This document shows, one piece after another, positions 1-64,000 of a DNA stretch of 64,000 nucleotides. The stretch lies in contig OY253672.1 of the NCBI GenBank assembly GCA_958009085.1, forward strand, positions 868,001 to 932,000. Direction: 5' to 3'. Numbering within the stretch: the first letter of the stretch is position 1; each line of letters begins with the position of its first letter. The stretch is from Protoeuglena noctilucae (lineage: Eukaryota). Both the position numbers and the translations under genes were made by a program. Under the pieces are notes generated by a model, which saw nothing but the letters and a program-made list of their open reading frames with translations, was not told the origin of the DNA and ran no database searches.

Positions 1-160
1 GCGCGGGCTGAGCCAGCGCGTGCCCCACTGTCGCCGCGTCTTATCACTCTGCTGGCCTTTTACAGAGGCCGTGACCACAGGAGCGCATCGTGGAGCCGGG
101 TGTTTCCCCTGCCCTTGCTCCCGCCCTGTACAGTATCGCAAGACCCCGTTCCCATCCTCG

Positions 161-1486
161 TTAGCTCTTTCCTCCCCGCCCGGCTGTCTCTTGTCGCCTC
201 CCTGGCGCCGGCAGTCGCTGCAGCTGTGAGTCGCCCCTTAGGTCGCCCGCAGCTCCCCATGCACTCATGCAAATCGCTTGCGCAGTTCTTTGGTCCCAGC
301 CACGGTCCCCGCGTCAGCCGCCGCCACTGTCATGCACGCCCAGACCTCGTGCTGCAGTTTGCGGAGATCCTTAGCCTTTGCCGCAAGCGTCGTCGAGACT
401 CATGCGCCAGTTCAATTGGGGACCTTCCCCCTAAGCTACGCCTGTCATTGAAGAGTCGCCCCACGTCACAGCTCTCCCGAAACCTCGTTGTCGCCTTCGC
501 CATCCTCCCCGGTCTCTGCTGCCTGCTCCCTTTCCTCCTCGGCTCGCCGGCGCTCCTCCTGCAGCACACGGGGCGCCGCACAACACGGCTTAGCAACCCT
601 GGTCGGCTCCCGCCCGCCGCGTGCCCCAGCGCAGTTGCGAGTGTCACCTCTTCCTCGCGCTCCTGGCGCTCCCTGTCAGCCACCGCCTTCCAGTCCATGT
701 CGGGCACCTCCTCGGCCGTGCAGAGGCCCGCCGCCTCGACGCAGAGCGCCTCCCGCACGGCAGCCTGGCTCGGGGGCTCCCCATTCACAGGCGTGAGCTT
801 GCCGTCCCGCACGGGCGCGTAGAAGGCCTCCTCGACGTCGTCGGTGAACTCGTAGCACCACTTGCGCAGCCGCGGGGACGTCGTGCCCACGTCTTGGGGC
901 GTGGAGCCGCCCGCGTCGCCCCACACGGACGACGCGACCCACTGCCGCCCCTCGGAGCCCTCCTTCCCAGATAGGTGGAAGAGGTGCATGCGGTTGCACA
1001 CGTGCGTGTACCGGTCGCTGCCGTGGATGAGGTCGTGCACGCGCATCTCGGATTCGTAGTACTGGGAGCGCAGGTGGGAGGGCGTGGGATGACGCTGGGC
1101 CGATGTGGGGGACAGCGGGCCAGCGGTGCGTGTCGTTTGTGACACTCACTGAAACGACTCGGCCCGTCCGGCTGCCGGTGCTGTCGATGCGCGATCGCAT
1201 GTCGACGGCGCCCCTCACGCCCTCGTCCTTAATCTTGACATGGATCTCGTCCTACAGCGCAGAGAGTGGATGCAGACTCATATCTGGGGCCATCCAGACA
1301 AGTTTCCCAGCGATGCGAGCTTGCGGTGGATGCATTTTCATTCCGTGACCTCCCACTCACCGCCACCGCCTTGCACGCGCTGCACTCGTGCTCGAGCTTG
1401 ACCGCCCACACGCCAGCGCCCGTCCCCCACGCCCAGCCGCAAAGAGCAAGCGCACAGAGGCGCACGATATCACGTGCTTTCATCAT
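161..1486 (-). CDS. Canopy/seele-like (saposin-like DUF3456) ER protein, multi-exon
   Basis: Signal peptide MMKARDIVRLCALALCGWAWG, then spliced CSACKAVA..EIHVKIKDEGVRGAVDMRSRIDSTGSRTGRVVS/YYESEMRVHDLI..VCNRM. This matches the plant seele/CNPY pattern C..C.AVA...DMR.RLDS.G.R.G.V..Y..SE.RV. 3' exons approximate. Confidence 0.75.
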
Positions 1487-1953
1487 ATACCCGCACTTGC
1501 GGTTGAAAGAGCGAACGCTCGGCACAGCGGCGAGTTGGGGCGTGCTTCTGGAACCACGCGGGTTGTGGCGGCCGAATCAAAGTCGTCGATCCTTCCTGCC
1601 GCCGATGCGGCCGCTGCGGAACGCAGGAAGCCGAATATAATGAATGGATGTGGATTAAGACGGCAATAGCGCGGGGGTAGCGAGGTTTCCTGCCCCATCA
1701 TGCATGTCTGTGAAACGGTGCAGCAGAAAGAGGATCGCACATGCAACAGCGGGCGTGAAATGCAGTTTGGAGAACGACCTGTGAACCGCAGAACTATTCG
1801 GAGAGTTGTGAGCCCTGCCGTGGAGAGCGAATCCACTGGGGCCCACACTGCGCCTCCTTTCCTGGCGAGCCCGATGCAAATCAGAGGACTTCGAATCATG
1901 GATGGGACTGCGAGCTGATCGCAGCGCGAGGGAGTCTCGGAAGAGGCATAGGG

Positions 1954-3794
1954 ATGAAGAGCCTGGCTCGCGCACAGCGTGTTTTGCGCGCAGCGTGTCT
2001 CCTGGTCCTGGCGGCTTGTGGGACCGCGTTGCTCAGGCCTGACTTGTTTCGAGGTGTTCCTCTTTTTGGTGAGCAGCGCGGGGACCTGCACGGTCGTTGC
2101 GCCTTTTGTGCTGGCATGGCAAAGACGCGGCCTTGGGCCCCTTTGCAGAGCACCTGCACCCCGCGATCACGGGGCAGATCGCGGACTTCGACCGATGGCC
2201 TCACCTGCAAAGCTCGTCGCGATGGGAAGGGCCGGACGCGGGTCCCCCGGGCGACACGTGGGCCGTCATCGTGCAGAGCTCCCGCTACTGGTTCAATTAC
2301 CGCCACGCGTCCAACGCGCTGATCGTCTACCGTGAGCTGAAAGCCAGGTGAATGCGGCTGCCCCCTCCGCGCACGCGTGTGTGTGTCTGAGGCCCGAGAT
2401 GGGGCCCGCCGTGCCCAACCCCGGGTTCCCTTTCGCGCAGGGGCGTGCCAGACTCGCACATCATCCTCATGATGAGCCACGACCACGCCTGCGATCCGCG
2501 GAACAGAGTCCCCTGCACGCTGTTCGAGCGCACCTTGGGCGACCCCGGCGCGCGCAACCTGTGGGAGGATGTCGAGGTCGATTTCTACGGCCCAGAGGTC
2601 TCGCCTGAGACCTTCCTGCACGTTATGCAGGGCCGAGGTGGCCCCGAGTGGCCTGCAGGTGCGGGTCTTGGCCAGGACGCCATGCATGGGGCGCTGTGGT
2701 GCTGTCGCCTGCGCTCCCACCCACCGCATCGCACGTGGTGTGGCTGCAGGCAAGGTGCTGGCGTCCGGGCCCCGCAGCAATGTGATCGTGTACTTGACCG
2801 GCCACTCGCACGCCGACATCATGAAGTTCCAGGCGAGGCTAGCAAAGGGCTGCCGGCCTCATAACGTGCTGCTGTGAGGCGCATGATGCCCTGCCCCTCA
2901 CGTTGTGTGTCCCAGGACAAGAGCGTCATCACGAGTTTAGACGTCGAAAGCATGGTTGAGACGATGGAGTTGCAGGTGGGAATGGCACGTGCCCATTCGT
3001 GGAAGGGCGCTGGTGGCACCTGCGCCCAAGCCCTGCCTGTCAACCGTAGCTGCGCTGCGAGCAATGACTGTCTATGAGACGCGCCCGCGCTTTGGAGGGA
3101 CTCTCTAATGTGGTAACCCAGGAGAAAGGGTGACGAATGGCCCTTGTTTGACCCTGTGGCCATTGTCACTCGCAGGGCCGCTACCGTGAGCTGCTGTTCG
3201 TGGTGGACACGTGCCAAGCATCGACCCTTTCGCGCCTCGTGGCGAGCCCCGGCTTCACGGACGTTTCCAGTTCGATCCGCGGCGAGAGCTCCTATTCTTT
3301 CGTCAACGGTGACGGCGCTGGGCACATGGCATGCTGCCGTGGGTCTCGGTGTGCCCTTGGGGTTATGAATATAAACCCTCCCGGGCCTGAGTCGGCAAAA
3401 CGGAACCGGCTCTTCCACCTGCATTGCGCAGACTACTTCCTCGGCCAAAGCGTGGTGGACCAGATGACCTACGTGCTGGGGAACGTGCTGCGGGCACCCG
3501 CGTTCATGGCGGGAGGTGGGGCGACGATGGCGGACCTGGTCAGGGCGCTGAAAGCCGAAGAGCGGCGCGTCATACACTCCACGGTGAGCGAGTGACGAAC
3601 GGGCAGTGCCGCGGGCTGGCCCATGGAATGAGGCTGGCACTCGGTGTCTGCGCCACCTTGTGCATTGCGACAAGGGCAGCATCGCACCCTCGCAGGTGAT
3701 CGTTCGGCAGACGACTGATGCCACGCGCCTGGACAGAGTCCCAGTGGACCACTTCTTTGGATGGCCGAGCAGCGCGGGGTACGTGGCAGCTTGA
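1954..3794 (+). CDS. GPI8: GPI-anchor transamidase catalytic subunit (peptidase C13), multi-exon
   Basis: Spliced motifs WAVIVQSSRYWFNYRHASN, GVPDSHIILM, ACDPRN, VYLTGHSHADIMKFQD, RYRELLFVVDTCQA, GESSYS and VDHFFG are characteristic of GPI8/PIG-K. Confidence 0.9.
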
Positions 3795-4121
3795 CCTCTG
3801 CTGACGGTGCTTGTGGCATTGCCGCCATGCGTCCCTGCTCCATGGGACGGCACCTTTGCCGCAAGGCGTGTGTCTGAGAAACGTAGCAGCCCTTGTCCGT
3901 TGATTCTCTCATCATCGTCACGTGTCCCTGCTTGTTCAAGCGCGCGAGCCGAGCACGCTGCTGGTCGGCTGCTACGACCTCGCGCACGGGTCAGCGTGTC
4001 TCGCAAAGCTGCGTACGCTCCCCGCGCGCCCGCGTATCGCTCAACGCATCCTCGCACTGTGCTGCCAGCCCTCGCCCCGCAAACCCCGCCTGCGCAAAGC
4101 GCCCAGCTCTGCTGCAACCGC

Positions 4122-7100
4122 TCACGACGTCCCTGAACTCCTGGCCCCGGAGCCGGCCGCAGACCCAGAGGTCGCCGATGCTGTGGATGGCTCCCTGCGT
4201 GGTGGCTCCACCGCCTTCCCACCGCCCTGCCCCCACGGCCTGGCCCCGTGCAGCAACCGGCCCACTGCAGCCGCCCGGCCCGCCACCTGCGCCCACGCCG
4301 CGCGAACTGCGGGCCGCGGAGGCGAGAGGGTCGTCAGTGCCAATGCACCCACGCCTCCTCTGTGCACTGGCGCAGAGACGTCAAGTGGCGTGGGTGAAAC
4401 GACATGTGACCCTCGCAAGCTTGCATGAGCCAGGCGCCTGCTGGTCACCCGCACTCGCCGCGCGGCCGCTGACGCCGTCCTCTGGGGCCGGCGGGACCTC
4501 GGGTGTGCCCTGGTCCGACCTCGCCCCTTCGGACGAGCTCGCCTGCGCTGTGCCAGACACCCACACACGGCCGGGCGCCTCGGGCGTCGGCAGCCCACCC
4601 AGCCGAGTCGTCGTCGTCGCGATGGACTTCTCCGAGACGACCTTTTGAGACTTCTGCAGGGGGAGACACCCAGATGACACTCAGGTGGTGCGCCATGCAG
4701 TGGCCTGGAGCAAGCATAGACGCTAGGGACTGATGCATGGATGTGTGCCCGTCGCTTCCCATGTCACCTTGATGCTCTGGATCTCTCCCGTGTCCGGCGT
4801 GGGTGCCTCCAAGGACGGCGTGCCTGACTCAGGGTCCGACTCGGGTACGCCCTTGGGGCGGCCCAGGCACCGGCAGCTGGCGTACCCGGATGCCTTGGCA
4901 CCCAGCAGACCGGCGGCGTCCGTCCAGCCGAGCCCGAAGGCGAGGAAGGCGGCGCCCTGGAGGGAGAGGAACACGCAAAAGAGCAGGGCACCCGCGACCA
5001 GGACGCCGTAGACGGCCGCACAGATGTTGAAGCACGCGAGGGTCAGCTCTCCGCTGTGGATCTTGGTAATGCCGAGGTTCCTGCGGAGATTCAGCACGAG
5101 AGCGGAGGGGCTTCCTGACTACGAGCAGCGAGGGGTGGTCTCATGGTGACATGCAAGACCGCCGAGCCGGTTGGGCTGCCGGCTGTGCTGGTTTCGATCA
5201 TACCTGGCCACAGCGCCCAGTGGTCCTGCGATGGCGTCCCTCCTCGGCATGGCCTTGGGCTTCTTGCCTCCCTTGGTCATGCCCGCGCCCATCTTCATCG
5301 TGACGACCCACTCCTTGGCCCTCTGCAGGCACAAACGACGGCGCTCTCGGGGTTTGAGCCGCACTTGTTGTCGCAGCCTTTGTTAGCACCAAATTGCCAG
5401 CGCACTGTACTCGCTCACCTTCATGTCGAAGATGCCCTGCACGACGGCCCAGATCTTGACGACACCCATGGCATTCTCAAAGAGCACGTAGAGGGCTCCG
5501 TAGACAAAGTGGAGCGGGAACTGCCACCAGGGGCGTGGCGTGAAGAAGGACGTGCACACGGTCACCGTGATGGGGACTTGCACGAGGACGAAGAGCGGGA
5601 TGGCGGCAATCGATTCTGGGGCGAACATGGCCAGGGGCACGAGTACGCAGAAGAAGCCCAGGGAGACGAGGTGGGTGAGGAACTTGCTGCGATGAGGACG
5701 AAGCCGGAGGGAAGCGAGTGGCTCAGGCGATGGGAGTGAGGGGACGAGAGCGGCAGCGCTGCAGCGAGACCAGGGCACGTGACAGGCTGCCCCGGGCGCC
5801 CCGCCCCCGGTCTCACCGGAGGCCAAAGTAGATCAGGCAAAGGTAGAGTTTCTTGAGAGGTCCGATCTTGCGCGACGCCCAGATCTGCCCGAAGGACTGG
5901 ATGGTCAGCTGCACGGGTCCGCACGTCCACCGGTGCTGCTGCTTCCGGTAGGCCTCGAGGTTGCTGGGCAGCTCGTTGAGCACCTCGACCTGCGCACGTG
6001 GATGGACAAGGTATGAGGCCGTGCGCGCGCAGGCAGCCAGTCGCGCGGATGTGACCTGACACGCCACGACAGGCGCCAGCGTCACCTGGTCGAGAAACAG
6101 CATCTTCCAGCCCTTGAGAAAGGCCCGGAGGGAGAGGTCCATGTCCTCCACTGTCGTCTTGCCGCTCCAGCCCCCCGCGTCGTAGATGCACGCCCTCCGC
6201 CAGATGCCAGCCGTGCCGTTGAAGTTGAAGAAGGAACGGCAGCTGCTGTGCACCCACTGCTCTCCCTGCCGGTAGAAGCGAGCCGAGGAGGCTTAGCAGT
6301 GGGGCGCGCACAGGCAGGGGGCGCCGCGGACGAAAGCGGGGCGCGCGTCGCGACGCCTCCGCCACCGCCTCTCACCTTCATGTGGTAGTTGGGGCTGATC
6401 TCTTGCGTGCGGGTGAGCAGGGTCTCCGTCGGGTTGGTGAAGGTCCAGCGCGCCTGGACGTACCCCAGCTCGTCGTTCGCCATCAGGTACGGAACGAGCT
6501 TGTGCAGGAAGAGAGGGTCGGGCTTGAAGTCGGCGTCGAAGACCGCGACGAAGCTGCTGCGACGGGAGCAGACCGGCAAGGGACGCGGTTCTGCATGGGC
6601 CGCCCATGGTCACCCATGCTCACTCATGCTGACCCGGCGCCACCGCGCATCGACGGTCCATGATGTGGCACCTCATGAGCCACGATGCTGACACGCCGGT
6701 TACGTCGCATCGAGCCTCACCAGTGCTCCAGCTCGTCCAGTGCCTCCTTGAGCGCCCCTGCCTTGTACCCCTGCCGGTTCTCCCTCCTCCGCACCGTGAT
6801 GTTGACCCCGTGGTTGAGGCGCCAGTAGGCCACGCGCTCGTCCACGCGCTCCCGAGCCTCCGTGTCAGTCGAGTCGTCCAAAACCTGCAGACCAGGCTCA
6901 GGATAAGGTCGTCAGGTGGGGTTGGCGCCAGGCCGCAGCAGCGCATTGGCTCAGCATATACACAGACCAGCGACACGGCGTCAGAAGAGGAAGAGGAAGG
7001 ATTGCACGGTCGTCGGTTCACGCACCCCCACCCACGCCGCGCTCACTTGGATCCATAGGCGGTCGCGGGGCCACTCCATCCGGGAGCAGCAGTCGATGAC

Positions 7101-7623
7101 CTGCTGGCACACCCAGGTCTCATTGAACATGGGGAGCTGGATGGCCACATCGGGGTAGTGGTAGGGGAAGAGGTCCTGGTTGGGCAGCACGGCGAACGTG
7201 TACCGGTCCTCCGGGTTGCGCTGCGGCACAAACGCGAGGGTGCGGTCGGCGCACCTGCGGCAAGGCGCCTGCACGGCCATCGACCGCGCGCCGCCTCGCC
7301 TTCAGCACGAACGCCGCTGCCTTGAAGTAGACGTACTGGCACATGTGTACGAGCTTGTCGAGAGCGACGAGGAAGGCCAGGGCTGAGACTGCGGCACACG
7401 GCAGATGCGAGCGCGTGGGTCGCCGCGGGACGGGGCCGCGCGGCTGGTGTGGTGAGAGATGAAGGTTTGGCTGCTGGTATGGATACGTGGACAGCAACGG
7501 GCGTCCCCCGCGGCGTTCCCTCCGCGCCCCGCGCGCGGCCGCAGGCGCGGACGACTCACAGGCCCACAGGACCCCCCGGAGGACGACCAGGAAGCCCCCG
7601 TAGACGGTGCCATCGGCGAACAT
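4122..7623 (-). CDS. Cellulose synthase-like (CslA/CslC-related) GT2 glycan synthase, multi-exon
   Basis: Motifs IQLPMFNE, QVLDDSTD, GYKAGAL, FDADF, FNGTAGIWR, TTVEDMDL, QQHRW, YVLFEN and EWVVT.K, with TM segments. 3' end approximate. Confidence 0.9.
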
Positions 7624-8417
7624 GGTAGATGAGGCGTGGGGATTCCCTCCCGTGCGGGTCTCGCACCCCTGGACCCCGGGGGAGTGCTGGGACCTGCGGG
7701 TTGCGGCCGATTCTGCGCCGACACTCGACCGCCCGTCAAAAGACGGCCGTGCCAGAGTGAATTTGTGCATTATAGCTTGATGAGACCCCTCTCCCGCCTC
7801 GTCACCCGTTCCCCGGTCGGCGGCTCGGCCTTGAGCTTGGCCTGATTCCCGAACCCGAGGGTCCCTCCCCCGACGATGGCGCGCGTCGAGCTTACTCCCT
7901 CCGTTCCCAGTAAGAGCTCGAAAATCGACTCAAACGGGTTTCGCCCTCGGCAGAGGCCTGCTTGCGCGACGCAGCTGCCTGGCAGGTCGAATCGTTCCGA
8001 GGCCCGGGCGAGCAACCACGCTGAGGAACACGAGAGGAAATGAGCCCAATGCGACACGCGATCGCCTCTCGTCCGGCGGGCACGCTTCAGCGCCGCCATA
8101 CGCCGCAAGTCGGGCCGCTGTGCCGCTGGGCGCCCGCCACGACATGCATGTCGCCCGAGCATCCGTCGCCGCCGGGCCAGGTCCATTTCATCCTTTTCCA
8201 TCGTGCATTATCGCGCCCACGGCACCGCCGGAATGGCTTTCCCGGACCCGGGTGCCAACCCTCGCAGGCAGCTGTCAGATGACTCGCGCTGGGATGAGCT
8301 GACTGCGTTGAAGCACCCGTCGAATCATCAGCCGCTCGGTTTCCGCCAGCCGCGTGGGTCGGGTTCCGCAGAGGTGCAGCACGCGTGCTCGCAGAGTGCT
8401 CGCAGAAGCGACCCGTC

Positions 8418-10318
8418 ATGCGGCCGCCCCTGGAGCTCGTGCCGACCTCGGTTGGGTGTTCCTCGTGTCAGGCTCAGCTTGCGTTAGGCAGGAGGCCGCT
8501 TCCAGGGCAACGTCTGGCAGGAGTCGTCGCGCCCCCCTTTCCCTCCCTGCGCCAAGCGCCGCGATGCCGGGCGCTGCCCAAACAGGCTGATAAGACTGCA
8601 GTCGCACCGAAGGCAGCTGGTGGTAAGTTGGCCGCCGGGTCGCGTCCGCTGACGGCGCGGCTGGGCTAACACTCGGTCAATGCGTGGCAATTTCCGCCTT
8701 CCCGCCGCTTTCTCAGGGTCCCCGAAGGACTTACAACTTCCAGAAGATAAATGGGGTTTTTTGGACCGGTCGAGGTACGAGGAGCCCTTCCCCGTGACGT
8801 GGGTGAGCTTTGGGCGTGCTCACAACGAGAAAGCGGTGCCGTTTGCCGCGGGGAGAGGACGGTGCTCGCTGACGAAACGTAGATAGTCAAGAACGCTCAC
8901 AAAGAAGTGATCGCGACCTTTGCAGGACGCAAAGACCACTGCGCTCGGGATGGGGGCATGGATTGCGTCGTTCTCGGCGCTGGGACTGGCCGTCGTCCCC
9001 CAGGCCGGGGCGCTGCTGGGCATGAAGCCGTTTGGGGAGATGAACTCGATGGACAAGGCTTTCTACGGTGCGTAAGCCCGGACTGGGGCGAGCGAGCGGC
9101 GCAACATGCGTTCGCATCCCGAATGCCTGCCAACTCGGCATTGGTTCGCAGCGCTGGGGAACCAGGGAGTGGAGACGATCGTCGGCATCCTGCTCATCAA
9201 CTGGATTGTGAGGGGACACGTGACGGGGAAGGGCAGCGAGCTCCTTAACCTGAGGTGACGGCATGGCTGCTTCGTTTCGCCGGTCGCAAGCTTCACGCTC
9301 TTCCCAAGCGGGGCCGTGCGTATCAGTCGTCGCGTTCTCAGCACTCGCGGCGCATCAGCCGCTGCTGGCCACCGAGTGCAGTCTGCACCACTGGTGGACG
9401 GTGCTTCAGTGGATGACGTTGCACCTTCCTCCGCCCCCAATCGCGCGATGCTGGTCCCTCCGCAGCCTGGACGCTCCCTTCCAGAAGCCCCGGGGGTGGC
9501 TGGCGTGGGCCCTGTTCGGCCTCAGCCTGGCCCCGTTCGCGGTGCTGACGGCGGCCCTCCTGTCCTCCGCGACGCACTGGGACGACGTCGGCGGCCGGGG
9601 GACTGTGGACGCCGTGGCGGGCATCGTGCAGCTCGACCTGCCCACCTACGCGAGCCTCTTCACCGTCACCGCCATTCTGGCGCCCGCCCTCGAGGAGTAC
9701 GTGTTCCGAGGCTTCCTGCTCGCCAGCCTGACGCGCTTCATGCCCACGTGGGCCGCAGTCATCGCCTCCTCCGCCGCCTTCGGGCTCTGCCACCTCTCCC
9801 CGAGGGACCTGCCCCAGCTGGTGCGTGTGCGTGTGCGTGGTGCCAACCGTACTTGCCGCGCTCTCTTGCCAAGTCACAAGGGGGCTGTGGGCTTCCGTTT
9901 GGACTCAGCTTGCGCTCCGATGTTGTGACTCTGCTGTATCTGTTTTCTCTGTTGCTATGTGGCTTTTATGCGCTGTCTGTATGGCAGTGCAGGGCGCATG
10001 CCAATGCAGTCTACCCCGCCCCATCTTGCATGGACACCCCGCCTGTCATGCGCAGACGTCCCTGGGCATCGTCCTCGGCCTCACGTACATCCGGTCTCGC
10101 AACCTGCTGACCCCTATGCTCATCCACGGTGCATGGTGAGGGAGCGAATGGCCTGGTTGCGTCATGTCACAGCGCTCGCCGTGGCAAGCCAGGCAAAGCA
10201 AGCCCAGCGCATCACCATTTCCTCCCTCGTACCACCCAGGAATGGGACAGTCCTCACGCTGCTCTTTGCGCTCGTCGACAGTGGCGAGGACCTCAGCAGC
10301 CTGCTCTCCCAACGGTAG
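8418..10318 (+). CDS. CPBP/Abi (CAAX protease-like) intramembrane metalloprotease, probably plastid-targeted
   Basis: APALEEYVFRGFLL, FGLCH and PMLIHGAWN (EExxxR, FxxxH, HxxxN motifs). N-terminus looks like a transit peptide. Confidence 0.85.
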
Positions 10319-10735
10319 GTAACAATGCTGGACACTCACCAGGACCCAGGACAGCGAAGCCGACTCCAGGCAGTGTGGAGAGTCGAGAATACAGCCGTCA
10401 ACGCGGTGGAGAGTTGATTGGAAAGATGGATAGCCCTTGCGCCTTGACGATTGAAGGGGGATCCCCTTGATTTGATGGAAGGATAGGACACGTGGTGTTT
10501 TCAAGCCGGCGCTGGCGGATGCAAGCAGTGCGGCGCCGTATGGAGCTGTACTAGAAGTCGCAATCATGGTGTGGGCAAAGGGAGCACGGCAAGGGTCACG
10601 CTGTGGCGGGAAAGGTCAGCAAGGCCATGGACATCACATCGGATCCACCCGCGACCCCAGCGCGTCTCCTGCACAGATGCTAACAGGTGACGACCCCTGG
10701 GTCGCTCCATCCGGGTCCTCGGGCCCAAACGGCCC

Positions 10736-13700
10736 TCACCGCATGCCAGCAAGCGGCGGCCGCCCCGCTGCCAGAGCGGCCCTGGCTCCCTCGGGGCCGT
10801 CCGAGCTGCCCTGCTTGGACACGGCCCTCTTGGCCATCGACTCCCGCATGCTGCCCAGGTGCGCGTTGCCCCCGCTCTCCCCCAGGATCCTCTGCCCCGC
10901 CGCTCTGCGGGCGTTGCGGGAAGAGCAAGGTGTGCTAGCAGAAGCGCTTTGTTACAAACGTGCTGCATCGAGATGCATAACCGTTTTGGTTGGCATTGGT
11001 ATCCAGCTCACCACAGCCGGGGGGAGAACAGAGCTGAGGAAGCACTGCAATGCCAGCCCTCACAGCCATCTACCCCTGCCCCGCATCGCGCCCTCACCCT
11101 TCCGACAGCGCCGCGGGCGCGCGGCTCGCGTCGCCACCCTCCGATGCCTCGCGACCCTGGCCTCCCCCGGACTTGACCGGGTGCGCGAGCGTGGTGTGGA
11201 TGGACGCGAACTTGCGCTGCAGCCGCTCCACCTGGGCCAGCTCTGCCTGGGTCGACTTCTCCTTGCCCTCCAGGTTGGCCCTGGGGTTACAGCAAACACA
11301 GGGGAGGTCTCGTCGCCAGCCACGACACCGCACGCACCCATGGGTGTGCACAACTGGCACGCGTGCGCGCCGCGCATCAGCCAGCAACGGACGACTCATC
11401 ATGGCGGCTCAGGCCCCATCCCGTCTCGGGGAGGTGCCTCGGGTCTCTCTGCCTCAGCCCCCACGCTGCAATGCCCCATCAGCCGCGTGCTCGCCTGACC
11501 GCCGCCACATCGAACACCGAGTCGAGGTCCTCCTCATACGCCGACTCCAGCTCCTCGCGCAGCTTGGACGGGAAGGCGTCCACGACGGGCATGAGAAAGA
11601 AGCAGTTGAACTTGAGCTCCGTGGTCGTCACGATGTGGTCGCGGATGCCCTCGAAGATCTGGCACACCAGCGCCGCCACCACCTCCTCCGACAACGCGCC
11701 TGTGCCGGAACGACAGTTGCTCGTGCTACAGAACATGCGATGTGTAAATCAGCAATAGTCGGTTAGACGTAACAGCGAGTGCTTGTGCCCGTGCGCAGCA
11801 GCCTGGACCGCTGCGCGCCGCCCACGCTCACCGAGCTTGCGCGACCAGAGGGTGTTCTCCAGCACGTCCATCATGGTCATCCCGGAGCTCCCCGTGCTGA
11901 CGGAAGACGACGAGCCCTTGGCCCCCTCCTCCTTCTTCTTGTCGCCCGTCCCCGCCACGCGCCCCAGCATGGCCTTGAGGCCCGCCCGCGACTGCGTGGC
12001 ACAAAGCACGACGCCTGTCATGGAGCGACCCCTCGCCGCAGCGGGTGCCGGGCTCCGGAGCAGCAGATATCGAATGGGTATGGGACCATTTTGGTGTGCA
12101 GGGAGCCCTGCCGACACCGCGCCGCCCCTCGCCTTGGTGTGAAGCGACCACGTGACATAGCGCGTCACGGACGTGAGGTCCTCGAGGCACTTGGCGCGCA
12201 CGTCTCCCTCGATCTCGTCGATGAAAGCGTGGTACGAGGCGCCGACGCGCTTGAGGAAGAGGTCGTGGCCGGCGAGGAAGGCGTTGTCCTTCTGCATCAA
12301 GTGCATGGCGATGGGGAGCATGCGGCGGAGCACGTGCGCCAGCCTGCGGTGCGAAGCAGACGGAGGAATCATCGTGGTCATGTCTTTGACTCACAGCATG
12401 CGGGACGAAGCTGCGAGATGCATTCCGCTGGCAGGTGCTGGTACGGCAAGTCATGCCGCCACAGCCGCATTGCTGCCAGCGTCGACGCGCGGCGCTCACC
12501 TGTACCCCAGCTGGTGCAGGAAGGGCTCGAACGCCTCGCGGGCCTTGGTGACCGCGATGACGCACGCGGTGCGCGTGTAGTTGACGCCGTCGTGGATGTC
12601 GTCGACACCGCACGCATTTACAATCTCCTCCCGGGAGATGTCCGGGCACGTCATGCCGCCCACCGCCATGCGGAACTGCGCAGGCGCGAACAGCGGCACG
12701 CGACTGAGGCTTCTACCACCCTCGAAGCGCCCAGCGTCCCCTGGGACCCTGTGCCCCCAGTGCCGCTCACCTCCGCCATGGCCCGGTGGTACTGCGCCCC
12801 GCCGAAGAGGCGCATGTGGGCGTTGGGAAGCCCCTCCGCGACCACGAGGGGCTTGCCGTTGGGCCCCACGAACGTGCCGCCGCGCACGTGCTCGTCCGCC
12901 AGGGTCTCCCCGAACCTCTCGGGAGGCGCTGACACCGTCCCCTTGATGAGCAGCTGCAGCTTGTCCAGGAAGGCCTCCCGGAACTTTCGGCCCTTCTCCC
13001 GCAGCCGGTCGGGGTGCAGGTTGGACAGCTCGTCCCGCACCGCCGTCAGCCGCGCCGACGCATTGCGGTGCTCCTTCTCCAGCACCGGCACGATCGTCGG
13101 GACGTTCTCCAGGTACCTGCGTGGCAACGCGGACGCGCTTTGAGCGAACCCAGAGTGCGATGGGTCAAGGCTGCGTTCCCATGCCCCAGGGGCTGTGCCA
13201 CACACGCAGAGCGAGAGTCGCCCTGACGCACACGGACCGGCCCCAGGTGAGGCCCCACCTCCGCTGAAAGGGGAATTCGCTCCCCATTACAATATCGCAA
13301 GAGCTCACCTCCGCTGCAGCAGGTGTTCGAGGAACCTCCGGAGCTGCGACACGCCGATGCGGCGGCGCTCGTGGGGCTCGAGGTGGCGCCCCAGCCGCCG
13401 CTCGACCTCGGCGACGTCCTGCTCCTCCCGGTCGAGCACGCTGGTGCGAAACTGGTCGTTGGACCGGAAGACGGCGTCGCGGGAGTTGCCCACGCGGCCC
13501 GAGGGCACCGAGGTGAAGAACGGGGCGCCGCCCAGCATCCGGCCCTCGAGGACATGCTTCGTGGGGTTGATGTAGGTCTCCACGTCCGACCCGCGGGCGA
13601 ACTGCGGGATCCGGGTGTCGAACTTGGTCGACACGATGACGGTGCGGTCCAGGTTGGGGTCCACTTGCATCACCAGCTTGCGGGTCGTGGCGTTGGTCCA

Positions 13701-14816
13701 GTCCGATGCGTCCTCTAGGCACAGGATGATGTACTCCTGCTGCTCCATCTTGCCACGCACCATGGCCTCCACCTGCGGAGACGACCAGGCGCCGCTCGCC
13801 GGGCCGGCCGCGCTCCCGGCACAGACCAGCAGGGCGTCGGTACCCATGCCTCGGCCCCGCTACAGCTGCTGCCGCTTGCGGGAGTGGCAAGGCTACGACG
13901 CGGACTGCGTGAAAAGTGGATCCACACCGACCACGACTGACCTGCTTGGAGGCGTGGGCGAGGGAGGAGGACGACTTGCGCTGCGAGGGCGCGGCCGAGA
14001 TGAGGCCGGGGGTGTCGATGATGGTCAGGTTGGGGCAGTACTTGTACTCCATCTTGACGACGATCTCCTTGGCCCAGAACTGGTTGTTCTCCGCCTCCAG
14101 CCTGCGATTCTCTGCCTCGATGTACTCCTGGAGCTCCTCCAGCGTGACCTCGACGTCGCCCTGGTCGTCCGTGACGATCGAGCACTTGGGCTCGACGCAG
14201 GCCGAGTTGTAGATCATGTGCAGCGTGATGGGGCGGCGCGTCTTGGTGCCGCCACCCACGTGGTTGAACTGGAAACCCATCAGCGCCTCGACCAGCGCTG
14301 CGGACGGGCACGCAAGGGCGACATCAAGACCCTGGTAGGCCTCGCTGGGACCCAGGCAAGGCGCGCCTGCATGCAGGAGGGCACTTACCGGACTTGCCGT
14401 CGGTCTGGTGGCCGACGACGAGGATGGCTGGGGCATCGAATGGCTTCTGGAAGTCCTGGGCCAAGGCGTGCAAGTCATTGTAAGCCTCATACAGGCGCTC
14501 GTTGCCGGTGCGGAACTGGTCATCGCTGGCGTTAATCGCGGGGCTGCGACGCTGAGAGGCGTTCCGGGGCGGCTGGTGCTCCTGGCGGACACAGCGGACG
14601 GGGGCGCAGGTCGGGGGGGCGCGATGTTGCACGGGGCCGCCCCCGCAGCGGGGCGCGGGTCGAGGAAGGCGGACAGAAGCGCAGGGGAGGCCATGAGGGA
14701 TGGACAATCGAGAGCGGGGGAGAGAGCGCGGGGCGCGGCGAAGCAACAAGCGCCCACGTTTGACGACAATGGCGCCGCAGCTGGGGGCGCAAGCACGGCT
14801 CAGCGGGCTGCGTCAT
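10736..14816 (-). CDS. ARC5: Chloroplast division dynamin ARC5/DRP5B, multi-exon
   Basis: LYEAYNDLHALAQDF, VVGHQTDGKSALVEALMGFQFNHVGGGTKTRRPI, YKYCPNLTIIDTPGLI, LFGGAQYHRAMAEF and ELKFNCFFLMP. Start codon uncertain. Confidence 0.93.
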
Positions 14817-15259
14817 GCACAGGGCATATTGCTGTTATGCGCAAGAGGCACTACATGGGCATAATGGGTCTTGCAATTGCGTGGATGGGGCTGGAGGACA
14901 ACCAAAAATCGGGCAGGCACCGCGCGTCGCGACAGGGCCCAACCGCGGCCTGCCAGCCATCCATACGCGTTATTTGTAATGTAAACATGTCATCGTATGC
15001 GCGGCAACCGCACCGAACCTCGCGTCGAGTCGCCCGGGGCCCTCAAATGCGGTTGTCAGCTGCGGGGTGTCGCTGCCCCTCCCGCTCACCGGAGATCCTG
15101 CCACGCCGTCCCCCTCTTGCCCCCTCTGTCTTGAGGCCCTTGTCGACTGGGACTGCGACACCAGCCACCGCGACGCACTCGTAGCGACGCTGGCCATCTT
15201 GGCCATCCCCGACGCGAGCAGCGCGGCGGGTCCCGAGGTAGTCCAGCGATCAAGTTAAC

Positions 15260-18106
15260 GATGGTTAGAGTTCGGGTACGACGCTGATCGGCTGAGACGC
15301 GAGAGGAACGACGAGGGGCGGAGTTTGAGTGCTTTTGACCGGATTGCAGGGATTCGTCCCCTCCAAGCTACGGAAGCAGAACAAATATTCTCGTTCTTCC
15401 GTGCAGGGAGGGCGTCGCGGAGAGATGGCCTCGCATCGCGTCGGAACAAGGGCGAACTGGCAAAGGTCAAGCCCAAGTCCCAGGAGGCAAAGCTACAGCG
15501 TCCTCCCGCGTCACCTGTGGCATGCTGGGACATATGTGCATGCGAGGAGAGCTTCAGACCGTCATCTCGCCGCTGATTTGGCCCCTGCTCTCCCGAGCGT
15601 GCAACTGTCGCTGCGTCCACCTCGCGAAGGCGGCATAGGTAGTCAGCGTGTCCACCTCTGGAACGCTGTTCGCGATTGCGACTCTCGGGCTCGCGCGCGA
15701 GGATGGGGGGCCCTTGGGCGTGCGCTAACAGTGGTCGAGAGGCTGCGCGGGCAAGCCCCGGCAGCCCCAGCGCAAGCGAGGGGAGCGACGACCGCAGTGG
15801 AGTGGCGGACGTCGACAGCTCGGATCGTGAGGCCGTGTCGGAAGCTGGCCCGGCCCCGGGAGGCCCGCGCACGACCGCCAGGGGCTTCCCGCGCAAACGT
15901 GATGGGTCGCCCCGGCGCGCGCCCCCTCGCGCGGGCGGCGGGGTCATCACCGATGACTCGAGCGAGTCGGACGGAAGCACCAGCAGCGCCCCGGAGCACG
16001 CCCGGCGCGGCCGCTCGCGGCAGGCCTCGCAGGGCCTTTTCAGCAGTGGGACCGAGGACCGCGAGGACCGCCCCTGCGGCCCTGGGTCGTCCTCGGGGGC
16101 CAAGTACGTTTTAGTGACAAAGATTAAGCAGCGAGACAGCGGCACGGACGCGGACATCGTCGGCATCCTGCACCACGACGCGGAGGACGGGCGAGACCCC
16201 GCCCGCTCCGGCAGGCGCGTCCATGCGTCCATCAGAACGGCGTGCTTGGTTTGCGTCGCTTTGATTGTATCTCGAGCGAGGATTGATCGCCTTTAGGCTG
16301 TCGCAGGAACGTGAGTGAGGCACCAGGCGACCCCTCGACGGTGTGCGGGGAGGGTGCGGCCTCTGGGGCCCTCCGCAAGGTGCCCAGCCGGCAGCGGAGC
16401 AACAAGCGCGTCACGTTCGGCGGGGACGCCGCAGAGAAGGACGAGCGACAGCTGCGGCAGGTCAGCGTGAAGCGGGCCAGGAGTCCCAGGGTCTCTGACA
16501 ACGGTGCAGCGTCGGCAGGTGCATGTGGCATGGGGCAGGTGCATGTGGCCTGGTGCATGGGGCATGGTCAGGTGCATGAGACACGGTCATGGGACGCGGG
16601 TAGGTGCATCGTTAGCATGCCGTGGGCGTGGGGCAGGCGTCATGGCGCAAGTGATAGCCACGGTCTCTTGGCGCAGCATCCGCATCGCCCGCCAACACCT
16701 GACTCACTTGGCGATATCCGCGTCGCGCAGACGGGAGCAGTTGGTCGGACTGGTCCACGGGCGGCGTGGGCTCTGCCCCAGAGGAGGACGCAGGGGGCGT
16801 GCCATCCGACATCCACGTCTCCTGCGGCCTCCTCAAACGCCACGGCATCTGCTGCATCGGTGACACCAGCCGCGACGTTGTTACCGATGTGCCGCTCACT
16901 GCCGCTTTCTCTGCTGTTCGCTGCCATCTTCACGCCTTCATGCAATGGTATGGCATGCAATCGTGGTCCATGCTCCGCCTGTCATCTGGTTGCATGCACC
17001 AGCGACGGCACCTCGGCCCCTCCCGACCTCTGCGCAGATGCCTTGGAGCTCGTGGAGGTGTCGGCCGCGCAGGTGCAGCGCGTGGGCGTTCGTGTCATCG
17101 ACGCTTGCCCTGAGCTCACCACGCACGTGGAGCGGAGGCCCGCCGATGCCGTCGTCAAGCACCCACGGCTGGCGGAGCTCAGCGTGGAGGTGACGGAGGG
17201 GTCAAAGACCGGGTTGGTTTCTATGACAAAGATAAAAGTTTTGTTGGGTTTCAATCCGCCATCGCCACGCACGTGTCTTGCCACTTCCGCCCCACGCAGG
17301 GAAAGGCGAAGGAGGGACCTCTGGGCCGCTCCCGACCGCGACTGGATGCCCGGGCGGCTGGCAGTTTGCCCGTCGCGGCGGGTGACTGGAGCGGGTGCGC
17401 GCAGGAGTCATCTAGCCCCCGTGACGGTCGCATTCACTCCGGGGCACGAGATGCGGCGGAGGGCGGGGCGGAGGTGCCGGGAGTGCCTACGAAGGGCGAC
17501 GGGGCACATCCCGCGGCGGGGGTGACGAGGGGGGACTGGTCGCATGGTGCGGGTCTTGCAGGGAAGGGCGACGAGTTGGGCGGTGCAGGAGGGGTCTGCG
17601 AGGGGCGGGGAGAGGTTGGGGACGGTGCGGGTGTTGCGGCGGGCGTGGATCTTGGCGGAGATCGGTACTTTGTGGTGGCGCGACTGGCGACGAGCACAGT
17701 GGGACCTTTCATGTGAGTGGAGGGGTGGGGTGGGGTGCCAACGTGGATTGCGGACTGGAGTTGATGGTTCATGGATGCATGGTTTGCTGCAGCCAGGCGC
17801 ATGTGGGTGGGTGTCTCACAAGTGCGGGGATGTGGGATGCATACATCCCCGCGGCAGGGAAGGCGGATGTCGTGCTGGTCACGTGTGTGCCTGCACATGA
17901 AAGCCGTCGCGTGGCGTGCGTGCAGGTACACGTTGGCGGTGACTATTCCCGGGGACCCGGAGGACCCCGGCCCAGGCACGACGATTCGGGTCCACTTGGC
18001 GGGGTCAGTGATGGGGGAGGGCAAAGGCACGCCACAGCTGCGGGGCAACGTGCGGCTGGTGGGGCACAGCCAGCAGTGCGACTCTGATTCCACGATGGTC
18101 GAGTGA
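15260..18106 (+). CDS. Hypothetical low-complexity multi-exon protein
   Basis: Coding-like segments bounded by splice sites (KYVLVTKIKQRDSG; KRVTFGG; LELVEVSAAQVQRVGVRVID; YTLAVTIPGD..VE*). No family recognised and the start is uncertain. Confidence 0.4.
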
Positions 18107-18529
18107 ACCACGGTCGATGGAGTCATGGATGATTGAGTCATGGCAGAGTGAACCATGGTCAATGGAGCGACGATAGGATCGATATGGCGGACTGACCATT
18201 GGCCGAGTGACGGCGAGCATTGTCGACGATGCGTTTGCGACGTTCAAACGGCTGCGCCGGCGTTTCAAGCCCATCAATGGCATTCATTTTAGGTGCTAAA
18301 AGCGGCGTCCAGACAGTGGACGGTGCGCAAGGCGGCAAAGCCCGCAGTTGCTGAGTCAATCCCATGCATCCGTGCAAATACTATGTGACTTACAAGCACT
18401 AGCTCGAAGCTTGAGGGGTGGAAGCAATCCAGGGCACAGGGACGGAAATGGAATGCAAATGCTAGCAGCAAGGCATCTTGCTGAGCGATTTATATTATAA
18501 AAATTCCGCCAAACGTGTCATCGGGTGCG

Positions 18530-21500
18530 TCACTTCTCGATTGCCACCAAGCGCTCCCACACCCGCCTCACAGCCTCCATGTGCCAGCCAGAGTCGAGCA
18601 GCACAGCGCCCAAGAGAGCCTCCACCACGTCTGCCAGAGCCTTGGGCGCCCCAGGCACACTCGGGGGCACCTCAAACGGCACCCCCTCGCCAGCCTCACC
18701 GCCCCTGCCCGCCCCTGCCCCACCCTTGACTGCGCGCGCACTGCCCTTGCATGTCCCTCCACCACCCTTGCCTGCGCCCGCACCACCTGCACCCACGTCC
18801 CCCCCGCTGCCTTCCTTGGCCCCTTGGCTGACCTCCTTTTCTCCCCCTCGCTCGTCACCCCCTGCCCCACTTGCCCCACTCGCACCAGCCCCGTCATTGC
18901 CCACCGATGCGACCGCATCCTCTGCAGAGCCCGACCCTGTGCCGCCTGCCCCGTTCCGCTTCTCTCGCAGCTGCGCCCTCAGGTCCTCCACTTGCACGAT
19001 GCAGTCTCCGATGGCGGCCACCAGAGGGGGGCTGGCGTGGATGAGGTGGCGGTGCAGCCCCGCGACCACGGCGCGGTACGCGAGGTGGTTGTTGTTGACC
19101 TGTGGGACGAGACGCACTTTTCATGTCAAATCGAATGCTTGATCGGCAACTGGTGCACCCAGAAGCAGGTTCTAGTTGCAGCTGCGCTCACCCATGCCAT
19201 GCGCCCCTCCGTCAGCACGCCCTCCCTGGCGTCGGGCATGTCGTCGAGGAGCTTTAAGGTGACGACCCAGTCAAGGGCAGCGTCGCCCTGCGATCGCAGC
19301 AAAGGCTCTTGCTTTGCTCACTCACTGTGGCGCACACCCCAGTGTACACAGCAGCACCCACACAGCAACACCCCCACACCAATGCCCAGCACAGTCCCAG
19401 CAACAGCAAAGTACAGACAGCCCGCAGCACATCCCTTCCACTCCTCACCAGGAACTCCAGTCGCTGGTTGCTGGCCAGCATGGGGTGCGAGCAGTGGGTA
19501 AAGGCGCGGAGGGCGAGGCTGGGGTCCTGGAATCGATACCCAAACCTCTCGCATACCCACTCCACCAGGTCCGCAGCCACCTTGTCCCGCACGGCACTCG
19601 CCGCCATCGCATCGAACTCCGCCTGGTGCTTGAGGACCTCGGGGAAGCCCGGTGGGAACACCAAGCCGCCCTCACCACCCTCGATGCCCTCACTGCCATC
19701 TTCGCCCCCCCCACCCTCCCCGCTCTCACCAACCCCGCCACCCTCGCCACCCTCGCCACCCCGTTGACCCTCGCTCGCCCCCGCCGGCGGCGCGTCCCGC
19801 CGGGTCTCTGCGCCAGCCTCGCCCTGCGCTTCCCACCCCCGTACCAGCGCCACCAGCGTCGCCGTCTCTCCCTCCCGCCCCACCGGCGTCGCACCGTTCT
19901 CCCGCTCCCCCTCAGCCCCAGCCCCCGAGGAGCCGTCTGCCCGCACCTGATCCGCACCTGCCGGCCCCTGCTGTGACGCCCTCTCGAGCGACCACAGGAG
20001 GTGGCGCAGCTGGCCCCCCGCCTCGTTCCCCGCCCCAATCACCTCTCCATCCACCTGTCCACCCACCGCCCCACCCACCGCCGCCGCCGGAGTCTCGCCC
20101 CGTAGAGTCGCCTCGCCCCGGACGAGCGGAGAGGCGAGGACGTCCGCGGCCACCAGGAACGCGAACGCCGCCAGGAGGCCTCCCTGGGTGTAGAACGCCC
20201 CCAGCACCGCCTCAAAGGTGTCCGCGAGCGACTTCAGACGGACCTGGGTGTGCAGGCGCGCCACGCCCGTCTCGGTCGGGTAAAACAACTCCTCCAATTC
20301 CCCAGACCCCACCTCCGGTGGCCCCGGCTCTGGTGCTTTCTCCGCACCCACGCGGGCCCGCTTGGCCGCACCCTCTGCCTCGGGCTGGCCGTCGGAGGCC
20401 GCGCAAGGAGGGTTGCCCTCAGCAGGGCCGCACGGGGCCGGGGTGATGTGGTCTGCCCCGCGTTTCTCGCCACAGCGGGGGCCCTCCGAAGCCCCAGCGG
20501 GCTCCACCCCACCCTCACCGCCCTCACCGCCCTCGCCGCCCATCTCCACATCGACAGCCACGGGAGCGGCATCGCTCGCCTGGGGGCGCAGCTTGCGGCG
20601 CGCAGAGGATGGCTCGGCAGCGCTTGTCTCCTCAGTGCAGGCCTTGGCGCCACCACCACCACCGCCACTGCCAGCGTCGCCGCCACCGCCACCGCCACCA
20701 CCAGCGCCGGCAGCGCTCGTCTTACCCTCGCCGGCGCTGGTGCTAGGGCCGACATCAACGCTGGCAGTACCACCAGCAGCATCAGCAGTGCCCCCGGCAA
20801 AGGCGTCGGCCTTTGCTGGGCCCGGGCCCATCCCTGGCCCTCGCCACGCGTAGCTGTTGTCGTGCTTGAGGGGCTTGACCCACATGAAGTCCTCCAGGCC
20901 CAGGTCCCGGCACCGCCCGGCCAGTGCGTCGTTGCTCACGATGCCGCTCTGCGAGAGACACCGGGAAGTGTGCTGTGAAGCGAGCACGCCAGAAAGCCCG
21001 CATGATGCCCTAGCAGTGCAGTGGTGGGATCAGATGGGCAATCCCCACCACTATAATGCATGAAGCACCGAGCAGACACCCCACGCCACCACAATCCCGG
21101 TCCCGCATTCGCCCCCCATGCAGCGCCCCGCCCCTCTCCTTGGCAGCCGAGAGGATGGCCTCAGACTTGTTCGGCAGGGTGCAGTAGAGCATGCAGGAGA
21201 TCACGAGCTTCAGCAAAGCATCGCCGAGGAACTCCAGGCGCTCCTGGCTGACGTGGGTGTTGGCGTGGCTGAGCGTCAACGCCTCGCGCATCAACGCAGG
21301 GCTGGGCACGACGCCCCCGGGCCGCAGCACCGAGGCGGCGTCCCTGGCGGCGCCGCCGCGAACGAGGAGGTCCGCGAGGGCCCGGCGCGCCTCGCAGGCA
21401 AGGAGGAGGCCCTCGGTGTTGAAGAGCGCACTTGGCAGCGTGCGTGGGAACGAAGGCACGTCCCCCGAGCACAGATCGTCCATCAGCGCAGCGGGCGTCT

Positions 21501-24500
21501 CCATGCCCATCCCGTGCACGCCCCCGCCCCCTCGCGACCGCTGCTGGTTGGCTGGCGGCTGCAGGAGGCTCCGACCGCACTCGCGCACCAGCACCAACGG
21601 GACCCTCGCCGCTTCCTCTGCCGTCAGCTCGTCCAGCTCGCCCGCGCCGTCCTCGAATTTGGAGCGGAAATTATCGAGGAACGTCGGCGGCGGCTCGTCT
21701 GCTGCCTCCCCACCCTCCCCACCCTCTGGCTCAGGGCCGCCAGTGGCCCCCCTCTCTCTGTCGCTCTCGCTGTCACTCTCACCCTCACTGCCCCCTTTCC
21801 TCCGCCTCCTCCCGCGCTTGTGACTCGCTTTCTTGCCGCTCGGATCGTCCCCCGAACTCCCGTCCTTCTCTGCACCCTCCATGGCCTCAGCCACACTGGC
21901 CACGCCGGCGTCACCACCACCTGCCTCCCCAGCCCCTGCCTTGCCAGCACCTGCCTTGCCAGCCCCTGCCTCGCCACCACCTGCCTTGCCGGCAGCCCCC
22001 TCAGCGCCCCCCTCACCGCCCAGCACCGCCTTGGCTTCACCCGCCTTCCCCCGTCCCTTCTTCCTGTCTTCCCCAGCCTCAGCCTTGGCCTTCACCTTCC
22101 ACGTCACATGCGACGCGAGCGTGTGCTGTGAAAGCCCCAGAACTACCGCGATCTTGGCCGGCATGAAGGACACGTAAGCGACGCGGCCCACCAGCGCCTG
22201 AGGTGCGGTTGGGGAGCCCCGCAGCCGCCCGCAGCGGAGGGGCGCCGTGACGACCTCCGCGCCGTCCCGGTGGCTCAGGGCGTGCGCCCGCAGCCGCAGC
22301 GCCCCGGCCGCGAGCTCCGCCGCGCGCGGCCAGTCCGCCGCAGTGTCGAGGGTCAGGGCCGGCGCCGGGCTGCCCGCCGCACGGGCTTGTGTGCCGTCCG
22401 ACCCCACCGCCCACGCCTTCGGGCGCAGCGGGCACAGGCAGTACCACTTGCGCCCCGCGTGGAATAACCGACTCAGGGCTGCAGTGCGTTCCGCGCTCAG
22501 GGGCTCCCCCCCCACCCGCCCCCAATCCTGCCTATCCCCAAACGCCAGCGTTGCCACCCGCTCTGCGTACTCCCGGTTGCGTGCGCCGTCCCTCTCCTGC
22601 CCCGGGGCGCCCAGCGGCGTGAGCAACGCCGCGTGCATGCCCATGCAGGCCGCCAGGCGGGGGTCCCCCGGCGCCAAGGGCCCCGATGTGACGTACTCCA
22701 CACGCACTGCCTCCCGATTGACGTGGAGGAGCGGGACATCGAGGCCGAGCGCCTCCAGGTCCTCGGGAGGCAGGCGTACGGGTAAGAGGAGCCCGGTGGA
22801 CAGCACCGTGCGCCGGTCGATGCCCAGTTGCAGCCGCAGGGCCTCGGTTAGCCTCGCTGAGCCCGGGGCGCCCTTTGCAAAGGGGTCGTCTGCCTGCACC
22901 GGGGCCAGCCGGTACAGGTGCACCTCCCTCGGCAGCTCTGCAGCTACGCCGTCGACCGCCGGGAGCGAACCCTTGGCGACACATGCACCGTCAGCTGCAC
23001 CCGTACCGTCCGCCACGCACTGGCTCCCATCCACCGGGGCAGGGACTCCAGGTATCTGCAGCTGCGGCGCACACGCGTTTTCTTCTGGCCCTATGGGTCG
23101 CAGCACCACACACTCGGGACCGGCGCGGGACACGACCGTGCCAATGATGGGCTTGCCGTCCTTAGTGGCGACGACCACGGGCTTCGGTGCGCGGTAGGAA
23201 GGGATCAGGGCCTGGGGCGAGAGGCTCTTGAGGGAGAGGCCGCCCGTGGCCACGGGGAGGAGCGATTCGTTGAGCTCGCCGGCGTTGTAGAGAGTCTCAA
23301 TGATCTGAAGGACTGCGGGGGTGAAACAGTGTCAGGTGAGGATCTGGCTACAAAAGGGAGGTGCGGATGACATGAGGATGTGGCTGGTACTGCTGGCAGT
23401 GACCAACAAGGCTAAGCTTATCAACAAGGCGAAATGCAACCTCACCGATTGCTGCCTTGGCCTTCCGTTTCGATCGGGTCACGACGGGGCCCTTGACGCA
23501 TCGCGCGAGGGGGTGTGTGCCTGGCGGCATGAGGCAGCTGACGCGCCAGCTCGGCACGTCCTTGTCGCTCTGCCTGACGGCTGCCGGGTCCGTCACGGCC
23601 TCCCCCGTGTCTTTGTCGATCATCTCAATGGCCACGACGGGACGCGGCGAGTGGTGGCTGCGGTAGGGGGCGCGGGGCGCAGGGTCAGATGGTGGGGCGG
23701 ACTCCGGCAGGGCAAGCGGGCACAACGTGGGGTGAGGAAAGCAGGATGGGGCAAACGAGGCGCGTTGCAACACAAAGTGGGGCGAGGGCACAGTCTTGCC
23801 AACTCGCCCACCTCCCCTCCGCACCCCATCACGACCCCCATCGCGCACCTGTCCCGCGGCAGGCTCTCGCAGTACATCCTCAGCCGCATGCCGGCGTCCA
23901 AAGCATCCACCAGACACCCGGTGCGACTGACGAACACCAGCTCCCTCCCATCCACTCCCCTCTCCTCGTCTCCCTCGCTGGTCTCGCTGTCCAACCCCTC
24001 TAAGGGATCCTGCAGCTCCAGCAGCCCCGCCCCGGCACCCAACAGCTCCCTGGCGACCTCCATCATGTCTTCCTCGCTGGTCTGGTAGCCCTGTAGCAGC
24101 TCCCGGAGCTCCGCCCCGGCCGGGCCGGCGGGGACCATCAGCAGCATCTCGCTGTCCCGGGCGCGGGCGCGGCCACGGCGCTGCGGGGAGCGAGGGTGAG
24201 GGTGGGGGTGAGGGTGAGGGTGAGGGTGAGGGTGGGTTTGAGGGTGAAATTAAGATGGAAGGCAAGGTGTGCAGTAACGCATTTGTACGGAAGCATGGCG
24301 AAATGGGATGCATGGGCCTTGTTGTCACCTGCAGGTAGCTTTTGGGCTGCTGCGGGGGGCAGAAGTTGATGACCACGGCGCAGGCGCGGATGTCCAGGCC
24401 CTCCTCTGCCACAGAGGTCGCCACGAGGTGCTTGAGGCGGCCGCTCCAAAAGTCCCGCAAGACCTGCTCCTGCACTTAGCGGGACGAGCGCGTGCCGTGG

Positions 24501-27500
24501 GACACACGCATGCCACCGTGCGGCGCTTCAGAAACACCTCGCCATGCACGCCGGCCGCCAGCTGCAAGCCATCCACTCCCCGCATCGCACAGCCATCCAG
24601 CAGTGCACATACACCGCCAATCATGCAGCACCGCAAAGCAGTGGCAGTGCACAGCCACCGACAGTCATGCACCCGTCGCGTCCCACCACCCCGGCTGCGC
24701 TTCCCCACCTGCTCGACTGCGGTCATCGTGGTGACCTTGTTCTGGGGCAGGCTGAACAGGCGGCCCGTGGGGAGGAAGTCCAGGGAGGGGCAGAGGGAGA
24801 GCAGCCGAGCGAGGGACACGGCCAGAAGTCTGAGCGATACAAACGTGATGCCGGCCCACGAGTTGACACCCAACTCGGAACCCTCGATCCGGGGCTTGTA
24901 GGCCAGCAGCTCGGCGATCAGACTCGCCACCTGCGAGGACGCGGCCGGGAGACTCTCAAACTGCAGTCCAGTGCCGGCTCACTAAGCGCCAGCTGATGAT
25001 AAACCATGCGACCGTGTAACAAGTGCCACCCCAGCCCCCCGCTTGCCTTGCTGGTGACGAGCTCCTTTAACGCATCCTCGCGCGCCACCGCGGCCCGGTC
25101 GAACATCCCCTGCTCCCGCGCAACCTCAATGACCCTGGCCAGGGCCGCGCTCAACGCCATGCGCGCGCGGTTGATCGACCGGACCTCCGTTCGCTCGCCG
25201 TCCGCGGCGTTGGGCTCCGGCCCGGGCTTGCCCTCGCCCGGGATGGGCCTGTCGACGGTCCGTGCCAGGTTCCAAATGTCCCTGGGGTTGACCGCGCCGC
25301 GCTGGAGCGTCGCTGCGAGGCGGGCGAGTGCCGGTGTGGTGTCGGAGCCCGAGAGGGCGGTGAGGTGGGTGAGGAAGTCGGGCGGGAAGTGCGCCAGGAT
25401 CGCCAGGGCCATGAGGACGAGGCTGGTGCGGACGAGACGGTGGGACGGGACGGCCAGGTGGCGTAGGGGGATGGGGAAGGTCTTGAGGAGCGCGCAGTGG
25501 CTGCCGACCACACGGGAGAGGTCGAGGATGACTGCGGGGGAGAGTGGGTGGGTGCTGTGAGTATACAAGTCTGTCTGGGGGCTGCAGTTGCGACGGCGGC
25601 CTGCGACCATGTGATGACTGGGTGCGAGAGGGAGAGACGCGCTGCAAAGGGCTTGCGTGGTGTACAAAGCACCAGGCTTGCAGCGCATGCCTGTCTGTTG
25701 GACGCACGCGTGGCTCACCCCCGCTGCCCTTGAGCCCCGCGAAATTGGACGACAGCAGAGCGTTGGCCTCCGTCATGCCAATCCCGTCTCTGTCAGATAT
25801 CAGGTCGTCAAGCATGGACCGGTCCGCGGTGCCCTCCATCACCTCGTGCATCGCCAGGAGGGCTGGGAGGGGGCCTGCGTGGAGGCTCCACCGAGCGATG
25901 ATGTGGCGGGCAAACGGCGACACTCCACTCACACCCTCTCAGCACAAGCCTCAGAACGCACGCCGTGCCGGTGGCCAGTGCGCATGGGTATTACCGATGC
26001 ACCACCAACGCACCAGTGGGTTCACCAGCACTCCGCCGATGCCTGCGCGCATCGCAGCGGCACGCGCTCACCCGCCTGCTTTAACACCTCGTGCACCTGC
26101 CGCAGCGCCTCCTCGAAAAGCGCCACCGGCGCCGTCGGGGGCTCCAAACTCTCCGCGCTGGGCAGGCCGAGGTGCTCCGGGGGCGCCGCCTCGAGCCCCG
26201 TCACATCGGCAGCGTCGAGCGTGGCATGGGTATCAATGGCCCTCTCCAAGAAGGACTCCAGGCCCTCCCTGCACGCCGCCGTGTACCGCGCGACGGCGTG
26301 CAGGGCCCCCGCCCACCGGCAGAGGCCGAAGGAGAGGGCTGCGAGGTGCCTCCGGACCACCGTGAGCTTCAGAGAGGGCGAGGCGGCCCCTTGGCCCACG
26401 GGGACGCAGCCCATCGCCTTGACCAGCGGCCCCGCGAGTCCCTGCGAAAGGCCAGGAGACGAAGAAGACTCATGGCACGGCACGGTGCAAAGGGCGCGGG
26501 TGTCCTTTGGCTTCTGGGATCTGTAGAGGCGGCACGCGTGCCCGGCGCGGGTTCCAAGCACCGCGAACCACGTGCCTCGAGCTCATTCGTCCAGGAGAGG
26601 ATGGCGCCGCCATCGTAGTTGACGATGCCTGGGGTGGCCATGTGGCTGTGCGCATGCAGGGAGTCGGTGGCGCGGTAGACGGTCGTCAGAGTGCAGCCCA
26701 TCACGGCCTGGAGCTGCAGGAGCGTCTTGTGGCCCTGGGCGGCCGAGCGTGCGGCTTTCTGCGGAGCACAGCGCAGAGGCAGGCGGTGTCCCTCGCGTGC
26801 AGAGAGGCGCGTGCTGCCCTCCGCCCAGGTCGCAAGGGCCGGTGCTCACCATGCCGGGGGACGCCGTCATGCCGAAAATGCGCTTGACGCCCTTCCTGCG
26901 GGCCGCCTCGCACAGCCGCGCGGATGGGTCGTTGCCCATGCAGTGATGCGCCTCGTCGACGATGAGCAGCAGCACGTCCTCCCCGCGAATGAAGTTGGAA
27001 TCGAGCGCGTTCAGCGCCACCTGAGGCGTCATGAACACCGCACCGTGCTGCCTCAGGACCTTGTCCCACTCCTGGGGCGACCAGCGGTCTGCGGGTGCGG
27101 CGGGCGTGGGTTGTTATTCAAGTACAAGGGGGCCACGCGCGACGAGTCCGCAGACCGCCGCGGCCTCACCGATGTGCAGCCCCTCGTGGTTGTCGTTCAG
27201 CCCCAGGCTGGAGGCATAGGACTCCCCGGTCAGGGCCAGCACGGGGACGGGGCACTGCCTCCGCGCGTATAAGGCTTGCTGTCTCACGAGGAACTTGGTA
27301 GGGGCTGCGGGGGGTGACGACGCGGCGAATGAGGCAGCGGCGCCGGCGGGATCGGGCAGAAAGCGCGCTTCGGGACTTGCTCAGGACTTACCGGTGAACA
27401 ACACGACCTGGCGCGGGTCCCGGGCGCTGTGTAGGGCGTCCCGCATGAGCATGAAGGAGATGCACGTCTTCCCGCTGCCTGCATCGTGGGCGCGGGGGGC

Positions 27501-27777
27501 GGGAAATCGGATGCTGCTCCGGTGTGCCCTCCACGCTCGCGCGCTGCGGCCAGGCGTCCGCTTGCATGCACGGATTGCTCTTGACGACCGCAGAAATGGG
27601 CACGGATGTCGAGATCAACGAAGGACCCAGATCGCAGCGCAGGACGGCTGGTCGTGCACGCGCAAGCCCCAACTCACCCGTGGGCAGGAACGCCACGATG
27701 TTTCCATGGCGCGCCCTCTCGAATATTTCCAACTGGTACTCGCGGGGCACTTCATAGGCGTCATCTCGCCCCGTCAT
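18530..27777 (-). CDS. DCL: Dicer-like RNase III (DExH helicase, DUF283, degenerate PAZ, two RNase III domains), multi-exon
   Basis: Helicase: PREYQLEIF..NIVAFLPTGSGKT, LLIVDEAHH, IFGMTAS, LVATSVAEEGLDI..SYLQRRGRAR. DUF283: YCESLPRD..GELNESLLP. RNase IIIa: ERLEFLGD..ADTFEA. RNase IIIb: QRLEFLGD..ADVVEALLGA. Confidence 0.93.
24192..24247 (+). repeat. (TGAGGG)n microsatellite in a Dicer intron
   Basis: About 9 imperfect hexamer units next to the acceptor at 24181-24183. Confidence 0.85.
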
Positions 27778-27872
27778 GCTTGCTGCAGGCCATGGAAGCC
27801 ACAAAACATTGCAGAGCCGTGCTGGCGGGGCCCGGGGACGAGGAAACTCACAATCCACCCCAGATGCAATAG

Positions 27873-30800
27873 TTTTTTTTTTTTTTTGCCAATGAGGATT
27901 CAAAGAGATGACGGCTAGGGTACCCTCAAAACCCTACCCGCTAGAAAACCCGAGTAGAGAGAAGGAGAAGGGGAGGAGAAGGAGAAGAGAGGTGATGGCA
28001 CAAAGGTCAGTAGTAGCCGCCAAGCTAGCATACTCGGAGAACAGACACCCCCCCCCCCCTAGCCCCCCTATCCCGGCTCCAATGGAACACGGCGATTCGG
28101 TGGCGGCTGCGGGGGAGGCAGAGGTGGGAAAGAAGAGAAGAGGTTTTGAGTGACAGAAATGGCCTTGAAGAAGACCCCATGGGGGAGGGAGGGATCGTGG
28201 AGGAGTTGGAGCATAGAGGCCGCAGCTGGAGAGGAGAGGCGGTGGTGGCAGGCCATGGCAGACGAGATCCTGTGGCTGGCGTAGGAGACGATGCGAGCGG
28301 CCCTTGTCCACGCTGGAGCATCGGGAAGGTCAAGGAGTAGCATGGGGGGTGCACCTGGGAGTGGATGGCCCGTGCGCCAGTAGCGGCGCGCGGTGATGAT
28401 GGCGTGGAGAGTCTCAGACCACAGGAGACGCCAAGCGGGGGACCTGAGAAGGTCGGAGCTGGCATGGGTAGCGCCAAACCGGAAGAGGAGCGCGGTGGGA
28501 GTGCCACGGTCAGGGCAGAGGCCGGACGGCCCCACGGGGGGATGAGCAAGGCAGCGGTTGAGGTACTGCCAGGAAAGAGGAGGCAGGGATTGGAAGACGG
28601 AGTGCCACACGACCTGGGCCGTGCGACAGGACTCAGCCAGGTCGTGGAGGGACGTGCCGTGGCGTTCGAGGCAGAGGGGGCAGGGCTTGCCCTGGAGGTC
28701 AGAATAGGTAGGCAACCGGTCGGTGACAGCGAGCCAGGCCATGGAGGCGGTGGCCAGGTGAGCGGGGTTAGCCTGAGGGCGTGCCAGAGCGGCAGTCGCA
28801 GCATGTGCCAGGTGGGGAGAGCTGTCCTCCAACAAACGCTGGCAGGGTTTGTCCGTCGAGTATTTCGCGACCACGAAGGCCCTGTGATGGGCCTGGGGAG
28901 TGATGGATGCCAGGGGATGGTATGTGGGGCCAAGGGAGTGGCCATGCATGGAGAAGTATTGGGACCAACCCTGGGCCCTAAAACCAGAGATGCGGTGGAT
29001 GAAGTCGTGAGGGAAGACAGACAGGACTGTGGGTCCACGGACGTCATTCCAGGCGTTGGCGGGGAGCCCAGGGTGGCCAGGGCTGTTGATGCTGAGGTGG
29101 GCGGAGAGGGCAGAAACGAAGTCAAGACGGATCTGCCTAGCCATATAGGAGCCCAGGGCAGGGACCATGAGGGTCGTCAGTACATCGTCAGGGTCTTTGA
29201 GGCCCAGACGGCCGTTGTGGGCACGAGGGATGATGAGCGACGAGACCAGCGGGAAGGCCCGCTGGAGGGGTTCGAGGATAGGGATGATGGCGGCCCAGAT
29301 TTGTCTGGCCGTGGCATCAAGGAGCAGCCTTTGGTGGGAGGGGTCAGTGGAGCGGCTGTGCACGAAGTTGGCGGGGAAGGAGAGAGGGTTGTGTGGGTTG
29401 AAGAGAAGTGGGGCACGGAGCATTGGAGTCAGGTGGACCCACAGGTCATTCAGGGTGGGTGGGCTGGCGTATGGCTGTGGTGGAGGGAGCAGCTGAGTGG
29501 CGGGGAACATCGAGGTGGCACTGAAAAGGTCACGAATGAGGGGGGTGGGCGTGAGCTCCGCCCAGTCTTTGGCTGTCAGAGCACAAATGTGGGGCCCCAC
29601 CGGGATGGACAGCGTCGTCTCATAGCGCTGTCCGTCACATTTGACCGTCGCTTTGTACTTGAGGGACCTGACGAGGTGTTGGTGGATGGCATTGGAGAAG
29701 AGGGGGTCTGCGCCCGACGCATGGAGCTGGATCATCTTGAAGCGGAGGGCCGCTTGGTGAAAGGGCACGTGCTGGGCCTGAAGGCCGCCCCGGCTGACGG
29801 GGTGGTACAGCTCGTTCCTGTCAATCTCAGGCGGAATCCGTTGTGTCTTGGGGGATTCCGTGAGCACGTAGCGCTGGATGTAGCGTAGGAGCAAGGCACC
29901 CGGCTTCCCTGGCGAGAAGTCCATGGGGCAGTGCGTGGTCGCATAGATGAGGCGTGACAGCACGAACGTTTTGACAATCTTCCACCGATGGAGCAGTGGG
30001 ATATTGTGTGGTCTGAGGCGAAGGAGCTGTGTATAGATGCTTGCCACGAAGGAGGAGTAGTCGGTTGGGACGATCCCAGTGGGTCCCATGAGCGTGCCCA
30101 GGTATTTCACTGGCGCTGCAGGTTCTCCCCCAGGCGGGGTAATCCAGTAGCCATCGAGCATCCAGCGCTGCTGGGCATGGTCATAGACTAGCGAGTCGAG
30201 GCCGTGGGCCTGGGCAGCAGTGAGGTGCTGGTGGAGCGCTGCTGGGTCCGTGTTCCACTTTCCAGCAGGAATGATGCCCGTCTTGGCGGGATTAGAGCGC
30301 AAACCAGTGGCCTGGTGGAAAGTATCCAAGGCCTGGAATAAGTTGTGCATGGATTGCACCGTGGCCTGCACGAACTCGGTGTCGTCTGCAAATTGGCTGA
30401 TGAGGCTCTCCTGGGCGAGCCGCTTATCGGTGCGGAAAGCGTAGAGGGGGGGCTTGTTCGGTCCCGGTACCGGGAGGCCCTTGATGTCGGGGTTGGAGGC
30501 GACCAACTCATGGAGCGCGAGCGCCACAAGGATGAAGAGGGAGGGGGCGAGCGGGCAGCCCTGGCGGACGCCTGTGGAGACATTGTAACCACGGCTGAGG
30601 CCGCGACCCAGCTTGAGCTGGTAGGTGGCTGAGGGGGTGTGCATGATGTCGAACCAGGTGCAGAACGTTTCCCCAAAACGCAGGGTCTCGAGGATGCGTC
30701 TGAGGAAGGGCCGGTCGACCGTGTCAAAGGCCTTGGCGAAGTCATTGAAGATGATGAAGCAGCCCTCGTCTGACTGGTCGAGGAGTTCCAGGGTGGCGCA

Positions 30801-33335
30801 GGTAAGGTACACGCATCGTGAGATGCATCGGCCCTTGATGAAGGCCTGCTGGCTGAGGGGGATGATGCGTTGGAGGACGGGGCGTAGCCGGGAGTTGAGG
30901 ACCTTAGCGAGGACGCGGTAGACCACGTCATTGACTGAGATGGGCCGGAAGTCCGAGGGCTTGCAGTCCGTGGCTTTGGGGAGCTTAGGAATGAGGGTAA
31001 CGGTGCTGTTGAGGAAGCAGGCAGGCATGAAACCCGTCTGATGGATGGTGTTGAGGAGGAGAGTGAGGAGAGGAGCGTAGAGGTGGGCGTAGCGTTGGTA
31101 CAGGCCAGGCGGCAGGCCCATGGGCACCGTGGCGCTGTCAGGCTTGAAAGAGTGGATGGCCGCGAGGACCTCTTCTGTAGTGATGGTGGCATCAATGCTC
31201 TGCTGCTCCTGGTCAGTGAGCGTGCGCCCAGAGTTCTGGAGGACCTCCAGCACGTGGTGCTGAGCAGCTGGATTGCGGGGTCCGGGGCGCCCCACTGTCT
31301 CAAAGTGGTCCACAAGGGTATCCTCGACCAGGGCCGGTTCGGAGAGGAGCTGGCCGTCAGCGTCTCTGACGCTGGTGACTGGCGGGGAGGGCTTATCTCT
31401 GTCAGGCTGGAGGGCATGGGGGAGGGCCGAGGCTGGCACATCAAAGGACCGGGTTTTGTTCTGCCGGTCGAGGTTTGCGAGGGCATGTTGGTAGTAGTCG
31501 AGGATTTGGGACCAGAACGAAGTGGCGTCTTCGCCGTCACGCACTGCTGCAAAGTACTGCTCCCGCAGAAGCCGCAGCTGCTGCTTCCGCTGGTTGATGT
31601 ACTGGGACTGGTGTGCGTACCAGTGTCGGGCAATCTCCTGGATGGCATTGGCTGTCTGCTGAACCCAGCGCTTGGCGGTGCCGGGGGGAGCGGTGGGCCC
31701 GGGGTGGGCCAGGATGGCAGTGGACACAGCAGCCTCCTGCAGAGGCTCGACCTGCTGGCGGATCTCGTCCACAAGGAAGGACGCGTGCGGGTGGATGTTG
31801 GCGGGGTGCCGACGAGAGGTCCGGGGAGTGTCACGCAGGAAAATGTACACGGGCGCATGGTCAGAGAGGGCGATGTTGGCAGGGTGGACGCGAGCGGTGG
31901 CATCAGAGCATTCCGTGCGGAGGGCAACGGGCTGGTCCCGAGGGACGTAGAAACGGTCAAGTCGGTTCTTCCATGACTTGTCATGGGCCATGTCCCGGCG
32001 CGTGGGGACTGCAAATGGCTTGTTGTGGTCCTGCTCCCCGGCATCAATGAGGCCCAGGACGTCGATTTGGGCTTGCAGCTTCTTTCGCAGGGTGGTCTGC
32101 ACCTCAGAGGTGGACTGGTGGTTCGAGGATGAGGCTGCCATGTCGGCTGCGAGGACCATGTTCCAGTCCCCACCCATGAGGACCAGGCCGAGTTCGTGGG
32201 ATGCGAGGCAGTCAGGGAGGAGGGTGGAAAGGACGTAGTCTTTGTCAGCGGCGTCTTGGGGCATGTACACGTTGACGAGGGTGTAGTGACGGCTGGCCAC
32301 TTCGACATCAAGCCGGGCCACGAAGCCAGTGAGGCGGGCAGTGTCAGGTTCGGTCCAGGTGTGGAGGAGGTGGGAGCCAGGCTGGTTGCAAACGAGGATG
32401 GCCACCCCAGCCCGATGGGCTGAGGGCCCCTTGCGCCACACGTGGTGGCTGAGGCGCGCGAGGGACGCAAATGCGGCAGGGGGCTGATCCAGCTCAGTCT
32501 TGAGCTCTTGAAGGAAGACAAAGGCAGCGGGGGGAGCCAGCCATGTGTGGGGGTGTGCCTGGATGAGGCCAAGCAGCGCCTCCTGTTTCATGAGAAAGTT
32601 ACCATTGAGGTTGAGAGTGAGGGCAGTGAGGTTGGCCAGGCCTGGAGAGTGAGGCGGAATCGCCGGAGCCGGCCTTGCGGCCTGAGGTCGTGAGACGTTG
32701 GCCAGCGGTCGTTTAGACCGATTGGGGGCAGGTGCTACGAGCTGCGGCTGAGCTGGAGAGAACCCGGCCTGGAAGGGTTGGCCCTGGTCGCAAGCCCCCA
32801 CGGGTGCGGATGTATCGGAGGAAGGGGCCTGAATACGCAGGCGCTTTGCTGTGCTACGTGTTGTCGCCATTTTTGTACTGCAAGAGGACTGATTCGGCGA
32901 AAGATAGCGGCGCCGTCCGGAGAGAGATAAGGAGAAGAGGCGTTTGTTGTTCGGAAAGCCAGCAGGAGAGCCGAGATAGAGTAGCTAACAACGGAGAGTC
33001 GACGGCAAGAGTTGGAGGTCACAACGAGCAAAGCACTTGCTACCGCGGTGATGTCGTTAGGAGAGGAGCACATCGCTTGAAAAAGACGGGTTGGATTTGC
33101 TGCCGCGGGGAGCAGAGGGGGCGATGACGGCAGAGCGTTGTGGTTGGCCTCAGACGCCGGAGTAGAGGGCCAGACAGGCCAGGAGAGGGGCCCAGAGGCC
33201 AAATTGTATTCGAAAAGCGCAACGAGGCGCGGTGTAGTCAAAAGGCGGGTCCCCGGGGGGTCCCCGGGGGTGGGGAGGGGTACGCGCACGCGAGCCCTCC
33301 CCCCCGCCGCCAGGCCGGACGGCACTACCACGCTC
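27873..33335 (-). mobile_element. L1-clade non-LTR retrotransposon (LINE) with intact APE-RT ORF and poly(A) tail
   Basis: Intronless 1600-aa ORF, about 180 nt of 3' UTR, then A15 (T15 at 27873-27887 on the + strand). The 5' boundary is approximate and no TSD was found. Confidence 0.9.
28068..32870 (-). CDS. LINE ORF2-type polyprotein: AP endonuclease + reverse transcriptase + C-terminal Cys/His motif
   Basis: APE: TLNLNG, FLQE, VNVYMP, GGDWN, RLDRFY, SDH. RT: FRPIS, DFAKAFD, GVRQGCPLAP, QFADD, KYLG. C-terminal CPLC..H....C. Confidence 0.95.
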   Translation of the reverse strand: MATTRSTAKRLRIQAPSSDTSAPVGACDQGQPFQAGFSPAQPQLVAPAPNRSKRPLANVSRPQAARPAPAIPPHSPGLANLTALTLNLNGNFLMKQEALLGLIQAHPHTWLAPPAAFVFLQELKTELDQPPAAFASLARLSHHVWRKGPSAHRAGVAILVCNQPGSHLLHTWTEPDTARLTGFVARLDVEVASRHYTLVNVYMPQDAADKDYVLSTLLPDCLASHELGLVLMGGDWNMVLAADMAASSSNHQSTSEVQTTLRKKLQAQIDVLGLIDAGEQDHNKPFAVPTRRDMAHDKSWKNRLDRFYVPRDQPVALRTECSDATARVHPANIALSDHAPVYIFLRDTPRTSRRHPANIHPHASFLVDEIRQQVEPLQEAAVSTAILAHPGPTAPPGTAKRWVQQTANAIQEIARHWYAHQSQYINQRKQQLRLLREQYFAAVRDGEDATSFWSQILDYYQHALANLDRQNKTRSFDVPASALPHALQPDRDKPSPPVTSVRDADGQLLSEPALVEDTLVDHFETVGRPGPRNPAAQHHVLEVLQNSGRTLTDQEQQSIDATITTEEVLAAIHSFKPDSATVPMGLPPGLYQRYAHLYAPLLTLLLNTIHQTGFMPACFLNSTVTLIPKLPKATDCKPSDFRPISVNDVVYRVLAKVLNSRLRPVLQRIIPLSQQAFIKGRCISRCVYLTCATLELLDQSDEGCFIIFNDFAKAFDTVDRPFLRRILETLRFGETFCTWFDIMHTPSATYQLKLGRGLSRGYNVSTGVRQGCPLAPSLFILVALALHELVASNPDIKGLPVPGPNKPPLYAFRTDKRLAQESLISQFADDTEFVQATVQSMHNLFQALDTFHQATGLRSNPAKTGIIPAGKWNTDPAALHQHLTAAQAHGLDSLVYDHAQQRWMLDGYWITPPGGEPAAPVKYLGTLMGPTGIVPTDYSSFVASIYTQLLRLRPHNIPLLHRWKIVKTFVLSRLIYATTHCPMDFSPGKPGALLLRYIQRYVLTESPKTQRIPPEIDRNELYHPVSRGGLQAQHVPFHQAALRFKMIQLHASGADPLFSNAIHQHLVRSLKYKATVKCDGQRYETTLSIPVGPHICALTAKDWAELTPTPLIRDLFSATSMFPATQLLPPPQPYASPPTLNDLWVHLTPMLRAPLLFNPHNPLSFPANFVHSRSTDPSHQRLLLDATARQIWAAIIPILEPLQRAFPLVSSLIIPRAHNGRLGLKDPDDVLTTLMVPALGSYMARQIRLDFVSALSAHLSINSPGHPGLPANAWNDVRGPTVLSVFPHDFIHRISGFRAQGWSQYFSMHGHSLGPTYHPLASITPQAHHRAFVVAKYSTDKPCQRLLEDSSPHLAHAATAALARPQANPAHLATASMAWLAVTDRLPTYSDLQGKPCPLCLERHGTSLHDLAESCRTAQVVWHSVFQSLPPLSWQYLNRCLAHPPVGPSGLCPDRGTPTALLFRFGATHASSDLLRSPAWRLLWSETLHAIITARRYWRTGHPLPGAPPMLLLDLPDAPAWTRAARIVSYASHRISSAMACHHRLSSPAAASMLQLLHDPSLPHGVFFKAISVTQNLFSSFPPLPPPQPPPNRRVPLEPG

Positions 33336-33884
33336 TTAAAGAGCATGGTTGTGGCCCGCCGGCCTGGTTGGAAGGCCGCGGCTTGCTCACCTGCCGCACT
33401 CGCCACCGCGCATGCACGTAGCTATGCGGCCAGCGTTCCCAAATTCGCCTTCTCCTCTACCTGCAGGACTCGAGACCAATCTCGACATCAACTGTGTTCT
33501 TACTGTGTTCTTCGTCAAGTCAATGCTCTCCGCACCGTGACACGCGATGGCAACTCTTCAGCTCGGTAGGTCAAGAGCACCGAGTGCCAGCGGCACGCAG
33601 ATTTCTGTTGCCTGTAGACCATTGATGTTTCTCCGCGCATCCATCCTGGGCATTTCCACATCTTCAGGCCTCGGATAGTGGCAGGTAAGGCCTTGGCGTG
33701 GTGTCCGTGGCAGGTGCAGCTGGGGCCTCCCTCGGCAGGTGGGTCCCTGCCCCCGATAATGGCCGCGACAACCCCGGCGGCCTGCGAATGTGCATCCACC
33801 CGTCCATCCAAGGTCACAAACCATGTCAGGCACGCCTCCCTGTGACGCATCCGCAGGGCAGCAAGGACATCACCAACCGCCACC

Positions 33885-34784
33885 ATGCGGTCGCTCGCGC
33901 GCCTCAGCCCGATGGCCGTTCGGGCCCCCTGCCAGTCAGCGCAGCAGCGTTTCGGCTCCTCCCTCTCGGTGGCGACGCGGGCGGCGAGTCCGGGCCACGG
34001 TGAGACGACGGGCACTGCAGCACAAAATCATTTCTCACATGGCGCGGCGTCGAAACCCAGCACGCGTTCCCCATGGCGCAGGCGACGGGGGCTCCTCGGA
34101 GAGCGGCTCATTGGAGAGCAGCCAGGAGGGCAAGGCGATGCGCCGCCAGGAGCGCAGCACGCCCCGTCGCCTCGGCCTGCAGAGCCCCGAGGACCTCTTT
34201 CAGCGCGAGCTGGACACAATCCGGTCGGTGCTGGACCTGTGGTCGCGGGGCCCGAGCCCCACGGGTCTGCTGCGGCCATTCGACATCGTCCGCGACCTGG
34301 CGGGCGAGACGGAGCCGTTTGGCGACCTTGGCTCGCTGGCCATGAACATCGCGGAGGACGAGGAGGCGTTCACGGTCACCGCGGATGTGCCCGGGCTCGA
34401 GCGCAAGGACGTCCACGTCCAGCTCCACCCGGACGGCACGCTCGAGCTGTGGGGGGAGCGGCGCACCGAGACCAAGAGAGAGAGTGCCCGCATGCACGTG
34501 CAGGAGAGGCACTTTGGCCGATTCAGGCGAGCCGCGTGGAGGGTATTGCCGCCAGCTGGGCCTGGCACGCGTGGTTTTACCGTGACGTGCTGCGGGGTGA
34601 GTTGATGGGCCTCGTCACCCGCCGTCTCCGCAGCCGGGAAGTGATGCTGCCCAAGGACCGCATCCAGGGCGACAAGATCAAGGCGTTTATGCGCAACGGC
34701 GTACTCACGTTGACGGTGCCCAAGGTCCCTGGGGAGGCGCACCAAGCGCAGGCGAAGGACATCCCCATTGAGGTCGGGGAGTGA
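33885..34784 (+). CDS. HSP20: Small heat-shock protein (HSP20/alpha-crystallin), probably organelle-targeted; 3 exons
   Basis: FTVTADVPGLERKDVHV, ERHFGRFSREVMLP, IKAFMRNGVLTLTVPK and C-terminal IPI. Exon 1 is transit-peptide-like. Confidence 0.92.
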   Translation: MRSLARLSPMAVRAPCQSAQQRFGSSLSVATRAASPGHGETTGTAAQNHFSHGAASKPSTRSPWRRRRGLLGERLIGEQPGGQGDAPPGAQHAPSPRPAEPRGPLSARAGHNPVGAGPVVAGPEPHGSAAAIRHRPRPGGRDGAVWRPWLAGHEHRGGRGGVHGHRGCARARAQGRPRPAPPGRHARAVGGAAHRDQERECPHARAGEALWPIQASRVEGIAASWAWHAWFYRDVLRGELMGLVTRRLRSREVMLPKDRIQGDKIKAFMRNGVLTLTVPKVPGEAHQAQAKDIPIEVGE

Positions 34785-34819
34785 GCAAGACCTGGCAGGT
34801 CTGATGAGCATGTATCGAT

Positions 34820-34903
34820 AGACATAGAGATGAATTGAATCGTATGTCGCGCCAATCATCGATGAGACATAGAGATGAATTGAATTGTATGCTGTGCCAA
34901 TCA
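34820..34903. repeat. Imperfect tandem duplication, 45-bp period
   Basis: AGACATAGAGATGAATTGAAT(C/T)GTATG....GCCAATCA at 34820 and 34865. Confidence 0.85.
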
Positions 34904-34936
34904 CAAGTCACGGAAGAATCTGTACGGTGTCGCAAA

Positions 34937-35889
34937 TCACGGTGCGTGCGGCCCCCGTGCCATGATAGCACCGGCAGTGGCGGCACAAAGCTGGGCAACC
35001 CAAATGGCTACCCGGCGGGGTAACTTCTCGTCGTCGCGTTCGGGGATTCCATAGGCATCTTGGTCTCGCTCCACCCTTGCCTTGTAGCTCACCCGCGCCG
35101 CCTCCATGGTCGCAGGCCACACGGCAAAAGAGCTCCGCAGCTCGACTGGCACGCCGCGACCGAAGACGAACGACGACGCCATCCTGAAGAAGCTCTCACG
35201 TGCGTCGGTAAAGCTGGCGTGCAAGGTCTCCAGGTCCTGCATCACATGGACAGGGGGGCAACACCACATCGCCGATGTCCGCAAAATGACTGCGAATATG
35301 ACGCCCAACCTTTTGGGCGCAATTGGCGCCTTCGGATGGCGCCCCGCTTTCCGCACCTGGGCACCCACATAAGCCCGCAGCCACTGCCCGGCCAGCCACA
35401 GCCCGAGGCTGCTCAGGGCCACCGAGGCTTCCTTGTTGTGCTCCTCGCTGCCGAGCAGATTTCGGTGCGGAAGCAGCTTCTCCAGGGCGAGGAGGAGGCA
35501 GGTGCGGGCGTGGGGGTGGTCGTGGAACACCTCCCAGAGCAGGTCCATATCCAGCCCCCTCAGATAAAGCATGAAGCAAAAGAATATGTCGCCCTCGTTT
35601 ACATGGATGCGCTGGTGGTCGCCTGCGGGACGGGGGGGAGCGGCTTCGGGTCCGTCCCTGGGGTACACCGGAGGACCGGCCCCGACGAGGCCGACCGGCG
35701 CGCGGACGCCCCCCGCTCTGCGCTCTTTCCACTTATCGCGGTATGTCGTGCCCGGGATGCCAAGCAGCCTGCCCGGCGCTGCGGGCCCGCGAGCCCGGCG
35801 CCCAAGTTTGCGGGCTCTGAAGGTGTTGCGGGCTCCTCACCGGGCTGATGGCCCTCGCCCTGCCCAATCATCTCCGCGTGATCCTTCAT
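34937..35889 (-). CDS. Hypothetical protein (helical), multi-exon
   Basis: Protein-like segments GDIFFCFMLYLRGLDMDLLWEVF..LLLALEKLLP and DLETLHASF..WVAQL, separated by a GT-AG intron. No family recognised. Confidence 0.55.
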
Positions 35890-37619
35890 GATTCGTCCAT
35901 GCAGCGAGAGACTGCGACAGAAGGCGAATCACGGGGGTCGTGCCGAGGCGGGGACCGAATGCCCTGTCCGCAGAGATGCACTCCCCGCAGCCGGCGTTTT
36001 GGACTATGACACGGCGGCGGTCGCGACGGGCGCACAGGGCGCGCGAGGACGCGGGGAGCCAAGGCCAGGGCAAAACTGACCCGTAAGTTGCAGAGCTCGG
36101 CACGGCTTGGAAATATGCGGCAATCAATGAGAAGCGCGCACGGTCTGGCCTCCGAAAGCGTCGCGTTGCAACGCCTGAAACTCAATCCGCCTGGCATCTG
36201 CTGGCCTGCGGGTGCGAGCAACGAGCTACGGCGTCGCGTCTCTGCTGCCGAGCTACACGCGCACGCAGCTCCGGTCCGTCGGAAGCGAGCCCTCACGGCT
36301 CGCCTGAGCATTACGGCCGCGGCGCATGCCGGCAGGGTCCAGCGGGCCTGCTTCGCGCCGGCACAGCTGCTGGACGCGCCGTGCGATTGTATGTTTCAGA
36401 ACGCTCCCCGGGGAGAGGTGGCGACGCCTCCCCGCGGCTCAATACGCTCGGTGCGGCCGCGACAGCGGCGTAGGGCTGGGGCGCCATGATGTGGAGGCTA
36501 TGGCTTTCGCTTCTCAGCGATCTCGCGCACTGGCGACGTGATGGTCGACAGGAACCGGCTGGCAGGCTTTGATGTGGAAAAGCTGTGCCAAGGGTGGGGC
36601 CGTGCCTGGGTCACGAACCAGGGGTTTAGGGACCACGATCGCTGGAAAGCTGCAGGGCTTCGCTGGGTGTGCGCGACGCTAGTGGCGTTCTAGACTAGCA
36701 GGCAAATCGCAAGAATCGAATCCGGAGCGCATGTGCCGTGCGCTGAGCATGGGTCAGCACGTCTGACATAATCAGAAACTGGGCGGACCAGCGGTCCGTC
36801 CGTGTTGGGGGGTGCAACTCCTCCCGCCGAGGCATCTTCAGCGGCCGTTCTCCGCGTCCATGTAGCGCTTCGAGTGTGCTGGACCGCTCGTGCTCTGCGG
36901 CACCTGTGCGTGGCCTGGCAGCCCGAGCAGTCGGGGACCGCGGACTGCGCAAGTGCGAGCTGGCGCAGGCGGACGGTTTGCACGTGCCAGGGCGTCGTGT
37001 GGGCGGGGAGAGAGGCGCCGCCGTCCGTGCTTCGCAGGTGGTGGTTTGAAGTACCTCCGGGTTGGGCGGGGTCTGTGAGCTGTCGTCGGGGCTGCAGGGG
37101 TGAGATGTTCATCGTGTCATTTGCGCTTCGGCGCCGCAAACGCGCGCGAGGGCGCGGTCGGAGGCCATTGTGCTATCGGAGCACGGTGGGGTCGCACCGG
37201 CTGCCCGCGCGCGCCGGTCCTGAGCGCCTAGTTGCGCGACGATGTTGCAAGGGGTGCCCCGGAGCGCCCGTGGGGCGGCCCTCCGACGAGGGCCACCTCG
37301 TCCCTGCGTCTCCGCGCGCCCCCCGGGCCCCTTGCGGTTGCATCGTCCCATTGCCGAGATTTCTACGTCGTTCGTGGCCCCTAGAGTGCGCCGCAGCTGT
37401 CGCCCCGCAAGCACGGGGGACGTGCCGCGTGATGTATCTCCGAGCACGCCCTCGCCACTCCGCCGCGCACCCGGCGCCCGCAAGAGCGGCGTTTGGGAGC
37501 TGCTTGGGTCCCGCGCGGCCGGGGCGGCAGCGCCCGGGGCCGCCACGTCGAGCGAGATTCCTTGCGCTCTCCGCAGGCGCCCCGTGCTGGCCAGCGGCCC
37601 GCGCTGGAGTCACTCGTGC

Positions 37620-40600
37620 ATGCGGTCGGGAGAGAGAGAGGAGGATCGCGACGGCCTGAACGTCCTGGCCGACGCTGCGGCCGTCGGCAATGACTCGGCC
37701 GGGGCCTCGAGGGCCGCTGCGGGAGAGGATGCGGTGAGCGAGGAGGGGTCTCTGTCCGGTGCAGCCGGGGCGCGGGCCCGCCGGAGCGGCACCCGGGGAG
37801 CCCGGCGGGGCGCCATCGTGCCGCCAGACTGAGATGAGCCCGCACGGCCGGTTCGGCCGCCCGGCTTCGCGCGGCAGCGACGGGTGCCGTCGGGTCCTCT
37901 CCGCAGGCGTTCCCAGCGCCGAGCCTGACGGACCTCGTGGAGTACAAGGTCCTCCAGACGGGCGCGGATGTGCTGGAGCTCAAGTACACGAGCCAGGACA
38001 AGCAGGTGCGAGGGACTTGCGGGAGCGCGGCGCTGCTGGGACGCGCGGGTGCGAGTCGGACCGGCGGAGATTACCGGCGCTTGCAGATCAACATTAACGA
38101 GGTGGCGTCCCTGGAGTGGGGCGGGCTCTCGGGGCTAGGGGGCGAGGCGACCATCGTGTGGCGGGGGCAGCGGTTCGTGGACCCCAACCGTTTCGCGAGG
38201 TTCGTGTACCAGGTCAAGCTGAGGGAGCTGAAGCAGCAGATGGCCGGGCGCGAGAGCGGGGGCGACCCGGGCGGGGTGACCGAGGTCAGCCGTGTCAAGG
38301 GCTGGCAGACGGTCAAGGACGCGGTGTCCAAGCAGTCACTGGAGGCGAGTGGTTTGCCGGGGCGAGGGGCGCGCCCATCTCACGATCATCCCCGCCGACG
38401 TGCTACGTGCTCCCGCCCGTCCGTGCTCTGCAGAAGCTGCGGGGAGACCTGAAGCACAAGCTCGCGAGGGAGCTGGCGACCCCCGCCAAGTCGACCGGGG
38501 GCGCCAAGTCCCGCGGCCGGTCTCCGGCTACGCGGGCCCAGGACGAGGAGGAGGAAGCACCCACGTGGACACTGACGGGTGCGGGCGGGGCGGTCAACCC
38601 GCCTGCGCATCCACGGCCCGCTGGGGCTGGGGTTTCTGATCGCCCTTGGTTTACGTGCGGACGCAGGGACCGACGTGAGAGAGGACCCCATCCTGAGGCG
38701 GCTGCTATGCGCACATGACGGGTGCACGAGCGTGGCCAAGTTTGGCGCAGATGGGGGGCCCCCACGGCACTGCGCGGCGCACCGGGGCGACGGGAACGTC
38801 TTGTCGGACTCGCAGCTGTGCAGCGAGGGCGACTGCCTGGCCGTGGCGCTGTGGGGAGCGCCGGGAGGGCCGGCGACGTGCTGCAGGGCGCACCGGCGAG
38901 AGGACATGGTCCTAGCGTCGGACCGGCTCTGCGCGCGGGACGGCTGCAAGCGGCCCGCCACGCACGGGGACGCCGGCGACGTGCCGCAGCACTGCGCGGA
39001 GCACGGGTGGATGGCGGGCGGGGTGGAGGTGACGCTGCCCCTGGCCGAGGCTTCGGGGGAGAGCAAGGCGTGCGGCTGCGACGGCTGCGATAACCTGGCG
39101 ACAGTGGGAAGGCCGGGAGTGGGCCGGGAGCGCTGCGAGCTCCACATGGAAGAGGGCATGCTGAGTTGGTGCTCGTACGCGGCCTGCCCGCGGATGGCGG
39201 AGGGCATGCCGCCCATTTGCCGTCTGCACTGGGTCCAGCAGGAGCGCTGGTTCCCCGAGGACGGCTCGGATGGGGAGGAGAAGGCGGGAGGTGAGACCGC
39301 AGAGGGGTTCATAACGGACGACGCAATGTGCGTCTGGAAAGCGAGATTCGCCGCCCCGTGGGACCGAAAGCGGGCATGTGATTGCTATCACGCTTACTCA
39401 TAGACCACTAGAAATGAATGGATAGATGCCGGGGCCCGTCCGTCGCAAGCTGTGTGTGGTGCTGTGCGCCATTACTGTGCTTCGGGCTCCCGCGCGCACT
39501 CGCTCGCTCGCTGGCATCTAGCGGCCCCGCGGTTCCCGCAGATGCTGGCGATGGTCAGGAGGAGGAGGTTACCGGCGGGGCGGAGGCCGCGGAGGAGGCG
39601 CGGCCGGGGGAGGCGGCGGAGTCGCAAGGAGCGTGGCTGGGACCCATCGCGGTTTCGCGCAACAGCATCCGGAACCCGAATCTTAAGATGAAGTACACGA
39701 TGCCAGCGCGGGGAGAGCAGTTTATGGCGATCCAGGCCGCGGTGCGGAAGGCCCTGCACAAGCCGGCCAGCTACCGCGTGACGAGTCCGTCGTTCACGGT
39801 CGGCCACAGCCTCCGCTGGAGCCCCGCGGAGCTCAAGAAGCACGCCACGGAGGTGCTGTCGAGCAGCCCGGACGTCAAAGCCGCGTTCGAGACACTTTAC
39901 GCGGCCTGCAAAGGAGGCATCGAGGACGCCATCAAGGCGGCCCTGGGCGGGTGAGTGGCAGCCGTGCAGGGACACAAGTGGGTCGCAGCGACGACGTTGG
40001 TGGGGACCCGTCCCTCACCAGGCGCTGGAGATGCGCCACAGCGCTCTTTTGTGATTTGTGTGTTGATGTGTCTGGACTCCCTCTCGCAGATGGGAGGCTG
40101 CGGTGAAGAGGTCGCTGGTGGAGGCGGCGCAGACGCACAAGCCCGTCCTGGTGGGCGCGCGGTGTGATGAGGGGAACTGCACGCGCCCTCCGAGGTATGG
40201 GGCCGAGGGCCAGCTGCCGACGCGATGCGTGCTGCACAAGCAGCCGGGGCAGGTGGAGCTGAGGGGCAGGTGCGCAGAGCCGGGGACCTGGCCCACCTGC
40301 GGGGAGTCCCCCTGCACGAGACGGGCCACGTTCAACAAGCCTGGGGTGCTGCCGCCCGTCGCCTGCGCGCTGCACAAGACAGCCGGCATGGAGCTCGTGG
40401 TCCGGCTGAGCAAGGCCCCGAGGTGCGGATACGGCGACTGGCGAGCAATCTGCGCGCCGGGCGGGAGCTGGGCAGACGGGCATGCACATGCCTGGCAAGA
40501 GACACGATTGCACCAGACAGTACACAGCAGCTTCCTCTCTGTCTTGCCCGCAGCTCTGCGCCGCGCGCGGGGGCGTCTGCTGCGCACGCAGGCGCGAAGG

Positions 40601-43600
40601 GACCGAAGGTGGAGGTGCGGGGTGGCTTGGCTGCGGTGGGCCAGCCCGCGCCCCAGGCCCTGGCGCCTGCCGTCGCTGACGTGGCGATGGCGGAGGGGGA
40701 CGCCGTAGACCGCGCGGGCGCAGCCGCGGCTGGGGTTGCAGGCGGCGATGGTCAGGCGGTGGCGGTGGCGCCATTCCCGGTCGCACCGGGGGCGGCTCTG
40801 GGGCCGGCGCTGGGCAAACGGCCGGCGGAGGGCAACGCGGCGGACGAGGCGGAGAGGAAGAGAGCGCGGAGCGCGACACAGTTCGACCTGCCGGACACCG
40901 CGCTGGCGGCCGGCGCGCCCGGGCCGGACGCGCCCGCGCAGGAGGAGCGGGCGGAGCTGGGGGCGGCTCCCAAGCTGCCCGCGCCCACGCGTATGCAGAC
41001 GCGGGGCCGCCACGTGGTCATCCCCGGGGTGAAGCGGGTCGAGAAGGTGGACACGGAGGCGGGGGTGGGCCCGCTGCAGAGAGGGCCGCTGCCAGGCGGG
41101 GCTGGCCAGGGCGCCACGCCTGGGGTGGACCCGGGGGTGCCTGTGCCCATCGCGCCCCTCGCCCCCAACGCGCGGCCCGTGCTGCCGATCGGCGGGGAAG
41201 GTGAGGCCGCGCGTACAGGCTTCGCGGCTTTGGCATAGTTCTGTTGTCCTGAGCCACGCCGACCACGCCTTAGGTCACTGTCGAGAACGCATGAAGCTGC
41301 ACCTCAAGACCTGGTGCTCGTTCGCCCTTTGCCTGCAGGGTTCGTGGTGGGGATGGAAGCGGACGACGACGAGGACTTTGGTGACGGCAGGGCCGTGCCG
41401 GTGGTCCCTCGCCCTCCGGCCTACACGCTCAGTGAGTGTCATTGCCAGGCTGGGACGCGTCTTCGCATCGGCGATGCCTGGGCCGTGTTGCGATCGCGTA
41501 ATTCTGATTCTTTCGTGGCTAGTGGCGCTGGCCATGTCGCCGACGAAGGGTGAAAGGGAGGGAGGGCTTGCACACGTGCCGAGGGAAGGGACCTTACAAC
41601 CTGATGCGCTCTCACCACCTCATAACTCGTCGACCCCTCGCCACCCCCGCAGTGCGCAACGACGAGACGGGCAAGCCCATCGAGAACATCAACGAGATCA
41701 TCAAGCTCGTCACCATGCAGATGCCCCACCGCAACGTCCTCGGGAACGACGAGGAGCGGCAGGCCGCAGATCGTGCTCTGGACAAGGCCATTGCATTCCT
41801 CGTGTCGCTCCTCGTCGGATACGTCCTCAACTCGGTGGTGAGCGCTCGGGCCGCCCCGCAGCTGATTTGAAGCACACCTGTGCGCGTCATGTGTCTCGCA
41901 CCCTTGTCAAATGCCTTGTGGCCCACACCGCCTGCATGGCAGTGGCCCACACCACCTGCATGGCAATGGCCCCGGACACGGCAAGGTGGCTGGGAGTAGT
42001 ACCTTTGCCGCAGTAAAGCACTTTCTGACTCTTTGTTCTCGCCTGTCGCCCCCCGCAGTACCCCAGCGGGCTCGTGTGGAAGAGCCTCCCGACCGTGCTG
42101 CGGCGGCGGGTGTCGACGTTCCTGCAGGGCCTGCCCGAGGTGCTCACGCGCGAGGCCAAGTCCACCCGCAAGATCGAGCAGTCGAAGCCGGAGATGTTCG
42201 ACGCCGCCATGGACATGCTGGGTCTGCCGTCCTGGGAGCGCATGGTGGACATCCTGACCGACACGCAGCAGCGGGGGCGCGCGCGGCGCAACCTTCTCTC
42301 CATCTTCAACGGCTGGAAGGACGAGCTGGAGCGGCAGGGGCAGATGCGGGGGGTGTTCGAGTCGAGGGTGAGGGAGGTCGTGCACCGACTGGTCACCACC
42401 ATCGCCGAGCAGGCCAAGAGGTCCTACGCCAACTCCCCGGGGCACTACGCCGCCACCATGAGGCTCCTGGCCTCCACGGCCGCCTCGCAGGCGCCCCCGC
42501 CCAAGGCCAGCCGGGCGGGTGAGTCGAGGGCTGTGAGGATGAGGACGTCCCACAACACAGGCAGGCTGGTTGTGATGCGGGGTTCGTTTCAATTCGATCG
42601 TTGCGCAAACTAAGCAGTGGGGCAGGCGCACCTCCTCGCGACAGCACGTGTGCTAACAGTATGTTGGCGCTTTTATGCTCTCCTGCCGCAGGGGGCCGAG
42701 CGCCCAGGGAGGCCCGCAGCAACCGCGCCGCGCGCTCGACCACCCCGACGGCCGCCCGCGGAGGCGCCAACGGATCCCGGCGCCGCGCCTCGTCCCCGGC
42801 CAAGGACCCAGCCCCAGCCGAGCCGCACGAGGGCCCCCCCGCGGCCGGGTTCAGCGACGCCTGGCAGCCGCAGTTCCTCGACGCCATCGCCACCATGCCC
42901 ATGCCGGGCTTCCCGGGTGCCCCGCGCATCGACGCCACCTTCCCGCCCTTCCCGCTGACCTTCCCCCGCCAGCCGCCGCCCGGGCTCGGCATGCCGCCCC
43001 GGCCCTGGGGCCCGCCGCCCCACTGGCCTGGTGCCCCTTGGATGCCTTTCGGCATAGGCCCTTTCGTGTCCACTGAGCCCATCGGCCTGCGCCGCAATAC
43101 CCTAGACGACCTCGCCCACGTGGCCAGCCAGGACGTGTCAGAGTCTCCCATGGAGGCGAAGAAGGCGCTGCGGAACGCGCCGGCCTCCGCGCCCGTCGGG
43201 ATGGGCCACGGCATGGCAGTGGTGAGTGCGGTGTGAGAGAAGGGTCGTAGACGTGGGGGGTCTGTCAAGGGTTCTGGATGCTCGGGCAGGCACTGCAGGG
43301 GTTCTGTTTATGTCGAGGCATGCGCTGGTGCGGAGATGGTGCTGCAGGGGCGGTGCAGCAGGGGCCTGTTAAGGTGCCGGGCTTGGTTTCTGAGCTGTTG
43401 ATTCGACGGTGGTCCATTGATGGTTCATTACGCCTTAACGACTTTTAGTCACCTCTCTGCGTCTCGCTCACCACGTCAGCCACCTCTGTGCGCGTTGCTT
43501 ACCACGACTGAACACAGAAATCTCCGCCGTCCCCACAGGGTGTCGGGCCGAGGGACGTATGGGCAGGGACGGACGACATGACCCCATGGCGCATCGGGGA

Positions 43601-46600
43601 GCCCCCAGAGCTGGTGACGGCCCTCGCCGTGTCCTCGGCGGTCCTCGGTTCCGGCAGCCAGAAGGGATCGGTGTGGCTGTGGGACCTGCACGGGCACGGG
43701 GCTCCCGAGGAGTTGACTGGGCACGCGGGGCCCGTGTCTGTCGTCGCCTTTGCGGCCAACGGGGCGCTGGTGCTCTCCGGCAGCGCGGACGGGTCCCTGC
43801 GCGTCTGGACCGTGGCTTCCAAGCGGCCTGTGCTCACGGTGTCGGCCCAGGTGGGGCCCATCACCTGCATGGCGGTGCGGGAGGCGGCCGACGGGGGCAG
43901 GGCGATCGTCGCAATCGGGGGCACGTCCGGCAAGGTGGAGGGGCGGCGGCTGTTCTACAAGCCGGGTCAGGTCGAGAACGCCACGATTGAGCTGGCCTTC
44001 GCGGCGTGGGAGGCGCACGCGGGGCGGGTGGTGGCTGTGACGTGGCACGGGGACTCGACGCTGGTGACGGCGGGCGCGGACACGGCGATCCGCGCGTGGC
44101 GGCACCCGACGAAGCGATCGGACTGCGTCACGGTGCACGGCTCGGGGACCGCCGTGACGGCCTTGGCGGGCAGCACGGCCCCGGGGTTCGGAGTGCTGGT
44201 GGGCGATGCGTCGGGGGCCATTTACGCCATCGAGGGGCTGCCGGACGCGCCGCGCCTCAAGGCCCTCGACCTGACCTGCCGCAAGGGCGTGGCTGCGCTG
44301 GCCGTGGACTCCCAGGGCCGGTCTGTCCTGGCGGGGGCGCGCGGGCGGGTGGCGGCGTGCGTGTACGAATGGACGGGCGCGGACGCGGCGGGCTCGGCGA
44401 GCCTGGAGCTCACGGCGGGCCCCGCGCAGGGTGCGGTGTCGCTGGACGAAACGCTGTGCGTGGCGATCAGCGCGGACGGGCAGTGGGTGGCGCTGAGCAG
44501 CAAGCTCGAGCCGGGGCAGGTGTTCGTGCAGGAATTACACAGCGGGGAGCGGCGGACGCTTAGCTTGAGTCCCGCGATGGGCGCCCGGGCCCAGGGGGCG
44601 TGGGGCGCGGGCGTGGCGCATGCGCCTGGGGGCGACTTCGTGCTGTCGCTGAATCTGGAGGACCGGGAGAGTCGGGAGCAGCTCGCGCGGGCCAGCGGCG
44701 CAGCGGCGCAGCGTTTCCAAGTGAGCCAGTGTGTCGCAGGGTGTTGTCAGGGTGTTGCCAGGCTGGCATGGGGAACGCCGTGCGATGCCCAGGCAGGGCG
44801 ACCGGGTGCCCAGAGCGGGGCCCGCCATCGCATATAATACATGGATGCTCGTTCTCGTTAGGCCAATTTCTTGTGTAGTATCAGATGGAGTGCCTTTAAC
44901 GCTACGTACATCATGGCGTGGCCGCACGGTCCAACGGCAGTCCACGCACGCACCCCCGCAGGACTTAGCGTTTTCAGATGACGTGGCTGATTTCCGTATC
45001 ACTGGCAAGAGTCTCTCCAGGATCGCCGAGGCGGTGTCCGTCCTCTGCAAGAGCATGGTGCGATGCTGCTAAGCTTTACCTCGCACATCCATGCCTGCAC
45101 CGCGCATGGCTCGCCCACACTCCCCCACTCCTGCCGCTCTCCCCGCAGTCATTCTCACGCGTCAGCGGGCAGCTGGTCGTGCCCAGCAGCCGCGGGGCTT
45201 GCCTCTTCAGGGACGTGAACAGAACGACAGTGAGTGCGCCTTGCATCTCACGTCACTGCGATGACCCGGACCCCTCCTTTGCCCATCCGTGCCCTCTAGC
45301 ATGCCTTCTCTCATCTGCCACCATCGCATGACTGCACCTGTCTGCGCCCCAAGTGACACTTCGCCTGCCTACCGCCGCAGCTACCCTCGCTGGTGCGGCT
45401 GCAAGTCAACGCAGCGGATGCAGAGACTTCCGTCCACTTCGGCATCTCCACGCGCAACGACGCGAGCGCCACCGCGAGCGCCCCGCAGCAGCTGGGGAGC
45501 CTGATGGCCGCCTTTGCGCAGCGCATGTCCGCGGTAGTCACGGCGAGGGCCGCACGCCGCGCTACGTGCTTTGACCGTGTCGTCACGTTTCTCTTGCACT
45601 GACCATACCATCACGTCCATCTAGCATACATGAGCATCCATGAGCCATCTTACTGGATCGTTGTTGATCTATGGCCCATGCGCGTACGCTTGGCGGGGTG
45701 GCCGCCATGTCTCATTGCAGGCAGCATGACGCACAACCCTGCCCGCTTCCGTGCGCAGGAAGAGGTGCGGACGCAGACGTACAGGGTGGACGGCGCGGGG
45801 GACAGCATGTGGACGTTGGAAGGGTCCGGGTCGGGGTGGGGAACAAAGCCGGCGCCCACGCTGCCAGCCAACCAAAAGGTAAAGGACACAGAGAAAATGA
45901 CGAAAGGGATGAGCGAGGGAGACGGAACGGGGGCGCGGGGGGGCTCAGAGCCGGTGATTATGCGGGAGGGTGGTGCGGGTGCCGGTGCGGGTGGCATTGT
46001 TGGTGGCGGTGCAGGGATCCCCCTCACAGAGGGCGAGCGGTGCTTGTTGACATTCCGCCTCGAGGAAGGCCCCGTGGTGACGGAGTTGGTGCGTGTGATG
46101 ACCTTGCTTGACGACCCGACGGGAGAGCTTGTGGTTTTGGAAAGAGAGGCGCCATCAACAGATGTAGGAGACCTGGTGGTGTCGGTGAGCGGCAGCCTGC
46201 GTTTCAAGACGGGTGGCAGGGCCGCCTGGGTGTGGGGAGGGAGGTAGTTTTGCTATGGACGAGCCCGGAGGGTTGCTGGGCGGATGGGCATGTGGCGCAG
46301 GTGGCGGTTGCTGGGGTGTGGCTGCAGGTCCCCATGCCTCGCTGCCTCCTCCACGCTTGCAGGTCTTGCGGGCAGACATAACGAAAGTAAAAAACAAGGA
46401 CAACTTTGTGGCGGAGGCAAGGGAGAAAGCGGCCGAGCCACCTATCCCGCAGCAGGCCACCGTTGTGGCATTCAAAGATTCAAACGTGCTCCTCAAGCTG
46501 GGCCAGGGGCGGGGCAAAGTCGTATCAGTGAGTCTGCGTGGCCGTTGCCCATGCTTTTTCCCCATGCTGGCTCACGGGTGGGGCGTACGGGCAGGGGGTA

Positions 46601-47088
46601 GTACAGGCGGGGCGTCGGGCCAAGGCTGCAGCAGAGGCGTCAAATGAGTCCCTGTGTTCCCTCCCTCGCAGGTGCCGCTGGAGTGGATTCGGGTGGTGAC
46701 GGACCCCTCTCATCCCGAACTGGAGAGCGTTATGATGCCGCTGTTGCAGAGATTCCGGGACATGCACAAGCGAGACCCCGAATGGCAAGAGAAGTTTGAG
46801 CGGTGGGACCTGGGGGCGTGGTGGTACAACCGCAAGCTGCACTTGGGCGAGAATCCCGCGGCGCCCCCGAGCAAGGAGGCACTGGCGCGGCGATCCCAGC
46901 GAAATGACACCATGCTGACGGCGCCGGTGGGGGCGATGGGGCTGCGCGACGGAGAGACGCGGACGGTACTTGTCGAAGAGCACACCGTGGAGGGCGCGCA
47001 TGCCTGTCCAGGCCGAGGTGACGAGATGATGGGGGGAGGGCGTGGGAGTGCAAGGTTTTATACGCGCTCCGGTCCAGTTTCGGAATGA
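37620..47088 (+). CDS. ~2,100-aa multidomain protein: RAMA-like domain + 7 EsV-1-7-type Cys/His repeats + unknown helical regions + WD40 + possible Tudor/SH3-like barrels
   Basis: About 19 exons join in frame through phase-compatible splice sites, including intron 43222-43538, which links the N-terminal half to the WD40 exon. The true start may lie further upstream (e.g. 37242). Confidence 0.72.
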
Positions 47089-47416
47089 CGAGAATGCAGA
47101 CACCACCAATTCGCATGTGCGTTGCTCATTAGAGCGGATTGAAGCCAGCAACGAGTACACTGACAGTACGGCCAATGCATGGAGAGAGTCGAGAGTTCAA
47201 TGCCGTTCATGCGCATGGGGCTCTGGCAGCCAATGCCGAGCGTCTAGACAAAGCTTCAGGCATGGGGTGATGGGGAGAGGGACACGCTGGCAGGCGCAGG
47301 GAGCAGGGAGCATGCACTACGTCGCCACAAGCAGCACGGCAGCGACACGCGTGGGTAAGCCCCCACGACACCCCGTGAATTGAGGCATCGCATTCGATGG
47401 TGCCGCTGCTCACTGC

Positions 47417-49917
47417 TCACACCGTCACTAACGCCTTCTCCTTCCACAGCTGCACCAGGCGCTGTGCCGCCTCCTTGCGCTCGCTCAGGCTCTGCAGATG
47501 CCACGCACACAGCACCTGACATCACTGCTTCTCTCTCGCCACGGTCAGCGCCTGGCATCACTGCCCATCTCATCACTGCCCCGCCATCGCCACAATCAGC
47601 GTCTAACCTCCACAGCCCCGCTCTCTCACGCTGCCAGCTGCATGGCGCGTTGTCTGCACAAACACAACTCATTACCCTCACCTTGCTGTTCTCCGTGAAC
47701 GACTCGGAAGTCTCCTCGAAGCTCGCGACGACGGGGGCAGAGGGCTGCACCGCCTCCTTCTCCTCCACCTCCTCAGCCACCACCTTGTCCTCCGTCTTGC
47801 TCTCAGCCTTGTCCTCCATCTTGCTCTCAGCCTTGCTCTCAGCCTTGCTCTCAACCTTGCTCTCCACCTTGTTCTCCACCTTGCTCTCGGGCTTGTTCTC
47901 AGCCTTGCTCGGCACCTGCGCCCATCACATGACCATCATCACCAACGCCTTCCCGTGTCGCCCGGCCCGCTGCACCCTTGCACAGACGCTCCGGTGGCAC
48001 GCATTCCGAAGCCACGTCGGATGCACAGCCAGGGCGCTCGTCTCATGCACAGCCGACGCAGCCCACACGCCACATGCGCCTCTCGCCTCGCTCGCCGTCG
48101 ACTTGCTCCCCTCGTCCAGCAGCGCCTTGGCCACCTTCTTCAAATCCTGGCCCGCCTCGTCCAAAGCCAACTCCTGCCCCACCTTCTGCGCCAACAACCA
48201 CCGAACACAACACCCATCAACCGTGCCCGGCATTGCCGGGCGCTTTAGAGCTCAACGCTGGTCGCTGCAAGCGTTCCTCTTCCCCTGAAAAATGCTCAGT
48301 GCGCTTCCCAACATGGCTACGGCCCTGTGGTTCCGTCCTACCTGCACGAACCGCCCTCGCCACCCCTCTTCACTCGCCTGGATGGCCCCGACCGTCTCCC
48401 GGCGCGTGTCGGCGAAGAGCAGGCGCGTGAAGGCAAGGCGCGCGATGGCGATGGAGCCGATGAGCTCCATGACCGTCTCCATCTCATTGAAGAGAACGAA
48501 CCCCGCGCCCGCCAGCGCCCCCAGGGCCAGGCCACCCTTGGTGAGCGTCGGGGAAGCCTTAAAGTCCTCCGCCAGGTTGTCCATGCCAGACTTGATGTTC
48601 TTCAGGTCCACGCTCGGAAGGCTGCGGCCGAAAACCCAACGGAGGTGAGACGCGGCGACCCATGGGACGTCGCGAGCACAGAGCGCCACCCTTGGCCCAC
48701 ATGGGGTCGCCTCGCAGGCATCCATTAGCGAGCGATGTTCATCAGCAGGCACCTGAAGGTGAAAGGCTCCTTCCACGGCACTCCGGCGCTCTTCCACGCC
48801 TCGGCGCCACCGGAGACGCAGACGACCTGGGTCACGCCCGCCTCCTTGACGGCAGCCTCCGCAGCCTGGCGCGCCAGCTTGCCGTCGTTGTCGAGGATGA
48901 CAACCACCGTATCGGGCTTGACGCGGCGCTTCAGACTGGTGACGAACTGCGGGCGGCGGGTTGAGGGAGCGGCTCAATTCCCGCCCACCTCACCAAGCCG
49001 TGCGTGCTCGGTTGCCGGAGAACGAAATCAGGCGTCAGCTGGTCACCTGCTCGGCGGGGACGACCTTGCCCTTGACCAACTTCGTGAACGGGATGGCCTC
49101 GGGGCTCTTGCGGAGCTGGCGGAGGTCGGGCGAGCCCGTCTTCTTGGCCTGCAAAACACGCCGTGCACGGCGCCGTCGATGCATCCGCCGCTCCGACATG
49201 GCGATCCCGAACGCGCTGAGGACGAATTTGGAGGCTGACGGCGCCGGAAGCGCTCACCTCGGCTAACGAGCGCACATCGACGAGCACGGCCTCAGGCTTT
49301 GCTTTCAGAAGCTCGAAGGCCTTCGAGGAATCGAGGGTCTTTACGGCCGACCCCTTGCTCCGGAAGGCCAAGAAAGCGGCGCCCCCCGCCACGAAGGCCG
49401 CGCCGGCGCCTCCCGCGGCAAGAACCAGCGGGTCCTCCGGCAGCGCGAAGTCGACGGGAGGGAGCTCGGGCTGGGGCTCGGGGACGTCCAGGGACGGCGC
49501 CTCGGAGACCTCGACCGCTACAGGAGATGAGGCAGGCGTCTTGGCTTCGACGGCGACCTCCAGGCGCACGGGTTCCCTGCACCGGCAGACGAGCGCACCA
49601 GAGGTCACCATCATCCGAAACAAACCAGGCGTCCGCGGGCTTTCCGGGGCCCGCGCGAGACAAGGAGGGAGCTTGAACTAGACGAGGCACGATCGGCGAT
49701 CGGCCGCCGCCCCCGTCCGCCGCGACGCTTTTCCCCCAGACCTGCGATAGCCCTTCGCGAGCGCATCGTAGGCGGAGGCGTCGATCGCCAAGGCGGGGCT
49801 GGCCGACAGAAGCACGACTGCCAGGGCGACATCACGGCTCGCGGGGTGCGCGCGCGCGGCGACGCTCGGCCGACTCGCGCGCCCCGGGAGGGACATGCCC
49901 TTCGCCGACAACGCCAT
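47417..49917 (-). CDS. Thylakoid rhodanese-like protein (TROL/STR4-like), multi-exon
   Basis: Transit peptide with ALA cleavage motif, TM helix, rhodanese domain (AVLVDVR, GSPDLR, VVILD..G, GGAEAWKSAGVPWKEP), then EMETVMELIGS..RLLFA. Confidence 0.8.
47780..47912 (-). repeat. 12-bp coding tandem repeat (K-x-E-S/N/D)n
   Basis: Encodes KAENKPESKVENKVESKVESKAESKAESKMEDKAESKTEDK. Confidence 0.85.
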
Positions 49918-50195
49918 CTCTCCGTGCGCACTACGAAGTTCAATCGGAATTTCTAGGCCACGGGGCAGGCGATGCACAGATCCTTCATTAAACCGGAGTT
50001 CTGACGGGAGGGTAAACCCAGTGACCAACAAAGAGCACCCCCGTGGGAATTCATCATCAAGGCTAGGTTGACCGCGCCCACAATGGTCCCGGCGCAAGGG
50101 ATCACGGTCTCGTGGAAACGTGCTGATGGCCCAGCGGCGCACGGCGGCGTCCCCGCGGGAAGCGTGCCGACTCATGTGAAGCAGAAGAGCCTTTT

Positions 50196-51386
50196 ATGCT
50201 GCGGAACTCGGCGCGGCGGGCGTTGGACCTTGCCTGGCGCGCGGGCACGCGTTGCTTGGAGCCCGCGTGGCGGCCCCTCGGGCTCGACCACGCCGTGGGT
50301 CGCGGTGGTGCCAAAGCGTTTTCTGAGGAAGCTCAGAAACACCGTCGCGCGAAAAGGGGGCGGAAATGGGTCAGAACCCCCCCCGTTCGGCCCCCGCTGC
50401 TGAACGAGTGGCCCATCGTCAGCGGCGTGCCACTGGGGAGCTCGGTCGAGGTGAGGAGCGGATGCTCGGACATGGGTGGGCCGCAGGTATCGAGCACGGC
50501 CCGCCGAGGGACCCGAGCGGGCCCCACACCCCCACGCGCAGGACGTGTTGGACTGGCTTGAGGACCATGGGGTCGCCCTGAGCGAGAAACGCGTGTTCCA
50601 CCACTACATGCGCGCATATGGAGGGGACACCATCACATCGTGCTCCACAGGGCAGTGGCTGGTGCTGCCGGCGACGAAAGGTGAGGGAGCCCACCCCTCA
50701 GTGCCTGCAGCCCGCCCCCTTGCCGACGCGCGCGATCTGCTGATCGTCGTATGGCTTTCTCTCGCAGAGCAGTGGACTAAGGTACTGAGCCTGGACGGCA
50801 CCGCGTTCGGTTCGGCCCGGGTGCGCGTGCAGCTCGTTTCCAACACGGACGTCGGCCGCACGCTCTTTGGCAAGGCGAGCGCTTGCGCGGCTCCTTTCCC
50901 GGTCGCTGCTTCGTGGTCACCATGCGCGGCGCGTCACTTGGCTCGCCCCGCGGCCTCGCAGGGAGCTCCGTTCAACATCCACAGCAAGGGTCGCCACATT
51001 GAACTCTTGGACGTGGGTCAGGAGCTCCACAGCGAGGAGGTGGCGACCATGTTCTCCGACTACGGCCTCGACTACCTCGAGGTGAGCGACGGGGATGGTC
51101 TGTGGCTCAGTGACAGTGGCTGGCGCGGTGGGGAAGGCGGGGCGTGCGCGGTGGCGTGACCAGAGAGGCTGGCCAACGTCACCCCGCTCTGCTCCTCCAG
51201 GTGCGGGACGTGTACCATCCACTCAAGGGCGTCCTCCCAGACGAGCACCTGAAGATGGGCATCGTGCACCACGAGCGGTCCAACTTCGTGTGTTTCCGGT
51301 CCCGGGAGGAGGCACACCGCGCGTACCGTGACCGCCTCGTGACCGGCATCGTCGCGCGTTTGCTGCAGATCCGAGTGGTGCAGTGA
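50196..51386 (+). CDS. Probable mitochondrial protein with two degenerate RRM-like folds, 5 exons
   Basis: Arg-rich presequence; IVSGVPLGSSVEDVLDWL; IELLDV..EEVATMFSDY; FVCFRSREEAHRAY..IRVVQ*. Confidence 0.6.
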
Positions 51387-51577
51387 AGGGTTCAAGCGCT
51401 GCGGCTGGGTCGGTCAACGGGGTCCGGCAAGCAGGACAGGGGATCAAGGAAGCGCATGGGCGCCTGGCGACTACTGGAAATGGTTTTGCCGCAGGCTGCT
51501 GGATAGTGTGAGTGGGACTGAAACCTAAGGAACGCAAGCGGGGCAGGCTGCGTCGCCGCCATCGCCGTGGCGGCTAT

Positions 51578-52593
51578 TCAGATATCGATGGTTCCTGCGA
51601 CGTAGTCGGGCTCCCCAAACTCGCTGGTGGAGTCGGACTCGGCCGCATGCCTCGGAATGCCCTGCGGGCGGGTGACTCGCCTCGTCACTTTGCGCCAACC
51701 TAGCTCCCTGCCCCGTGCGGGCTCGTGGCTCGTGGCCCCGCGGAACGCACCTGGCAGCAGAGGTAGAGGAGCCGCTTGAGTTTGCGGTTGTAGAAAAAGT
51801 AGTTGAAGCTCCACACGCTGCCGTCCTCCCCGAACGGGTCGCTCTCCAAGTCCGTCTTGTACGAATAGACGTCGCAGTCCTTCAGGTCCACGGCCTCGTC
51901 CACCGCAGACCAGAGCGCTTGGCTGCGGAGCGGGGACGCGACGGCCTGCCTTTGCTGCTTGCGCGCCGCTACAGCGGGGAGCCTCAGCCAGCCACCGCAC
52001 CTGAGCGGCTGCTCTCCGAACCCGGGCGTGTCGTCCCAGACCTTGGACGCCTCAAGCAGGCGCTCCTCGATCAACTCCTCGGCTGCGCTCAGGTTGACCT
52101 CCTTGCGGAAGTGGTGGGCCCGGAGGAGCGAGAAGTCGTAGTCCGGGTACACGTGGTTCAGCGCGAGGATGAGGTGGGCGAGCGTCCGGCGGCTCGAGGG
52201 CTCCGTCATCGGGCCCACGGGCGAGGCCCCGTACAGCGACCCCACGCGCGGCGACGCGGCCAGATCGAGTTGGAAGGCGTCGTCGAGGGACTTGGAGAGC
52301 TTCTTGTCCAGGCCGGCCAGCTTGCACGAGAAGACCTGCGCAGCGCCCTTGACGACGAACTCCCCCACGTTGACTTGCTCCAGGAAGGAGTGTATCCGCT
52401 GGAGATTCGAGAAATCCAGTAGCTTCTGCGTCACGAACGCCGGGAAGTCGCGTCCGCGGCGTCGGCGGGGCCACCATTCCGCGCGATGACGCCGCATCGG
52501 GGCAAGGACCGTGGCGGGGCGGGCTATCGCCCTCCACGCGGCCGTGCCGCCCTATCCGCCGCCCGCGCTGACCACATCGCACCGCCTCACCAT
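51578..52593 (-). CDS. MAF1: RNA polymerase III repressor MAF1; first coding exon is ATG only
   Basis: M|KLLD, FSCKLAGLDKKL, SRRTLAHLILALNHVYPDYDFS, DCDVYSY and WSFNYFFYNRKLKR. Confidence 0.95.
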
Positions 52594-53689
52594 GTTGCCG
52601 TCACCGCCGTATCAACATCCGCGCGGGCCTCGCGGGAACGACCGGACGACCAAGCACCGCTGCAGACCAGGTATTTCGCGCAAGGTCTCCCTTTGGCTAC
52701 TCGTCTGGCTGGCCACAGAACGCTTCCGAGTTCCACGAGGGATCGGGCGCTTGCCTCTGGGCCGCGACCGCAGCGATGCGGGGCGAAGACCTTGACCCTC
52801 CTAACTCGAACGCCGAGGCCTCCGGGACGGCCCTCGCGTCGCTCCTGCGCGCGAAATCCATCATGTACACGGTGGGTGCCGGAGAGGAAGCGCGGGACGG
52901 CGACTCGAGACCGGCTCAGACGCGAGAGAGTCCGTGGGCCCCGCACGCGCGCGCGCGCGGGCCGGAGGGCGCGCCGAGAAGACGACACGAGCGATTGGGG
53001 CACGTATCGCCCGCGACACGTCCCAGCGCGGGTCGCGTCGTGACAACCCAATCGCGCTCAAAAATATGCGGGCTCAGGAGCCGTCTGCATGCACCCCGAC
53101 CTCGGCACTGCCACGGTGGAGGCCGCGGTGAGGTGGTGGCCGCGCAAGTGCCCGGGTCCGCTGAGGACGGGCGAGATGCCACCCACCTTGGCTAGGGCGT
53201 AGGTGGACCGCGCACGTGACCGTGGCAAGCTCCAGCGGCTCTCGCGCGCTTCCCCAAGTTGGTGGCGAGTGATGTGGTCCTCGGACGGGGTCCGTCAACG
53301 GTCATCAGCGGCCTCTGGCAGGGCGAGGTTCTTGCGACCGAAACTGCGGTCTGGTCTGACCGAGGTAGCGCTTAGGGGCGGGCCTGGGAGCGCCCCTCGC
53401 GCACATATCCCGCCGCACGACCTCTGTCGCACGCGGGGCCGACCTGTGGTGGTCTCGGTCAAACGGAGCTGTTGTTTGTTGCCAGCTCCTGAGCTCTGGG
53501 GGCCGCCCTTGCTGTCTTGCGAGCGTTCTTAGGCGAGGATCTGGTGACGGGCTTGTCCCATCGGGCGAACGGCTCTCCGCTGCGCGGGCACAAGGCCGGG
53601 CGCGTGGGATCGCTGTGGCCACTTGCTGACGCGACTGAGCAACGTGACCCTTGGCGCGAGCCCCGCGGGATCGGCTCAGCGTCGCAGGG

Positions 53690-56600
53690 ATGGCGGCAGC
53701 CACCGCGTCGGGGCTGATCGCCCTCCTCGAGGAGCCCAGTCTCGAGCTCCGGGCCCATGCGCTACGCTCCCTCAACCAGGTGACGCCGGGGTCCTGCCAT
53801 GTGCGAGCCTTGACGTCTCTCTTCAGCCCCTTCGCGGCGGAGGCGCTGCCCCGCACGCTTCAAGGGTTTGGGGGGAAACCATGAGCCCCGCGACGTGCTC
53901 CGACTGAATAGTCCGAGATCTCGCGGCCCACGCGCTGTGTTTCATGCCCGCACACGCGTGCGATGCGCGGCACCCCTCGGGAGGCCCTGTCGAGCCGTCT
54001 TTTTGTACCGGTCGCTCGGTTCTCGCTTGTATCATCACATCCACGACGCGCGGGGCTTCCTACGCGCTTGTGTCGACGAATTAAGGGACGGGGTCGCATA
54101 ATTTGATCACGACTCGCGCTCCCCTTGGCCCTGCACATCTCCCCCACCTGTGCGAAGCGAGGGCTGGGCGAGGAGCGCAGCGGGCAACGCAGATGTCGTG
54201 TCTTCGATGGGACTGCCTGCTTGCGCCCGCAGGTGGTGGACCACTTCTGGTTCCAGGTCTCGTCGTCGATCAGCACCATCGAGGGTCTCTTCGAAGATGC
54301 GTCCTTTCCAGGTGAGCCCCTCGACCAGGCGACGCTGCCATGGACGGTATCCCCGTCCTCACTGCGCCTCCCGCTAGGCGTGGGGCGGCCCCCCTCGAGC
54401 GGAGCCCCTGGGCCGTGCGCGCAGACCGTGAGCTGGCGGCCCTGGTGGCCGCCAAGGTGTTCTACCACCTCGGCGAGCTGGACGACGCGCTGTCGTACGC
54501 GCTCGGCGCCGGGCTGCACTTCGACGTGAGCAGCCCGAACGAGTTCGAGCAGACGCTGCTGTCCAAGTGCATGGACCAGTACATCCGCCTGCGCGTGCAA
54601 CAGGAGGACGGCGCGGGCGAGGAGCCCGTCGAGATCGACCCGCGCCTCGTCAGCATCGTCGAGCGCATGCTCGACCGGTGCATCGAGGACGGGCAGTTCG
54701 AGCACGCGGTCGGGGTGGCCCTCGAGGCCCGGCGCCTCGACGTCCTGCGGGACGCCGTCTCGCGCTCCCCCGAGGGCCCCCGGCTCCTCGAGTACACGAC
54801 GCAGGCCGCGCAGAACACCGTCGCGCACCGCGGCTTCCGCCTCAAGATCCTGGAGCTCGTCGAGAGCCTGCACCGCGCCCAGCCGGACCCCGACTGGGTG
54901 GCGCTCTGCAGGCGAGGGCCGCCCACGGCCGCGACAGAGCCTGCATCTCGCGGGCCCGCGTGTCGCGTGATCCCCGGTCCGCCCCCGCCGCAGGTGCCAC
55001 GTGCTCCTCAACAAGCCCGAAGCGACTGCCGCCGTCTGCACCGACCTGCTGCGGAGGGGCGACGCCGAGGCCCTGGTGGCGTACCAGGTGGCCCTCAACC
55101 TCTTCGATGCACAGGTCCCGGCGTTCTCGAACCGCGTGGCGTCGGAGGTGGCCAAGTGGGCCGAGTCGGGCGGCAGCGGGGGCGGGGATGGTGCGTGCAT
55201 GTCCTGGATGGGGTGCGCGAGCAGCGTCTGGTGGTAGGGCGCGATCCGCAGTCGCGCGTGGTCCCCGCAGTGGCCATGGAGGGCGAGGGGCTGGACGCGG
55301 GTGTGCAGGAGCGTGTGGCCAAGCTGCAGCTCCTGCTGTCGGGGACGCGCCCTGTGCAGCTGCGCCTGGACTTCCTGTTCATGCGCAACCAGGCGGACCT
55401 GCAGATCCTGCGCAACATCAAGACGTCCCTGGAGCAGCGCAACTCGGTGTGCCACTCGGCGACCGTCGTGGCCAACGCCTTCATGCACGCCGGCACGTCC
55501 GTGGACACGTTCCTGCGGGAGAACATCGACTGGCTCGAGCGGGCCACCAACTGGGCCCGCTTCAGCGCCACGGCGTCCCTGGGCGTCATCTACCAGGGCA
55601 TGCTCGACTCCGCCAAGCGCAAGCTCTCGCCCTACCTCCCGAGCAGCCTGGGGGGCAACGCGCGCACGCCCCTGTCGCCCTACACCGAGGGGGGCGCCTA
55701 CTTCGCCATGGGCCTCCTCCACGCCTTCCAGGGCTCCGGGGCCCGCGAGTCCCTCAAGCAAGCGCTTCGCAACAGCTCGGGGAACGAGACGCTGCAGCAC
55801 GGGGCGTGCCTGGGGCTGGGGCTGGCGTGCCTGGGGACGGACGACGAGGAGGTTGGGGAGGACATCAAACAGGTGCGGGGCGGCGGTGGGGTTGGGGAAG
55901 GCAGTGTGCAATAATGGGGGTGAGCGGCGAGGGTGAACGATGCTGTTCTTTTTGTGCTGCAGGTGCTGTACAACGACAGCGCGGTGGCGGGGGAGGCGGC
56001 GGGCGTGGCCCTGGGCCTGCTGGCGGTGGGGACGGGGTCCGAGAAGGCCGCGGAGATGCTGGCGTACGCCCACGACACGCAGCACGAGAAGATCGTGCGG
56101 GGGCTGGGGCTGGGCCTGGCGCTCATCATGTTCGGTCGGGAGGACTTCGCGGACGTCATGATCGAGCAGATGACGGGGGACCAGGACCCGATCGTGCGGT
56201 ACGCGGGGATGCAGACCATCGGGCTGGCGTACGTGGGGACCGCCAACCCCCGGGCCATCCAGAAGCTCCTGCACTTCGGGTGCGAGACGCTTGATGCGCC
56301 ACGCACATGCCCCCACACATGTCATCTCGGCGGCGTCCCGCGAGCCGCCCGGTCTAACATGTCCCCCGCTTTGTCTGCAGGGTGTCGGACGTGTCCCACG
56401 ACGTGCGCCGTGCTGCCCTCATGCACCTGGGGTTCGTGCTTTGCGGTCAGCCCGAGCGCTGCCCCCAGGTGGTGGCCCTGCTTTCCGAGTCGTACAACCC
56501 GCACGCGCGCTACGGGGCCGCGATGGCCGTCGGCGTCGCCTGCGCTGGGACGGGCAGCCGCGAGGCACAGAGGCTGTTGGAGCCGCTCCTCAAGGACCCA

Positions 56601-58020
56601 ACGGACTTCGTGCGCCAGGGGGCCCGCATCGCCACGGCCCTCGTCATGATCCAGCAGCCCGAGGCCCGGGTCAAGGAGTTCCGCGAGCAGACCATGACCA
56701 GCATCGGGTGAGGGTGGGGCCTGGGGCGGGGGGCGCGCCTCACCTGGCACAGCACAGTGCGACGATGTGGATGAGTGCGCGTGGAGCAAATCCTGCATGA
56801 AGTTCTGGCAACCTCGACGTCCGCTCTCGCTTCCACAGGAGCCGGCACGAGGAGGTCATGGCCAAGATGGGCTCCATCATGGCGCTGGGCATCCTGGACG
56901 CGGGTGGCCGCAATGCCACGGTCCAACTGCGGTCCCCGCAAGGCCACCTCCGCCTCCTCAGCCTCGTCGGTATGGCATGCTTCCTGCAGTACTGGTGAGC
57001 CACCAGCCAGGCCATCGCGGCACCCTCTGGGGCGGCAGGGCATGGCGGCGCGCACCGCCCTGCGGCGGGGCTGGCTGTGTACTCATGCCATGTTCGTCCT
57101 CGAAACCCCCGCAGGTACTGGTATCCCATGTCCCACTTCCTGTCCCTGTGCCTCACGCCCACGGGCCTGGTGGGCCTGGACGCGTCCCTGCGCTGCCCAG
57201 CGTTTGATGCCGACTGCGCATGCAAGCCCTCGGCGTTCGCGTACCCGCCGCCCGTCTCGGACTCGAAGACGACGGACCGGCAGAAGGTCCCCACGGCGAC
57301 GCTGTCGGTCACCGCCAAGGCCAAGCGGCGGCAGGCGAAGAAAGAGGAGGAGCGCAAGGCGGACGAGGCAGGACCCAGGTGTGCGGTGTGATCACGACCT
57401 GGGCTGTGCCGACGTGGACCTCGTGCCGCTTAGAATGCAGTTTTTGAGCCGCATGGGCGCTGGGCGCGTCAGGATGGGGGTGGATGGTGGCAACGCTTGG
57501 TGACGCGTGCTGGCTGCAGTGCGATGGAGGTCGACGAGGCGCCCAAGGCGGACGGGGAGCAGAAGAAGGATGAGGCGCCGGAGCCGTCGAGCTTCGCGTT
57601 GCCCAACATGAGCCGAGTCGTGCCGCAGCAGGTCAAGCACGTGTCCCTGCCAGACGGGAGCCGGTGGCAGCCGGTGCGGCCCGGCCTTCTCAGCGGAATG
57701 CTGATGCTCAAGGACACGCGGCCGGGGGAGACCTACACGTGCGTGGACCGCGAGCCGCCGAAGCCGCCGGCGCCTGCCCAGGCCTCGACGCCCGCGGCCG
57801 CTGCCACGACGCCTGCTCCAGCCACGAGCCAGGTGCGTGGGTGGGCGATGCCGGCCACGCTCTGGAATGGGGCTGCGGACTCCTTCACATCTGTGCCGTT
57901 TCGTGGACGCAGGCGGCAGCGACGCCCGCGCAGGGTGCGGCGGGGGGTGGCGCAGCAGGGGGCGCCGCGGGGGAGGAGCCCCCGCCCCCCGCCGCTTTCG
58001 ATTACGACCCCGATGCGTAG
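53690..58020 (+). CDS. RPN2: 26S proteasome regulatory subunit RPN2/PSMD1, multi-exon
   Basis: [69 protein letters not shown] and DAGGRN. Confidence 0.96.
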
Positions 58021-58309
58021 GCCCTGCTGCGACGCGAATCTCGGCGCCCATCCATGCACGCCTCGCGCATCGCGAGCGGATCTGGCGCCTGGCAGACTGG
58101 CTGTTTTTGGGTTGAAGTCCCGAGAGCCGGCCTCGCGTGCAAGATAACGCGCAGTTGCTATCGTTTTGAAGAGTTCTGCTAGCGCGGCGTGGCGAGATTG
58201 TCCTCAACGTCGTCGAAGCGCGAGGTTGCGGTCAGCTCGGAATCGTCCGCGTCAGCGTTGCCGCGGCCCATCGCGTGGCCGCTAGACCCTGCTCCGCATA
58301 CCTCGTTGC

Positions 58310-61764
<3,455 letters not shown>

Positions 61765-61799
61765 AACTCTTGTAACCAGGGCAAGGGCCACCCTATGGC

Positions 61800-62015
61800 G
61801 GTGCTCTTGAACCCAGGGCAGGGATCCTGTGGTGGTGCTATCTGTGCTTGACGTAGGGCAGGGTTCCTGTGGCCAGGCATGATGCATACATGCCGGACTG
61901 GCTCCCAGATGAGAGCTCCTGTGGCCATGCTGTGTGCTAGACCTAAGGGAGGGCTCCTGTGGCCATGTTGTGTGCTTGACGTAAGAAATGGCTTTTACAT
62001 GGATGCTTGACCCAT
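61800..62015. repeat. Degenerate ~38-42-bp tandem repeats between convergent genes
   Basis: Recurrent GG(C/G)AGGGNTCCTGTGG(CCATG)...GTGCTTGAC units. Confidence 0.7.
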
Positions 62016-62236
62016 GCCAGGCTAAACGTGCTTGGTTTGCCCTCTACCACCCTAGGTGGCGCTCTGGTTTGCCCAACTGCGTCCGTTCCGCTTTCCTCTG
62101 CCCACCTGCCGAGTCACCCTGTAGCGGGCAGGTTCTCAGCCCCGGGACAGACGGCATGGACCATTCAAAGTACAAAAGACTGGCAACTTGCGTTTTGTGC
62201 CCTGGCACTGGGGCACTGGGGCAGTCCCCAGGCAGG

Positions 62237-64000
62237 CTAGGCAGACTTCACGACGGCCACCAGCCGCCCCTCCCGCACCGCCAGGCGCACCACGCGATGC
62301 TCCGCGGTGCCCCTCGCGCCGTCGCCCCAGCCAATCTCCTTCTCCAATGCCTGCCCCGCCATCCTATTCACCACGTTGCGCACACCGACCGCCCCCTCCA
62401 AGGCAAGGCTCGGACCCGAGTCGCTCTCGTCCGCCGACGTGTACTCGATGTGATCCGCCTGCGTCACAGATGCAATGCAAACGCCCTTGCAAGCGCGGTG
62501 GCCCCTCATCACCCACCGCACACCACATCCATCCTCTCCCCTGCCGCCCTCCGTCGCCGCATCACGCCCCATCGCGCGCCTCACCAGGAAGTCCACCACG
62601 TCGTCGTCCCACTGCAGCTCGTAGCCCGACTTGGACCGCAGCACTGGCGCGTACGTCCGCGCCAGAAACGTGCCGGTGACCTCGCGGATGTGGCTCCGGT
62701 GGAGAGGGAAGAAGGGCACGTAGAAATCCACCAGCGAAATGGCCCGGGAGTTGGTCAGGCTGGAACTGGCCTCGTCCTGCGGTGACGAAGCGACGGAGCG
62801 ATGGCTGAACATCTTCATCAGAGGAGGTCCACTGTGCCCATCGTGGCTGAAACAGGGCCAGGAAGGGCCCTGACCCCTCCACCCTGCACTGCCACACGCA
62901 GCTACCCCACCGTCCTGCCTCGCAGCCACCCAGCTACCCCACCGCCCTGCCTCGCAGCCCACGCCCCTCACCTCGCACGCCTCGTCCCGCGACCACTGCT
63001 CGTACAAAGTGTTCTTGAGGGACGCCTGCAGCTGCGGCGTGGACACGGCCCCGCCCCCCGATGCGTAGGCCTTCCTCGCCTCGTCCACCACCTCTGCCAT
63101 GCCAGCATTGGACTCGAGAACCATCACCGCACGCCGGGCATCCACGCCCTCCGCGTGCAGCACGCCGTGGTCCATGAGCTGCCGCAGGAAACCCCGGGCT
63201 TTGCAGTCGAGCCTGGAGCGCAGAGCGGCGCGGGGTCGCTTGCAGCGTGGACATGTACACGTCCAGAAACAGACGCCAAAGAATCGAATACCGAGGCACA
63301 CACGCACGCGTCTGCGCAGAGCACGAGCCCTCTGTCCCCGCCCACCTGTCGTATTCCTCGATCACCACCAACGCGTCCTTGTGTTTCTTCAGATGCCGGA
63401 CCATCTCCTCCCGTATCTTTGCCCACTGCTCCTCCCGGTCCCTGAATGCAGGGAGCAAGCGAGAACATCGAGCGTTTTCCCAATACATCGGGCACATCCT
63501 CAACACGCCATGACTTGATGAGAACGCCCAGGCTTGTAGTCAACACGTATAGCACCTTCCCAACACATGAGGCGCCTTGCACACGCTGTGTGCCTGCCTC
63601 CACCCAATGCGGCCCTGGTTGCCCAGCTCACCGTGCATAGTAGTTGACGCCGAAGAGAGTCAGGTAGCCGGGACATGCGGGGCCCTGGCACGACCCGCGC
63701 CGCTCGGGAGGGACGTCCCAGAGGCTCAAAGCGAGGACGCGGTGGGTAAGGGACTTGCCGACCCCAGGCGGGCCATGCAGGGAGAAGACGAGGGGCCCCT
63801 GGGGGTCCGTGGATGCCAGGTGCGCACACGTCGCGGACACGATGGTGGCGACGGCGTCCGACTGCCCCTGCACCTCCGCCGGCAGCGCCTGGCGCAGCGC
63901 CTCGCATGCGCGAGGGGAGAAGGGCTGCGACTGGGCGCTGTCGAGGAAGCGCGACGCGGATCCTAGCAGCGTGGAGAGGGTCTGACCCGAATGGCCGAGG
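62237..64000 (-). CDS. Torsin-like AAA+ ATPase, multi-exon, 5' end beyond the window
   Basis: GQSDAV..PLVFSLHGPPGVGKS (Walker A in a torsin context), LVVIEEYD (Walker B), VMVLESN and LVDFYVPFFPL.R.HI. Confidence 0.75.

Follow-up and report, generated by a model that had tools for sequence, protein, structure and literature searches.

An L1-like (APE-type) LINE, complete-looking and to all appearances coding-competent, lies in sense orientation just upstream of an apparently intact Dicer-like gene in the window analysed here (the whole 64-kb stretch of DNA). Direct reading confirmed the initial annotation in that the A15 tail ends at 27873, the Dicer ATG is at 27777, 95 nt separate the two and both lie on the - strand. 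We tentatively favor the possibility, with somewhat less than even confidence, that the LINE sits in a 5′UTR intron, that Dicer is made from its own promoter and that the adjacency is coincidental and not regulatory; that there is an intron, where the promoter lies and that regulation plays no part are what we infer from sequence anatomy. For now we would treat the insertion as that of an ordinary transposon, notable for its location, and control of Dicer by the LINE is not implied.

The LINE (Table 1) has a single long ORF, and at the stop frequency of 0.0165 per codon an open frame of 1600 codons would arise by chance with a probability of about 3e-12. The PF03372 match spans the full profile (positions 1-225 of 225), and we located the GDWN, RLDRFY and SDH motifs in the endonuclease, N/E and DFAKAFD motifs also in the ORF, and the QFADD box of the reverse transcriptase at 30372-30395 (-), which was aligned with relatives. 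The catalytic roles of these motifs (N/E, GDWN, RLDRFY, SDH, DFAKAFD and QFADD) are those that we take to hold from L1 ORF2p, aided by the alignments. The initial annotation had ORF2 retaining all catalytic motifs; the endonuclease and reverse transcriptase motifs are indeed in place, but the element has one ORF and not ORF1 plus ORF2, as no convincing ORF upstream of the EN-RT ORF was seen when the 465-nt leader was judged by eye. A single ORF occurs in some L1-like elements and the absence of ORF1 is not disqualifying. In the family search the zf-RVT match at the C-terminus was not significant (E 0.18).

An intact LINE extending to 33335 had also been claimed. The 1600-aa ORF, the tail and the apparent coding competence bear this out, whereas the 5′ end near 33335 has a GC-skew switch at ~33,300 as its sole independent mark. 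Composition shifts sharply at both ends of the LINE, its sense strand is G-poor (GC skew about 0.3) and its tail abuts unique sequence. In three attempts no target-site duplication rose above chance: comparison of the post-tail flank with 32871-34300 gave at best matches of 8 nt, with a score of 16 (shuffles: mean 15.2, maximum 23), and for this reason neither the point of insertion nor the 5′ end is placed exactly. The pure A15 tail and the intact ORF suggest that the insertion is young. The LINE ORF was the sole ORF with a reverse-transcriptase or transposase domain found in the 64 kb (scans of 68, 72 and 76 ORFs), and a search of the window for a second LINE copy returned the self-match alone.

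The best solved relative of the ORF product is human LINE-1 ORF2p (8uw3_A, E 6e-31). Many of its relatives combine PF03372, PF00078 and PF13966, and of the 120 matches listed the nearest proteins share 27-37% identity with it; there was no match in viral_contigs or genome_contigs. With the L1 clade (human LINE-1 ORF2p, plant and green-algal L1) the element has in common an N-terminal APE endonuclease, a FADD reverse transcriptase and a poly(A) tail; unlike those LINEs, it has a single ORF without ORF1 and lacks a target-site duplication, and its C-terminal part is long (about 600 aa) and uncharacterised. Chlorophytes are known to harbour L1 LINEs, according to the part of that literature used here (PMC8226300). 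With at most 37% identity to any protein among the matches listed, the element would document a previously undescribed L1-like family.

Table 1. Features of the LINE, the Dicer-like gene and their surroundings (positions are those of the window)
Feature	Position	Strand	Basis or remark
L1-like non-LTR retrotransposon	27873..33335	-	ORF, tail, GC-skew block; 3′ end exact, 5′ end approximate
LINE ORF, single, 1600 aa, stop codon included	28068..32870	-	ORF listing
APE-type endonuclease domain, residues 84-338	31857..32621	-	Pfam PF03372 Exo_endo_phos, E 7.4e-8
Reverse transcriptase domain RVT_1, residues 631-868	30267..30980	-	Pfam PF00078, E 4.9e-24
C-terminal Cys/His motif CPLC...H...C, possibly a zf-RVT-like zinc knuckle	28626..28682	-	weak zf-RVT match
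LINE 3′UTR, about 180 nt, CT-rich	27888..28067	-	read from sequence
Uninterrupted A15 tail	27873..27887	-	read directly
LINE 5′UTR, about 465 nt	32871..33335	-	without ORF1-like protein
Splice-donor-like G|GTGAGC, preceded by GCA	33385..33391	-	intron start would be 33390
Splice-acceptor-like CCTGCAG|	27783..27789	-	exon start would be 27782, 5 nt before ATG
Spacer from tail to Dicer ATG, 95 nt	27778..27872	-	read directly
Dicer-like gene	18530..27777	-	stop codon 18532-18530; ATG 27777-27775
Dicer exons 1-4	27777-27678, 27478-27392, 27304-27170, 27088-26850	-	GT-AG splicing
Helicase_C	near 24475-24320	-	Pfam E 4.9e-11
RNase IIIa	near 21240 and 20250	-	partial PF00636 matches
RNase IIIb	near 19290 and 18600	-	partial PF00636 matches
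Small heat-shock (HSP20) gene, divergent	33886..34784	+	Pfam HSP20 E 4e-8 and 1.5e-5, two exon frames; start 33886 or 34039

In this marine chlorophyte the neighbouring gene is Dicer-like, PAZ-less and, judged by its reading frames, intact. Its introns 1-3 are GT-AG introns of 199, 87 and 81 nt with acceptors of the GCAG| form, and exons 1-4, when spliced, give a 187-aa Dicer-type DExH helicase N-terminus (TGSGKT, DEAH and TASP) that is 31-41% identical over 130-217 residues to nine of 11 homologues. Residues 2-12 align to residues 7-15 in four of the 11 homologues compared, the other seven having a longer N-terminal extension or a later start; since the N-terminus thus lines up with those of homologues, it appears that no coding exon is missing upstream. 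Further downstream there are four collinear partial PF00636 matches (E 1e-5 to 6e-5), each falling below the Pfam cut-off because introns interrupt the RNase III domains. Both RNase III signatures are intact, with ERLEFLGDA and D..EA..GA visible, and the order of domains is collinear with that of a fungal Dicer; when the Helicase_C exon was compared with longer proteins, one fungal Dicer alone matched. At E <= 0.05, none of the 76 ORFs of 45 aa or more on the - strand from 16,500 to 27,950 gave a PAZ, DUF283 (Dicer dimerisation) or dsRNA-binding domain, although short exons could hide them in this set. In the portion of the relevant report drawn on here, Chlamydomonas DCL1/2 are likewise without PAZ (PMC7676726). 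The exon 4 protein has counterparts at 11 metagenome loci, but identity nowhere exceeds 47% and no close relative is among them, and the 27-nt exon-1 pattern had no match in metagenome_contigs or genome_contigs. We considered and rejected as transcript evidence a 98% match over 151 aa in the exon 4 search of representative proteins (P0247), the one near-identical match there, which comes from a lone contig of 4417 bp and is a genomic ORF that has not been spliced.

In the scenario that we favor, a young, coding-competent L1-like LINE would have been inserted by ordinary retrotransposition between the divergent HSP20 (+) and Dicer-like (-) genes, in sense orientation between the likely upstream promoter of Dicer and its start codon, and the insertion would be tolerated because Dicer is still transcribed from its own promoter. 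By the most likely route, the landing site would have been a short 5′UTR intron with its donor at 33391|33390 and its acceptor at 27783|27782. The LINE would be spliced out with the intron, both upstream ATGs (uATGs) of the spacer would go too, the promoter of Dicer would, with the LINE intronic, stay attached to the gene, and adjacency to Dicer would be coincidental, a matter of the sites at which a gene-dense genome lets insertions survive. Consistent with this scenario: (i) the donor-like motif is the only GGT[AG]AG on the - strand from 33950 to 27700 and lies 55 nt upstream of the LINE 5′ end; (ii) the acceptor-like motif shares the GCAG| form with Dicer introns 1-3; (iii) without the LINE the candidate intron would measure 145 nt, as compared to 81-199 nt for introns 1-3; and (iv) a motif search of the whole element, the last 60 nt before the tail included, found on the LINE sense strand no GGTRAG, TGTAA, AATAAA or ATTAAA that could trap splicing or polyadenylation. 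Against the window-wide background the joint chance of such a donor/acceptor pair is about 0.02, an optimistic figure given that the motifs were defined after being seen. Several points nevertheless count against an intron. At 5608 nt it would now be far outside the range of its three neighbours and might splice poorly; a uATG at 33414 in the putative first exon would, if transcription starts upstream, open a 14-codon uORF overlapping the main ATG; the G-poor sense strand by itself lowers the expected GGTGAG count; and with no target-site duplication the insertion point and 5′ end are loose.

The spacer itself offers a second, somewhat less probable place for the start of transcription. Together with the adjoining LINE end it is the least GC-rich stretch nearby (51-54% vs about 65%), the start codon of Dicer is supported by homologues and compact algal genomes usually have short leaders, all of which would fit a core promoter and transcription start inside these 95 nt; the LINE would then displace the distal promoter only and leave expression unchanged or mildly changed. 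However, the spacer holds two out-of-frame uATGs, at 27809 (11 codons) and 27793 (10 codons), which would be a burden on every leader of more than 16 nt, the core promoter would be severed by an insertion lying about -45 from a start placed there, and the donor/acceptor pair would be left unexplained.

We consider it unlikely that the insertion cut Dicer from its promoter, leaving a hypomorphic or silent allele and an RNAi pathway weakened to the benefit of the LINE. The element does separate the ATG from a former intergenic region of roughly 645 nt, except for its last 95 nt, and since the A15 tail and intact LINE ORF suggest youth, an intact Dicer ORF is no proof of function. On the other hand, Dicer shows no decay of the long-dead-gene kind, although a young insertion would leave none either; sequence near-identical to 26500-34600 occurs in runs of three studies, environmental ones included, which does not by itself show the junction; a benefit to the LINE would be conjectural; and no other copy was seen in the window.

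It is more doubtful still that transcripts from the LINE's own promoter read through a weak 3′ end and supply the Dicer mRNA, such that Dicer would rise with LINE transcription in a negative feedback. LINE and Dicer do share an orientation, and the lack of AATAAA, ATTAAA and TGTAA noted above, up to the tail, would favor read-through. In the resulting RNA, however, the Dicer ATG would be preceded by the 1600-codon ORF and by two more uATGs, and this makes the proposed drive mechanistically weak; the scanning model predicts hardly any translation of Dicer from such an RNA. Nor does the LINE have a donor motif with which to splice to the acceptor at 27783. An open frame running from the LINE 3′ end into Dicer exon 1 had been put forward in the initial annotation, and the frame of the Dicer ATG is indeed open back to 27933, but it meets a stop at 27936-27934, is not the frame of the LINE ORF and offers no earlier in-frame ATG. 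At least 52 open codons precede 45% of the 1709 ATGs in the window, so we regard the open frame as a chance feature. A feedback loop from LINE activity to silencing capacity can accordingly only be conjectured.

Precedent for retrotransposon-linked control of Dicer, which would speak for read-through, comes from the mouse, where the element concerned is reportedly an LTR retrotransposon. In mouse oocytes an intronic retrotransposon supplies the promoter for Dicer-O, a Dicer that lacks the N-terminal helicase domain (Flemr et al. 2013; PMC4335007, in the excerpt relied on here). The two cases are alike in that a retrotransposon lies towards the 5′ end of a Dicer gene, positioned to affect transcripts; the mouse element is intronic, whereas the LINE described here is upstream of the first coding exon and has no known chimeric transcript. 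Further precedent is provided by Arabidopsis DCL4, whose promoter methylation (RNA-directed DNA methylation) was shown experimentally to set the transcription start (Pumplin et al. 2016; PMC10827316, again in excerpt). There the state of the silencing machinery is coupled through upstream sequence to the form of the Dicer product; a comparable coupling at our locus would be conjectural.

About as improbable as read-through, in our estimation, is that the LINE lies in sense orientation within a transcribed Dicer 5′ leader, downstream of the Dicer promoter, so that every Dicer pre-mRNA would double as a full-length LINE RNA and Dicer output would be gated by the state of the LINE in chromatin or splicing. 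If this were true the coupling would be two-way, the host promoter feeding the LINE and silencing of the LINE throttling Dicer, a logic like that of the methylation-sensing Arabidopsis DCL4 promoters, except that a LINE would provide it and the organism is a unicellular marine alga. More generally, if the LINE changes Dicer expression, the locus would offer a naturally occurring example of a transposon that acts on its silencing gene, in a lineage in which RNAi is almost unstudied.

That the junction is an assembly artefact, or limited to one haplotype, we regard as very improbable. The lack of a target-site duplication would be in keeping with an artefact, but the sharp changes in composition at both LINE ends and the unique sequence at the tail argue against it. 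So do seven runs that contain at least half of the sampled words of 26500-34600 (0.80-0.82 in six of them), bearing in mind that word shares cannot show junction, habitat or expression. One RNA run (X9) holds 0.14 of these words, a share that does not give their positions within the stretch.

On its other side the LINE faces the HSP20 gene. No heat-shock element with at least 8/9 core positions was found between the two (the whole window has 2), and the idea of a heat-inducible LINE was dropped on this basis. Repeats are said to occur around Chlamydomonas DCL1. That green-algal Dicer-like gene is implicated in transposon silencing and has AGO1 as a divergently transcribed neighbour, according to the part of the account considered here (PMC10226591). 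The Dicer-like gene described here has a divergent neighbour as well, and Argonaute was rejected as its identity in favor of HSP20. The other genes of the window are ordinary (Maf1, RPN2, an ARC5-type dynamin and WD40, along with HSP20). What the locus documents, in addition to an apparently undescribed L1-like family and a PAZ-less Dicer-like gene, is a candidate splice junction, 33391 to 27782, that would discriminate between the models.

The element upstream of the Dicer-like gene carries a genuine open reading frame without interruption. The initial annotation had described an intact LINE that retains its catalytic motifs, and this was borne out: a single ATG-initiated ORF runs unbroken for 1600 codons, an outcome with a chance probability of ~3e-12 because stops occur across the window at 0.0165 per codon. 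In Pfam, Exo_endo_phos matched over its full length (residues 84-338, E 7.4e-8) and RVT_1 at residues 631-868 (E 4.9e-24), and the endonuclease and RT motifs LNLNGN, LQE, GGDWN, RLDRFY, SDH, DFAKAFD and QFADD were located, their catalytic roles presumably being those of L1 ORF2p. Ten solved structures matched at E <= 0.001, five of them human LINE-1 ORF2p entries and five R2-type proteins; the top match was human LINE-1 ORF2p (E 6.1e-31; query 490-816 versus 384-704). At the C-terminal Cys/His motif, the match to zf-RVT was weak and non-significant (E 0.18). A large protein collection yielded 326 matches at E <= 0.001 from 8000 scored candidates; among the 120 listed, the closest relatives were 27-37% identical and many carried the plant-type L1 set of PF03372, PF00078 and PF13966. 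By BLASTP, two metagenomic relatives were 30-32% identical over the RT, QFADD included, and also aligned to parts of the endonuclease. The LINE is a new member of an L1-like family, with no relatives in protein-level scans of viral and genome collections, and no further copy or fragment of it, nor a second reverse transcriptase, occurs elsewhere in the window.

Positions of the principal features in the window
Feature	Position	Strand	Basis or remark
ARC5/DRP5B-type dynamin (plastid division)	13165-14799	-	~4 kb downstream of Dicer-like gene
Dicer-like gene	18530-27777	-	
Dicer exon 1	27777-27678	-	reading by eye and script check
Dicer exon 2	27478-27392	-	reading by eye and script check
Dicer exon 3	27304-27170	-	reading by eye and script check
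Dicer exon 4	27088-26850	-	reading by eye and script check
Dicer start codon (begins exon 1)	27777-27775	-	
LINE A15 tail	27887-27873	-	read directly
LINE ORF	32870-28068	-	
EsV-1-7 cysteine-rich repeats (PF19114), ORF	38576-39400	+	E 4e-22
EsV-1-7 cysteine-rich repeats (PF19114), ORF	40067-40705	+	E 4e-16

The 3' boundary of the LINE is sharp, a CT-rich 3'UTR of ~180 nt leading into the unbroken A15 run. Its 5' end had been placed at 33335, which agrees with the + strand GC skew (strongly positive from ~28,100 to ~33,300, where it switches sign), but nothing independent marks this end. No target-site duplication was found when the flank beyond the tail was compared with 32871-34300; the best matches were 8 nt (score 16), and shuffled controls averaged 15.2 with a maximum of 23. 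No ORF1-like protein is encoded in the 465-nt leader. A G/C palindrome (CCCCGGGGACCCCCCGGGG) lies at the leader start, at 33240-33300 (-), just within the putative 5' end.

The neighboring gene is appropriately named Dicer-like. Its first three introns are GT-AG (199, 87 and 81 nt), and the four spliced exons encode 187 residues with TGSGKT, DEAH and TASP. This N-terminus aligned with all 11 helicase or Dicer homologues compared (E <= 1e-16), and because the alignment begins at homologue residues 7-15 in four of them, no coding exon is expected upstream of the ATG. Further 3', a collinear Helicase_C match (E 4.9e-11) is joined by four partial, collinear Ribonuclease_3 matches that make up one RNase IIIa and one RNase IIIb domain; each falls under the Pfam cut-off because introns divide the domains, and RNase III signature residues are discernible. 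A fungal Dicer query was collinear with the gene from 27089 to 18587 (tblastn). The RNase IIIa halves are separated by a very long insert. PAZ, Dicer-dimerisation (DUF283) and dsRBD domains were absent at E <= 0.05 from 76 ORFs of the region; Chlamydomonas DCL1/2 are likewise reported without PAZ (PMC7676726). The sole near-identical protein found (P0247, a 98%-identical, 151-aa match to exon 4) comes from one 4.4-kb contig, as an unspliced genomic ORF, and exact and protein-level scans of metagenome and genome collections gave no copy of the locus and no close Dicer relative.

The A15 tail followed by the Dicer ATG was confirmed; it is very improbable that the junction is an assembly artefact. 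The frame running from the LINE into Dicer is open only as far back as 27933, with a stop at 27936-27934; it contains no in-frame ATG and is not that of the LINE ORF, since 5093 mod 3 = 2. At least 52 open codons precede 45% of the 1709 ATGs in the window, and the open frame is uninformative.

We tentatively favor the possibility that the LINE sits within a Dicer 5'UTR intron, as predicted from splice motifs. Our reasoning is that: (i) exactly one GGT[AG]AG occurs on the - strand from 33950 to 27700, the donor-like GCAG|GTGAGC at 33391|33390, 55 nt upstream of the LINE; (ii) an acceptor-like CCTGCAG| ends at 27783, 5 nt ahead of the ATG, and shares the GCAG| form of three confirmed Dicer acceptors; (iii) window-wide motif rates give the pair a joint chance of ~0.02, which is optimistic given that the motifs were picked after inspection; (iv) the putative intron would measure 145 nt without the LINE (neighbors 81-199 nt); and (v) GGTRAG, TGTAA, AATAAA and ATTAAA are all missing from the LINE sense strand. 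With the LINE it reaches 5608 nt, far beyond local intron sizes, and an upstream ATG at 33414 falls within the supposed first exon, both of which argue against the model. Transcription might instead start within the 95-nt spacer, a simple but somewhat less probable arrangement: the LINE insertion would sever the core promoter, and the start would be encumbered by upstream ATGs at 27809 and 27793, which under the intron model would be spliced out. That the insertion removed the promoter, leaving a Dicer hypomorph or null, is unlikely, though possible if the insertion is young; the intact Dicer ORF is neutral here. The initial annotation had also proposed read-through from the LINE promoter, an interpretation we consider weak and quite unlikely. 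Read-through is compatible with the lack of poly(A) signals, but the LINE provides no splice donor for it, and under the scanning model, the 1600-codon ORF and upstream ATGs before the Dicer ATG would allow little Dicer translation.

There is precedent for transposon-linked control of Dicer genes. In mouse oocytes, a Dicer isoform truncated at its N-terminus owes its expression to a retrotransposon (PMC4335007), and in Arabidopsis, where DCL4 transcription starts and which isoform results are determined by RdDM-dependent methylation of the promoter (PMC10827316). The position of the LINE beside Dicer is notable but probably coincidental. L1 LINEs are described as common in chlorophytes (PMC8226300). 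The Chlamydomonas gene DCL1, which has been implicated in silencing transposons, lies divergently next to AGO1 (PMC10226591), whereas the divergent neighbor here is an HSP20 gene.

The host is a GC-rich (~65%) marine chlorophyte, and sequence of this stretch is also present in runs labelled marine metagenome. Other genes in the window are ordinary: the dynamin, WD40, Maf1, RPN2, a Rce1-like protease and two EsV-1-7 cysteine-motif genes. Among named relatives of the dynamin, the best match belongs to Chloropicon primus, a marine green alga, with 75% identity across 22% of the stop-to-stop query; the top unnamed one, a metagenomic protein, is 88% identical. The EsV-1-7 family is known mainly from brown algae and their viruses, and its occurrence in a green-algal window may merit attention.

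On the + strand, past the LINE 5' end, the HSP20 gene was recognized from two exon frames (E 4e-8 and 1.5e-5) and has its start codon at 33886 or 34039; given their positions flanking the LINE, the HSP20 and Dicer start codons were ~645 nt apart before insertion. The apparent HSP20 intron, 34527-34633 (+), has GC as best-fitting donor (TTCAG|GCGAGC), use of which yields the G-F-S-R...LP motif usual in small HSPs; alternatively, the donor could be an in-frame GT situated 9 nt beyond. In the HSP20 3'UTR, at 34820-34890 (+), a direct repeat of ~28 nt (...GACATAGAGATGAATTGAAT...) occurs in two copies ~36 nt apart.

Follow-up and report, generated by a model that had tools for sequence, protein, structure and literature searches.

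The domain described here is closest to the RAMA family (PF18755), for which MPND (7YDT/7YDW) and CcrM (6PBD) serve as structural references. In MPND and MYSM1 the domain is paired with JAB, elsewhere it occurs fused to adenine methylases, and its presence in green algae and in proteins without JAB is already known (PMC4738411). MPND RAMA binds double-stranded DNA with a strength of 1.5 micromolar, independently of sequence and of 6mA, and it is S113, S115, and W135 that touch the backbone; the RAMA domains of both MPND and CcrM contact only the DNA backbone, with no base contacts, and S113A and S115A each nearly abolish DNA binding by MPND (PMC9963953). The same domain binds histones too, and flanking acidic tracts tune its binding to both DNA and histones (PMC9963953). 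Selectivity for 6mA was found for MPND RAMA in pull-downs, but not for MYSM1 RAMA (PMC6591016), and the preference of MPND is termed unconfirmed elsewhere (PMC11037411). AMT1 is linked to robust 6mA, and the readers of this mark are said to remain unidentified (PMC12695648).

The second family that bears on this locus is that of the EsV-1-7 proteins (PF19114), among them IMMEDIATE UPRIGHT of Ectocarpus. The EsV-1-7 motif is described as a possible zinc finger without an assigned molecular function (10.1101/2024.02.19.579948), and the Ectocarpus EsV-1-7 genes are stated to carry no other Pfam domain (bioRxiv 10.64898/2026.04.27.720984).

Here we describe a gene whose product probably joins the two, with a highly diverged RAMA domain placed N-terminal to six EsV-1-7 repeats. 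It lies in a window of 64,000 nt (G000:C5:868001-932000) from a 26.3-Mb genome of 27 contigs. The window has a GC content of ~66%, and its housekeeping genes are eukaryotic and rich in introns. The genome holds two copies of nuclear rbcS, each split by one intron, and we take nuclear rbcS to be a marker of the green lineage; on that basis the host would belong to this lineage, and the term chlorophyte is plausible. A preliminary description of the window had reported a RAMA-like peptide without a JAB/MPN partner domain. It was correct as to the missing JAB domain, but the large EsV-1-7-repeat protein that carries the RAMA-like domain had been overlooked.

The gene model comprises 12 coding exons and ~1,303 aa, and its spliced leader holds an in-frame stop before the ATG (Table 1); its last two introns are prediction only. 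Searches with four exon queries found the gene as a single copy in its own genome. RNA contigs from 4 runs of one metatranscriptome study, which may also be DNA-derived, were compared over window positions 36500-41600, where they gave ten splice joints, nine on the strand of the gene and one antisense. The gene is transcribed. Over its 5' UTR, an X3 RNA contig skips positions 37092-37197 with CT..AC ends, which corresponds to a spliced antisense transcript.

The three peptide pieces that had been quoted for the RAMA-like domain are present and fall in a single spliced frame. Four short exons had been proposed between 37907 and 38460, but this interval contains three (37907-38005, 38087-38344, and 38434 onward) separated by two introns. 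The intron upstream of the domain (37734-37906) is supported by an RNA joint in 1/4 runs. The 81-nt intron inside it is absent from the RNA joints; an X3 contig reads across it, and an X2 contig stops exactly at the donor at 38005. Read in frame, this intron has a GC3 of 20/27, lower than the 112/119 of the exons around it (Fisher p 0.005). The donor agrees with the confirmed donors of the gene. It is probably spliced, and would then be retained in some transcripts unless the contigs are DNA-derived. Unspliced X2 and X3 contigs cover 38164-38342 and 37906-38200. A further 12 candidate introns lie within 38087-38344, 3 of which keep the frame, and none of the 12 has an RNA joint among the contigs of the 4 runs. 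We rejected a fourth exon inside 37907-38460, which neither the RNA joints nor the analysis of candidate introns supports. Because the 81-nt intron contains no stop, the RAMA-like region can be seen as a 204-aa stop-to-stop frame (37838-38452) that includes both of the first RAMA-like exons, and it had already been predicted by a gene caller as P0001; the earlier statement that it is invisible in the ORF track does not hold.

Table 1. Features of the RAMA-like/EsV-1-7 gene (window positions).
Feature	Position	Strand	Basis
5' UTR exon, start approximate	36845..36952	+	X2 RNA joint 36952-37038; start inferred from contig extent
5' UTR exon with in-frame stop upstream of ATG	37038..37099	+	RNA joints on both sides; translation
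First coding exon, ATG 37620; acidic leader (net -5, aa 1-43), LxxLAxAA motif	37577..37733	+	
RAMA-like exon A: helix 1, strand 1	37907..38005	+	RNA-confirmed acceptor; profile and alignment matches
In-frame GT-AG intron, 81 nt	38006..38086	+	GC3, donor consensus
RAMA-like exon B: strands 2-4, long helix 2, ~20-aa insertion, GW motif	38087..38344	+	
Contact-equivalent residue Asp (MPND S113)	38180-38182		
Contact-equivalent residue Asn (MPND S115)	38186-38188		
Contact-equivalent residue Trp (MPND W135)	38303-38305		
GC-AG intron, 89 nt	38345..38433	+	RNA joint in 2/4 runs
Exon: RAMA helix 3, basic linker, short acidic patch	38434..38578	+	
Exon with four EsV-1-7 cysteine-rich repeats	38667..39290	+	PF19114 E 3.7e-21, 4 stretches
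Acidic linker and basic ~120-aa region without known family, single copy	39542..39950	+	RNA joints
Exon with two further EsV-1-7 repeats	40090..40422	+	PF19114 E 1.5e-17, 2 stretches
Ala/Gly/Pro-rich exon; bipartite NLS-like motif 40816-40863	40554..41200	+	RNA joints; pattern scan
Short acidic exon	41339..41431	+	RNA joint 41201-41338; loose end at 41431
Two exons (41653-41837, 42059-42518), ~200-aa charged region without known family	41653..42518	+	Acceptor 41652: RNA loose ends; intron 41838-42058: predicted only
Last exon, predicted: Pro-rich tail, second LxxLAxxA motif, then stop	42692..43236	+	Beyond the RNA-covered stretch

From its N terminus, the predicted protein consists of an acidic leader, the RAMA-like domain (aa ~44-165), four EsV-1-7 repeats, an acidic linker, a basic region, two more EsV-1-7 repeats, an Ala/Gly/Pro-rich stretch with the NLS-like motif, the ~200-aa region, and the Pro-rich tail. 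Both clusters of EsV-1-7 repeats are well above the Pfam cut-off (75.1 and 63.6 bits versus 25). No family, structure, or paralogue matched the middle and C-terminal regions significantly, and a viral match to them was rejected as driven by its seed. LxxLAxxA motifs lie near both protein ends (37656-37679 and ~43103-43126), and we assume that they resemble co-repressor-binding helices. To judge from its sequence, the protein is probably nuclear. Its coding exons contain no JAB domain (the scan covered all of them but the short exon 41339-41431), and the 11 JAB matches of the genome all lie on contigs other than C5, which carries this gene. This absence, which distinguishes the protein from MPND and MYSM1, is unremarkable because the contigs of the RAMA genes likewise hold 0/11 of these matches and because many JAB-less architectures are given in PMC4738411.

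The repeats sit on a long, partly low-complexity protein, as in other EsV-1-7 proteins, here as six copies in two clusters. Unlike the Ectocarpus genes, however, they follow a RAMA-like domain and occur in a green alga, and in contrast to the RAMA family, the domain has no JAB, methylase, or nuclease partner. A whole-word search found no paper, among those covered, that pairs RAMA with EsV-1-7. The architecture is apparently unreported. The domain itself would belong to a known family, as a divergent member that agrees with the others in its green-algal occurrence and in standing in a probable chromatin protein without JAB (PMC4738411). The union of RAMA-like domain and EsV-1-7 repeats in one protein hints that the repeats may do chromatin work.

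The motif order of the domain agrees with RAMA. Helix 1 (LxxL), the hairpins, helix 2 (preceded by an F-x-S/T cap), GW, and helix 3 are all present and in sequence. Motif order, predicted topology, and the Trp of GW are shared with MPND, CcrM, and the Pfam family. It differs from the family in a longer first hairpin, a ~20-aa insertion after helix 2, and Asp/Asn at the positions of S113/S115. In MAFFT alignments, helix 1, hairpin, helix 2, and GW were in register with RAMA domains, and by eye the motifs came in an order and at a spacing close to those of rows from Ostreococcus, Bathycoccus, and Phytophthora in the supplement alignment of PMC4738411. Acidic patches flank the domain on both sides, as they do in MPND.

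To score this likeness we built four profiles that leave out the query. They draw on 66 bacterial RAMA domains, to which two paralogues from the genome of the gene were or were not added. Of 69 loci (L124-L192), 66 supplied the bacterial domains; two partial matches were dropped, as was L128, whose genome (G125) is unpublished. Across four phylum samples, 9, 36, 29, and 0 of 151 genomes had matched; the 9 include G125, on which no other result depends. With the paralogues as queries, searches for RAMA sequences of eukaryotes returned nothing besides the called gene of one paralogue itself, and the profiles are therefore mostly bacterial. With hmmsearch, the spliced domain scored 6.0, 7.1, 6.1, and 13.5 bits, and 7, 4, 8, and 0 of 2000 shuffles, respectively, scored as high; splicing raised the scores by only 1-2 bits. 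A comparison by hhalign gave a probability of 41.9% with the profile that combines the paralogues with 11 bacterial domains of non-CcrM type (0/60 shuffles as high) and 1.6-7.1% with the other three, where the bacteria-only profiles (1.6-2.5%) fell inside the shuffle range. End-to-end scoring with cheap long gaps, a setting that we chose and that favours the expected insertions, gave z values of 3.7-6.3 over all four profiles, with 0/500 shuffles and 0/300 natural decoys as high; a retest with two profiles gave 0/2000 and 0/1802. When gaps were penalized more strictly, between 4 and 26 of the 2000 shuffles scored as high (Gumbel p 0.01-0.04). Pairwise p values against the paralogues were 0.004-0.014.

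MPND and CcrM have a fold of three helices and six strands, with which two predicted models of the domain were compared. An unguided single-sequence AlphaFold model (pLDDT 45), of too low quality to decide on the fold, contains the unit of hairpin and helix 2 (E81-85, E88-90, H93-116), models the region of helix 1 as a strand, and has no RAMA structural match. With 37 rows of aligned RAMA sequences as its guide, a second, low-confidence model (pLDDT 53 overall, 72-81 over residues 81-110) ranked MPND 7ydt first of 48,161 chains in VIA-align (Z 7.3, rmsd 3.2, 81 aligned) and CcrM 6pbd second (Z 6.0, rmsd 2.4, 71 aligned), the next chain scoring 4.2; both matches are partly circular because the model was itself built from RAMA sequences and had no decoy control. 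In Foldseek, the guided model had no match at E<=0.001.

General searches for the domain were negative. Neither its intron-containing frame nor its single exons matched PF18755 at E<=10 (cut-off 35.2 bits), and when the genome was searched with PF18755, two other genes exceeded the cut-off and the RAMA-like locus was not among the matches. A phmmer search for relatives over 1.84 billion representatives returned only the domain itself and one chance match driven by the repeats; a word-index search returned itself alone (1/132 candidates), as did a search of its own genome for a second copy. No match for the domain was found in the PDB by sequence, in PHROGs, in NCBIfam, in the ESM Atlas (best 0.76), by BLASTP against a paralogue, or by BFVD fold search at E<=0.001, and 0/9 stretches on viral contigs were confirmed as relatives. 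Among metagenome contigs, the 1/275 that matched is a bacterial glycosyltransferase locus, which we judged a chance hit.

These null results, the dependence of significance on gap costs, the large search space of 940 window frames, and a structural match that comes solely from the guided model would all fit an orphan alpha/beta domain whose likeness to RAMA arose by chance within 64 kb. We consider this improbable. The spliced domain scores above every one of the 940 frames with 3/4 profiles (with the fourth, one frame reaches 11.4 versus 6.1), its reversed sequence scores at background, and the motif blocks follow each other in order across the whole domain. Taken together, the comparisons lend moderate support to a RAMA fold, which we regard as very likely. 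The earlier term RAMA-like is probably apt. The motifs are ordered and their likeness to RAMA is better than chance, if not strong; its significance is modest and varies with the gap costs, and Pfam gives no match. If the assignment is correct, Pfam overlooks divergent algal RAMA domains.

The two RAMA genes that Pfam does recognize in this genome share the motif series, and their contigs are without a JAB match. They have no intron position in common with the gene in the window; unlike it, they score above the Pfam cut-off (65.5 and 45.9 bits) and keep Thr/Ser at the contact positions. One of them, at L212:4030-5012 (G000:C10 ~746-747 kb), has a zf-CW-like exon after it (below cut-off, E 3.5e-4) and is a better candidate for a chromatin reader. 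The other is an exon (L002) at G000:C12:142696-142962 (~142.7 kb), with a run of N shortly downstream.

Only 1/3 of the MPND contact residues is kept, with S113 replaced by Asp, S115 by Asn, and W135 retained as Trp. Among our reference domains, the S113 column is Ser/Thr in 68/68 and the S115 column His/Ser in 68/68. In the eukaryotic and viral rows of PMC4738411 that we compared by eye, the S113 column deviates in 7/37, one of them having Asp, and the Asp found here therefore lies within the range of the family. The net charge of the domain is only +2. We lean toward a RAMA-fold domain that acts as a weak, methylation-blind tether to DNA or nucleosomes on a nuclear scaffold. The fold would consist of three helices, strand hairpins, and GW, with the longer first hairpin, a lengthened helix 2, and the insertion that follows this helix. 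If it behaves like the domains of MPND and CcrM, it would tether the protein weakly to double-stranded DNA or nucleosomes, irrespective of sequence and methylation. The six downstream EsV-1-7 repeats may contribute zinc-dependent contacts to DNA or protein, and the remaining chain probably recruits partners.

The altered contacts could also mean that the fold was kept and DNA binding lost. The domain would then bind histones or other proteins, and DNA would be recognized, if at all, by the EsV-1-7 repeats. An Asp at the S113 position would preserve the helix cap yet repel phosphate, the invariant Ser/Thr of the reference domains points the same way, and in MPND the alanine substitutions nearly abolish DNA binding in a domain that binds histones as well (PMC9963953). 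On the other hand, the counterpart of W135 is still a Trp, the lengthened helix 2 brings basic residues, and the published eukaryotic and viral rows vary at the S113 column (PMC4738411). We think such a loss unlikely, and continue to favor the weak tether.

The preliminary description had proposed a 6mA reader. A protein of this kind might, for example, read symmetric 6mA-ApT in linkers downstream of the TSS and thereby direct this EsV-1-7 protein to genes that are active. The genome does contain an AMT1/MTA1-type MT-A70 gene (G000:C7:233293-233517), which matches 7f4r-type entries at E 2.4e-22 versus 1.6e-6 for METTL3; we take the 7f4r-type entries to be the ciliate MTA1/AMT1 complex. A second MT-A70 match lies on contig C1. 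Given a host in the green lineage and an AMT1-type MT-A70, genomic 6mA is plausible. AMT1 goes with robust 6mA whose readers are being sought (PMC12695648), MPND RAMA was 6mA-selective in pull-downs (PMC6591016), and RAMA occurs in fusions with adenine methylases (PMC4738411). Nevertheless, binding by MPND is unaffected by 6mA and, in the published account, involves no base contacts (PMC9963953), MYSM1 RAMA is unselective (PMC6591016), the preference is called unconfirmed (PMC11037411), and the equivalents of S113 and S115 are changed here but remain Thr/Ser in the two canonical RAMA genes of this genome. With backbone-only contacts in a 6mA-blind MPND and 2/3 contact residues changed, the proposal is not supported, and we regard 6mA reading by this protein as doubtful. 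The genomic context would permit a reader without pointing to this protein in particular. As readers of AMT1-type 6mA, the two canonical RAMA paralogues would be better candidates, and the window protein ranks below them. Least probable of all is a remodelled RAMA domain, with altered phosphate contacts and a long helix 2, that reads AMT1-made 6mA-ApT linkers while a virus-associated EsV-1-7 zinc array gives sequence specificity. If true, this would provide the AMT1 pathway with a reader and would also give EsV-1-7 repeats of a cellular protein a molecular role.

Elsewhere in the genome, two other EsV-1-7 loci (L213:4552-6843 on G000:C19 and L214:3199-6393 on C10) lie 21-28 kb from the contig starts. 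They have a C-terminal domain in common that has no Pfam match and possibly represent zinc-repeat nuclease genes; by eye, we take the shared domain to be GIY-YIG/T5orf172-like. Within the window, the gene is preceded by a 299-aa open frame without Pfam match (34940-35836, minus strand), which separates it from an Hsp20 gene (34138-34903) with a two-copy 45-bp tandem repeat directly past its stop (34814-34903). Farther upstream, a 1,638-aa open frame with endonuclease and reverse transcriptase domains (28071-32984, minus strand) represents a LINE-type element, and Dicer-like long frames with several RNase III matches occupy 18533-23331 on the minus strand.

Follow-up and report, generated by a model that had tools for sequence, protein, structure and literature searches.

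EsV-1-7 proteins constitute a large family common to algae and their giant viruses, of which IMM (IMMEDIATE UPRIGHT, from Ectocarpus) is the sole characterised member. The Phaeoexplorer Methods give five repeats for IMM, and passages of the Phaeoexplorer preprint describe EsV-1-7 as a possible new zinc-finger class; zinc binding has been proposed for the family and is not established. According to the Methods of a 2026 preprint, no Ectocarpus EsV-1-7 gene has another Pfam domain. Two other groups of described proteins bear on the locus reported here, namely the RAMA proteins (PF18755, including MPND and the C-terminal domain of CcrM) and the WD40 scaffolds.

The locus lies in a 64,000-nt window (the whole stretch of DNA analysed) from a high-GC marine eukaryote, presumably an alga, in which several separate-looking reading frames are one spliced, transcribed nuclear gene of 19 exons. 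Its product shares with IMM and the other EsV-1-7 proteins the tandem C-x4-C...C-x2-H units, here arranged as five plus two, but, whereas the Ectocarpus members are without another Pfam domain, it has in addition a WD40 propeller, together with orphan sequence amounting to about 1,200 residues. The gene is also single and not part of a tandem array, unlike the type system of the EsV-1-7 family, and, in a further difference from the Ectocarpus IMM, it belongs to an organism of the marine plankton. Along the protein, an acidic tail is followed by an orphan domain of about 120 residues, five EsV-1-7 units, another orphan domain, the remaining two EsV-1-7 units, a long Ala/Gly/Pro linker with an NLS-like motif, a helix-like orphan domain, a Pro/Trp linker, the WD40 domain and a final orphan region of about 450 residues. 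We hold this domain content, taken together with the gene structure, with high confidence. The initial annotation, made from the sequence alone, had called the architecture unfamiliar, and the searches run returned no relative of the same build.

Exon structure and transcript evidence

Thirteen introns had been proposed in that annotation, joining the separate frames into a single one of about 2,100 residues. All of them are found where they were placed, with GT..AG ends in 12 cases and GC..AG ends in one (38345-38433), and the frame opened by ATG 37620 stays open once they are joined. The list was nevertheless short of five introns beyond 44961: with the 13 introns only, the frame closes at 45072. 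The five that we added were derived from RNA (45058-45148, 45230-45380, 45543-45758, with GC..AG ends, 46185-46362 and 46528-46671), and they have canonical splice sites once the joint positions are shifted. The extended model comprises 18 introns by splice sites (16 GT..AG and 2 GC..AG) and yields a product of 2,141 aa, the TGA at 47086-47088 coinciding with the end coordinate given in the annotation (Table 1).

Table 1. Features of the 19-exon gene, in positions of the 64,000-nt window
Feature	Position	Strand	Residues (aa)	Description
Whole coding region	37620..47088	+		19 exons, 18 introns, 2,141 codons + TGA
Exon 1	37620..37733	+	1-38	Acidic tail; GC2 0.58 vs GC3 0.79
Exons 2 and 3	37907..38344 (37907-38005, 38087-38344)	+		In-frame intron 2 between them; segment initially annotated as RAMA-like
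N-terminal orphan domain	to 38442, reaching into exon 4	+	41-160	About 120 aa, no family match
Exon 4	38434..38578	+	158-206	Linker, basic then acidic
Exon 5, EsV-1-7 block 1	38667..39290; five units 38708-39229	+	220-393	On X1 record 1
Exon 6	39542..39950	+	about 441-560 (second orphan domain)	Acidic linker and second orphan domain, which ends in exon 7; on X1 record 1
Exon 7, EsV-1-7 block 2	40090..40422; two units 40163-40375	+	575-645	
Exons 8 and 9	40554..41431 (40554-41200, 41339-41431)	+		Ala/Gly/Pro-rich linker; exon 8 on X1 record 1
Exons 10 and 11	41653..42518 (41653-41837, 42059-42518)	+	about 908-1110	Orphan helix-like domain
Exon 12	42692..43221	+		Linker, Arg/Ser-rich then Pro/Trp-rich; joints 42517>42691 and 43220>43538 in X1 and X2
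Intron 12	43222..43538	+		317 nt, GT..AG; decides between fusion and two genes
Exon 13, WD40 seven-bladed propeller	43539..44720; propeller about 43596-44576	+	1319-1645	
Exons 14-19	44962-45057, 45149-45229, 45381-45542, 45759-46184, 46363-46527, 46672-47088	+		C-terminal orphan region, about 450 aa

Codon composition separates exons from introns, GC3 being 0.86 in the exons against a GC of 0.64 across all introns. By exon, GC3 runs from 0.84 to 0.98 in exons 2-13 and is lower over the C-terminal exons 14-19 (0.67-0.85, with 0.67-0.75 in exons 14 and 17-19). We infer that ATG 37620 is the start codon; an in-frame ATG is found upstream at 37242, in a stretch without codon periodicity (GC by position 0.70/0.77/0.77).

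The RNA evidence consists of assembled contigs (and not of single long molecules) from two marine metatranscriptome samples of one study, X1 and X2; a further run, X5, is of DNA from this organism. X1 and X2 have in common ten joints on the plus strand whose ends are GT..AG or GC..AG, and none of the ten occurs in X5. Joints present in both samples directly show five of the 13 proposed introns (41432-41652, 41838-42058, 42519-42691, 43222-43538 and 44721-44961) and all five of the added 3' introns; those flanking exons 10 and 11 are listed as 41431>41653 and 41836>42058. Intron 39291-39541 is shown by adjoining pieces of X1 record 1 (between record positions 948 and 949), while introns 38579-38666, 39951-40089, 40423-40553 and 41201-41338 are implied by the arithmetic of the X1 contig alone. 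For the three most 5' introns (37734-37906, 38006-38086 and 38345-38433), which have no joint among the RNA rows listed, the support comes from splice consensus and from codon bias (GC3 of 0.88-0.94 in exons 2-4). In the rows listed, all ten introns that RNA could test were consistent with it and none was contradicted, a result that bears on how far intron calling from raw sequence can be trusted.

Two contigs carry most of this transcript. X1 record 1 (4,040 nt, with no differing letters) covers exons 5-13 and links the WD40 exon to those with the EsV-1-7 repeats, and X2 record 7 (2,204 nt, spanning 43924-47148) covers exons 13-19, the two being connected only by their overlap within exon 13. 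A joint 39600>45787 (side 21, CG..GG ends) was set aside, being taken for a word match that another transcript had contributed. Contigs from X3 are unspliced and are therefore uninformative on splicing.

EsV-1-7 repeats and WD40 propeller

The EsV-1-7 repeats recognised in the initial annotation are matched by Pfam PF19114 at 78.2 and 58.9 bits (gathering score 25). The first block gives an E-value of 4.1e-22 over four stretches (region 38576-39400) and the second one of 4.4e-16 over two stretches (region 40067-40705). By motif scan there are seven C-x4-C-x(10-16)-C-x2-H units, and the frame of the gene holds no others anywhere in the window. The minus strand has one extra match to the motif, in an unrelated frame, and this is probably due to chance. 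The fifth unit has a non-significant match (E 0.19) to the MDM2 zinc finger in the PDB, which is the one lead towards zinc binding. Orthologues of exons 11 and 5 were not found among proteins of 269-2,000 and 364-2,000 aa, respectively, searches that stop at 2,000 aa and so leave a 2,141-aa orthologue outside their range, and 119 pattern matches in metagenome contigs included no relatives.

WD40 propellers are protein-interaction platforms. The WD40 domain of exon 13, also part of the initial annotation, is confirmed by Pfam PF00400 (E 5.3e-15, 55.6 bits, gathering score 27). An AF2 model of this exon, based on a 22-row alignment, has a pLDDT of 71.5, a pTM of 0.72 and 27 strands, and a Foldseek search of the PDB returned at least 500 matches at E<=0.001, with 7bie_A (a 7-bladed propeller, E 1.3e-15) at the top. 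According to the model, the fold is a generic closed 7-bladed propeller. This fold is shared by the WD40 domains of U5-40K/SNRNP40, RACK1/Asc1, WDR5, UAF1 and PRPF19, with Foldseek E-values of 1e-15 to 1e-13 and TM-scores of 0.5-0.76 when normalised to the target, but their identity to exon 13 is only 14-21%, with no subfamily prominent. At the sequence level, the exon has 316 matches at E<=1e-5 among proteins of 691-2,000 aa, and the 120 of these that are listed are all generic WD40 proteins. The best relatives among the matches listed are cellular, mostly bacterial (20-46% identity), and belong to long bacterial multi-WD40 and STAND proteins, from which the present protein differs in having no Walker A. 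Identification as a STAND (NACHT/NB-ARC)-WD40 NTPase was rejected, given that [AG]x4GK[ST] has no match in the 2,141 aa and that the exons scanned gave no NTPase Pfam match.

Orphan regions and the RAMA and Tudor readings

The segment of exons 2 and 3 had been annotated as a RAMA-like domain, a claim that found no backing in any sequence search. Pfam PF18755 has no match at E<=10 in exons 2 and 3, nor at E<=0.1 in an ORF spanning both. An exhaustive phmmer search of 1.84 billion representatives returned two matches, neither of them a RAMA protein: P0001 comes from this very DNA, called without splicing, and P0002, a bacterial HAMP-repeat protein, aligns with query residues 42-75 only, across a translated intron, and was discarded as spurious. 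Against the PDB, phmmer with the N-terminal domain gave no match at E<=10, although structures of MPND and CcrM (6PBD) are among its entries. Atlas leads to bacterial PH-like domains (0.77-0.84) were under the reliability marks and were likewise put aside. With a RAMA profile of our own, built from 10 Actinomycetota RAMA domains, the spliced query (aa 39-175) scores 1.0 bit against 40.7-129 bits for left-out true members; 289 of 3,000 shuffles reach 1.0 bit (p about 0.10), and the hhalign probability is 1.5%. The AF2 model of the N-terminal domain has a pLDDT of 45.

A divergent RAMA fold at the N-terminus could, in principle, bind DNA (possibly 6mA-modified) and couple this reading to a complex bound by the WD40 propeller, in the manner of a chromatin or foreign-DNA sensor. 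The profile alignment, non-significant as it is, is collinear and covers two characteristic RAMA motifs (G-x-F-SPS-AA and NGW-x-W...L..LR), the N-terminal windows score highest among 101 windows of 137 aa taken from the protein, and acidic stretches flank the domain, as they do in MPND; look-alike motifs in like order and acidic flanks are what the protein has in common with the RAMA proteins. Since, according to the MPND paper, RAMA domains keep their fold despite poor sequence conservation, the failed sequence test leaves room for such a fold. Nevertheless, significant sequence similarity is lacking in all the searches above, the score is one that shuffled sequences equal, there is no MPN/DUB or methylase partner domain, and the selectivity of RAMA itself for 6mA is disputed (MPND paper). 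We therefore consider it unlikely that a RAMA-type fold has here diverged past sequence recognition, making the protein a new algal reader of chromatin or foreign DNA, with a DNA-binding head and EsV-1-7 fingers wired to a WD40 propeller; if true, it would offer the first biochemical handle on the role of the EsV-1-7 repeats. Because the methylation-reading part failed its tests, no new question on DNA methylation is raised.

Exon 6, with the second orphan domain, has no Pfam or PDB match, and the domain of exons 10-11 has no relative in Pfam, the PDB or the word index. An Atlas lead from exon 11 to DUF7605 (0.91, 138 shared features) was judged weak, without Pfam backing, and rejected. The possible Tudor-like part of the initial annotation corresponds to beta-rich segments at 46026-46698 (aa 1896-2012), and was not borne out: exons 14-19 scanned singly gave no Pfam match at E<=10, a weak test in that the segments cross introns 17 and 18. 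In the PDB, exons 17 and 19 have no sequence match below E 0.4, and no phmmer match from exons 5, 6, 11, 17 or 19 falls below E 0.04. The protein is thus not demonstrably a RAMA or a Tudor protein. Around 60% of its length (three orphan domains and the linkers) matches nothing, and the true activity may therefore reside there.

Single product, origin and possible function

In both samples, RNA across 43222-43538 has exon 12 spliced to the WD40 exon, as the single-gene annotation required. The joint (listed as 43220>43538) has a side of 255 in X1 and of 255 in X2, is absent from the DNA run X5, and is part of the 4,040-nt contig on which exons 5-12 are likewise found. It is in frame and canonical, and the contig, which holds eight upstream exons, is of uniform depth. 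These observations stand against the idea that the 3' WD40 half is mainly expressed alone, from an internal promoter, or that the 5' half stops short of the WD40 exon, the joined form being a minor read-through; additionally, exon 13 begins in phase 0 without an ATG, its first Met lying 13 residues in. The idea draws on the fact that transcript starts and ends are not visible from contigs, on the lower GC3 of exons 14 and 17-19 relative to exons 2-13, which would fit a separate history of the 3' part, and on a loose end that X1 and X2 share at 43201, which is confined to RNA, lies 20 nt ahead of the donor and has no explanation. As for the latter, there is no GT at 43202, its continuation, like those of the loose ends at 37690 and 39579, was not found in the 64,000-nt window, and loose ends of this kind match other loci as words of 21-22 nt. 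Two separate products are, in our judgment, very unlikely, and we retain the single joined product.

The origin of the gene can be approached from its surroundings. The flanking genes are ordinary nuclear ones (Dicer-like pieces, dynamin, Maf1, RPN2 and HSP20), the GC of the locus (0.67-0.70) is like that of the flanks, and no Rfam family was found anywhere in the window. A domesticated giant-virus gene in an endogenised Nucleocytoviricota locus, suggested by the naming of the EsV-1-7 motif for a phaeovirus gene, by the argument, in passages of the cited literature, that the motif is virus-derived in brown algae, and by reports in the cited literature of heavily intronised endogenised viral genes, is most improbable in view of this matching GC, of the cellular housekeeping neighbours, of 18 spliceosomal introns with host-like GC3, of searches with the EsV-1-7 block that returned no close relative from IMG/VR or INPHARED (which test close relatives or phage records only), and of the cellular affinities of the nearest WD40 relatives among the matches listed.

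The best explanation of the locus as a whole, which we favour with some reserve, is one modular gene for a lineage-restricted and probably nuclear scaffold protein. The scaffold or adaptor mechanism that we propose for the nucleus is tentative. Each of the seven C-x4-C...C-x2-H units would hold one zinc ion, and the units would jointly give multivalent binding to nucleic acid or protein; the WD40 propeller would serve as the docking site for at least one partner protein, and the long flexible linkers may let both ends act on separate targets. The transcribed fusion of seven units with a WD40 propeller offers a natural route to what the repeats bind and recruit. A hint of nuclear location comes from a low-complexity linker, where one regular-expression match at 40816-40869 (aa 749-766) gives a single NLS-like motif of the bipartite type.

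One expressed gene with EsV-1-7 units and a complete WD40 propeller

The GC content is 62-70% across the whole window, whose reading frames are broken up as in an intron-rich eukaryote. The initial annotation had proposed that several apparent ORFs splice into one giant gene, and this structural observation is confirmed here and extended by five more 3' introns. Its 13 introns were all found where it had placed them (12 GT..AG and one GC..AG, 38345-38433), and their removal leaves a single frame open from the ATG at 37620. If no others are taken out, the frame closes at 45072, so that the list lacked introns towards the 3' end; removal of all 18 gives the complete model of 19 exons (2,141 codons), whose TGA (47086-47088) falls on the gene end originally proposed. 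Independent support for this model comes from the base composition, with a GC3 of 0.86 over all exons (0.88-0.94 in exons 2-4) against a GC of 0.64 in the introns. The start codon is inferred to be ATG 37620: the frame remains open upstream to 37224, with a second ATG at 37242, and this open stretch lacks codon periodicity (GC by codon position 0.70/0.77/0.77), which exon 1 shows (GC2 0.58, GC3 0.79).

Sampled words of the region were present at 45-60% in four marine metatranscriptome runs from one study, and were all present in four DNA runs that carry the label of a single organism. Three of the RNA runs (X1, X2 and X3) and one DNA run (X5) were aligned to 36500-48500, the RNA evidence consisting of assembled contigs of that single study rather than single molecules. 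A 4,040-nt contig from X1 (record 1) has no differing letters relative to the window, and its pieces (see table) span the exons coding for EsV-1-7 as well as that for WD40, which are thus on one assembled RNA; its unlisted stretches match exons 7 and 9 in length. The decisive joint, 43220>43538, corresponding to the intron previously proposed to lead into the WD40 exon, is found in X1 and X2, that is, in two samples, and is absent from X5, which covers that stretch as one piece. Additionally, a 2,204-nt contig from X2 (record 7) continues exon 13 to 47148, and the six 3' joints correspond, after allowed shifts, to five GT..AG introns and one GC..AG. This last intron (45543-45758) is one of two GC..AG introns among the 18. 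Its joints in both X1 and X2 confirm it, which points to an appreciable use of GC donors in the organism. The X3 contigs, from genomic DNA or pre-mRNA, retain the introns and are uninformative on splicing either way. Among the alignments listed (a further 11 joints and 92 pieces lie beyond them), none is an RNA joint at introns 1-3. Taken as a whole, the locus is one expressed gene with seven EsV-1-7 units and a complete WD40 propeller.

RNA-only loose ends occur in X1 and X2 at 37690, 39579, 43201 and 45807, the first three having no continuation in the 64-kb window, and one joint (39600>45787) has just 21 letters on one side; these probably represent other transcripts with common short GC-rich words. 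A separate observation is that exons 14 and 17-19 (within 44962-47088 (+)) have a GC3 of 0.67-0.75, below the 0.84-0.98 of exons 2-13; the 3' part of the gene may differ from the rest in constraint or in history.

Features of the window and of the RNA contigs aligned to it
Feature	Position	Strand	Remarks
Dynamin-family GTPase	13168-14799	(-)	
RNase III-like frame	19257-21029	(-)	
Helicase_C frame	23351-24475	(-)	
LINE-type retroelement	28071-32984	(-)	single 1,638-aa frame; RVT_1 (E 5e-24) and endonuclease/exonuclease/phosphatase domain
HSP20	33760-34602	(+)	
X1 record 1 pieces	38666-39288, 39540-39949, 40552-41198, 41653-41836, 42058-42517, 42691-43220, 43538-43971		RNA contig
3' joints	44720>44962, 45056>45148, 45229>45381, 45541>45758, 46183>46362, 46527>46672		X1 and X2
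Maf1	51703-52551	(-)	E 1e-49
Proteasome RPN2 N-terminal domain	54316-55911	(+)	E 1e-49

Domain content of the giant protein

Two of the four domains initially called, EsV-1-7 and WD40, are borne out, and the other two, RAMA and Tudor-like, are not. Pfam EsV_1_7_cys matched twice (78.2 and 58.9 bits, cut-off 25), and a motif scan located seven C-x4-C...C-x2-H units, a block of five (aa 220-393) followed by a pair (aa 575-645), with no further unit in a plausible frame elsewhere in the window. Exon 13 matches Pfam WD40 (55.6 bits), and its fold model (22-row alignment) is an all-beta propeller with 27 strands (pTM 0.72, mean pLDDT 71.5), placed by Foldseek among seven-bladed propellers (E about 1e-15, 14-21% identity). 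Its fold neighbours include designer propellers, a Thermomonospora WD40 protein, U5-40K, RACK1, UAF1, WDR5 and PRPF19, no WD40 subfamily standing out, and its best sequence relatives (proteins of 691-2,000 aa, 316 at E<=1e-5) are generic, mostly bacterial WD40 proteins. No Walker A motif was found in the giant protein, which is therefore not a STAND-WD40 NTPase. Besides these domains, the protein has extended linkers of low complexity and a single bipartite NLS-like motif (aa 749-766).

For the N-terminal segment, Pfam gave no RAMA match, whether exons 2 and 3 were scanned singly or as the ORF that contains them both, and a PDB sequence search returned nothing at E<=10, though the MPND and CcrM RAMA structures are in that database. 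In an exhaustive phmmer search over 1.84 billion representatives, a query of exons 2 and 3 with the in-frame intron 2 retained retrieved two proteins. One is this very DNA annotated as an ORF without splicing; the other, a bacterial HAMP-repeat protein, was rejected since it aligns only across the translated intron. Because an intron splits this domain, the spliced form (aa 39-175) was scored separately, with all filters off, against a profile of ten RAMA sequences, derived from PF18755 matches in 301 Actinomycetota genomes (13 with a match at E<=1e-6; a sub-threshold fragment and two sequences whose genomes are flagged as unpublished were left out). It reached 1.0 bit, in two collinear pieces, a score attained by 289 of 3,000 shuffles, while left-out true RAMA domains reach 40.7-129 bits; the hhalign probability was 1.5%. 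The two pieces coincide with G-x-F-SPS-AA and NGW-x-W...L..LR motifs, look-alikes which are clearly what had been taken for RAMA. Given that, according to the MPND structure paper, the RAMA fold is kept despite poorly conserved sequences, a cryptic RAMA fold retains some slight chance, though we consider it very improbable.

The Tudor-like call likewise finds no support, exons 14-19 having no Pfam match at E<=10 when scanned singly, which is a weak test because introns 17 and 18 interrupt the beta-rich segments (aa 1896-2012). Exons 17 and 19 have no PDB sequence match below E 0.4, and exons 6 and 11 match nothing in Pfam or among PDB sequences, nor does exon 11 have a relative in a word-index search; an Atlas lead for exon 11, DUF7605 (0.91, 138 shared features), fell below the reliability marks, lacked Pfam backing and was rejected.

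Possible role and novelty

The proposed function as a modified-DNA reader rests on the RAMA and Tudor-like calls, the two that are not borne out. WD40 propellers are protein-interaction platforms. A tentative reading, preferred here though held with fairly low confidence, is that the protein is a nuclear scaffold or adaptor, in which the array of small, putatively zinc-binding EsV-1-7 units would bind multivalently and the propeller would bring in partners; it draws on general knowledge of WD40 domains and on the proposal, in the Phaeoexplorer preprint, that EsV-1-7 is a zinc-finger class.

The EsV-1-7 family is known, and its fusion with a WD40 propeller appears to be new. Our confidence in this is moderate, because the relative searches covered proteins up to 2,000 aa and this one has 2,141. 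No such fusion is described in the passages covered from papers that name EsV-1-7 or its Pfam/InterPro accession; according to the Methods of a 2026 preprint, none of the Ectocarpus EsV-1-7 genes has another Pfam domain.

Genomic setting

The flanks hold ordinary nuclear genes, among them a GT2 glycosyltransferase and an Rce1-like protease, and the housekeeping genes for Maf1, RPN2, dynamin and HSP20 indicate an ordinary nuclear chromosomal context. The RNase III-like and Helicase_C frames, on the same strand (19257-24475 (-)), are probably exons of a Dicer-like gene. From these nuclear flanks, a GC content equal to theirs and the lack of any close relative of the EsV-1-7 block in IMG/VR or INPHARED, the giant gene looks like a resident cellular gene and not a recent viral insert. 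The LINE-type element, judging by its reading frame, looks intact, and lies in a stretch of lower GC content (0.62-0.63) where GC skew is strong (+0.25 to +0.30).

Downstream, a convergent minus-strand neighbour (47180-48500 (-)) shows CT..AC joints in the RNA contigs (e.g. 47491>47682). Its transcript is polyadenylated just 92 nt from the giant-gene stop codon, judging by a poly-T loose end at 47180. Within this neighbour, the frame 47259-47924 encodes a Lys/Glu-rich repeat of ESKVE/ESKAE units.
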